Shown piece by piece: positions 1-55,521 of a stretch of DNA of 55,521 bases. Under the pieces are notes generated by a model. That model was not told the origin of the DNA, did no database searches, and was given only the letters and a program-made list of their open reading frames with translations. Where the stretch lies: contig PS015098.1 of the NCBI GenBank assembly GCA_048213135.1, forward strand, positions 58,967 through 114,487, in the 5' to 3' direction. A program made the translations under genes and the position numbers. Origin of the DNA: Reclinomonas americana ATCC 50394 (Eukaryota). Within the stretch, counting starts at the first letter, position 1. Every line of letters begins with the position of its first letter.

Positions 1-473
1 GGAGGAGGGAGGAGGGAGGAGGGAGGAGGGGAGAGAGGGAGGAGGGAAGGAGGGGAAGGAGGGGAAGGAGGGAAGATGAGGAGAAGGAGGAGAGAGAGAG
101 AGAGCGAGACAGAGGAAGAACAAGAACTCAAGGCGAGTGAGGCAGTGAGAGCAGGAGAGGGAAAGCACCAGTGAACAGGGGAACGCAATCACCACAGATC
201 AGCAGCGGTGGTGAGTGAGCATGCAGTGAAGAGCAGTCAAAGGGCAATCACAGTCGACAATCAACAAAGATACAGGTCGCATTCATGTTTGCTCCCTCTC
301 CCTCTCCATCCCCTCTCTCCCACCCTTCTCCCTCTCTCAGTGCACTCACTCGCCCACATGGAAGACAATGACAGGCAATCACAAAACACGCGTCACCTCT
401 TGCTCACTCACTCTCTCTCCCCACTCTCCCTCCCTCCACCCTCTCCCTCCTCCTCCTCCTCCTCACACTCAAC

Positions 474-629
474 TGGGCGTCCAGTGGGCGTGCGGAGAGT
501 GTGCGGGTTGTCCACGGGTGGCGACATGGCCACATCATAAACTCCTGCTGCGTGCCCCTCAAATCTCCCCAGCTCCTTGGCATGCAACGGAGGTGCGAGC
601 TCGTACTCTTCTTCCTCCTCCGCCTGCAT
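474..629 (-). CDS. WD40-repeat protein, putative first exon (gene continues toward the window edge)
   Basis: ATG at 629; MQAEEEEEYELAPPLHAKELGRFEGHAAGVYDVAMSP resembles a WD40 repeat start (GH...VYDVAMSP). Putative donor GTTGAGT at 473. Downstream exons could not be traced. Confidence 0.45.
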
Positions 630-683
630 CACCCCCGCTCACAAGAAAAGAAAACAACAAGAAACAAAATGGAATTATTCATT

Positions 684-3041
684 TTAGGCGGGAAATATTG
701 TTTTGTCCGCAACACCAACCTGTTTGCATGTGTACAAAAGTGCGTCAGTTTCCTCTCTCCCCACAGTCCCTTTCCCTCGACACTCTCGCTTACCAATCGA
801 CCTGCATCGTGCTCGTGATGAGCGCTGGCGGGCACCATCCACCAGCGCAGCTGCAAGTGGTGTCCGGGATCGACCTCGCACTTGTCGCAATCTGCGTCAC
901 CGCAGACGGCGGCGTGGTGGTGCGGCGAGGCGCAGTCGTAGATGTCGACGGGGTGTAGAAGGCAGTCGACATCGATGTGGCGGTCGTGCATCGTCTGCAG
1001 GACCACGCTTTCGGCGGTGGCCTCGGCGCGCAACAGGTTGCGAGCCTCGTTCACCGACATCCACCAGCGCAGGTGATCTTGTGCCGGCTCCAGCTCGAAC
1101 TCGGGTACGCTCTCCTCGCTGAAATCCACCGGAGCACCGGCACGCAGCAGTCGCGTGCCCTCCTCCAGTTGCTTCCTCAATACGGCCTCGTACTTGGTTT
1201 CGTCGTCGTCGCCGTCTTGTGGTGGAGGAGCGGCAGGGCTCGCATGCGTCCTCAGCGAGGCGGCGGAAAACGAGGCAAGGAACTTGCGTTCGGGGAAGCG
1301 CGTCACGCGCAGCTTGTGCTTGAAGCTGCCGGTGCGACCGTCGGGCCGATACTTGGGCAGCAGTCGCCAACCGTGATCGGCCACGGCCTCGATTGCACTC
1401 AGCGCATACTCGATCTCCGCGTCGGACATGGTGAAGGGGAAGCTGACACGCGTGTAGCCGGGGCGTAGCGGTTCGATCGACCGTTCGGCCAAGCTGTGCT
1501 CGATGAGACGCGCGCTGCGATCGGTGATGCCCAGCAGCCGCATGCCGTACGGACCGGCGCACATGCAGCCGCCACGCGACTGAATGCCGAATACGTCGTT
1601 GAGCAGGGCGCAGACGAACTGGTAATGCAGAAAGTGTCCGCTGTCGTCGGGGGCGTGCACGAGAAACGTGAAAATCGGGGCGCGCTTGGCATGACCGCGG
1701 TCGAGTGCCGGTCCAAAGCACTGGAGGCGCCGATGTGCACGCAGTCGTGCGTCGACCAGCTGTGCCACATGCTGCTCGCGTGCCTCCATGGCCGCATACC
1801 CGCCCGGCAGCGTCGACAGCAGGCGGAACACAAGACCGCAGCGAATGGCACCGATAATGTCGGGTGTGCCGGCCTCCTCGCGCTCCTCCGCGTGCCGCAA
1901 ATACCGATGCATGTGGCTCGTCACGAAGAACACAGTGCCGCCGCCCGTGACGGCCGATGGTCGGTCATCGTGACCCGCAAAGAGACGGCGCTTCATGATA
2001 CTGTGTGTCCACGGAGTGAGTGTCGGCGACCGAGTGGCGATGATGAACAGAGCATCAACGCAACAGCAAGCCGGGTGTGCCGGGTCCGCCAATCAATTTG
2101 TGGGGCGAAATGAACACCGCGTCCTTGTGCAGCAGCGACGGGTTCGCTGCCACCTGCTGCTCCAAGTGAATGCCGAGCTGCTCGCCGTGGTCGTGGCGTG
2201 ACGGGTGCGACGACATGACAGTGGGGTTCATGTCGATCTGCAAGTGCGGCGCGCCACATGCATAGTCGAACACGGCCAGCGCCCCTGCGGCGTGCAACTG
2301 CGCCGCCAGTGCATCAACATCGGCACACACGCCCGTCACATTGGAGCAGGCCGAGAAGGCGCCGATCTTGAGTGGGCGATCGGCAAAGTGCTCCAGTAAT
2401 CGCTGCAGCACTTCACGATCCACATTGCCGTGCTCATCCTCCGCCACCTCGACCACATCACAGCCGGCCGCCTCACGGTACGGCAGCTCGTTGCTGTGGT
2501 GCTCGTGCGGTCCCACAAACACAATCGCCCGCTCGCCCGGCGTCGCTGTCTCCAAGTGCAGCCCGAGAATGTGGACCAGGCGATTGCTGGCCCCCGTGCA
2601 ACCGCTGCCGACAAAGACCACACAGTCGGCACTCGAATTCGCATCAATGTCCGCGTGTGGATCGTCCAGGTGCGCGTTCACTGCACTGCCGATGAGCTGG
2701 CGGGCCTCCTCCCGAAAACATGTCGACTGCGATGATGATGCAGAGATTCGATCAGAAGATTCGAACATATCACATGATCACAACTCACACACACACACAC
2801 GTACCTGCAAGCCAAAGTGCGAGGCCGTGGTGTGCGTGTTGCCATACGTCGGCAGCACATGCTCGCGCAGGTGGTCCTCCACGACACGCAGCGGTCGTCC
2901 CGACGCCGTCCAGTCCATGTACAAGTGCATCCGTGAGTGCCCGAGCGCTGCGTGTGGTGACGGAATGGAGCCGGCGTGGCCGATCACTGAACGCCGAAGC
3001 GCTGCATAGGCCTCTGTGGGGTCACTCTGCGCCTCCTCCAT
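684..3041 (-). CDS. PLP-dependent class V aminotransferase / cysteine desulfurase-like protein (4 exons)
   Basis: Motifs YMDWTASGR, YGNTHT, GPHEHHSN, SACSNVTG, FDYA, SPHKLIGGPGTPG (PLP lysine), GGGTVFFV, EEAGTPDI, RGGCMCAGPYG, RPGYTRVS. Introns 2727-2804, 2001-2064 and about 720-793; last exon VGVADKTIFPA then TAA. Confidence 0.9.
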
Positions 3042-3239
3042 TCTCAGACAAAGGAAATACAGGTAACAAACTGACGCGGGACTTCACGACAATGAACGGC
3101 GAGGCCATCTCTTTCTCTCTCTCTCTCACACACACACAGAGCATCTCTGTTAATGCGCTCGCACTGCGACCCTCTCACGGCCTGCACGCGACAGCTCCTC
3201 GGGCGAAGCTTGAAGTTTTGTTGAGACAAGCGCGCGGTG

Positions 3240-4770
3240 TCAAACAGCGTAGCCACCGGAATCGCAGTGCGAAAGAACCGTGCCGACAATGCACGTGATC
3301 ACCAGCACGACGCTGCGCGGGAGGTGTAAGCGGTGGAAGCGAAAAGGAATGGACGAGGTACACACGAACCCTCCGGACAAGCCCAGAAGGAGCGATCCAG
3401 TGGCGATCTGCGGTGCAAGGGGTGAGAAGGAGGAGGGGGAGGGGGAGGAGGAGGAGGAGGAGNNNNNNNNNNNNNNNNNNNNNNNNNNNNNNNNNNNNNN
3501 NNNNNNNNNNNNNNNNNNNNNNNNNNNNNNNNNNNNNNNNNNNNNNNNNNNNNNNNNNNNNNNNNNNNNNNNNNNNNNNNNNNNNNNNNNNNNNNNNNNN
3601 NNNNNNNNNNNNNNNNNNNNNNNNNNNNNNNNNNNNNNNNNNNNNNNNNNNNNNNNNNNNNNNNNNNNNNNNNNNNNNNNNNNNNNNNNNNNNNNNNNNN
3701 NNNNNNNNNNNNNNNNNNNNNNNNNNNNNNNNNNNNNNNNNNNNNNNNNNNNNNNNNNNNNNNNNNNNNNNNNNNNNNNNNNNNNNNNNNNNNNNNNNNN
3801 NNNNNNNNNNNNNNNNNNNNNNNNNNNNNNNNNNNNNNNNNNNNNNNNNNNNNNNNNNNNNNNNNNNNNNNNNNNNNNNNNNNNNNNNNNNNNNNNNNNN
3901 NNNNNNNNNNNNNNNNNNNNNNNNNNNNNNNNNNNNNNNNNNNNNNNNNNNNNNNNNNNNNNNNNNNNNNNNNNNNNNNNNNNNNNNNNNNNNNNNNNNN
4001 NNNNNNNNNNNNNNNNNNNNNNNNNNNNNNNNNNNNNNNNNNNNNNNNNNNNNNNNNNNNNNNNNNNNNNNNNNNNNNNNNNNNNNNNNNNNNNNNNNNN
4101 NNNNNNNNNNNNNNNNNNNNNNNNNNNNNNNNNNNNNNNNNNNNNNNNNNNNNNNNNNNNNNNNNNNNNNNNNNNNNNNNNNNNNNNNNNNNNNNNNNNN
4201 NNNNNNNNNNNNNNNNNNNNNNNNNNNNNNNNNNNNNNNNNNNNNNNNNNNNNNNNNNNNNNNNNNNNNNNNNNNNNNNNNNNNNNNNNNNNNNNNNNNN
4301 NNNNNNNNNNNNNNNNNNNNNNNNNNNNNNNNNNNNNNNNNNNNNNNNNNNNNNNNNNNNNNNNNNNNNNNNNNNNNNNNNNNNNNNNNNNNNNNNNNNN
4401 NNNNNNNNNNNNNNNNNNNNNNNNNNNNNNNNNNNNNNNNNNNNNNNAATGGGGAGGAGAAGAAGAAGAAGGAGGAGGAGGAAGAGGAGAAGAGACAAGA
4501 CAGTTAGAAAGACAGCATGCGAGAATGTAACGAGAGACAGCTGGCAATGCGGTTCTGTAGACTGCGCAGGCCAGTACGCTGAGCATGAGACCAAGCGCGG
4601 CGAAGAACGCCATGACACACAGTCTGTGTGTGTGAGAGAGAGCGCGTGAGTGACAGACACTCTGAGCGAACGAGAAGTTGTTGTCACACGAAACACTGTG
4701 CACGCAGAAATGAGCAAATGAGCGAGCGAATGACACAGCGAGGGAGAGAAGACGCACAGGCGACACGCAT
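3240..4770 (-). CDS. VPS55: Vps55/LEPROT-family four-TM protein; middle exons lost in the N-gap
   Basis: N-terminus MRVALLCVMAFFAALGLMLSVLACAVY aligns by eye to Vps55/LEPROT TM1. C-terminal exons (3407 to 3240) give IATGSLLLGLSGGVVLVITCIVG...GYAV-stop, matching TM4. Confidence 0.7.
3463..4447. other. Assembly gap (N run)
   Basis: Run of N bases inside VPS55. Confidence 0.99.
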
Positions 4771-4870
4771 GCTTGCGCTCTTGATGTTGTACGTCGCGAC
4801 GTGTTGTGAGAGCAATCACTTTGTCCTGTGTGTCCTCTTTTGTTCCATTGTGTTTCATTGTTTGTTTTTG

Positions 4871-7118
4871 ATGCTTGCGGCGACGAGTGCGGTGGAGTGG
4901 ACGCGCACAGAGAGCATTCATGAGTTCTCGCAGTCGCTGACGTCGGCGGTGGTGAAGCAGAGTGATGTGGCGTTGGATGTCTCATGTTGAGTGAGAGAGA
5001 GAAGGAGGAGGGAAGGGAGAGTGTGTGTGAGAGAGAGAGAGAGAGGAGGAGTGGGGGAGTGAGAGTGAGAGAGAGGGGAGAGGAAAGCGCATTTGCTTAT
5101 CTGTGAGATCGGTCGACGTTGACACACACACACACACACATACACACACACATGCATTTGCACACAGAGGGAGGGACTTGCCATCGTTCTTCTTGTGATC
5201 GCATGCTCTCGCCGATCTGCCTCTGTCTCTTCTCCCTCCCTCTCTCATTCATCGCCCTTCTCCACCCTCTCTGCACACGCACAGAGGGAGAGACCTGCTG
5301 TCATTCATCTGTGATCGTGTCGCCTTCACTCTCTGTATTCTCAGTTCTCTCCATCATGCGATCACTCATTCTCCCATTTCTTGTACATGCTGAGTGTTCC
5401 ATGTCTCTGGCTCGTCTCGTCGACCTTCTCTCTCATGCGATTACTCCTCCTCATTCTCTTTCTCGTCGCCCTTCTTTATCCCACCTGATCACTCATTCTC
5501 TCCTTTCCTTGCACTTTCTGTGTTCTCCGTATCACACTGCATCTCTGTCTCACTCCATTCTTTGTCTCTCGGTTCTCATCGCCCTTCTCTCTCAGATCAT
5601 TCCCCTCGTCTCCTCGTGCACTTTATGAGTTCTGTTTCTCTCTTTCATCGCCCTTTTCTCGTCGCCCTTCTATATCCTTCCTGCTCCTTCCTTTCCTTGC
5701 TTCATGTGTTCTCCGTATCTCCGTGTCTCTGTGTGCATCTCTGTCTGAACTCCATTCTTTGTCTCTCTCGGTTCTCATCGCCCTTCTCTCACAGATCACT
5801 CCACTCCTTTCCTTTGCACATTATGAGTTCTGTTTCTCTCTTTCATCACTCTTTTCTCGTCGCCCTTCTCTATCTCCTGTGATCATTCATTCTCTCCTTT
5901 CCTTGCACATTGTGATTTTTCTCGTTCATCCTCTCCTTTCCTATCACTTTCAGTGTTCCCTTCCCCTCTCCCACTCTCCTTCCCTCTCACTCCCCCTTCC
6001 CTCCCCCTTCCCCCCTTCCTCCCCTCCTCCTCACTCCCCCCCTTTCCTTCCCTTCCCCTCTCTGCAGTCCTTCGTCTCGGCGGCAACATCCGTCACTTTG
6101 TGTTTGCGCTGCACGGCGGCGGCGGCCTCAAGCAGCTCACCGCCCTCGACGTGTCGGGCAACGGGATCGAGGAGGCGGATTTCGAGACGGTGGCGTCGGC
6201 GCTGCGCGGTCGCCACAATCGCCTGTGTCACTTGAATGCACAATGTTGCGTCTCCTCCCTGCCTCCGCCCTTTTCCCTTCCATTCCACTCACTCCCACTA
6301 CCCCAGTCAACCCGATTGGCCCATCGGCGACCATTGCGGCGCTGGTGCGCGACTGTCACTGGCTGGAGACGCTGAATCTGTCGTCGTGTTCGATTGGTGA
6401 CGGCGGCATGGCGGCGATTGCCGAGCATATGGCCTTGCCGCACTGTCGCCTGGTGACGCTGCTGGTGGCCACCAATGGCATCACACAGTTTGGCGTGTGG
6501 CGCCTGACGGCGGCGCTGACCAAGGCCGGCGGCAGTGCCACTTTGCGCACGCTGCACATTGGCGGCAATCCGATCGGCAGCGACGGTCTCTCCTTCATGG
6601 CCGACTACCTCCGAGGTCGGAACGACAGCGCTCCGCCGCCGTCGGTGACGGCACTTAACCTCGACGCCATTGGCAGCGGCCGCCAGGGTCACTTTAGTCT
6701 TGCCTTTGCGCTGCGCACGAACACGAGCCTAACGGCGCTGTCGGTGCGCGACAATGGGATGCGAGACGACGCGGTGCGCTCGCTGCTGGACGCACTGGAA
6801 CGCAATCGCACGCTCGCCACGCTGTCGGTCGGTGGCGCCAACGATTTCAGCGCGGTGCGGGCGTACACGATGCGCGTGCTGCGCGCCAACTACTCGCTGA
6901 CGTCGCTGGATGTGGAGCCGGAGACGCACGATCCGCTGGTGGTGGAGCTACTCGAGTCGAATCGCGAGTTGCGCGAGGTGCAGTACGCCCTCTACGTGCT
7001 GGTGGGCGACGACTGGGGTCACGTGTCGGTGTCGTCGCCCATTGGCGCGCGTGTGCTGGACGTGGTGCTGCGGCACACGTTGTGGGCGCGGCGCAGGCGT
7101 GCGGCGCGTGATGTGTGA
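4871..7118 (+). CDS. Ribonuclease-inhibitor-like leucine-rich repeat protein (3 exons)
   Basis: Exons 4871-4985, 6068-6244 and 6307-7118 join in frame. Repeats LTALDVSGNGI, LETLNLSSCSIGDGG, LRTLHIGGNPIGSDG, LTALSVRDNGMRDDA. Confidence 0.88.
5400..5910. repeat. Degenerate intronic tandem repeat, period about 198 nt, pyrimidine-rich
   Basis: ttatgagttctgtttctctctttcatc at 5623 and 5821; ctcggttctcatcgcccttctctc also repeated. Confidence 0.8.
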
Positions 7119-7355
7119 GGAGGAGGAAGAAGATGAGGAGGGTGAGAGTGAGGCGACAGAATGCCTTCTTGCTTGTGATGTGCAAGGAGCCTCCCCCGAG
7201 GTGTGCTGGCCGCGTGGTGCACGAGAGTGACGGGAACGTGCCCGTCACGACAACAACAGCTCGTGCATGAGAGAACTTGCGAAATAAATGACGCATGGAC
7301 GACGGCAACCCTGTACTGCCAAGCCCATCCATCCACGCGGAGATCACTCGACAAT

Positions 7356-10245
7356 TCAGCCGGGCAACTCCTCCACAGCCGGCAGCGCGCGCGGCACAAA
7401 ACCCGTTGCCGCCAGCCAGTCGCGCACTCTTTGCGTTGCAATCTGCAGATCCAGTCCGTTGAAGAGCGGGTGCTGCAGCAGCTGCTCTGCCGTGGGTCGA
7501 TCGTCGGGGCGGCGCTGCATGCACAAGTTGACGAATTCGCACAGTGTGGGATCGTAGCCCTGCGACGGGTCAAGCGTCGGAATCTCCTCCTCGATCTTGG
7601 CCAGCGCACCCCACTCGTCGTGCGGAATGCTATGTAGTGTATATGAGAATGGGGACGGAGGAGTGGCGGCAGTGGCAAAAGCGTGACGCACGGTGGGTAG
7701 GCGGCGGCAAGGTAGAATGTCGTCACACCGAGGCTCCACACATCGGCCTTTTGGTCGTGCTCGTACGGCTCTTGCAGTTGCTCCGGCTGTGCACGCACAC
7801 GCTTGTCAGACGAGTAACACCTCGACTGACCATCGTGCAGACGCAACTGCCATGTAGCCGGGGGTGCCGATAAAGGTCCTCGCCTTGGCGCCGGCGTCCA
7901 GTGGTCGCGACGTGTTGAAATCGGTGACCTTGACCTCACCGGCAGTGTTCACGAGAATGTTGGCGGGGCGGATGTCGCGGTGCAGCACACCGCGTTGGTG
8001 AATGTTGTAAATGCCGTTGGTCACCTGAGCAACAAGAGGGATCAATAAGGAACCAGAGAGAGGGAGAGAGAGAGAGGGAGGGGGGAGAGAGAGAGAGGAG
8101 GGAGGGAGAGAGGAGAGAGAGAGCGAGGAGGAGAATAGGCGAGTGTTGTAGAGGAGGTGGCGAGGTCGGGACACGAGACGAGGAGGAGGTCGGTAGTTCG
8201 ACGACGTAGTTCGACNNNNNNNNNNNNNNNNNNNNNNNNNNNNNNNNNNNNNNNNNNNNNNNNNNNNNNNNNNNNNNNNNNNNNNNNNNNNNNNNNNNNN
8301 NNNNNNNNNNNNNNNNNNNNNNNNNNNNNNNNNNNNNNNNNNNNNNNNNNNNNNNNNNNNNNNNNNNNNNNNNNNNNNNNNNNNNNNNNNNNNNNNNNNN
8401 NNNNNNNNNNNNNNNNNNNNNNNNNNNNNNNNNNNNNNNNNNNNNNNNNGTACGATTCGGAAGTAGTTCGAAGTCGTAAGTAGTAGAGACGTTAGAGAGT
8501 AGTAGAGAGTAGGGAGAGGGAGCGAGGGAGAGAGGGAGCGAGGAGTGAGAGAGAGGGGGGATAGAGGAGAGAGAGAGGCTGAGGGCGAAATATGCAGCGT
8601 TGTGAGAGTGGCATGGGGCACAGCAGAGAGTCGGATTGCACGAGTTGTCACACACGGAGGGTCACCGACAACAAATGACTGTTGGATGCAAGCAATGACA
8701 CGAGCAGGAAGAGTCACGCAGCGCCCGCAAATACGGATAACTGCAACAAGAAGGCGACTTCCAAAGAACAGCGCTCGGAGTAGCACGGAACAATGCAGAG
8801 AGTCGAAAGCACGAGCAGGTTACGCAGCACGTAGTACGCAGAGTACCGCAGCGAACAGAACACTGTGGAAGCAAGAAGAGAACAGCAGGAGACTCACAAA
8901 GCATCAACGCCGAGAGTGTCGTGAGGAACCAGAAACACAGAACACGACTTACTACAACAGCAATAGAGTCAAAAGCACGAGCGATCACGGAACACGCAAG
9001 CGCAGCAAATTGCAGAGAACAGAAGACTCGGAGGCAAAAAGAGAGACAGGAAGCACCAAACAATATCGCGAAGAACAGCAGACAGCTGGATGCACGCATC
9101 ACAGAAACAGCAGAGTCGGAATTAAGAGCAATCACGCATCACGCAGCACGCAGAGTGTCACGGAGAACAGCACACTGTTGGAAGCAAGAAGAGAGACCGG
9201 AAGCACCAAAAATATCGAGGAGAACAGCAGACAGCTGGATGCACGCATCACAGAACACAGCAGAGAAAGCACGATCACGGCGATCACGGAACACGCAAAA
9301 ACCCAGCAAATTGCAAAACTGAAGACTGTTGGAAGCAAGACGAGAGATAGGAAGCACCAAACAATATCGAAGAAGAGAGCCACGATCGCGACGTGTAATA
9401 ACTCATTCGCACCTGCACAATAATGGCCGCCAACACATCCAGCGGCAAGCCGACGGCTTCACCAGCACGATCCTGCAGGGCGTTGAAGTGATAGTCCAGC
9501 GAGCGGCCTGCGCACATACCATCAGCACCGCAGAAGGAGAGCGGGTGTGCGCGCGCGCAATACAAACCATCCATGTACTCGAGCACGTAATGCACAAAGC
9601 TGGAAACAGAGTCAGTCTCGCGAGCATGCAACGCAAGACACTGCGTCACACACGCACGTTCCATCGGTGACGTAGCCGTAGCAGCCAATGACATTGTCAA
9701 TGGTCTCCTGTGAGCGGAGAAATCAGACTCTCAGCTGCCCCCTTTCATCGCATTCCCCTCCCATTCCACTCGCACCATGATGGGCTGCACGACCAGCGAC
9801 CTGACGCTCCCGTCCATGCTCTCTGTCTGCTCCACAGTGAGCAGGAGGATTGTTGCCTCTCTCTCTCACTCTCACACAGAACCTTGATGGCGACTGGAGT
9901 CCGCGTTGGGACATGCATGTAGAGACACACAGCAGCAAAGGCGCCTTCGCCGAGGTTGGCAGGCTCGCCGGGGAACACCTCCGCGAGGTCACTGAATGTG
10001 TGTGTGTGTGTGTGTGAGGAAAAAGAGAAGAGCTGTCAGGTGGACAACAACAACAACACAATGACACAACTCCATGTTAATGGCACCAGCGCCGATCTTT
10101 TCGGAGAGTGAGAAGGTGAGTGGGTGCAGGGAGAGAGCGTGTGTAAGAGGAGCAAGGGAAGACCTGAAGAGCCATGGCTTGTGCGCGCAACGAAATGAAC
10201 TGTATTGTGCGGGACGCGTGACGTTCTCTCCTCCTTTGTGCTCAA
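7356..10245 (-). CDS. Ser/Thr protein kinase, STE7/MAP2K-like, atypical motifs; N-terminus truncated by a gap
   Basis: Spliced motifs LGEGAFAAV, VAIK, LEYMDGRSLD, HRDIRPANILVN, VKVTDFN, ARTFIGTPGYMAPE, ADVWSLG, RPTAEQLLQHP; TGA at 7356-7358. Confidence 0.88.
8216..8449. other. Assembly gap (N run)
   Basis: Run of N bases inside the long kinase intron. Confidence 0.99.
8700..9390. repeat. Degenerate intronic tandem repeat, period about 150 nt
   Basis: gagaga..ggaagcaccaaa.aatatcg at about 9041, 9191 and 9342; cagacagctggatgcacgcatcacagaa occurs twice. Confidence 0.8.
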
Positions 10246-10454
10246 CTATGATGGAGATGGAGTCACAGCTTCTCATATACGTCGACAGCATCCGCGCGAT
10301 TAACTCGTTGCTCACACACACACACACACACACAAAAAGGAACAANNNNNNNNNNNNNNNNNNNNGAAGGGAGAGTCAGAGGACTGCAATTCTCGCAACT
10401 CTCGCAACTGACGTCTCTCTTGTCTGCCTGTGCTCTCCGAAGTGTGTGTAGGTT

Positions 10455-10494
<40 letters not shown>

Positions 10495-10649
10495 TGAGGG
10501 TGCAGACACGCGCTGCATGCAGCCGTTCTCCTCCTCTCGTTTGCTCTCTGTCTGCCCCACTGTGCAACTGTCCAGCTCTGTGGCTGTATGTATGTGTGTG
10601 TGAGAGAGCGTGTGAGTGAGAGAGAGTGAGAGCGTGCGTGGAGAGTTGG

Positions 10650-10904
10650 CTTTCTCGTCTATTGCATGCAGCCACGGCTTCTTCCCTCTGCTTGCTGCCC
10701 TTCTCTCTCCTCCTCGGCCTCCTCCCTCTGCTCCCTCTCTCTTTCTCAGACTGTCTCTCTGCTCACACTGTGCGTGTATGTGTATGTGGGTGGAGAGAGT
10801 GAGAAAAGAAGGAGACAGAGAAAGTGATGGTCTATCCTCGTCAGCCTCCGTCCTCCGCCTCTCTCTCAGTCTGTCTGACTGTCTGTCTGTTCCACTGTGT
10901 GTGT

Positions 10905-10955
<51 letters not shown>

Positions 10956-11022
10956 GTCGNNNNNNNNNNNNNNNNNNNNTCCTCCGTCCTCTCTCTCAGT
11001 CTGTCTGACTGTCTGTCTGTTC

Positions 11023-11083
<61 letters not shown>

Positions 11084-11150
11084 CGCGTATCTCCTCTGTT
11101 GCATGCAGACACGACTTCTTCCCTCTGGTTGCTGTAGTTCTCCTCCTCTC
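10650..11150. repeat. Local duplication plus (GT)n microsatellites flanking a 20-N gap
   Basis: ctctctcagtctgtctgactgtctgtctgttcc followed by (GT)n on both sides of gap 10960-10979; ttgcatgcag.cacg.cttcttccctctg.ttgctg at about 10662 and 11099. Confidence 0.75.
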
Positions 11151-11157
11151 GTCTGCT

Positions 11158-11212
<55 letters not shown>

Positions 11213-11363
11213 CACACCATATCTCAGTGTATCATCTCTCCTCGCAGTTGCAGACACAGCTTTCCTCATTCCTCTCTCCCACACTTCCCCTCCTCATCTC
11301 CCTCACTTCTCCTCCCTCATCTCCCTCCCTTCTCCCCCACTATCTCCCTCTTCTCTCACTCAC

Positions 11364-11489
11364 CCGTGTTCCCTGTGTGATCCTGCGCATTGAAATCCAG
11401 TGGTTCCTCGACTCCGCGCGCCACTCCGTCCAAGTACTCCTCCAGTCCCTCAATTTCTCCGCGCTTAACGCACTCCACAAACGCACGTG

Positions 11490-11526
<37 letters not shown>

Positions 11527-11677
11527 TGAGAGAAGACATGGCGAGTGTGTGCGTTTGTGCGTTCTGCGAGATGCGTCTCTGTTCTTTGCTTGTAGTGCTG
11601 TCGACTATGTGTATGTATGTGTGTGTGTGAGAGAGAGAAAGAAAGATGATCGCACCTTCCTCTTCCGCGTCAGACAT
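11364..11677 (-). CDS. Ankyrin-repeat protein, first two exons (may be the N-terminus of the downstream kinase)
   Basis: ATG 11677 MSDAEEE joins in phase 1 to ARAFVECVKRGEIEGLEEYLDGVARGVEEPLDFNAQDHTGNT, followed by donor GTGAGT; DFNAQDxxGNT is an ankyrin linker. Confidence 0.65.
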
Positions 11678-12122
11678 TCGCAATGGTTGCGTCCTGGTGA
11701 CTTTGGTGTGTGAAGTCACGCAGTCCGTCTCTCCTTTCTCATGCAGCTGCATGCTTGCCAACCTCCGTAACCTATCACTGCTGGAGGCCGCGCTTGAATC
11801 CGTCTGGCAGTGGAGCTTGTGGCAACATCGGAGAAACTTCGCGCGCGATCGAGCACACTCTCGCTCGCAGTTTCGTTTCGTTTCGTGCCTTCCCATCGCA
11901 TACCGCCCTTCTATTCTCTCACCCCCTCACATATTTCCTTGCGCCATCGACCATCTCGACGTTCACACGGATATCCCAAATATCTTTGCAAAACAAATTC
12001 GATTCATGTATCCGTCACCATTACTACTGCTGGAGAAGCCGCACTCTTTCCCTCTCGAGAGGCACACCAACTATCCCATCTCTGCTGCAAAACAACAATA
12101 TACAAAACAAAAAAACAGACTA

Positions 12123-15100
12123 CTACGTCTGCGACGTGGCCGGCGCCTCGCCCATCATCACCGACAGCGGCGACTTGCCGACCAGTGCGGCGTCATTGGC
12201 CGCCGATTCCAGCGCCTCGGGCAGCTCGGCGGCAATGTTGCGCTTGGCCGCAGCCGGTGGCATCTTGACGCGCACTACAAACTCGTCCTTGCGATCCTCG
12301 ACACTCACCGCATCCCAGCCAAGCAGTTGTGCAAAAGCACGCTGCGCACAAGAAAACAAAAAAGTCAGCTCTCCGTCCATTCCCCTTCTCCCTCCCTCTC
12401 TCTTTGCGCACACTCACCATGCACTGCTTGACGCTGCGCTTGAAGACGAGGGCGCGTGCATTCGGCACGTCGCCATCCGCAGTCTCCGTGCCCGGCGCCG
12501 ACTCAAAGACCACCTCCAGTGCACCGGCGTTGCGCTTGTAGCTCAAGCCGCTCGGCGGCCACGCCTTGAGGTGACGGTGGAGATGCTGCTGGACAGCCAG
12601 AGTCAGATTGGAGGCTGCCGAGGCTGCGTCGTCCACGGCGTCGCCCGTCGGCGTCTCCACCACCCAGTGCTGTTGCTGCTGCGGTGGCTTGGACAGCGTC
12701 TGCGACGCGGGCTTGGGGGTGACGGCAGGCTGCTGCTGCTGCTGTTGCTGCTGCTGCGCTTGCTGCTGAGGCTCTTCTGGCTGCGCTGGCTGCGGTGTGG
12801 GGGCCTTGGGGGTGGCCATCACGGGCAGGGCGCGCTGTGCGGTCGGCGGTGGTGCCGAGTTGAGCAGCGTTGGTGGACTGCCATCGGCCGGCGAGTGCAT
12901 GTGGATAAACGTGCGTACGACGGCGGTGGTGGTCTGCGGAACGCGACGCAAGGCCGGCAGCACATTCTTGCGCATGTCGCCCTCCATTTCGGCCACGCTG
13001 GCACGAATGCCGGCAATCTCCTTGCCGGCACGCACCGCCACCTCCTCCCATGCTTGCACCACATCCAGCCGCTCCGTCTGCGTCTCCACCAGGCGCTGGC
13101 GCATGTCGGCCAGTGCGCGCTCCTGCTGCACGCACTGGTCCATCAGGTGGGCCTGGCGGAGCACATTGGCGCGATCTTCGCCCGCCTCAATCTCCTCCTT
13201 CAGCAGCCACTCGCGCTGCACGAGCGAGCGGCACCGCTGCTGCAGGCGGTTGTAGGCCATGCACAGATGCGACGGCACCAACTTGCTGTCCTCCAACTGG
13301 CGCCACTCGTGGAAGCGCACCAGGCAGGTGGACGAGAGGCCGCGGGCGCGCTCGACAAAGCGACTCGAGGCCTGAGCCACTCGCTCGGTGCCGTCGGCAA
13401 ACTCACGCAGCACACGTTCTGTCTCCGTGGCACGCTCCTTTTGCGCCTCGAGCAGCGACTCGAGTCCCACCACACACTTGGCCTTCAGCGCGTTGATCTG
13501 CATCTGGCGCTGAATGCGCAACAAATCGACCTCCAGCGCCGCCTGCTCCTCCGTGACCTCGCGGCGCACTTCGGTCAGACGCACGGCCGCGGCACTGAGC
13601 TTGGAGCCGACCTCGGAGACCTGCTGCCGTGCCTGTGTTGGAAAGAAGGAAAATTGTGAGTCCTCCTCGCTCGTCATCTGAATGCAAAGAGTTGAACAGG
13701 AACAGACCTTGGTGGCGGCACTGCGGCACTCATTGTCGACTTGCATCCACTTTTGGCGACGCGAGCTGGCATCCTCGTCCCATTCGCTGAACAGCGTCGT
13801 GTTGCTGCGCATGGCACGATCCGACATGGCCAGTCGCGACTGAATGTGAGCCACCAGCGAGGCCTCCAGCGCATCGCGGTTCGCCTCCTGCCCGGCAAAG
13901 GCCTTGTCGGCCAGCACCGCCACAGAGGCGAGGGCATCCTCCGCCTCGGCCACGTTGCGCAGCGCGCTGCCGCAGTCAATGGCCTGACGCACGAGCTCGC
14001 GGGCATCCCGCGCAATCAGCTGGCTGACCGTGCTGGCCACCGGCACCACATCCAGCGGCAAACCCGTGGCCTCCTGTGTGCTGGCCTTGACCAGCTCCGT
14101 GACGCCACGGGCAATGTCCAGCACACGGCGTCGGATCGACGGCGATGCCTGCGACATGGTGCTGCTGTCGTTGCCGTTGCCGTTGGTCGGAGTTGCCGCA
14201 CCGTCTTCAGTGAGGCCCGACAGGCGCTTGATGTCCTTCAGTGTCTCGGCGCCAAACAGTTTGGGGGTTTCTTTGATAGAGAAGGATGTGAGCGATAATA
14301 GAGAGTTGCTTGCGGTGGTGTTCGGTGGCTCACCTTGATCGGATGAGGGCGGGGGCGGAATCTGTGGCAAGGGAACCTGCATGAGGCTGGCAATCTCGTC
14401 AATCAGCGGTGCGCAAGCTTCATCTGCGCGCTGTGAGCCTGTGCCATCACCATCGAATGAGTCGAGTTCATGGAAGAAAACAAGGAGCGGGGCGCATCAC
14501 AAACCGAGACTGGCCGGCGTCTCCACCATCAGCGACTCGTCCTTGAGCGTCGACTGGATGCGCAGCTCAAAGCGGTAGCGGCGGTTGGGCAGCAGGCCGT
14601 GAACTTGCAGATTGGTGGCGCTGGGATGGAGTGCCGTCATGTGGCGCACAATGGCCGCATCCTGCAAGCTGACCACGCGGCAGTCGAGGCGCGACGATGG
14701 CACCGGAATGAGTGGCGTCAGCTTGGCCTCGGCGTGGCGCAGTGCCCAGTCGGCGTGCATTTGCAGCGCGTCAAAGAGGCCAGTATTCCAAAACACTCGT
14801 GCCTCAAACGGCGACACCACCTCCACTCGCAGACCCAGTGTCGCTGCACGCAAAAAAACGAAGAAAGTGAGCGACCAATGTCGTCGGTGATCTTGATGTT
14901 CCTCATCACAAACCTGGTCGTACGGCCACATGCAGCCACGGTCCCTTGACCCACTGAGTGCCGCTCTCGCTGTCGGACGGCGACAGCATGATGCCGCGGA
15001 ATGGTGCGCGCGGCGGCATGCGTGCCTCCAAGCGGAAGCGGTGCTTGTCCGACACCTCCATCTCGGTGACCACGCACCCGTAGTGATGCTGCGACTCGTC

Positions 15101-16407
15101 AATCGGCAAGAACGCCACCTTGTCGCACGGAACTGACACCGACAAGAGGAATGAGCATTTGTATCTCCACTCTTGTTGGTATGTGGTGCTCAAAAAACTC
15201 ACCCGAATGACGTGCCCCAGGGGCGCGGTAGCACAAGCGGAGCTCGGCAAGCGGTGGCAAATGGTTGCGCTTGAAGTGCAAGAAGCAGCACTGGCCCATC
15301 TCTTCCGTGTTCTCCACGCGCTCCAGTTGCGGCAATCGCGACTCGGTGACTGTGGCACAGCGCAGTTGAGTGACAAACTCTCTTCTATACCACCTTTTCT
15401 GTTTTCTCACCTTCATCAATGGGATCCGCCTGAATGTCGTACACAATGAGGGAGCGATCGGCCGAGCCGGTGGCCAGGCGATGACCGTCGGCATCGAGGG
15501 CGACGGCCAGCACTGCCGCCTGGTGATCGGCAATGGTGTGGATGCACTCGCCCGTGTCGACCTCAAAGAGACGCATGCTGCCGTCGTCGCAGGTGGAGAT
15601 CACGTAGCGACCGCAACGTGTGAAAATCACATCGTGGCAGCGCGAGCCGTGACCGCGCAGCACGCGCACCGCCTCGTGCGATGCAGACGCCGCCTCCAGC
15701 GACGCCATGTTAAAGGGAGCGGCAGTGCGGCGGCGGTTGGCCGACGATGCGCGCGATGTGCCAGGCGACGTGGCCGCCGAGGTGGCGACCGAGGAGCATG
15801 CACTGACCACGGGCGTCACGTTCTCGTCCACCGTCACTGGCACCAGACCACTGATGGTCTGCATGGCGGCACGCTGTGCGGCGGCCATGGTCGGCGACAG
15901 GATGGCGGAGCCCGACATGGTCATCGAGGTCATGGACTCGGGCTGGCCGACACTGCCGTTCATGTCGGCATCGACCGGTGGCTCGTCGAGCTCGAAAATG
16001 CGCACTGTGNNNNNNNNNNNNNNNNNNNNNNNNNNNNNNNNNNNNNNNNNNNNNNNNNNNNNNNNNNNNNNNNNNNNNNNNNNNNNNNNNNTCGCCCCAC
16101 CATGCGCCTGCGCGACCACCTGATCCAGTGCCATGGGCACAACGGAGGACAAGCAGGCGGGAATCGCCTCCTCTCGCACCTCCAGCAACGACGATGATGA
16201 TGAAACCGGTGCTCCTCCGGCAGCAGAGGAGCACTCGTCGACCAAGTGTGTGCGCACAGGTGTGGTGGGTCGACGAATGGGGGACGCTGTGTGGCGCAAC
16301 ACAGGCGCCTGTTCACTTCCACTGCCACCTCCACTCATGTGCACTGGTGTGCCTCCTCGTCGTGACGAAGGCCGTGCGTTGCGCTTGGACGGAGTGGCAC
16401 CCGACAT
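12123..16407 (-). CDS. Large WD40-repeat + fibronectin type III-like + coiled-coil protein
   Basis: WD repeats LRGHGSRCHDVIFTRCGRYVISTCDDGSMRLFE and DHQAAVLAVALDADGHRLATGSADRSLIVYD; FN3-like LQVHGLLPNRRYRFELR; long heptad-rich region about 12950-14100; six in-frame GT-AG introns; TAG at 12123-12125. Confidence 0.8.
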
Positions 16408-16856
16408 GTGTGTCTCAAGAAATCAACACAAAAAAGAGTTGGGACGATGATGATCGGCGCAATGAAATCGACCCTTTTTCTCTCTCTCGTCACACTCGTA
16501 AAAAACTGAAAAACCAAATTGCGCGTCCTAGGTCGTCGGTCCATTTGATGGGAGTGTCGAGAAAAGATGAGGTCGACCACGGAGGAGAGAAAGAGGCCGC
16601 AGAATACGGCAAGAGAGTGTGCCTTATGAAAGAGGAGAGGGCGAGTTGGCGAAAGAAAGACAAAAAACAAAGACAACAAATGCAATGCGACTCCTTGATC
16701 AACCCGCTCACTTGCACACACTCTTACGCACATGTGCACACAACTGCACAAAAGGCGTCACTTCCAGAAAACATGTGTGCAATGAGAAACGAATGCCACG
16801 TGTCGACATCGACATGACGTCATGCATTCCACTCCCTCACTCACACTCACTCATCG

Positions 16857-17024
16857 ATGCGGCGACAACAGGCGCTCTTTATTGCACTTGTGCTCTTGCT
16901 GCTTGCGCTTCTGCTGGTCAGCAGTGTGGCCGACGCAGCCAAGAAGAAGAAGAAGAACAAGGCCAAGAAGGACAAGCAAGCAAGTGAGTGTGCAAGAAAG
17001 AATGTGCGTGAGAGTGTGTGACTG

Positions 17025-17063
<39 letters not shown>

Positions 17064-17156
17064 AGGTGGAGAGTGCGACGAGTGCACCACTGGTGGATGC
17101 GGGAGAGGGAACGTTGACATCGGTGGTGGAAGAAGCAGGTGTGTGTGTGTGTGCAA

Positions 17157-17198
<42 letters not shown>

Positions 17199-17877
17199 AA
17201 GCTGAGTGCTGTGTCTCTTGTAGGATCGATCGGAAATGTGTTCCAACAGGCGGAGACTGCTGCTGGTTCGTCGTCTCTGCGTCTGTCTCTCTCTCTGTGC
17301 GTGTGTGTCACCTCTCTGTCGCGCGCGCACAGATGCAGCTGCTGTGCCACCGGCCGAGGACGACGATGGAGATGGCGACGAGAAGAGCAGCAGTGCGTTC
17401 TTCGCTCTTTGCGCTTCATGTTGTGTTGTCTCACAACTGCGCACAGAAGACGACGAGAAGGAGGCAGTGAAAGAGGAGGAGGAGGAGGAGAAGAAGAAGA
17501 ACGAGCCACCACCACGCGAAGGCACGCCTTATTGCTTGCTCTGCGTTGTGTTTCGCTGACTGACTTGACTGACGCCATCAGCCACGGCCGATCCGAATGA
17601 GCGCAACGGCATGTTTGATCACACCATGTGCCGGTGGAACTGTGCGCATACGCACTCGGATTGCAAGCGCTCGTGCGGTCGGGGATTCGAGGGTCGCAAT
17701 TGCAGGTACCAGTGCAAGCGCAAGCGCCGTCGTTGCCGCAATCGGTGCTGGCGACGGCAGCAGGAGTTGTTTGCCACGTGCCAGGACTTCCGCCGCGGTG
17801 TCGATCTCATCCGCGAGATGAAGCTCATTGATGAGTGGACCTACGGCAAGTGCAAGGTCAGCCGCAAGAGGAACTAG
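16857..17877 (+). CDS. Secreted protein: signal peptide, acidic spacer, cationic CX3C-repeat C-terminal domain (6 exons)
   Basis: MRRQQALFIALVLLLLALLLVSSVADA signal; five phase-1 introns (the last GC-AG); last exon has CRWNC-x6-CKRSC-x8-CRYQC-x6-CRNRC. Confidence 0.75.
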
Positions 17878-18010
17878 TTGATCGTTCACACGTGGAGAGA
17901 GACTGAGAGAAGAGAGACAGAGGCAGTGTATCAACAGCATCGCCCCGTGATTATATCATGCAATGGTACATTTGCTTAGCACACACTCCCTCGCCCTTTC
18001 TCCGCTCGCC

Positions 18011-19852
18011 TCACGTCACCGGCCGCTTGACCACGAGCCGAGAGACGAGATAGGTCGAGCGCAACACACTGGCCAGTTCGGATACCGCCTGTCGAAGAAG
18101 AAGAGAATGTCAATATCTGCCGCTCTTTTCCTTTTATCCGCGCCACTCACCTCCTTGTCGACTTGCCGATTGGCGCCAATGTCGAGCGTCTTCAGCGACT
18201 TGTGCGCAAACGCGGCGCGGGTCAGCGACTGCACGCCGGCGGCATCAAAAATGTTGCTGTGCAGGTTGAGCGAGCGCAGCGTGTTGTTGCCCTGCAGGCC
18301 CTTGGCGAGGCCGTCGAGCCCAATGTTGCCAATGCCGGTGCCACTCAAGTCGAGCGAGCGCAGCGATTTGGTCTGCTGCAGACCGCGCGCCAGCGCCAGT
18401 GCGCCGTCGTCGCCGAGAGCGTTGTGCGCCAGCGACATGCGCTTCAGCACCTGCGAGGTGCCGAGTGCCACCTCCAGGGCCGCCGCACCGCCCGGCCCGA
18501 TCTTATTGTGTGACAGGTCGAGCACAAACAGCGAGACACTGACACGCACAAAGTCGGCGACGGCCGCCGCCCCCTCGTCGCCAATCTCGTTGTACGACAG
18601 GTCAAAGGTGGAGAGCGAGATGTTGATGTACAGTTGGGTGATGAGAGCGAGCACGCCGGCGTCCGAGATGCGGTTGTTGGCCAGCGACAGCGTGTGTATT
18701 CCTGAAAAAGAGAGTGAGCGAAAAAAAAAAGGGAAGAAGATCTACATGTGGCAGAGCGCGCGCAACTCGAGTTGCGCGACACCGCCTCGCCGAGAATGTC
18801 CATGAACGCGTCGGTGAGGTGCGTGTGATGCAAGTACACACTGGTCACATGCTGCACGCGCACAATGGTGTCGCAAATGGCGCGACAGCCACCCAGTGTC
18901 ATGGATGACTCCACCAGGCGCAAGTCATGCTGGAACTCGTCGGCCAGCGACTGCCCCACGCTGATGCTCGGTTCCGCGCCGAGCCGCTCACAGTCCGTAA
19001 TGTAGTTGGCGATCATCACCGAGCACCGCAACGCCGACATCCACGTCTCGCGCTCCAGCGGTGACAGCGCCGCCATGAAGAGCACACGTTCGGAGCTCTC
19101 CACACTGCGGCAGCAGGAGGAGGAGGAGGAGGATGAGAAGAAGAAGAAGAAGAAGAAGAAGAAGAAGAAAGAAGAAGAAGAAGGAGAAGGAGAAGAAGAA
19201 CAAGAGAAGGAAGGAGAAGAAGAAGAAGACGAAGAAGAAAAAGAAGAACAAGAAGAAGAAGAAGAGCAACAACAACAACAACTACAAGAAGAAGAAAGGG
19301 GTTGCGGTGCAGATAGAGATTGAGGTGGACGCACCAAAACTTGAACCGATAGGCCTGCACATCCGTGGCCACCGAATCGTCCTTGGCGGCCGTGCTCATC
19401 AACGTGGTGGCGCGACTGCCTCGCACACGATTGACGGTGAGCGACGAGTTGGGATTGTGATGCACCGAGCCACGATGCGTGGCACGCGATCGCATCGGTG
19501 CCGCCGAGGATGAAGTCGTGTCGCGATGCGCTCCCACTGCATTCATCATGGTCGACGCAGCCGTGGCCACAGTGGAGTTATCCGAGGTCACCTCGTTCAC
19601 TTGGTAGCCCTCCAGAGGCACTGTGCCCTGCGATACCTCCTTGCTCTACAGCGAAAAGTGAGTGAGTGGGAGGAATTGCAGAGGAGTTAACTCTCTCTCT
19701 CTTCTCTTTGCTCTCAACTTGTGATTTGAAGTAGGTTAGTCGCCCGTGCACGAGCACAAAGTAGCGGCGTTTCCAGGCGCGTCGCACACGGCCCTTCTTG
19801 GTCAACCAGCCTTCCAGATGCTGAGAGGCACACATTGGATGAGTTGATCAAA

Positions 19853-19894
<42 letters not shown>

Positions 19895-20215
19895 CGCACG
19901 TGTGTGTGTGTGTGTGTGTTTGTTACGCACTGGCGCGCCCATTTTCTCATACAATCGTCTCCGCAGCTTCTCTGCGGCCACATCGTCGACTTTCCCGCGT
20001 GATGTTCCATCACTGCGCTCACTTGCTGGCTCGCCCGACACAAACGAGCCCTGTGTGTGTGTGCGCGCGCACCAGAGAAAGAGTCAGACACACCAATCTT
20101 TGAGTGTAAGTGAGAGCAAGTGCGAGTGGAGATGTACCATACTGTGCATGCTGTCGGCGGCATAGGCGGAACCCGACACCGAGTACAGCGTGCCGGATCG
20201 TTCACGGTCAGTCAT
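18011..20215 (-). CDS. PH domain + RI-like LRR protein
   Basis: HLEGWLTKKGRVRRAWKRRYFVLVHGRLTYFKS...ERETWMSALR (PH) followed by LSYNEIGDEGA, LSHNKIGPGGA, LAHNALGDDGA repeats; six introns in frame; TGA at 18011-18013. Confidence 0.88.
19114..19297. repeat. (GAA/GGA)n trinucleotide microsatellite, intronic
   Basis: Visible in sequence; lies in an intron of the PH-LRR gene. Confidence 0.9.
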
Positions 20216-20315
20216 GGCTTTGTCGACGGAAGAGACGCGTGGATCACAACGAAACAAGGACACTGTGAAGGACACTGCATACACAAGATTAGTTTTTGTA
20301 TTAGTCGCTCTCTGC

Positions 20316-23300
20316 TCAGTCCTCCTTCCTCTCGAGCTCCGGGTCCGTGTCGACAAGTTCCACGACTCGCGATCGCCGTCTCCTCGCGGCTGGAATTGAT
20401 GCGGGCGACGTTGGCGATGCCAGTGCTGGTGGCGGCAGTGGAGGAGGAGGAGCCGGTCCGGGTCCAGCCAGTGGGAGTACATGTTCGGGCATCGCTGCTC
20501 GAATGGATGGCAGTTGTGGGCGGAAACGACGATCTGCTCCGGTGGGAGCCGTCATGCGTTCCGACGTGACGCGTCGCGCGACGTTGGCGTCGGGCGACAT
20601 TGGCGTCGTGTTGGCGTCGGCAGCAGCTGCGGCGGCGGTGGTGCCATCGGCAAATGGCGATGCGGCATTGCCAGCAACGCCTGGTGAAGGGGTCTCGAGG
20701 CCGCCGTTGACCGTGTTGCGCCGTCGGTGACGAAGAATGCCATCGCCACCACTGGAGGATGAAGAGGACTCTGGGGGTGGCGACAAGCACTGCAATTCCT
20801 CTTCGCCCACTGGCGGAGTGGCCGACTGCGGAGGCGTAGCCACTTGCAGCATGCGCATGCGGGTCACTGCCGCCAAGAATGTCGACGTCTCGTTTTGTGT
20901 ACTTGCTGTCGGGCCGAGGCCGAAGCGCAGCTGGAGACGAGTTGAGGCCTGTTGCATCAACTTGCGTCGCTGTTCACGACGCATCCAACCGCGCACCGCC
21001 TCCTGCAGCCTCAACGCCGCCAACAGTTCCGCCACTTGCACCTTTTGCGGACGACGGCGCTTCCTTCGTCGTCGATCACCGCCGTCCAAATGTCCATCAT
21101 CATCGTCGTCGTGGCCGCCGTTCTCGTCATCATCGTCGTCGTCATTGTAATCATTGTCGTCACTGGGCGGATCGTCGAAATCGTCCTCCTCCTCATCGTT
21201 GCCACCTGCTTGATCACCACCGTTCGCCTTCTTCTCGTGTTTTCGTTTCTGCCGCCGCGAGCGGTCGTCGAAAGCTGTGGGGAAGCGCGATGACCATTGT
21301 TCCATGATGCTGTGCTTGATTCCCGGTGGCAGTGCTCTGCAGATGGAAAGAGTGGGTAAGCAACATGATTGTGTGCACAAAAAGACATTCGCTTACACGC
21401 AACTTGGCTTCCACTTCGCACGCGCGAGCGGTGAGGGCCGGCAGAACGTCGCGGTAGTGCGCTGTGCCACTCCAGTCGTAGATCTCGACCTCGGCCAAGT
21501 ATCTCAAGGCACGGGCGCGCGTGGCATCCCTTCCCACACCCAGTGGTGGATCGACTTGCTGCAGAATGGTCGGGAGTGCAGTCTGCAATGCGTGACACGC
21601 GGTTAGCAAACCACGCGACATTGTCGAGAGACAACATTGGCGAGGACGAACCACTGGCACATAACCCGTGCTCTCCGGGTCGTGATGTGCCCACGCATCC
21701 AGGAATCTGCGACAGCCGTGGAGTGAGATTGTGCTCTTAACAGTAGTTGCTGGCAGGAAGCATCATGCGCAACTGCTGAATGTTGTCGTCGGAGACGGCC
21801 TCCTCTTCTTCCTTGAGCGACAGCGTCGAAAAATTTTCCAGCATGACCTGCGGTGTGGTGGCAACAGTGAGCGAAGGCTAGAGAGAAAGGGCATTCTTGT
21901 TTCCACTGCAGAAACGCACCGCGATGAACAAGTTGAGCATCACAAACGTGACGAGGAACACAAACATCGAAAAGTAGACGGAAGTCAGGACTGTCACGCA
22001 GTTGGTGCTGTCGGCCGGGCAGGCTGTGCGGCGAAGAGTCACACGGTGAGAAGCAGCAATCATCCCACACGCCTCCACGCAGCCGGTGGTACGCACGGAA
22101 GTATGGATGGCTGAGCTCCTCCATGACGTATGGCCAGCTTTCGCCAGTCGAGGCGCGCAGGAGCAGACGGAGTGCGTTGGGAAAGTTCTGGAAGTTGGCG
22201 TGCCGATTGTAGAGAATGCCGAGCGGCACATCCGCAAACAGGTTGACTCCCACGACGGCGAACACGAAGAAGAGGAGCGCCAGAATCGAGCCAATGTTGG
22301 CAAGCGACGGCAGCGACAGGTACATGGTGTGGATCTGCCGCTGCACACCCCGCAGACTGCGGAACAGTCGCATCACCCGGAACACACGGAAGATGCGGAA
22401 CACTGTCGAGCCGACTCCGACACTCACATACAGGCCTGGTACAAGGCGTCAGGAAGAGTGCCACATGCTTTACAGTCGGCCACACGCACTCACCAATGAC
22501 CGACACGATGCACACGAAAAAGTCAAACACATTCCATCCGCTCTTGAAGTACCGTCGCAGTCCGTTGCCGTACACCTTGATGCAGGCCTCGGCGACAAAC
22601 ACCCACGTGACCACCTGTGCATGGTCGACAAGGCGGCGATGAGAGGAATGTAAGAGCGGGGTACTAGTGAGTGCAGTCACGCACTTGTTCCAGCACGTCA
22701 AACACATCAGTCATGGCCTTGGGCATGTCGCGGTACACCAACACCATGCTCAGCACGTTGACGACAATCACAGCCATGAGGGCGTAATCAAAGGGTCGCG
22801 AGGCGGCGATGTTGTAGGCTAGCATGCGTGATTTGCCAAAGAATGTTGGTGCGTACGTCGGTGGAGCGGGCACCGGGCTCTCCGATAGGAGACGGCGTTG
22901 AGCAGCTGCAGAAAGCGCAGAAGAGAGTTTAACATTCTGCGAGAAATACTCTATTCCGTCCTGCTGCTGAGCTCACGCACCGACCCAGCGCTGCTGCTCT
23001 GGAGTGAGGAATACAGCGGCACCCTCCGACTGCTTCTTGCGCTTGTAGTAGTTGTCGATGAGCACGCCGATAAACCTGTCAACAGCTAGTTGAGTACGAA
23101 TTCCACAGCCATGAATGAGTGCAACTTGCTGCTGCTGCACACGCACATATTGAGGGTCAGGTACACGCCAATGACGATAAAGCCGACAAAGTACAGCGCC
23201 TGCCATGGATTGCTGCCGCGAACAGGTTGCATGTCCACCTGAGAAGAGAGCGTTTAGTTTAGATAGTGAAAAGAAGCATGGCAGGAAATCGGCAACGGCG

Positions 23301-26300
23301 ACGCACCCCCACAGAATCGCGCCCCTTATTCATAATGTCCACCCATCCCTCGGTGGTGGAAATCTCAAAGAGCACTCGCATGGCGTTGACGAAATTGTCA
23401 AAGTTGGTCGCCGGCACAGTCCAGTCGCGGTCGCTGAGGTTGCCTGAGTCGTCAAAGTACTGTCCAACGCAGTCGGCCTTTCTGTCAACACCTGTTGATA
23501 AAATCATTGTGAGCAACAGTGGCGCGTGTGGCATTCTACCAAGAGTGCGCAACTAGAGTCGTTGCAGGAGCCGAATGTACCGGCATACAGTTGCACACCG
23601 AGGATACCGTACACCACCCACAGGAGCGACACCACCAACACGACATTGACCATTGGAGGAATGGCACGGAATAGTGCGTCGACCACGATCTGTGCAAGTG
23701 CACCGCCGGATGAGACGGTCGTCGGTTCACGCAGAAAAAAAACTTGTGTGTGTGCGGTAGCTCTTACCTTGAGACTGCGGATCCGATTGACAAAGCGGAG
23801 CGGCCGAATGGCACGAATGATGCGAATCATACCGATCCACGAGATTGTGTGATTGTACAGTACCACACCAACAACAGAGGCCTGATGGATGCCGTGTTAG
23901 TGAATGGGAGGAGAATGCTGATTGGTGGATGTACACACGCGCGCGTCACAAACCACCACAATGACAAAGTCGAAAATGTTCCACAAGGAGCGCATGTAGG
24001 CATTCTTGTGAAAGATGACTCCGTACGCCACCCACTTGCACAGCATCTCCGCCACGAACCCCGCCGTGATGATGGTATTCATCGAGTACACCACCAGCCA
24101 CATGGTCGTGTTCACCGGCTCGTTTGGGTGCTCAATGGCCAGTACCGCGCACGACCATCCGATCAACAACAAGACACTCCACTCAAACGCGCGATGCTCC
24201 ACAATCTCTGGTCTCGGAAACGGATAATTCAGTCTTGCTGTCGGCTCATGGAGGGGAAGGCGAGGAGCACACATGTAACTCACCGCGCATGCGTTGAACC
24301 AGTCGCGACGAGTCGGGCAGAATGCACATGGGCCACGACCGCGAAGGCAGTCTGCGCCACCAACTCTGTGCTACCTTCTGCTCACCGCCATCCGCGGTTC
24401 CAGGTTGAGGTGCTTGCGGTTTTGTTTCGTCGCCGTTCTGCTGAGGTTCACCACCGACGGGTGCGTTTGTCCGTGTTGGTGACTGCAAGTCGTCGACACT
24501 GTAGTCGATTAGTGGGTCAGCCACAAGAAGATGAGCTACCTACACTGAACATTCTTCTCCAAACCACTCACCTGACAAGCACAGAGACGCCGCGCACGTG
24601 GTGCGGCCTGGTCTTCTTTCCCGTTGCCTCAATGTCTGATGGGCGGTGAGTCAGGTTTTGCAGAATAATTTAGAGAGCCAACAGAACACACCAACGTCTA
24701 CGGCCAGCCCTAAATCATCATCATCGTCAGCTTCCGTCTCCTTTTCTGGCTTATCATCGTCGTCGCCAAAGGAAAAGTGTTGCAGCAGAATGGCGATGAA
24801 GAGATTCAACAGAATATCTGAGGTGCACGAGAGTGAGCGATAACACGAGAGTGGTGTGTAGTGTGGAGTGGGACGCAACAATTGCCGATGACAAACACGA
24901 AAACAAAGTAGACGGCAGCCCAGTCACCGGTTCCGGCCATGCAATCCCACAGCACATTGACCCAGTTCTCCAAGGTAAGAACCTATAATGTGTGTGAGCG
25001 TCACAGAAGTGAGTGAAGAAACAATGAAGGATAAGCCCAAGCACCTGGAAGATCGTGAGCATGGCCTGCAAAGCAGAAAGAGTCAGTGAAAATGAAAGAA
25101 GGGCAGGAGGATTGATCTCGAGTGTCTCGCGCACCTGGAAAAATGTGTCAAAGTTGGAGCGCGGAATCGGGTCATCGTCGTCGGGGAAGTACAGTTTGCC
25201 ACCAAAGAGTTGCATGCCGAGCAGAGCCGACACAAAAATGAAGAGCACCAGCAGAAGCATCAATGTGGAGACGCCTCGAATGCTCTCGCGCAGCATGCGG
25301 AGCACGCGTCGCAGAGAGTCCCACGATCTGCACGGCACGCCGAGGGTGAATGGGAGGCGGAATGGAAGAGAAATGTCATGTGCAACGCAACCTGGCCAGC
25401 TTGAACACGCGAAGCAAGCGCAGCGAACGCAGTGCCGTGAGGCCCGTTGAACCAGGTGTGTAAGCGTCGACAAAGCCGAGTGTCACAATGATGAAGTCGA
25501 AAATGTTGAAGACCACCGTGAAATACTTGCATGGAGTCTGTGCGTACAGCAGCAGCACCATCTCCGAGGCGAAAAAGTACAACAGCACCAGGTTGATCAG
25601 ATCTGCAGGGTAGAGGCAGGGAAGGTCAATACTCACATGAATACACCTCTCGCAGCATAAAGAGGACGACGCACCGCAAACATCGCTCATTGTCTTGGAC
25701 ATGCCGTAGTACTGAATTCCGAGAATGATGGTGTTGAAGACAATGACGGCGGCCATAATGCCCTGCCACACATTCGTCTGGGAGATACGCATCAACCAGA
25801 GCCGCGAGCGCAGCAGCAATGTGCGGAAGACGCCGGTCGCTGTGGCGGCCGAGGGGGCCGCTTTGATATTGTTCTCCAGCTCCTGCATGAAAATGACCTC
25901 CTTGGCCACCTCGGGCTCCGGCGCCATGGAACCGCGCCGACCACGCACATGCTCGGCGGCCTGCGGAGAGCCTGTGGAGTGGTCCCACCCGTCGTCGTCC
26001 TCGTTCGGATCGATGAACGATCCGCGACGCCCGTTGACTTTGCCCAAGGACTGAGCCAGCATGCTGCCGAATGCTCGCTGTCCACCAAAGACGCCGCCGC
26101 CGCCGCCCACAAATGACCGAGCTGGAGCCGGACGCACCAGTAGGCCACTGACAGAGGCCGACATTGTGGGCGGATCTCCGAGCTTGTACGGCTGTGCTCC
26201 TTCCACAGTCTCCACTCCAGTTCCCACACCTGCTGCTGCTGGCGCTGCTGCTGCTGCTGAATCACCCACCGTCGACAAACGCCGCAGCACCGAAACGCTT

Positions 26301-29186
26301 GGTCGATTCTCGTCGCCATCCTCGCTGCCGTCATCGTCAGCATTCTCGGCATCCGAGTTCTCGCCAGAGTATGGCGACGACGACGCTGACGATGACTCTG
26401 TCGAGGAACCGCTGCTCTCCTCCAGCGAGCCGTCGCATACTACAAGACTCGGTCGGTGCTCGGTGAACTTCCACTTCGCCATGGCCTTGTGCACCTCAAT
26501 GCCCGACTCGGCATTGATGACCATGGATGAGCCAGCCACCGTGTTAATGTCGGCGCCCATCTTGGAGAGCTCCAGCGTGGCGGCGCTATCCGTCTTGGCA
26601 CGCTCCTTGGAGACCTTCATGAAGGTCTTGGTGATGATGACGATGATGAGGTTGGCCAGGAACCAGGCGCCAAAGAACACCATTGGAATAAAGTACCAGA
26701 TGGCTTGGGCGTTATAGGCGTCCATGGTTGCCGATAGAATGTCGGTCCAGCTCTCCATTGTTACACCCTGCAGGTGGGCAGAAGGGTTATATAATCAGCA
26801 CGGGTCTGGTGCATCGTAGATGTGCGTACGTGTAGATGCTCACCGACATGACACACAGCGCCGCCGAGGCGATATTGTCGAAGCTGGTCTTGCCGCGATT
26901 CGGATTGTTGCCGCCGACCATGCACACTAGGCCGTCGGGGCACTGTAGGCCGCCGTTGAAAGAGCAGCCGTCCGTGGCGACCGTGCTCTGCGTCATTGTG
27001 CCGTCGTCGGCCACCTCGAAGCACCGCTGCGAGAGTGTGCCCTTGTAGAGCTGCACGCCGACCACCGAGAACACGAGAAAGTAGACGAAGAAGAGCAGCA
27101 GGGTGTCGGCCAGCGCCGGCAGCGTGCGGAGAATGGTGGTGACGAGCATTTGCATTTCGCGGAGATTGGAGATGGCGCGCAGCGGGCGCAGGAGACGCAG
27201 CGCACGCACGCCGCTCACGTTGGAGCCGACGAAGATGTTGAGGTAGCTGTGGAGCAGGGAAAGGGGGGAGAATGAGATAGGGGGAAGGAGAGGAAGGGAG
27301 GGGAGGGAGGGAAGGAGGAGAAGGGAGGGAAGGGGAGGGAGGGAAGGGAGGTAAGGGAGGGGAAGGGAGAAGAGAGAGAAAAGAGGGAAGAGAGGGAAGA
27401 GAGGGAAGAGAGGGAAGAGAGGGAAGAGAGAGGAGGGAGGGAACGGAAAGCCGTAAAGGGGCTGGAAGAAAAAGGAGGAATCGAAAGATGAGAGAAGATC
27501 TCGATGTGGAGGGTGCGACAAACAGCGAAGAAGTGAAGAACGAAGCAAAAAAACGAGAGAAGCACATGGAGAAGTAGGGCCACGAGGTCAAGAAGCAGAA
27601 GGGGATGGGGGGTGGAGAGAGAAGCAGACACGATGTAGGTGAGCTTGGTAAGATACGAAAATGAGAGAGACATAAAGCGACAATGACAACAGGGAGGCAC
27701 AGGAAAGTCAGAAAAGAGATGGAAGATCTGCGAGAGCACAATGAATACAGGAGTTGCAAAGAGTGTGGGCAGCGACAGAGTGCACGAGACGAGAAAGAAG
27801 GGACTTGGAAATTGACAACACTCATCAGAGGACTGAGGTGCTGAGAACGCTTCCTCTGTTTTTTCCTGTATGTTTGCGTGTGTGCGTGTCTGTCTGACTG
27901 CTTGTGCGACTGTCATTCTACCTCTTATTCTCTTGTTATCTCTGCTTCTCTCTCTTTTCCTCATTGTACTCTTCCGCATCGCAGCGCACCTTCCCGCCAC
28001 GACGATGAAGTCGAGCCAATTCCATCCCGATTTGAAGTATCCCACAAATCCCAATCCAATCCACTTGCACAGCATTTCCACAGTGAAGATGGCAGTGAAG
28101 CCGTAGTCGACAAAGTTGAGGTAGTAATTGCGTCCCTCCTCCGGCCCGGTCAGCGGGTCAAACATCGCCAATGCGATACTGTTCAGCAGTACCACGATCA
28201 GAATGGTGGTCTCGAAGGCTCTGTGGGAAGAGGAAGAGAAAGTGTGTGTGTGAGAGAGAGAGAATGGATCATGGAGCAAACGAATCGAGACACCACACAG
28301 CAATCACCTGTGATTGATCATGTCGTACATGAAGCGATGCAGGATCTGCCAGCAATTCAACCGCACAGATGGGATGCCATTGTAGGGACGAGCCACTCGG
28401 CACTCCTTCTCGATCCGCTTGAGCCGCTCCAGCTCCGCCAGCGACGTGTTGACCGGTACGAGAGACTGCACAAAATTGACGGCGGCACGACGAATGAAAG
28501 AGCCGCGTCGCCTTGGCACCTTGTGCAGCACTGCACCGCTAGTCGACACATCGCCTCCTTCCACGTCGGCAGCCGCCACCACGCTCGCCCTCCGCCCGCC
28601 ACCATTCCCCAACAGATCCGGAACACCGTCACCGCCAGCAAACGACACCAGCGTGCTCCGTCGCCGACCCGGCAGGTTCGGCAACGCAAATCGCAAGTGC
28701 TGCTGCAAGTGCTGATGTGCCTCGCCCTCTAATGGTGGTGGCAGCAGTGGAGGTGGTGGTGAGGGGGAGGGGGCCAGCAGTGCTCTGGTTATTGGTGACG
28801 CTGTGAGGCCGCTGTCGTGACCGTCGCCCACCACAATGCTGGGATTGTCATTGATGGTCCTCTGTTGGGGAGTGGACGGGATGCGGCGAAAGTGTGGTCG
28901 CGCGGGTGACTCGGTGGACGGCGGTCGAGGCACCGGCTGTGTGGAAAGGAGAGAGGTGAGAGTCGGAAAGAGGGGGATTGATTGAATGCAACGTGCACTG
29001 GAGGGGAGAAGAAGACAAGTCGTGCACATATAAACAAGCAGCAATGCGCAGGAAGCAAGAGTTGCACGTACATACAGATACTGAGAGAAGGAGACGGGAA
29101 GAGAGAGAGAGAGGAGGGAGAGCGACCATGTGCGTTTGCGTAAACACCCTCTTGGGACTCACCGCACATTCCCCGGTGTCGCTCAT
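20316..29186 (-). CDS. Four-domain voltage-gated Ca2+ channel alpha subunit (Cav/Nav superfamily, EEEE filter)
   Basis: S4 segments RALRLLRPLR, RSLRLLRVFKLAR, RIIRAIRPLR, RIFRVFRVMRLFR. Pore loops TMESW, TLENW, TTEGW, TGESW. S6 GNYILLNLFIAIL and MLNLFIAVMLENF. C-terminal FLDAWAHHDPESTGYV (EF-like) and IQ-like LQEAVRGWMRR. First exon (MSDTGECA) is less certain. Confidence 0.95.
27250..27470. repeat. Polypurine tract with 10-nt tandem repeat (AGAGGGAAGA)n, intronic
   Basis: Visible in sequence, inside a long channel intron. Confidence 0.8.
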
Positions 29187-29713
29187 GTGGAGGAGTCGTC
29201 CACCAGTGGCTTCTCAACCAGCACACTGCAGATACTTACTCTCTCACTGACACACTCACACACGCAAGTGCGCACGCCCAGACGCACACGATCAATGTGG
29301 TCGTATATCGCTCTCTCGCTCGCACAACACACGAAATGGTGAATGACCGTTGCAAAATCGCTCGTTTTCAGACATTATTATTTTCGAGTGGGGAAGGGTG
29401 CGTGCGCGGCACGTGGAGGCGTGCACGTTGGAAAGCGGAGATGATGATGTCTGTCCACTTGTGAGGCGCAGCCTTCCCAGGGGAAATAGGTGCCCAAAAA
29501 TGGCGATCCCTCGACCTCCGGCAAATGCGTGGTCAGGAACGACCGTATTTCACCGCGCAGCGATTCATGTTCGCTCTCCCGCGAAAAAGTCGCATGTTGG
29601 ATACGCAACGCTGTTCAGGGTGCTTTTCCTAACAACAAAGTTGCCGGCATGGCGCAGCAGGGAGCGAGAAGCATTGCATGAGAGGGTTCGGTTTTACCAA
29701 AAACTGGGTGGGG

Positions 29714-30921
29714 TCATGACACGCCTTGACGCACGTACGACGACGGCGGCGGTACGACCAGCGAGTGCGATGGCAACTCGGATGATGTAGGACTCAACAA
29801 CGTCAACGTTGACTTGCTGTTGCCGCCCACCTCGACGGGCGACGGGTCCCAGCGGCCCTGCAACCGACGTCCGCTGCCCTGATTCGACGCAGTGTGCTGA
29901 CGCTGGAAGGGGGAAGGGCGGAGTGAGAAGAACTTTGTGGGTGTGGTGCGAAGCGACAGTGGAAGACATGCACATACCAGCGCCGAGGGAATGACGCGCG
30001 GCGACAAGTCGGCCGACGAGTTAGTCTCTTGCGAGCGACGCAGGGAGCCGAGCGGAGGCGTGACATTGATGGAGCTCAAGTCGAGTCGCGCTCGGCCAGT
30101 GGACGACGACATGGGCGGTGTGGCAGTGGTCTCGTCGAATGCCGCCCGCACAAAACGCCGGCGATGCGATGACGACGGTGTGCTCGCATTGCCAGACGAC
30201 TGCTGTGGTGGTGGTGGTGGCGGAGGCGGCGGCGGCGGTGGTGGTGCCGGGGCGGGTGACATTGGCGTGGCGGCGGCAAACACTTGTGCNNNNNNNNNNN
30301 NNNNNNNNNNNNNNNNNNNNNNCTCCCGCTCGTACTCGGTCTCCACCACAGTGCGCTCCACCAGCTCACTGGCCCACGGCGCCGCGTCATCCACCTCCTG
30401 CAACCAGCGCTTGATGCGCGCATTGTTCGTCGCCACCTGCAGGCGGTACTCGGTGCGCGGAGTCGACGGCTCAGCCGGCTGGCCGACGCGACGATGAGTG
30501 GCCAAGTTGTCGAGAGTCAGTGGCATCGAGCGCGTGGTGGTGCGCGCCGACGTGGCACCATTGACGGTCGTCGTCGTCGTCGTCGTCGTCGTTGTGCCTA
30601 CAGCAGGGTTGGAGGCCGCCGGTGCTGACCTTGACGAGTACAACGCTTGTTGCTGTTGCTGTTGTTGTTGCTGTTGTTGCTGCTGCTGTTCCTTCCTCGC
30701 CGTCTCATTCAACGCATCCATTACGACCTGCCGCAGCGAGCCCGGCGTGCCGACGGGGCTCATGAGGTTGTTCGGCGAGCGCTTCATGAACGCCGGTGAC
30801 GGCGACACGGCTCCACCCTTTGGACTCGCCACCAACACAAACGCGCTTGTCGGTTCCTTCTCCGCCGCCGCCGTGTCAATCGTCAGCCGTGGCAGGGCCT
30901 TGGCGCGCACAGCAGGCGATT
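29714..30921 (-). CDS. Low-complexity Pro/Gln/Thr/Ser-rich protein, 3' part; N-terminus lost in a gap
   Basis: Long open frame after a CTGAC...GCAG acceptor at 30922; polyQ, polyT and polyP; NNARIKRWLQEV; one short intron; TGA at 29714. No family recognised. Confidence 0.55.
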
Positions 30922-31179
30922 CTGCGCGATCATTCACAGAGTCAGTACGGAAGTAAGGGGAAGAGAGGGGGGAGAAAGGGGAAAGAGAGGGGGGAAGGGC
31001 ACGAGAAAGAGGCAGGGAAGAGAGAAGAGGGGAAAGGCACGAGACAAGGAGTGAAGGCCGGATACGAGGAATAAAGGCAAGCGTGGAGGGGAAAAACAAA
31101 AGCGGAAGGAAAGGAGAAGAAAGTAAGAGAAAGGGCACGCGAGGAGAAGAAAGGGCGGCCGGGGAGAGGAAAGGGCAAG

Positions 31180-31650
31180 AGAGTGGAGGAGAAAGGGCAA
31201 GAGAGGAGAAAGGCCAAGAGAAAAGGCCAAGAGAGCGGGAAAACGCGCAAGTGAGAGATGCTCTCTCTTGCATGCAAGTGGAGAGAAACCAAAGACGAGA
31301 CAGAGGAGATAGGGCAAGAGAGAGGAGGAGGAAGGGCAAGCGTCTCTGAGAGGAAAGGAGAAAGGGCAAGAGAAGAGGAGAAAGGCCAAGAGAGGAGAAA
31401 GGGCAAGAGAAACGGGAAAACGCGCAAGTGAGAGATGCCCTCTCTTGCGTGCAAGTGGAGAGAAACCAAAGACGAGACAGAGGAGAAAGGGCAAGAGAGA
31501 GAAGGAGAAAGGGCAAGCATCTCTGAGAGGAAAGGAGAAAGGGCAAGAGAAGAAGAGAAAGGCCAAGGGGGGAGAAAGGGCAAGAGAGTGAGGAGTAACG
31601 AGATGCTCGCTCTTGCATACAAGTGGAGAACCCATGACGAGACAGAGAAG
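31180..31650. repeat. Purine-rich tandem repeat, period about 177 nt
   Basis: gggaaaacgcgcaagtgagagatgc at 31237 and 31414; gcaagtggagagaaaccaaagacgagacagagga repeated; partial third copy. Confidence 0.85.
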
Positions 31651-31653
31651 ACA

Positions 31654-31655
<2 letters not shown>

Positions 31656-31700
<45 letters not shown>

Positions 31701-31720
31701 NNNNNNNNNNNNNNNNNNNN

Positions 31721-31800
<80 letters not shown>
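31656..31800. repeat. (GA)n microsatellite spanning a 20-N gap
   Basis: Visible in sequence. Confidence 0.95.
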
Positions 31801-31803
<3 letters not shown>

Positions 31804-32028
31804 GAGAGAGAAGAGGACAGAAGAGGGAGAGAAAGGGATGAAGGGGGAAAGGAGGAGAGAAGCGGAGTGAGAAGGAGAGAGAAGGAGAATAGAATAGGAG
31901 AGAAGAGGCGAGAAAGAGAGAGAAGAACAGACAAGGATAGAGTGTGTGTGTGTGTGTGAGAGGGGAGGAGAGAGAATCAATCGTGAGCCCACAACAACCC
32001 ACAACAGAAACCAGGGTTGCCACGCAAC

Positions 32029-34733
32029 TCCTCCTTGTAGACGAGCTTGTCGCTGGGGATCTCGTGAATCGCGGTCTCCACGTCCTTCGGGTCACTGCAC
32101 ACATGGATGAGTGAACATATGTAGCAGATGGAGCGATACGCGATCGGCAACGGCGACCAACCCGAGAGTGTCTGTGCGGTCGGGAGGCCATGTGAGCAAA
32201 AAACAATGATCACGACGCAATGCATGTCGCGAGACTCACCGGCGCTGCCGTAGAAGAGGGCGACCTTGGTGGCCATGTCAGCCAGCTTGTACAGCGGTGG
32301 CGTGTCCTGACCGTAGTGAGCCTGGTTCGCACTGTGGTAAAAAATGATTCATGCACATGAGATTATCGATATCACAAGTGACGCCCAGCAGTGACACACA
32401 AATACACAATCAGGAAGGACTCTCTGTAGCTATCTCACGGTAGTTGTGTAACCAATGCGACGGCACTGTGTTTCTCCATCATCCTCTTGACCCCTTGTCA
32501 TCTACATACCTCGCGCTGCCGAAATCGAACTTCTGGAACTTGTTGCTGCGGATCTGCGACACGGAACGTAACAGAGGCGTCAGTATCTCGCACTCTACCA
32601 ACAGGCGTGCGTCCTCCACTCCGCATACAAACCAGTTGAGCCCCTGCAATGCAAGCGAGTCAGCAAATAGGTCGCACAAACACACAGGAAGAGAGACAGA
32701 GAAAGAGGGAGAGAGAGAGAGAACGAGGGAGAGAAGAGAGAGACAGGGAAGATAGAGCGAGACAGAGAGTGTGAGTCAGAAAGACAGAGACAAAGAGAGC
32801 GAGACAGAGATTTACACGAAGAGGAAAGGACAAACACGCATGATCCCCGTACACGCAAATATGGGAACAGCCGACGCACACATAAAAGAAAGGACTCACA
32901 AATAGACATGGACAAGCACGCTCGCTCACGCGTGCACAGTAGAGAATAGCACACACAAACAAACCGCTCTCCGTATGTGTACAATGGAGAACAAAGCACA
33001 CATAAAAGAAAGGACTCACAAAGAGACACGGACAAGCACGCTCGCTCACGCATGCACAGTGGAGAACAGCTGTCGCACAAAGAGAAAGCAATTCATATGG
33101 ACTAGTACGCATGCACAGTGGAGAGCAGCCGAAGCAAATCACGCACAAATATGCACATATGAAGAGAGAACGATTCACACAAAGAGAGGTACAAGGGCAC
33201 ACAAACGCACACAAACGCACACAGAAGCAGCTGACGCAATACACGCACACGTATTCACACGAAGACAACAGACAAGCACGCTCTTTCTCTCTCACAACGA
33301 GGAGTAGCAAAGCACGCTCGCACGCCCCAGGAATGCCACACACTTGCTGCATGCACCACGCAACAGTGAGCCATGTTCATCACGCTGGTGCCGGACGGGT
33401 AGTGACCCATGTACACATCCCATCGGCTCATGTTCATGAACTGCTTCTGGCAGCCGGCCATGATGCACAGAGTCTCCTCACACACCCACGGCGTCAGCTT
33501 GCACACCTCCGGCAGCAGCGTCTCCAGCACTGCGCACACACAATCGCGAGATGAGCGACTCATTTTTTTGAGGAAACACTCGGTGGAGAGACGTCGCGCA
33601 ACGTTGACTGCTCGGCAAGAACTCGTCGACACCGAGCAGCGCCAGGATCTGGTCAGTGCGCAGCGCGGCCAGAGCCTCGAAAATCAATGAGCCTGTCGAC
33701 GAGAAAGAGTCAGCTGCCGCACATCAACTCACGAAAAAGACCAACAACAATTAATAACCTGGATGCGCGTAGTAGGCCACCGGTGCCAGCGCCACAAACA
33801 CGCCGACCTTGGCGGCGTAGTCGGGGCGCTGGGTGAAGAGCGCAAAGCCCTGCGTCGTGCCCTGCGAGTGACCGACGTAGGCGTGGAAACGCTTGGCACC
33901 AGAGGTGCGCAGCGCAAAGTCCAGCGCCGCCGGCAGATCAATCAAGCCCAAATCATCCCACGTAAAGTCCCAGTAGGCGTTGTCGGGCGTGTTGAGCTCC
34001 TGCGTGTGGTGGTGGCGTGAGCGGGGAGGAGAGAAAAAAGGCGCGGTGGAAAATCAATAACCTTGCTGTACGTGTTGCCGCGGTCGTTGCCCTGTTCATT
34101 GGAAACGAGAGTGAGGAGGCAAGGACAGCAACAATAGACTTTTGCAAGACAGACCAGCCACACATCGTAGCCAGCGTCGGCCAGAATGAACGCCAGGCTG
34201 TTGGAGGCAAAGTTGATGACCCACGTCGTCGACGCATCGGTAACACTGCATGGCACGAGTCAGTGCGATCCGACGCGATACACCAACAACGCAGAGTCGC
34301 ACGCAACCCGTGCTGGAGCCACACTGCACAGCGCGACAAGAAAAAACAAGAGCAAGTCAGCTATCGGAGTATGGAGGAAAGGGGAGGGGGGAGACACGTA
34401 CCGACGGGGCGTGGTCCGGGAGTCGGACCCGCGCGACCATGCGGAATGCGTTGCACGGAGAGCAGGTAGCCGTCGGGAGCGCGCACTTGGTAGTTGATGC
34501 AGGGGTAGCCCTTGGACTCGACTGTGGGAAGGGGAGGGGAGAAAGTGGAGGGAAAGAGAGAAAGTGGAGGGAAAAAGCGAATGAGAAATTAGATAGACAG
34601 TGAGTTGTGGAACTTGCGTGTGTGTGAGTGTGTGAGAGAGAGAGAGAGGGAGAGAGGGAGAGAGTGAGTGAGTGAGTGTGTGTGTGAGAGAGAGAGACAA
34701 AGAGAGAGAGAGAGTGAGTGAGTGTGTGTGTGC

Positions 34734-34774
<41 letters not shown>

Positions 34775-34992
34775 TNNNNNNNNNNNNNNNNNNNNAGTCT
34801 TGCACAAGAGCACAGTGGACGAGTCTCTCACTCTCGTGCTCTCAGTCATTCACTCTCGCTCTTCCCTCCTCTCTCGCACACACACTCACACACTCACTCA
34901 AACACACACGAGTCTTGCACGAGTCTCACTCTCCTTTCGTGCTCATACTCATTCACTCTCTCTCTCTCTCTCGCTCTTCCCTCCTTCTCTCG

Positions 34993-35041
<49 letters not shown>

Positions 35042-35106
35042 ACACAAACAAAACAGAGTCATGACATCGTGTCCAGTTTCTCAGTCTCTCTCTCTCCTTC
35101 CGTTCC

Positions 35107-35148
<42 letters not shown>

Positions 35149-35487
35149 TACACACACATACACACACACTCCCTCTCCATCTCACTCACACACACATGAC
35201 ATCATGTCCAATTTCAGTCACTTCTCCTTTCCCTCCCTTCTCCCTTCTCTCTCCTTCTCCCCTCCCTCTCCCTCTCCACACACTCAACTCAATTGCGTGA
35301 CATTGCGATGCGTGTCGGGATCCAGCGAGGCAAAGCGCGCACTCTCCGCCACGCGCTCCTCCACCTCCATATCCAACACCGCAAACTTGCGACTCACACT
35401 GTCACCATGCGCGCTGACACTCACAACAGCAGCACAGAGGACCAACACCAACAACAACAGCAAGAGAGGAAGAGTGGCGCGCCCCAT
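32029..35487 (-). CDS. Acid lipase (lysosomal/gastric lipase family, alpha/beta hydrolase); last exon(s) lost in a gap
   Basis: Signal peptide; [51 protein letters not shown] (catalytic Ser), [39 protein letters not shown] (catalytic Asp). Exon with the catalytic His not seen. Confidence 0.93.
32870..33130. repeat. Intronic tandem repeat, period 120 nt
   Basis: cacacataaaagaaaggactcacaaa at 32877 and 32997, each followed by gacaagcacgctcgctcacgc. Confidence 0.85.
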
Positions 35488-37098
35488 GCTGGTGGCAAGA
35501 CAAACAAGAGAGACGCGCGAGCTTGTTTATCTCTTTGTCAGACTTGACGACATTGGCTGGTGCCTCGCAGCTGCTGTGTGAGTACAAGGCGATGAGCTGC
35601 AGAGGGGAGACGCATTGCATGCACGAGCAGTACGTGAGAGGGGCCGGGAGAGGCGATTGCGAGGAGTTTGATCAGAATTCGAACACGAGTGAGTGAGAGG
35701 ACTCGTGCTCTTGGCCAGCAGCACACTAAGGCACACTCCGTGTTGTCATCGAGTGCACAGAGAGAGCGGTTCCCTGGAACCTGCAGCTTGGTGCTGACTA
35801 TTCCAAAAAGGTGGTGTGTTCGGTTTGCGTTTCTCGGTTACTTTTTATCTCCTATAGCTACACATTATTTTGATTACAGTGCGCCGGGCCTTAAGAGACA
35901 TCGCACGCGCATGTGATGTGCTGGTGGTGGCCAACCGGGTGGCGGACGAGGTACGGTCATAATTATAAGGTTTGGCTTCGCGTTTGGCGAAAAGCCACAC
36001 GCTTTGCATGGTTGTGAATGTGCACCTTCTCCCAGAAAAGGTAAATAAAATCATCTCTTCTCTCTCTGTCAGTGTCCCAGCGCATGCATGTAGGCCGAGT
36101 GATGCCTCGTAGTCGCGAGTTTCAACCGCAGAGGTTGACGCGCAGCGTGCATGCGTGTCAGCGATCACATGTCTCGACGACTGCGCTGGAGTGCTCTCTG
36201 CAAAGCTCAATCAACAGTGGCAAGTTCCTTGCTTCATCTCTCTGAAAACGTGTGAGCCGCATCGCGAGGAGGCCTCCCGAGCTCAGGCAACGAGTTGTCC
36301 AGAGCGGAGCTCCAAATTTGGAAATCACAAGACTTGGTTGTGCTGCGCGCCTTTCGATTTCTCTGCGAATGCACCACACTGCGGAAACAGGAGTTCGTGT
36401 TCCACCCGTGTCGACACTGAGTTGGCGTCCCAACGTTTGTTGCTGCGCTGCGGCCACTGCAGGACGATTGGTTTGGGAGAATTGTGGCGATTCACCACAA
36501 CTGCCTGACTGATTTGTGTGGTACATGCACACGCGTGCACAACGTTAACGACACCTACAAAAACATTCTGCAACCTATCGACGAGATCATTCTTACAAAC
36601 TTTCGAGCCATCAGGACCTTGCCGTCGTGCGCAGCGTGTTGCCGATAAATGATGATCAATCACGAATTCGAACTCCGATCGCGAATCACACCTTCCTCTT
36701 TCATGATTCACGTCGATGCGTGTGCTTGGGTGTGTGAGGGTGGCGCTGGTCGACATCACGAACCACACCACTCGTGTAAATACACTCACATGGCCAGTAA
36801 GTTCGCGTGTCGGGTTTATTATTCACAGAATTCGAAACCACTGCGTTCTCGATTCGCTGAAACAGCCATCGATCAGCGCCACGAGTGCGACGAACGAGGG
36901 CACACTGCATTGTTGTGCTGCGTTGTAATGTCTGTTGTTTTATCGCTGAGTGAGCTCTGCTCGGGACAAGGCGAAAATTGTCGGTGCCGTTGCATCGTTT
37001 TGTTGTTTCCCATTTTTTTTTATTCTGCCCGGGAGAGAGAAAAGAGTGCGCGGTACCCGTCGAAATATCACGTCTGTTTCTCCCCCACCGTCATGCAG

Positions 37099-40000
37099 TT
37101 AGTGCCGCCTGTTGCGTTCGTGACGCGGTTTGTGAGCGATGTGCACCGAGACACGTTTCTCTTCTCGACAGTTGCGTGGCAAGTCCGCGCCTCAGTTTTT
37201 TTTTAATGTGCAGTGGCGGTATCTTGAACCACTGACCAATCTCTGGCAGAACCGCACCGCGGACGCGCTGGCATTCCTCAGCCTTCACCTGACGCTACTC
37301 GGCTCAGTGTTCATCAACACCCACTCGGGCATGGCATTCGCGGCCACGCTGTTGCCAACAACGGTACGCTGCTGGCGTTTCGATTTCCGAACACGCACAT
37401 TCCGTCATCTTAATTCGTCATACATTGCCTTTTCGCAGATGGAATATTCGAGACTCACGACAGTCTGGTTGTTTGTGGCCGTTTCTCTGTCGTTGCTGGC
37501 GGTGCAGACGGTGCGATTGTATCTCTCGCACCGTGCACAGCACAGCAATGCTGCTGGAACCGGTTCCACTGACTTGACCGCCCGCGGCGTCGCGATGACG
37601 ACCGTCGTCGTCCGTTTCTTGGTGCGTGTGTGTGGAATGGCCATGTCCATGTTTTCCTTGCGCCTCTCCCTTTCCTCGAAACCTGTGGTTTCCCGATCTT
37701 GAGCTGTCCTGTCCTCCCTCCTCCGTCACTGCTGACATGTACGGAATCTCAGTGGGCACTGGCGACGGGTCCGCTGCTGACGGCCATTGCACACCTGCTG
37801 CTGCGACCACTCCACTGTGACTTTAACACGCTGCAGCACCTCTCTGTGGACTTGGTCGACACCGAGTGGAGTTGCGATCTCGTCGGCAATGTGCATGCAT
37901 TTCTTGTTGTCTCATCAACGCCCTCTCTCTTTGCAGGATGTGACGATCCCGTCAACGTGTTTCTCGGGTCCGCCGGCCTTCTCGTCGTCATCGCACTGTG
38001 CATCGTGGCGGTGCTGCTCCCACTTCTGTTGCGCCGTGATGAGTGAGGGTCAGTCTCTCTCTCGAATCCTCCCGACTCATCACTCTTGCAATTGGTTCGC
38101 CACGAGCGCAGCTCATTGGACTTCCACCCAAACTCGCGGTTGTCGACTGCCGGCTTGCTCAGCGGCCGCTACGTGGCCGCCCTCAATCTTTGCCGCGTTG
38201 TGCTGGCCGTCTCGTACACATTCATCGCCAAGGCCGTGCCACTGGTGCACTTCGGGCTGGCCGTCGCCGTGGCACTGGTGTTGGCGATTGGCGTCGCTCG
38301 CTACCTGCCGTTCTACTCGATGCTGTCCACCACCAGTGCGTTGTCGCTGTGCTCGGCAGTGGCCTTGGCCGCCGTCGGCTGCGCGTACGTTTCCGTCTCG
38401 GGTGCTGGTCCACTGCGTGAGTGGTGGATGATGCAAGCGGTGATTGTCGGCGGCAGTGTGGCTGCCGGCATCGTCTTTGGCTTGATCGTCATCTCCCTCC
38501 GTCATCGGCATGTGGTTCGCGGTATTGACCAGCTGATTAGCGGCATTGGCGTCGGTGGCAGTGGCGGTGGCGGCAGCAACACCTTGTCGTCACGGGCCGA
38601 CAACAGCCTCGCCAGCTTGTCGAGTCCCACTGCCCGCTACTTGGTGCGGTGTACGTGTTGTCCTCCTCATCCTTTGTGCAACTCACTCACGCTCACAGCG
38701 AGGACTGACGTCGGGGAGCCAAGGTGGCGATACAGAAACAAGGGAGGACGAGGGGTACCTGCACGCCGTGCGGCATGCGTTCCCACGTGTGTGGTCCGTT
38801 GAGCTGGCTGCCCGCTTGCCTCCGAGAGATGCCGCAGACCCATGGGGACGTGCCATGGACCTGTTTGAGATCGGTGAGTGCCACCGTTGTCACCTGTGTG
38901 TGTCTTGCGTGCTCACATGTGCGCGCGCGTACGTGCAGGTCACCTCCACTTTGCCGACTGTGTGCATGCCGCTGACACGCTGTCGGTGGTGCACGCCGTG
39001 TACATGATGAGTTTTGATGTGGAGCTGGGGCGCTCACAGCAGATGGTGGCCGAAATCGCAGCGCGCAACGAGGCGACGCCGACGCTCTCGTGGGATATGC
39101 GTCGCATTGTGTCGGCGCTTGCATCGTCGTTTGAGCAAAATGTTGATTTCCGACAGCAGTCGTACCGCGCTCGACTGGCCGCCGTGCATCAGGAGTGGTG
39201 CCAGTGCTACGTGTTGCTGATCTCGTTGTGGCGACAAGTGGAGAACGGTGGCCGTGGTGCGTGAATAACCCCGCGCTCTGATGTTGCACTCGCGCGGACT
39301 CATTGTTTTGTTCCGCACAGAGAGCAAGCTGCTGTCGGTGCTGCTGACGTTGAAGGAGCAAGAGGACAAGTGCAACAGCTTGTTCCTGTCCATGCTGCGT
39401 GACTTTCCAGACGAGGCCGAGCTGGTCATGTGGTACGCACAGGTGCGTGGAGTTGGTTGTTTGCCATGACTTGGCGTGCAGCACTTTTTCTGACCTGACG
39501 ACGCGCAGTTCCTGGTGGAGATCAAGAACGATGAAGTCGGCGGTCGACGGTACGACGAAGTGGCTGAATTGCTTGCCACAGTCGACGGCTCCTCGACGGA
39601 GAATCGGGAAAAGGAGCGCCACTTTGCACTGGAGGAGATTGCCGCGGTAAGCACAGCAGAGAGCGCTCTCTGCTATTCCGACACCGCTGATCAAGCGCGC
39701 GCGCATGTGCAGGAATTGCGCGGCATCATGTTTCTCCGCCATGACATCTCCGGAGACAGCAACGGCGGTCCATCCGAGTCGGCGTCGTCGTCGCGATCGT
39801 CTGCGACGTTGCCTGCGTGGGGTGTCTGCGATGGTGGGCAGTGCGTGCAAAGTCGGAACCATGGTACCGCGTCTAACACATGGGGGTGTTGTTGTTGTTG
39901 GTGAGCAGACGCAGCCGCGCAATCCGCATCCGACAATGATTCGAGCTCGGTCCGCGAGGAGTCAATCGCTTCAGAGACTGATCACCGACAGTCGTCGACG

Positions 40001-43000
40001 CCGGCACCTGCAGGTGCATCATCATCCACCACATTGCCGACTGGCGTGCGCCTTTAATTTTCTCATTGCGGTTGTCGCGCAGCAGCTGGTGGAAACGAGG
40101 GCGAGCTGCGATCAGCTCTGAAGAGCAAGAAAGACGAAATGCGAACGGTGTCGCTCGTGTACAGTCGCCTCCTATTGGTTGCTTGCTCACTGTGTGTGTT
40201 GTGTATGAGTAGGACTCTCGCAGTCTGCGCCTCACCTCGCAACGAAAACTCAGTTGCGCGACTAGCAGTAGCAGAGGATGATGCCTATTGCTGCGCTGAT
40301 TGTTACCGTTGCAGACTTTCCGGCACCTGTACAGCCACGAGGTATGCAGATGGCATCGGCCGTGGATGATGGAGCCTCGTCTACTGGTGGCAGGTGTGCA
40401 TGACCGCAGTGTGTGTAAGGGTGTGTGCGAGATTAAGACTGACGACGATGTCTGCGTGCGCAGCTCGCGTGTCTCCGGTGCCAACTCCAACAAGAGCGGC
40501 GTCAGTGTGGACAGCACCGCCTCTGCATCGATTCGTCGCACAATCATTCGCGAAAAGGTTTGCCAGTGCGCAGCGCGCGCGCACATGTGTCTGCCACCCA
40601 TTGGTTTACAGTCCCTGACTTTGCGCCTCTCACCATCTCAGAATCCCACAACATACCGAGCATATTCGATTCTCGCCATGTTCACCGCTGTCTGTGCCGT
40701 CGCTGCTGTTGCCATCCTTGTGAGGTCGTCGAGTATGCTTGCATCAATTGTGAATGACCGCACGCTCGTGACGGATATCGACACTGGCAGGTCTTCGCAC
40801 TGATGCTGCTGCACAGAAGGTCGTACTCATTCGTCGTCTCACTTGGCGCTTCTCTGTCCTCACAGCAATTGTGCGATTCGCATCGCCGTGACTGCGTGGC
40901 GCATGTGGGAGGAGGCGAACGTTGACGGAGGCGCAAAGCTAGTGGATGGTTTACGACCATACATTGCTGGCAATAGCACCGCAGTTCACAATGCCTTGCG
41001 GCTCATCTCGCAGCAGTGCGTAGCCTCTTGTTGTCTCACGTGCACTCACCTCGCCACGGACTCTCATCGCTTGTTCTTTTGTACTGCGCAGCCACTTTAG
41101 CGACCAGTCGGCGATGCGTGTTGCTATTCGGAACATCGAATACAGCGACACGGGCGGCACCGTGGTGAATCGATCACTGCCGGGTGGTGATTTCGTGTCA
41201 TTGTTTCTAGATAGCGCAGCGGTACGTACGTGCATCTGAGTGCGTCTGAGTGCTACTATTGCAACTGAGGTGTAGGTACACAGAGCCTCTCTCGCATGTC
41301 CACGCGACTGATGACATCGGCAATTCGTGAGGAGGCGCTGATTACGCTGCTGGCCAACAGCGCCACTGCTAGTGATGTTCTCTTCCGAGTGGCCAGCGAG
41401 TTCAACGACGACGTTGTCAAGTCGACCGCGGAATACTCTGTGGAGGCCTGGTTAGACCTTGCAATTGTTACTGGGTGCGCAGACATTCAGGCACCGTCGC
41501 GAACTTGATCTGCCGCGCACTGACTGTCTGCTGCGTTCGTGCAGGCTCTGTGTCGGCGTGCTGTTGGTGCTATTGCTTCCTGTGGTGATGACCATGCGTC
41601 GCAACTTGCGACGCAGCCTCGCCACATTTGCGAGTATACCACGCGACGAGATGCGCAAGATACGTCATCGTGTGCGCGACTCCTACCTCAACTACCTCAG
41701 CATGTCGGACGCGGTGCGAAATGTTGCGTGGTCGCACTATTCTTCTCGTCCACACTCGTTCTTCCACTGACAGTCTTGCACCGTCTGCAGGGCGTCCACC
41801 CGTCCACGACGGTGACGAGCAAATACCTCGCCACTCAGTGCACACGAGCCGACATGCAGTTCACCGGCAACATCATCTTCCGCGCCGTTGTGCTGGCACT
41901 CATTGTCGTCACTGCACTGGCGTGCATGTCGTTGCGCCACCACTGTCTCGAAGTCGTTGTAGTCATTGTTATCTCTGACAAATTGGTCTGACATGTTTCG
42001 TGCATCGCGCAGAGTGAGCGCCAATGTCGTTGCTCAACAAAGCGTCGACGGCTTGCAGACGACGGGTCTCGTGGCGGAACGCAACGTCGCTGTGGGAATG
42101 GTTGTGATGACAGCTGTGCAGTACTTGAATCCCGTCGGCATCACTCCTCGAGCGGACGTGCAAGTACGACTGCAGCAACTCATCGCGACGGTACGCGTCG
42201 CATGTGAGATGTGTGAAGAAACGGCTGCTGAATATCTGAATTCAATGTGTGCACTTACCAGGCGAAGAAACGACAAGAGGAAGTAACGGAGAGAATCATG
42301 GACAAGGGGTGGGATTCGACAGCCGACGCCATGCAAAACACACTGTTGTACTCGACGCGCTGTTCCTCCGCCGCAACGAACCCTACGTGGTGGAAAACGA
42401 TTCGCTGCGCGCCGATCAGCGACCTTGTGCGTCGATGTCATGTCCATTGAGGCGACTGATTTAATCACCAGCTGATGTCATCTCACTTTTGGTGCAGATT
42501 CACTCGATGCTCAGCAGCGCAGAGCAGCTGGCGTCCGAGCTGAACAGTCCGCCGACGGCAAGCGACAGAGATTTGGAGGAGTTTATCGTGCAATCACGTC
42601 CCGCGCTGGCCACTTATTTTGGTGCCAGTCTCCAGGTGTGGATGGGGGAGTGAGAAAGAAAGAAAGAGACGGTAGATGATGGGTCATCTGAGAATTGCAA
42701 AGAGAGAGAGAGAGAGATCTAGAGCTGAATTGCTTGATCGCTGCTGACTGTTGCGCACAGGCACTGACTGACGGCCTCGATCGGTCGATCGCCCGCTACA
42801 CGTTTTTTGCCACTGTGATGTTCACCGTCGGCTTGGTGTCGACCCTCTTCATCTCCGTTGTCCTCTTGGCTCCGCTGCTAAAGGAGACAGACTGTCAGCT
42901 GCGGTTCTTCAAGCAGTCGCTGCTACGTGTTCCTGTCTCGGCAGTGAATGCAGTGGCGGAGCTTCGTCGACAGTTATTGCCTCGTTGCGTCGATCGATCA

Positions 43001-46000
43001 GTTTGTCATGGCTTCCAGCTTGTGTAGTCTCACCGTGTTCTCGACCACAGATGCCATGTTGGCGTCGATTGAGATCGGGCGCGTGATGAACGAGAACGAG
43101 TACATGTTTCGCGAGATTACCTCCAGTTGCGATACATGTCCTCCGAAGTAGTTTGAGAGTGTGCACGAAGCTGATATTCATTTCACAACACGCGCAGGTC
43201 GAATTGTGGCGCTGGCGAATGAGGCGGTGCGTCCTGCTTTCCCTCTTGTTGATTCTGCGGTGATGACTGACTGGAAACAACTCTATGCTCCAGGGAGTGG
43301 TTGAGTTTGTTAACAGAGCCTTCACAAGGTCGCTGGGATACGTTCCAGACGCCATTGTCGGCAACAGCATCAAGGCATGAACTCCCGGTGTCGTCGCTGG
43401 TCATGATTGCTTGGGCGTGTGTCGCTTACACGGTCATCTCGCGCAGGCGATCATGCCTCCCGAACTACACTCAATGCACGACGGACTATTCTCTCGCTTT
43501 GCTGCTCAATCAGTGAAAGACCGCAGCGGCCTTATGGTCGCCACCAACACCGAGGTACTTGTGCAATTGTTCTCTTCATGGTACAGGCTGTTGAGAGCAC
43601 CTGACGCAACGTGCACTGCAGGCGTGTCACCGCGACGGCAGCCGAGTGCCAGTTGCACTCTCTGTGATCGACATGACTGTCAATGGTCGTCACATGTATG
43701 GTGTCATGATGCGCGATCGCACGAAAGAATCATCAGGTTCCGACACGCTGAGGCTGCAAAAGGTGAGCTCTCTGTTACTGCAAGGGCTCGAGACTGGCGA
43801 AGATATTTCAGCTGCACTCGCGACTGATTATGATTACATCAGGTGTCATCGGTGACCGAGACGATGCCAGATGCAGTCATTGTGTCGGATGCGAGTGGCG
43901 CGATACTGCAAGTCAACGGCAGTGCGGTGCGCCTCTTTGGATATTCTCGGGTCGCCGACCTGCAGAATCAGAACATTCGCATGCTGATGCCAGCGCCGCA
44001 TGCGGAGCGGCACGATTCGTTGCGTTGCCTGCAGGGGGTGCCAAGGGCAAGAGGCTGCTGACTCCGATGACGTCCTTGATCATAGGTATGTCACCGAGTA
44101 CTTGCACGGCAACAATTCACCCGCTGCAGACGCGGTTATGCAGAAAGCAACAACACTGCAGTTGCGTGTATGTCTCCTAGTAAGTATCTCGTCCTCTCTC
44201 TTTCTCTCTCATCGGGCGTGCTTTGCAGTCCTCGAGATGTGCAGGCGGTGCAACGGAACGGCTCGCTGATTGCGATTCGAGTGCACGTGGTAGATGTACA
44301 GATTCGTGGCGCTCATTACTTTTGTGCAAGCATTCGCAACAATGCCGACGAAGCTCAACAGCGCGCGACGTTGGAAATGCGCATCGATGAACTGTCCAAC
44401 ATGCTGGGCATGTCGTGCGATGCAGTTGCGCGCAAGGGATGGCTGTGGGAGTGGCCGTCATCAGACCCATTTTGTGTGCTCACTGTCGTGCAGATTCTGT
44501 GGACCGACAGCGCGGGAGACGTCAAGTGGTGCAACACATTGGTGCCTCGCCTGCTCGGATACACAATGGAGGAACTGACGCAGCCGCACGGTTTGTGACG
44601 GCAGTTGAGGAGTTCGTCACTCGCATTGCTCTCACACGGCCGATTGTGCACAGGTGATGCCGCCCCAGCCAACATCAGTGCACTGCTGCGTCCCCTCACC
44701 ATTACGGAGGTGCTGCAAGTGGATCTGCACGGCGGGCGAGAGGTGACACTGACCCGCAAAGATGGACAGACGTTGCGCTCTCTTTGGCGCTCTCCAATCT
44801 GTGTGATGCGAGAGTGATGCTCATTGTTGTCGGACACAGTGGTGCCTTTGTGGTGCGCGGCACCGAGTGCATCATCGATGGGCAAACGCACATGCTGGTG
44901 AGCATTGCCGAGCTCAATCAACAACAACGTGCCATTCACCAACAAGACCGGAGCAATCGCAATCTGCATCAGGTTTGCTGTCGTTTCTATTTGCTGATTA
45001 TGCATTTGTCTCTCTTACTCACGGTTGCTGCGGCCAGCTGCTGAGCATGTCGTTCCCGCAAGCGGCGCTCAACCTTCTGATGGCATCGACTGAAGACAGA
45101 GCTCGACGCTTACTCGACAAGGTGTGTGTATGTTGTGGAGCCACGAGTTGGTCCGAAGCGTGTTGCGCACTCACGAACTGGACGTCTCGACGCAGGGGGC
45201 GGTGGATGAGCGCGGTCTGGCGCCGACCATGTTTGAGTATCACGAAGATGTCACGTGCATCTTTGCAAAGGTCGTGGCGGTGGAGCGCGAGACAGAAGGA
45301 GGTGAGTGGGCATCCATGAGAAGAGTCGCCGTTGCGGACAAGTCACTGATTTGTGCGTGCCCCACAATGCTGCAGGCACAATGTGCAACGTGTCGCTGCT
45401 GGAAAAGGTGGGGGTGATCCATCGACTGATGAGCAAGTTGGATGCACTGGTCAGGCAGCACCACATTGAGCGGGTGAAGACCATTGGTGAGATGGAAAGA
45501 AGACACTGCTGCATCTTCTTTCTGTCAAGACCGCCCCTCACCACCACCGTGGTGTGCATGTGTGAGCGCAGGCTCGGCGTATCTTGCCGTGTCGGGCATG
45601 TACGCCCCGCGGCACGATCATGCCGCGGCCGCGGTAGAGTTTGCACTGTCGGCGAAACAGGCGATTGAGGAAGTGAGCGAGAGAGTTGCGTGTACGGTGG
45701 GATGGAGACGAAGTGAGAGAGACTGGGAGAGGGAATAGAGGCCTCATGTTTTCTTCGCAGGAGAACCTGCACATCAAGTTCCGCATTGGTGTGAACACGG
45801 GGCCGGTGACGTCGGGCATTGTTGCCGGACTCATCCGCACGTTCGACTTGTATGGTGGTGAGTGGGAGGAGAGGCGGTGGAAGGAGGGTGATATCTATGG
45901 AGGAAGGAAACTGACTCCTCGTCGATGGTGTCGCAGACTCAGTGAACATGGCGTCGCGAATGGAGAGCTCTGCGCCACTCGGCAAGATCCAGATCAGTGA

Positions 46001-46295
46001 GGTTAGTGTGTGCGACAGAGGAGGTACATATGGGGCGGAACAGGAGAGCTGACGGGGTGGTCTGCACAGTCGACACACCGGCACACGCGCGGAATGTTTG
46101 AAGCTGATACGACAAGTGTGGAGGGTGAGTTTTGTGAGGGTGGAGAGTCGACGGTACGCAGTGTGATGCTGGTGCTTACGAGCGTGGTGCGCAGTCAAGG
46201 GCATCGGTATTGTGACGAGCTATGTTGTCGTAGGCGCCCGCGGTCGTCGCAGTATCACCAGCGACAAATCATCAGGTAGCGTTGGCTCACTGTAA
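37099..46295 (+). CDS. TmcB/TmcC-like multipass membrane protein with three PAS domains and a C-terminal class III nucleotidyl cyclase domain; 5' end uncertain
   Basis: N-terminal TM region with HPNSR...SGR, RYLPFY, VELAAR and TPR-like FPDEAELVMWYAQFLVEIKND. PAS motifs at about 43090-43720, 43860-44340 and 44400-44920. Cyclase VKTIGSAY, FRIGVNTGPVTSGIV, FDLYGDSVNMASRMESS, KIQISE, VKGIG. TAA at 46293-46295. Some middle exons not fully traced. Confidence 0.88.
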
Positions 46296-46787
46296 ATAAA
46301 TAACTGCAGAGGGCTTCGCAACAAGGAGTCGAACGCAGCACAACACTTGCGACAAAAATGTTCACAATCCCTTGCCGACAATGACTTTGGCACACAACAG
46401 TGATATAGACACACAATTACTCTTCTCCAACAGCTATCTTCCCTTTCGACGTCGATGTCAAGTTCTCTGTTCAGAAATAACTTTCACTTGAAACGCCAGC
46501 CGTGCAGAGGCCGGCACGCCTAGGACAGTGCCTTCATTCTTGGATCTCGACAGTCGTGAGAAGAGGAGTCGACTTCGCATTCTTGATAATCTCGACGTCG
46601 ACGTCGAAGTTCTCTCAGTCACAACAACGATCAAACGCCTTTGCTGGTGCTCTCTCACATACAGAGGCGTAGGCCGCCACACACTTCTGCGTTGTCACAG
46701 GGGTTCTGGGATTGAAAAAGTCCTGTGACTAATTTCGCGCGCGCGTGCTTTGTGTGAGCTTGTGCTCTTCCTTCTCCCTTGTCCACA

Positions 46788-46824
46788 ATGAACCAGTTCC
46801 AGATTGTGGAACAAGTCGGGCAAG
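46788..46824 (+). CDS. ULK4: ULK4/RUNKEL (pseudo)kinase, exon 1
   Basis: MNQFQIVEQVGQG followed by donor GTCTGT; resembles the RUNKEL/ULK4 N-terminus. Confidence 0.7.
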
Positions 46825-47199
46825 GTCTGTGTGTGTGAAGAACAACAACAACAACAACTGACATTGTGTGTGTGCGCGCACTCTCAGTGACTGTGTGTGT
46901 GCTTGTCATTGAGAGAGAGAGAGAGAGGGAGAGAGGGAGGGAGAGAGAGTGATCACTTGTTCAGGGACTGTCTCTCTCCCTCTCTGTGAGTGTGTGTGTG
47001 TGTGGGAGAGAGCGTGTGTTGTCACTTGAGTTGCTCTTTCTTTGGGATCTCATTGTGTGCGTGTGTCTGTCTGTGTGTGTGTGCTTGTGTGTGTCTCTCT
47101 CTCTCTATGTGTGTGTGTGCGCATGTGCGTGTTTGATAGAGAGTTCGCTCACTCTTCAGATCTAACTGTGTCCTCCCCCCCCCCCCCTCTCCCCTCACT

Positions 47200-47725
47200 N
47201 NNNNNNNNNNNNNNNNNNNNNNNNNNNNNNNNNNNNNNNNNNNNNNNNNNNNNNNNNNNNNNNNNNNNNNNNNNNNNNNNNNNNNNNNNNNNNNNNNNNN
47301 NNNNNNNNNNNNNNNNNNNNNNNNNNNNNNNNNNNNNNNNNNNNNNNNNNNNNNNNNNNNNNNNNNNNNNNNNNNNNNNNNNNNNNNNNNNNNNNNNNNN
47401 NNNNNNNNNNNNNNNNNNNNNNNNNNNNNNNNNNNNNNNNNNNNNNNNNNNNNNNNNNNNNNNNNNNNNNNNNNNNNNNNNNNNNNNNNNNNNNNNNNNN
47501 NNNNNNNNNNNNNNNNNNNNNNNNNNNNNNNNNNNNNNNNNNNNNNNNNNNNNNNNNNNNNNNNNNNNNNNNNNNNNNNNNNNNNNNNNNNNNNNNNNNN
47601 NNNNNNNNNNNNNNNNNNNNNNNNNNNNNNNNNNNNNNNNNNNNNNNNNNNNNNNNNNNNNNNNNNNNNNNNNNNNNNNNNNNNNNNNNNNNNNNNNNNN
47701 NNNNNNNNNNNNNNNNNNNNNNNNN
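47200..47725. other. Assembly gap (N run)
   Basis: Run of N bases within the ULK4 locus. Confidence 0.99.
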
Positions 47726-47769
47726 GGCACCTCCCATGGGTCACACAGCAATAACATGAGCGTATATAC

Positions 47770-49269
47770 CTCAGTGTGTTCAGTTTTTGAGCCAGCTCCG
47801 AGCTGCCACCCACCGTCTTGTAGATGAGGGTGAGGAAACTCTCCAGATCGTGCTGGTTGAGAGCCAGCATGTCATTCAGCGACAGCGGCGTGAACGGGAT
47901 GGCTCTGCTCTTGGATAATGAGCACGACAAAACGAGACAGGCAATGAACAACAACACGACACAGACCGCCTCTCATAAGTCGGTGGTGTGATCTTTTCGA
48001 TGCGTGGATTCATGATGATGGGCTTGACAAAGTTGTCGGACTGGTGGAACAGCAACTGTGGCAGAGGAGAGAGACAAACGAGTGAGACGAGGCTGACGCA
48101 GAGCGCCACACACAGAGTCGACGAAACGTGCTCCACGTTCGGTCCGGTGTAACGACTGCCCTCGAGCCACGGGAAGGCGGTGACAGGACGAGGTTCCTGA
48201 AGAGACGGAGAGCGAGTGAGAGGGAGAAGGAAGACAGAGTAGGAGAAGGGAGAAGAGAGGAGACAACTCTGCAGAGGCATGAAAATGCAACATACCTCGG
48301 CAACATCGCGGGCAAACTTGACCGGCGCAGTGTGTGGCCGAGCAGCCCCGGAGCCCTCCGCCCCGCTGCTCTCCTCGCCTGAAATCTCGTACTGCTCTTC
48401 TGGAGCTGCGCCACGACAACGGTCATCAGCTAAGCAGAGAAAAGAAGCATGTGAGTGTGCAAGCACACGCACCGCTCTCCTCGATCTCCTCCGGAATGTC
48501 GTCCTCTGACGTGGATTCGGCGGCCAGACCCGGCGACTCCGAATCCTCAATCTCACTGGGCACGGCGTCCTGCGGCAACAGTAGCAAGGGCGATTAGACA
48601 AGTGCTGGCGAGTGATGATCACAGCACGATGTGCGCATTACCGGTGTAATGGCACCCCCGGCTTCGTCGTCGCGCGCTTCGTCGGAAAACATCATTTCCA
48701 TGTCGGGATTGGAGACAACAATGTCGCCCGCATCGAGCACATCGCTATCCTCATCCGGTGCCACCCCAGCCTCGGCTGCGCGTTCGTGGAATGAGAAGAG
48801 CGAGGTGAGGCCAGTGCGGCACACTCTCAACAAACGCACCAAGGGTGACGATGCTGCGTCGGTAGTTGGCGTTTTCGGCCCTCTTGGTGATGTTGGTGCG
48901 GACGATTTGTGACAATCGCGTGAGCATGTTGCTCTCTGCGGCGCGTGAGAATGATTGGTAAGCGTTGTGCGATGCGCGGCACCATGCACCCACGCAACTG
49001 CGAATGGACAGGTCGCGGCCAGAGCCACTCGCGGCCGCAGTTGGCTTGCGTGCGGCCGATGCTGCCGCCGTTGCCGCGGGAGTGGGCGCTGGTGGAGCCG
49101 TGGGAGCGGCGGCTGCCGTGCGGGCTGGTGGCGGTGGCTCCACACCAAACAGGCGGTGCATGTCGGCGGCCCAATCGCGGTGCGTGTCGAGGAATGCAGC
49201 AAAGAGCGGCTGATCGGGCATGGGGAGCGGCGACAACTCGGTCATCCACCACTCGTGTCGCGGTAGTTG
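47770..49269 (-). CDS. ULK4: ULK4/RUNKEL middle exons (end of kinase domain and linker) on an inverted contig
   Basis: HEWWMTELSPLPMPDQPLF, NMLTRLSQIVRTNITKRAENANYRRS, NPDMEMMFSD, LLFHQSDNFVKPIIMNPRIEK and KLNTLR resemble RUNKEL/ULK4 motifs, in the expected order on the minus strand. Confidence 0.8.
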
Positions 49270-49320
49270 CTGGCAAGGGGGAGGCACGATGAGAGGGANN
49301 NNNNNNNNNNNNNNNNNNCG

Positions 49321-49322
<2 letters not shown>

Positions 49323-49400
<78 letters not shown>
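49323..49400. repeat. (GT)n microsatellite
   Basis: Visible in sequence next to a gap. Confidence 0.95.
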
Positions 49401-49404
<4 letters not shown>

Positions 49405-49461
49405 CTAACCTGTGCACCGCCACGTTGGAGGCATTTGCTCACCGTTCACTTCGTCATGCAG

Positions 49462-52089
49462 CTCGTCGGGCATTGTTGCTGCGCTCACCAACCTGCTGCG
49501 CGACCGCAACACGCGACTGAGGCGGCGGGCTGTGAGCTCTCTCGGAGAACTGTTGTTCTACGTGGCGACACAGCAGCTGGACGGAAATCCAGAGGTATGT
49601 ATGTTGTGTTTGTCTCGTGTTCATTCGACATGTGATGCCTGATTCGCTTGTCATTCTCGCGTCGCGCAGGACGATGCATGGGATGTCACCAATGCCACCA
49701 TCAATGGCCTCATCGCCTGCCTCAAGTCCTCGGAGGACGAAACCGTACAACACTATGCGTGCAAGACGATTGAGAATGTGCGTCACTTCGCTTTCTGTCA
49801 CCATTAGATTGTTTTCTCACGTACCCCCCTTTCCAGATTGGCTCGCTGAGTCCGCATTTCAGTCGCCGCTTTGCCACGCCCGAGACGTGCACCTACATGC
49901 TCTCTCTCTTCTACAACACGCCCAATGAGCACCTGCAATTGGCTGCCATCTCCGCCATTGTGCGCTTGTGCCGGCACAGCCGCCAGTTCGCGGATGCGTT
50001 GCTGGAGAAGGACGCTCTCCGCATTCTGCGCACCAGCCTCGAGGATCGCAACACGCGCATTCAGCAGTGTGGCCTGAATGTCATGAATTTGGCGCTCACT
50101 CGCGGCATGCCCGGTCGCCTGCAGAGCGATCTCCTCGACGACAAGAACATTATCAAATCGTTTCGTGTCGTCGCGTTCACTGCAGTGGAATATGCGTTTT
50201 CGTTCACTTACCCGCCTGCGTCTGTGTGCAGGGTGGTGCGATTGTTGGAGTCGTCGACCGCGGTACTGCAAGCCAAGGCCGTTCTCTGCGTCGCGCTGCT
50301 GTCGTGCATCCACACCCCGACGCTGCACATGCTGTGTGAGCTCAAGTTGTGCCTGCTGGCCGACAAGATCCTCAACGTCACCGACGGCTACGTGCAGGAC
50401 TGCTTGGCAGTTGCGGGGTCTCGTGTTGCTGATTGCTGGATAATAGTGCGTGCTGACGCGGTGTATGCGCCCGACAGGTGCTGGTCGACTGCATGAAGTG
50501 CATCGTGCCGCAGATCTTGGCGCAGGTGCACAGCATCCTGGAACGCGTGTTGGCCGATCCGTACGCAGTCGTGTCGTTCAAGGTGCGTTGTGCAAGTGCG
50601 CGTGCTCTGAGTACGTGTGGGGTGCTAAACTTGCGTGTGATGGATGCAGACACAAAGTGATCACTTCTCCATCCTGCTGCACGTGGTCCTGTGCCATGCC
50701 ATGCGTGGAGCGGTGGTGACGAGTGAAGTTGTCGAAACGCTGGCCTCGTTGCGTTGTTCCCTCCCACTCCTTCACGCCATCAGTCACCCTAGGGTTTTCA
50801 CCCGCCCATTCTGCAGTCTGTTGCCATTCATCGAAAATTTGTCGTTCCCTGCGGCCTCTGAGTTCAAGCAGACGCTGCTGTTTGTCATTGAGGCTATATC
50901 GCAGGTGCTATATCCGTTTCTCTCCTTGTGTGCAGATGGCTGTAAGCATGCTGCCGTTCTCAACGTCTTTACTTGAATTCCAGAATGCTGTGTTGCTGGC
51001 CAACGCCAAGAGTGCAATTCTTGGACGCTTGTTGCCGTCGCTCTCCGACTTGCTGCAAACAGAAAATGGCGACGTGCGGTTCTACTGCCTAAAGATCTTT
51101 ACCGACTCGCTGGTGTTTTACTTGCGCGACGAGCGACATTATGACGTTGCGTGATTTCGTCGCCCCCATTCTGTCTTCTCTTTCTCTCCGTCTCATTTCC
51201 TTCTCCGCATCAACAGGCCGCACAACCGGACCACCAGTCCACCAAGGAGATCAATGCACTCATCATCCAGCACCTCTTCTCGCGCTACGCCAAGATTTTG
51301 GAGGACGAAGACCCGATTCCACTGTTTCGTCCACGTGCCTTGTTATTTGTTTTTTTGTATGATTCGAGGCTCATTTGGTGCGCGCAGCTACGGCCTCAAA
51401 CTGATGAGCCACATTGTGGAGTGCAACCCGGCGTTTGTGGCGATTGTGCGCCAGTTGAAACTCGTGCCGCTGCTGTTCCAGTTCTTTGAGTTGCAACATC
51501 GCAACAACAACATTCACAACGTGCGATTGGTGCGCATGATTGTCGAGAGCTCCGAAGTGGAACCGGAGGAGGTCTACAATCTCGGTACGTCCATTGTCAG
51601 CTGTTGCTGTTCGCGCATGCTACTCACTGCGGTATGCAGGCCTGGTCGCGAAACTGAATGCCGTGCTTGCGTACGCTTACGAGAATCTTGTGGACTCGTT
51701 CTACGAGCCGTGCCTCGACATTGTCAGCACCGCGCTCTTCAAGGCCTCCGAGTCGCTAAAGTCGAGTCCACGCAAGGTAGTCGGTCGACAATCATTCTTT
51801 TCCCTGGTGTTGCTGCAGCCTACTCACACGACTGCAGGATGACATTTTGGCGCGCAATGCCGGCTTCACCGAGGGACTGGAGGTGTATGTGTCGCTGCTG
51901 GACCACCTCGACGCGGCAGTCACGGAGAAGAGCGCCTCCACCCTGCAGCTGTGCGCGCAAATGTACGACGGCGTGTGCGACACACTGACCACTATGCGCC
52001 TGCGTGGCGACGGCCCGGCGACGTCGCTGGAGATGCTGACCAAGGTGTTGACGGGCACGGAGCCGACCACATCGCAGACAACACAACGG
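49462..52089 (+). CDS. ULK4: ULK4/RUNKEL C-terminal HEAT/ARM-repeat exons; 3' end lost in a gap
   Basis: RRRAVSSLGELLFYVATQ, EDETVQHYACKTIENI, NGDVRFYCLKIFTD, EDEDPIPLYGLKL; successive short GT-AG introns keep the frame. Confidence 0.85.
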
Positions 52090-52970
52090 GTTGGTTCTTC
52101 TTGTTTTTGTGTACCAGATGGTGGACTGTTCTTGCTCATTCCTGCGTAGCGAGTGCTAAANNNNNNNNNNNNNNNNNNNNGGGGGAAGGATGAGAGAGGA
52201 GAAGGAGAAGGAGAAGGAGAGGGAGAGGGAGAGGGAGAGGGAGAGGAGATGGGGATGGGGATGGGGATGGGGAGGGAGAGGAGAGGAGGAGAAGGGAAGA
52301 GAAGAGAAGAAGAGAAGAGAGGAGAGAGAAGCGGGGAGGGAGAGGTGAAAGAAGAGAATGGCAGCGCGGAGAGATGAGAAAGACAGAGAAGTGCAGGGTG
52401 GAGAGGAGACGAAGAAGACGGGAGAGAGTGGACAGAGAGCGAAGAAGAAAAAGAGAGAGGAGAGAACATAAGAGTGAGAAACGAGAACCAGAGAGGAGAC
52501 ACACAAGAAAAGAGATGATGGGGAAGAGAGGGAGCGCGGGAGAGGAGAGAAAGAGAAACGAGAATCACAGTGTAGACAAAAAGAAAAGAGAGAGAGAGAG
52601 AGAGATAGAGAGCGAGGGGGAGAAAAGAAGAGAGAGTGAAAATGACAAAGAGAGTGGAGATAGAAGAAGAAGTAGAAGAAGAGAGAAAAGAGGAGAGACG
52701 GGGAGAAAATGACAGTGTGATAGAGAAAGAATGAGAAATGAGAACCAGAGGGGAGACAGGAAAGAAAGTGAGCGAGAGAGAGAGAGAAAAGTCAGGGAGA
52801 AAAGACAATGCGAGAGAAGAGAAGGACAAGAATGAGAAGTGCAGGGTGGAACCGAAGAAGAAGACTGGAGACGGGAGAGGGAAGACAGAGAAAGAGAGAA
52901 GAGAACAAGAAGAATGCTGCACAAAGGGGCACAAGATATGATTCATAAGAAGAAATGCCACGAAACAAAC

Positions 52971-54951
<1,981 letters not shown>

Positions 54952-55064
54952 CTACATGCAAAGGAGAGGGGAGGTGAGAGGGGAAGAGAGGAAGAGGGGA
55001 AGAGAGGGAGAGAGACACACACAGAGAGAGAGAGAGAGAGAGCATAACAAACAAGCCAGACACC

Positions 55065-55345
55065 TTCAGGGAGACAGCCACTGAAAGAATAAGAATAAGA
55101 ATGAAGAATGAGATGAAACGGATTTGAAGAGAAGAAAGTTGAGGACGTGAAGCAGCAAGTCAGGCTCACAGAGAGAGAGAGAGAGAGCTTCACAAACACG
55201 CTTGACTGCCTCAAGGGGAGAGCCACTGAGAGAATGAGAAAGAAGAATGCACAACGAACGGATTTAAGAGCTTCACAAACAGGCTTAACACAAGGAGACA
55301 GCCACTGAGAGAATGAGAAAGAAGAATGGAGAATGCGATGAAAAC
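55065..55345. repeat. Degenerate intronic repeat
   Basis: gccactga.agaat(g)agaa at about 55077, 55222 and 55301; aacggatttgaagaga repeated. Confidence 0.7.
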
Positions 55346-55371
55346 GGATTTGAAGAGAACGAAAGGCAACA

Positions 55372-55402
<31 letters not shown>

Positions 55403-55521
55403 AGAGAGAGAGTAGTAAGAAGAGAGTAGAAGAGACTAAAGTTAAACGGTCGTAGACGACGCCGTACGGAAGGGAGACGACCGACGTAGGAAGAAGAAGT
55501 AGAAAGAAAAGAAAGTAAGAC

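Follow-up and report, generated by a model that had tools for sequence, protein, structure and literature searches.

Results

Anatomy of the locus

The DNA analyzed here is a 55,521-nt stretch of the genome of Reclinomonas americana ATCC 50394 (assembly GCA_048213135.1, contig PS015098.1, positions 58,967–114,487), referred to as the window; all positions below are in window numbering. The window assembly is a gapped draft with 11 runs of N. On its minus strand lies what is likely a Vps55-like gene, and the parts we propose for it are listed in Table 1. Downstream of the gap that interrupts this gene, a codon log-odds model (described below) gives 22.2 bits to a coding segment at 3249–3461, and the open frame that probably represents the C-terminal part of the protein matches no Pfam family at E values up to 10.

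Table 1. Features of the Vps55-like locus, listed along the minus strand from its 5′ side
Feature	Position	Strand	Remarks
First coding exon piece (proposed)	4758..4770	-	ATG 4770–4768 plus 10 bases; 13 coding bases
Intron A	4696..4757	-	62 nt; donor GTGCGT after T; two copies of CTCAT; acceptor CACAG
One-nucleotide exon (proposed)	4695	-	T; would be the middle base of codon 5 (T+T+A, Leu)
Intron B	4624..4694	-	71 nt; donor GTTTCGT (GTT class) after T; two copies of CTCAC; acceptor CACAG
Next coding exon	4540..4623	-	3′ end uncertain, possibly near 4540; starts with the last base of codon 5
Assembly gap	3463..4447	.	985 N; removes the middle of the Vps55-like gene
Open frame, probably the C-terminal part of the Vps55-like gene	3243..3407	-	Coding-like codon usage

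The original prediction described a start at ATG 4770, introns at 4757–4696 and 4694–4624 and a single retained T at 4695, and each of these elements, with its motifs, is present on the minus strand. The last base of the first exon piece, T, is the first base of codon 5. Joining the three pieces by coordinate does assemble a Leu codon from T, T and A and yields the peptide that had been proposed, and translation by coordinate likewise reproduces the earlier observation that taking out 4757–4624 as a single intron shifts the frame. Measured to the 3′ end of the respective intron, the two CTCAT copies of intron A lie at 23 and 15 nt, and the two CTCAC copies of intron B at 23 and 9 nt. Intron B ends in a (CT)n(CA)n microsatellite that terminates in CACAG, and this microsatellite recurs widely in the window, including in nearby intergenic DNA. 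Beyond it the sequence reads A CTG TGT GTC, and then ATG 4613 opens a hydrophobic frame. This exon, which contains the alternative start at 4613–4611, supplies the first membrane helix of the Vps55-like domain. Further ATGs are found upstream of 4770, at positions 4848, 4858, 4917, 4921, 4985 and 5092; for ATG 4770 to be the first in the message, transcription would have to start downstream of 4848.

Identity of the gene

The assignment to the Vps55 family comes from the N-terminal fragment on the near side of the assembly gap. Translated 4520–4622 gives the best match to Pfam PF04133, at 21.6 bits (E 0.0002), and the longer segment 4448–4622 scores 19.4 bits. These matches, with E values from 0.001 to 0.0002 and covering the N-terminal fragment only, lie below the gathering score of 24.6 because the 985-N gap leaves just a fragment of the gene; the profile positions matched are 2–28 or 2–45 of 120, a range in which the gap limits scoring. 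On this sub-threshold profile match, the gene is likely Vps55-like. Vps55/LEPROT proteins are small and act in membrane trafficking, and they span the membrane with four helices.

In the alignment, profile position 2 is matched by the Cys that precedes Met 4613 by two codons, and position 4 by Met 4613 itself, placing the proposed Leu codon one residue before profile position 1. Starting at ATG 4770 would add eight residues upstream of Met 4613 and place an Arg ahead of the first helix. Members of the Vps55 family generally have a short tail with a basic residue in front of that helix. It had been argued that the length of this N-terminus fits Vps55/LEPROT proteins, which holds in so far as the profile begins 2–3 residues before Met 4613; those residues, however, bring just 0.6 bits (19.4 bits for the longer N-terminus versus 18.8 bits for a start at Met 4613).

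Similarity searches with the N-terminal part returned no relatives. Comparison of the N-terminal piece with longer proteins (273 candidates) gave none at E values up to 10, and a phmmer search with the N-terminal exon against 1.84 billion representatives gave zero matches. No match was obtained among PDB sequences, and no usable one in the ESM Atlas. In metagenome loci, there were 593 pattern matches and none was confirmed, and an exact 30-mer of the exon had no match in metagenome contigs.

An intron model derived from the window

Intron signals were derived from the window itself. The codon log-odds model was trained on 12 open frames with Pfam support, and frame-compatible GT..AG candidates at 53 junctions between neighboring coding segments of the same strand were resolved by expectation-maximization. 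Introns of 45–110 nt with a weight of at least 0.5 were kept, which left 40, with a median length of 66.5 nt. In these inferred introns, 54% of donors are preceded by G, the third intron position is mostly G (56%) or T (32%), and 87% of acceptors read CAG. A YT[CGA]AY motif lies 8–40 nt from the 3′ end in 31 of the 40, versus 25% of random coding windows. Leave-one-out scores run from 4.3 bits at the 10th percentile to 18.3 bits at the 90th. Measured against this set, the earlier statement that introns A and B have the modal size of this genome and carry branch-like motifs is well founded: their lengths of 62 and 71 nt bracket the median, and the CTCAT and CTCAC copies lie at the usual distance. 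Introns A and B are copies neither of each other nor of a repeated intron family.

Other ways of finding introns in the window were dropped. A simple flank-score filter was too noisy, Viterbi gene finders that lacked signal models called either too few introns or far too many, and an iterated Viterbi version diverged, going from 343 to 606 introns.

Intron A

Intron A scores 19.0 bits in total (donor 7.0, acceptor 11.2, length 0.9), which is above the 90th percentile of the 40 window introns. Non-overlapping segments that reach 19 bits number 28 in sense orientation, 2 in antisense orientation and 2 in intergenic DNA, and 1.8 are obtained in composition-matched simulated sequence. The two intergenic cases occur in about 7.3 kb counted on both strands, corresponding to about 0.02 expected per 160 nt. 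Judged by these signals, intron A is very probably a real intron.

Intron B and the GTT class of donors

Intron B is a different matter. Its total of 7.7 bits (donor 2.6, acceptor 4.2) places it near the 20th percentile of window introns, inside the 10th–90th percentile range; segments of at least 7.7 bits number 242 in sense orientation, 145 in antisense orientation and 266 in simulated sequence. By signal score alone, intron B is indistinguishable from background. Since a single matrix merges two donor classes, we applied a test that is independent of the donor, asking whether a good acceptor, with an acceptor-plus-length score of at least 7, lies at a typical distance. Over all GT sites, this is found for 21% in sense and 5% in antisense orientation. 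For GTTGCG, it is found for 20 of 45 sense sites and none of 18 antisense sites, with 19 of those 20 following a base other than G; for GTTTCG, the figures are 6 of 12 and 0 of 9, and all six follow C or T. Thus, GTTTCG is a working donor class in the window.

The donor of intron B, GTTTCGT after T, fits this GTT[G/T]CG class, which follows an exon-final base other than G. A close copy is found at 50160 (plus strand), where a 72-nt intron begins with GTTTCGTGTC after C, as compared with GTTTCGTGTG after T in intron B. Further near-identical donors are located at 41995, 51324 and 37377 on the plus strand and at 52966 and 48127 on the minus strand, and with the best-scoring acceptor these near-identical GTTTCG donors start intron-like segments of 50–102 nt. 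The acceptor-plus-length score of intron B itself is 5.1, under the value of 7 that is reached in the other GTTTCG introns. Because of this score, and because its 3′ end is the widespread microsatellite, splicing of intron B is plausible rather than proven. In a separate stretch of the window, 8740–9430, tandem chains of intron-like segments were considered as a source of micro-exons and rejected, as they are a C/T/G-rich repeat.

The acceptor-T-donor junction and the reading frame

At 4695, a single base is flanked by two complete GT-AG introns whose sizes and signals are normal for the window. To see how often such an arrangement arises, we scanned both strands for an acceptor of at least 4 bits with a strong-class donor 45–110 nt upstream, followed after 0–12 nt by a strong-class donor that has its own acceptor of at least 4 bits at 45–110 nt. 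The whole window contains one match, and it is the T 4695 site. In order-2 Markov sequence, cases with a 1-nt gap number 3 per 3 Mb for sense composition and 13 per 3 Mb for intron-plus-local composition. The chance rate of a 1-nt gap is thus 1–4 per Mb, and about 0.0002–0.0007 would be expected in the 160 nt that precede the Vps55 frame. These figures are optimistic, since the site was known when the thresholds were chosen, and the true rate may be several times higher. Estimated another way, a coincidental donor of the right class one base past the acceptor comes to roughly 0.0005, taking the antisense frequency of strong donor hexamers (106 in 48 kb) multiplied by the chance of an acceptor.

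Translation of eight splice models by coordinate showed that, from donor 4757, ATG 4770 comes into frame with the Vps55 domain only if the T is retained; if the T is skipped or intron B is kept, the result is a long out-of-frame reading across ATG 4613, which would be expected to suppress production of the real protein. Among other lengths of exon 2 that would restore the frame from donor 4757, there is just one further GT, a weak donor whose intron would be 35 nt long. Inclusion of the T keeps the frame, given a start at ATG 4770 and use of donor 4757; a start at 4613 and a donor at 4753 are the alternatives. Stop codons do not discriminate among models here, because the C/T-rich strand is open in all frames up to 5096, and neither does codon usage. 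The TTA codon that would be created at the junction would be unusual for this genome, in which third codon positions are about 73% GC.

Alternative readings of the locus

The simplest alternative is that translation starts at ATG 4613 and that there is no coding one-base exon, the upstream DNA being promoter or 5′ UTR. Intron A would then belong to the 5′ UTR or resemble an intron by chance, B would be a C/T- and C/A-rich leader, and ATG 4770 would lie outside the transcript or open a uORF. We judge this reading rather unlikely, although several observations are in keeping with it. ATG 4613 sits in a good context, with G at both -3 and +4, and a protein beginning there would still have a first helix of 19 residues and nearly the same Pfam match. 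The non-significant score of intron B poses no difficulty for it, and the microsatellite of intron B is found all over the window, including at 5021–5039 just upstream. Upstream ATGs are also undepleted, with five between 4985 and 4848. What stands in its way is the strength of intron A, for which a chance match within 160 nt is very unlikely, and what follows once intron A is spliced. ATG 4770, whose context is good (A at -3), would then be in the message, and if intron B were not spliced and the T not retained, it would open an out-of-frame reading over ATG 4613, a long overlapping uORF of a kind that is disfavored. Moreover, a strong-class donor 1 nt past the acceptor of intron A, together with an acceptor 10 nt before ATG 4613, would have to be a coincidence, with a probability of about 0.001 or less.

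It is also conceivable that translation does start at ATG 4770 and that the frame is kept by a weak donor, GTCTTC, at 4753, making exon 1 17 nt long. This reading takes three forms: an intron of 130 nt ending at 4624; one of 58 nt ending at 4696, after which 4695–4624 is coding; and a 6-nt exon, 4695–4690, followed by a donor at 4689. Each of the three preserves the frame and meets no stop codon, and the path from 4753 to 4696 totals 11.6 bits. GTCTTC is biased toward the sense strand (21 sites versus 9 in antisense), with a good downstream acceptor in 7 of the 21, and the in-frame codon usage of 4694–4614, at +0.10 bits per codon, is indistinguishable from that of weak coding sequence (introns average -0.09 ± 0.27, strong coding sequence +0.31). 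Against these points, the donor at 4753 scores -0.1 bits and sits 4 nt downstream of the 7.0-bit consensus donor, which should outcompete it. The 130-nt form totals -3.8 bits, and reading intron B as coding inserts a stretch of 27 residues, rich in Cys, Ser and His, ahead of the first helix. Such a stretch fits poorly in the small proteins of the Vps55 family. We regard use of the donor at 4753 as improbable. Still less probable, in our estimation, is that an error in the draft assembly, with one base wrong near the border of exon 1 and intron A or at the junction, merely mimics a one-base exon. One of the N runs does lie inside this gene. However, the single 134-nt intron that would remain is twice the usual size and costs 8.3 bits on length, chance would have to account for the complete acceptor-T-donor junction and for the branch motifs that flank it on either side, and T 4695 and its neighbors form no long homopolymer.

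With these alternatives weighed, the T at 4695 as a one-nucleotide coding exon of the Vps55-like gene, with translation starting at ATG 4770, is the best-supported reading of the sequence, and one in which we place moderate confidence. The one-base exon of the original prediction is favored by a strong intron A, a real donor class at intron B, a junction that is unique in the window and the logic of the reading frame. It is weakened by the score of intron B, which is that of background.

Discussion

How a one-base exon might be spliced

In the reading we favor, translation would begin at ATG 4770, and the first 14 coding bases would consist of the 13 bases 4770–4758 plus T 4695. The T would be the middle base of a Leu codon and would set the frame of the whole protein. 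Introns of about 65 nt could each be recognized separately, by intron definition. The acceptor complex of intron A and the donor complex of intron B cannot share an exon of one base, so the two introns would have to be removed stepwise. The T would first be joined to one of the neighboring exons, and would then act as the end of that exon in the second splicing reaction. If intron A left first, the donor of intron B would be preceded by exon 1 plus the T; if intron B left first, the acceptor of intron A would be followed by the T plus the next exon. Either order is workable on paper. We infer this stepwise removal, as we do splicing of intron B, transcription start upstream of 4770 and retention of the T. 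Skipping of the T would be expected to give an unproductive message or a protein that starts at Met 4613, and it is tempting to speculate that skipping might act as a switch, on the pattern of non-vascular plants.

Relation to known one-base exons

One-base exons are already known, and the Vps55-like gene of R. americana would probably add a protist case. In plants, where exons of 1 nt are accurately spliced, two gene families with validated one-base exons have been described, APC11 (PMC4674806) and VPS55 (PMC8831610); with only these two found in print, one-base exons have a low prior in plants. In a full-text literature search, the spliceosomal 1-nt exons were confined to plants, streptophyte algae and fungi; placozoans contributed a mitochondrial one, and no protist case was found. 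Reports of the VPS55 microexon in the same search came only from plants or streptophyte algae.

The closest parallel is the VPS55 microexon itself. Yu et al. (2022; PMC8831610) describe in their cluster 2 (Arabidopsis AT3G11530.1x) a 1-nt microexon near the N-terminus of VPS55, validated by RT-PCR. According to that work, it falls among the first 13 codons and lies either inside the Vps55 motif or 5 residues away from it, and where it goes unannotated, 13 N-terminal residues and one predicted membrane helix are lost (PMC8831610). Non-vascular plants are reported to produce VPS55 transcripts both with and without it (PMC8831610), and in Zygnema a one-base exon in the Vps55 gene Zci_4861 is documented by RNA-seq (PMC11096116). 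In Chlorophyta, the plant papers found none of the 45 modeled plant microexon clusters, VPS55 included, and they regard microexons as products of the plant lineage (PMC8831610, PMC11096116). The R. americana locus would resemble plant VPS55 in several respects. The gene family is the same, a GT-AG intron flanks the single base on each side where the Vps55 domain begins at the N-terminus, and gene models that omit the base begin at a downstream Met, with the loss of 13 residues in Arabidopsis and 8 here. The two positions, both only a few residues from the beginning of that domain, appear compatible. Unlike in plants, in which the donor after the microexon is described as a conserved GTRAGT (PMC8831610), the donor here is GTTTCGT. 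Additionally, plant VPS55 has the backing of RT-PCR and RNA-seq, whereas the present case is predicted from genomic sequence and comes from a host that is no land plant.

Other cases share the geometry rather than the gene. Guo and Liu (2015; PMC4674806) report that Arabidopsis APC11 contains a constitutive single-nucleotide exon, based on GFP fusions and RT-PCR, and favor intron definition with stepwise removal of both introns. As in APC11, one base lies here between two ordinary introns and would be needed for the frame, and the mechanism we propose is the same; the gene differs, and APC11 was shown experimentally, whereas our case is deduced from the DNA. In the CYP621A gene of Fusarium, Nelson and Syed (2026; PMC12940212) used frame logic to place a 1-nt exon as the middle base of a codon. 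T 4695, likewise identified by frame logic, would also be flanked by two introns and fill the middle position of its codon. For CYP621A, the exon is described as secured by a conserved motif, 20 orthologues and SRA reads (PMC12940212). In contrast, the codon proposed here is part of an N-terminal tail that is not conserved.

Ratchet points are not known to leave any base in the message. At these recursive splice sites, as outlined by Guo and Liu, an acceptor adjoins a donor and two segments are removed stepwise (PMC4674806). The R. americana junction is like a ratchet point in that an acceptor lies next to a donor and two segments would be taken out one after the other. It is unlike one in that one base would stay in the message, and in that the segments are full short introns rather than parts of one long intron.

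Implications

Whether T 4695 is the same exon as the microexon of plant VPS55, inherited from an ancestor far older than green plants, is a separate question, and on present evidence we consider common origin quite doubtful. If it were the same exon, it would not have been invented during plant terrestrialization, as the plant papers suggest. It would rank among the oldest and most stubbornly conserved micro-exons, and the Vps55 isoforms with and without the T, full-length and N-terminally truncated, would represent an ancient regulatory switch. Short of such common origin, confirmation of the exon would extend one-base exons to a protist, within the same gene family that supplies one of the two conserved examples in plants, and would test whether the N-terminal architecture of VPS55 is ancient or arose twice. 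It would also provide a clean case of an intron-defining spliceosome handling an exon too short to be bound. For annotation the locus carries a warning, as a gene finder would begin the protein at the downstream Met or give a frameshifted model.

Finally, other genes in the window bear on the nature of the host. The KATNAL2 gene (53348–53911) is 80–84% identical to chytrid, vertebrate and metagenome proteins and 78% identical to that of Goniomonas. The KATNAL2-type matches at about 80% identity include no green-plant protein; among the matches listed, plants and streptophyte algae are represented only by Apium and Closterium, with long AAA proteins at 53–57%. For an aminotransferase gene, the closest matches come from Ectocarpus (51%) and Aphanomyces (42%). 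Taken as sequence similarities, the KATNAL2 and aminotransferase matches argue against a land-plant host.

Donor classes

Splice donors in the window support a second class, GTTGCG or GTTTCG following a base other than G. Where a good downstream acceptor is present (acceptor-plus-length score of at least 7 in the window's own intron model), the exon-final base is non-G for 19 of 20 GTTGCG donors and for all six GTTTCG donors, counting both strands. By contrast, exon-final G often precedes GTGCGT donors (7/14, both strands). The donor of intron B, the proposed 71-nt intron at 4694-4624 on the minus strand, is T|GTTTCGT. We find the same donor at an intron in the ULK4-type HEAT region (51324-51387, plus strand).

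Ends of the Vps55-like gene

On the minus strand, an upstream ATG is in frame with the Vps55 coding sequence (Table), and the unspliced frame from ATG 4985 to ATG 4613 contains no stops. This could be read as a 124-residue extension. Most likely, however, the frame is open simply because the strand is C/T-rich.

Beyond the 985-N gap, where the C-terminal part of the gene presumably lies, we note a segment that resembles an intron (3313-3369, minus strand). Because it is stop-free and its length is divisible by three, it may instead be coding sequence. The predicted translations point the same way: with the segment retained, two hydrophobic stretches flank a basic loop, whereas its removal leaves just a single long hydrophobic stretch.

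Other features of the window

Table. Features located in the window
Feature	Position	Strand	Basis or description
Aminotransferase class-V gene	629-3105	-	relatives, named matches
Intron-like segment, presumed C-terminal part of Vps55-like gene	3313-3369	-	57 nt, G|GTTCGT...CGCAG
Upstream ATG, in frame with Vps55	4985	-	372 nt 5′ of ATG 4613
C/T/G-rich stretch	8740-9430	-	repeated units of ~130 nt
Voltage-gated cation channel gene	21200-28300	-	large, multi-exon; several Ion_trans segments and GPHH/IQ-associated motif
ULK4-type HEAT repeats	50600-51500	+	distributed over at least 3 exons
Katanin p60 A-like 2 (KATNAL2) gene	52182-55520	-	AAA exon identity

In signal scans, the C/T/G-rich stretch resembles tandem introns arranged in chains. 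It probably consists of non-coding repeats.

The KATNAL2 AAA exon is 80-84% identical to proteins of chytrid, vertebrate and unnamed metagenome origin. KATNAL2 is associated with the cilium; the organism is therefore probably flagellated.

The GPHH/IQ-associated motif of the channel gene is that of L-type calcium channels. For the aminotransferase class-V gene, the best named matches are from Ectocarpus (51%) and Aphanomyces (42%); in its relatives, a PF01171 (TtcA-type ATP-binding) domain is often fused.
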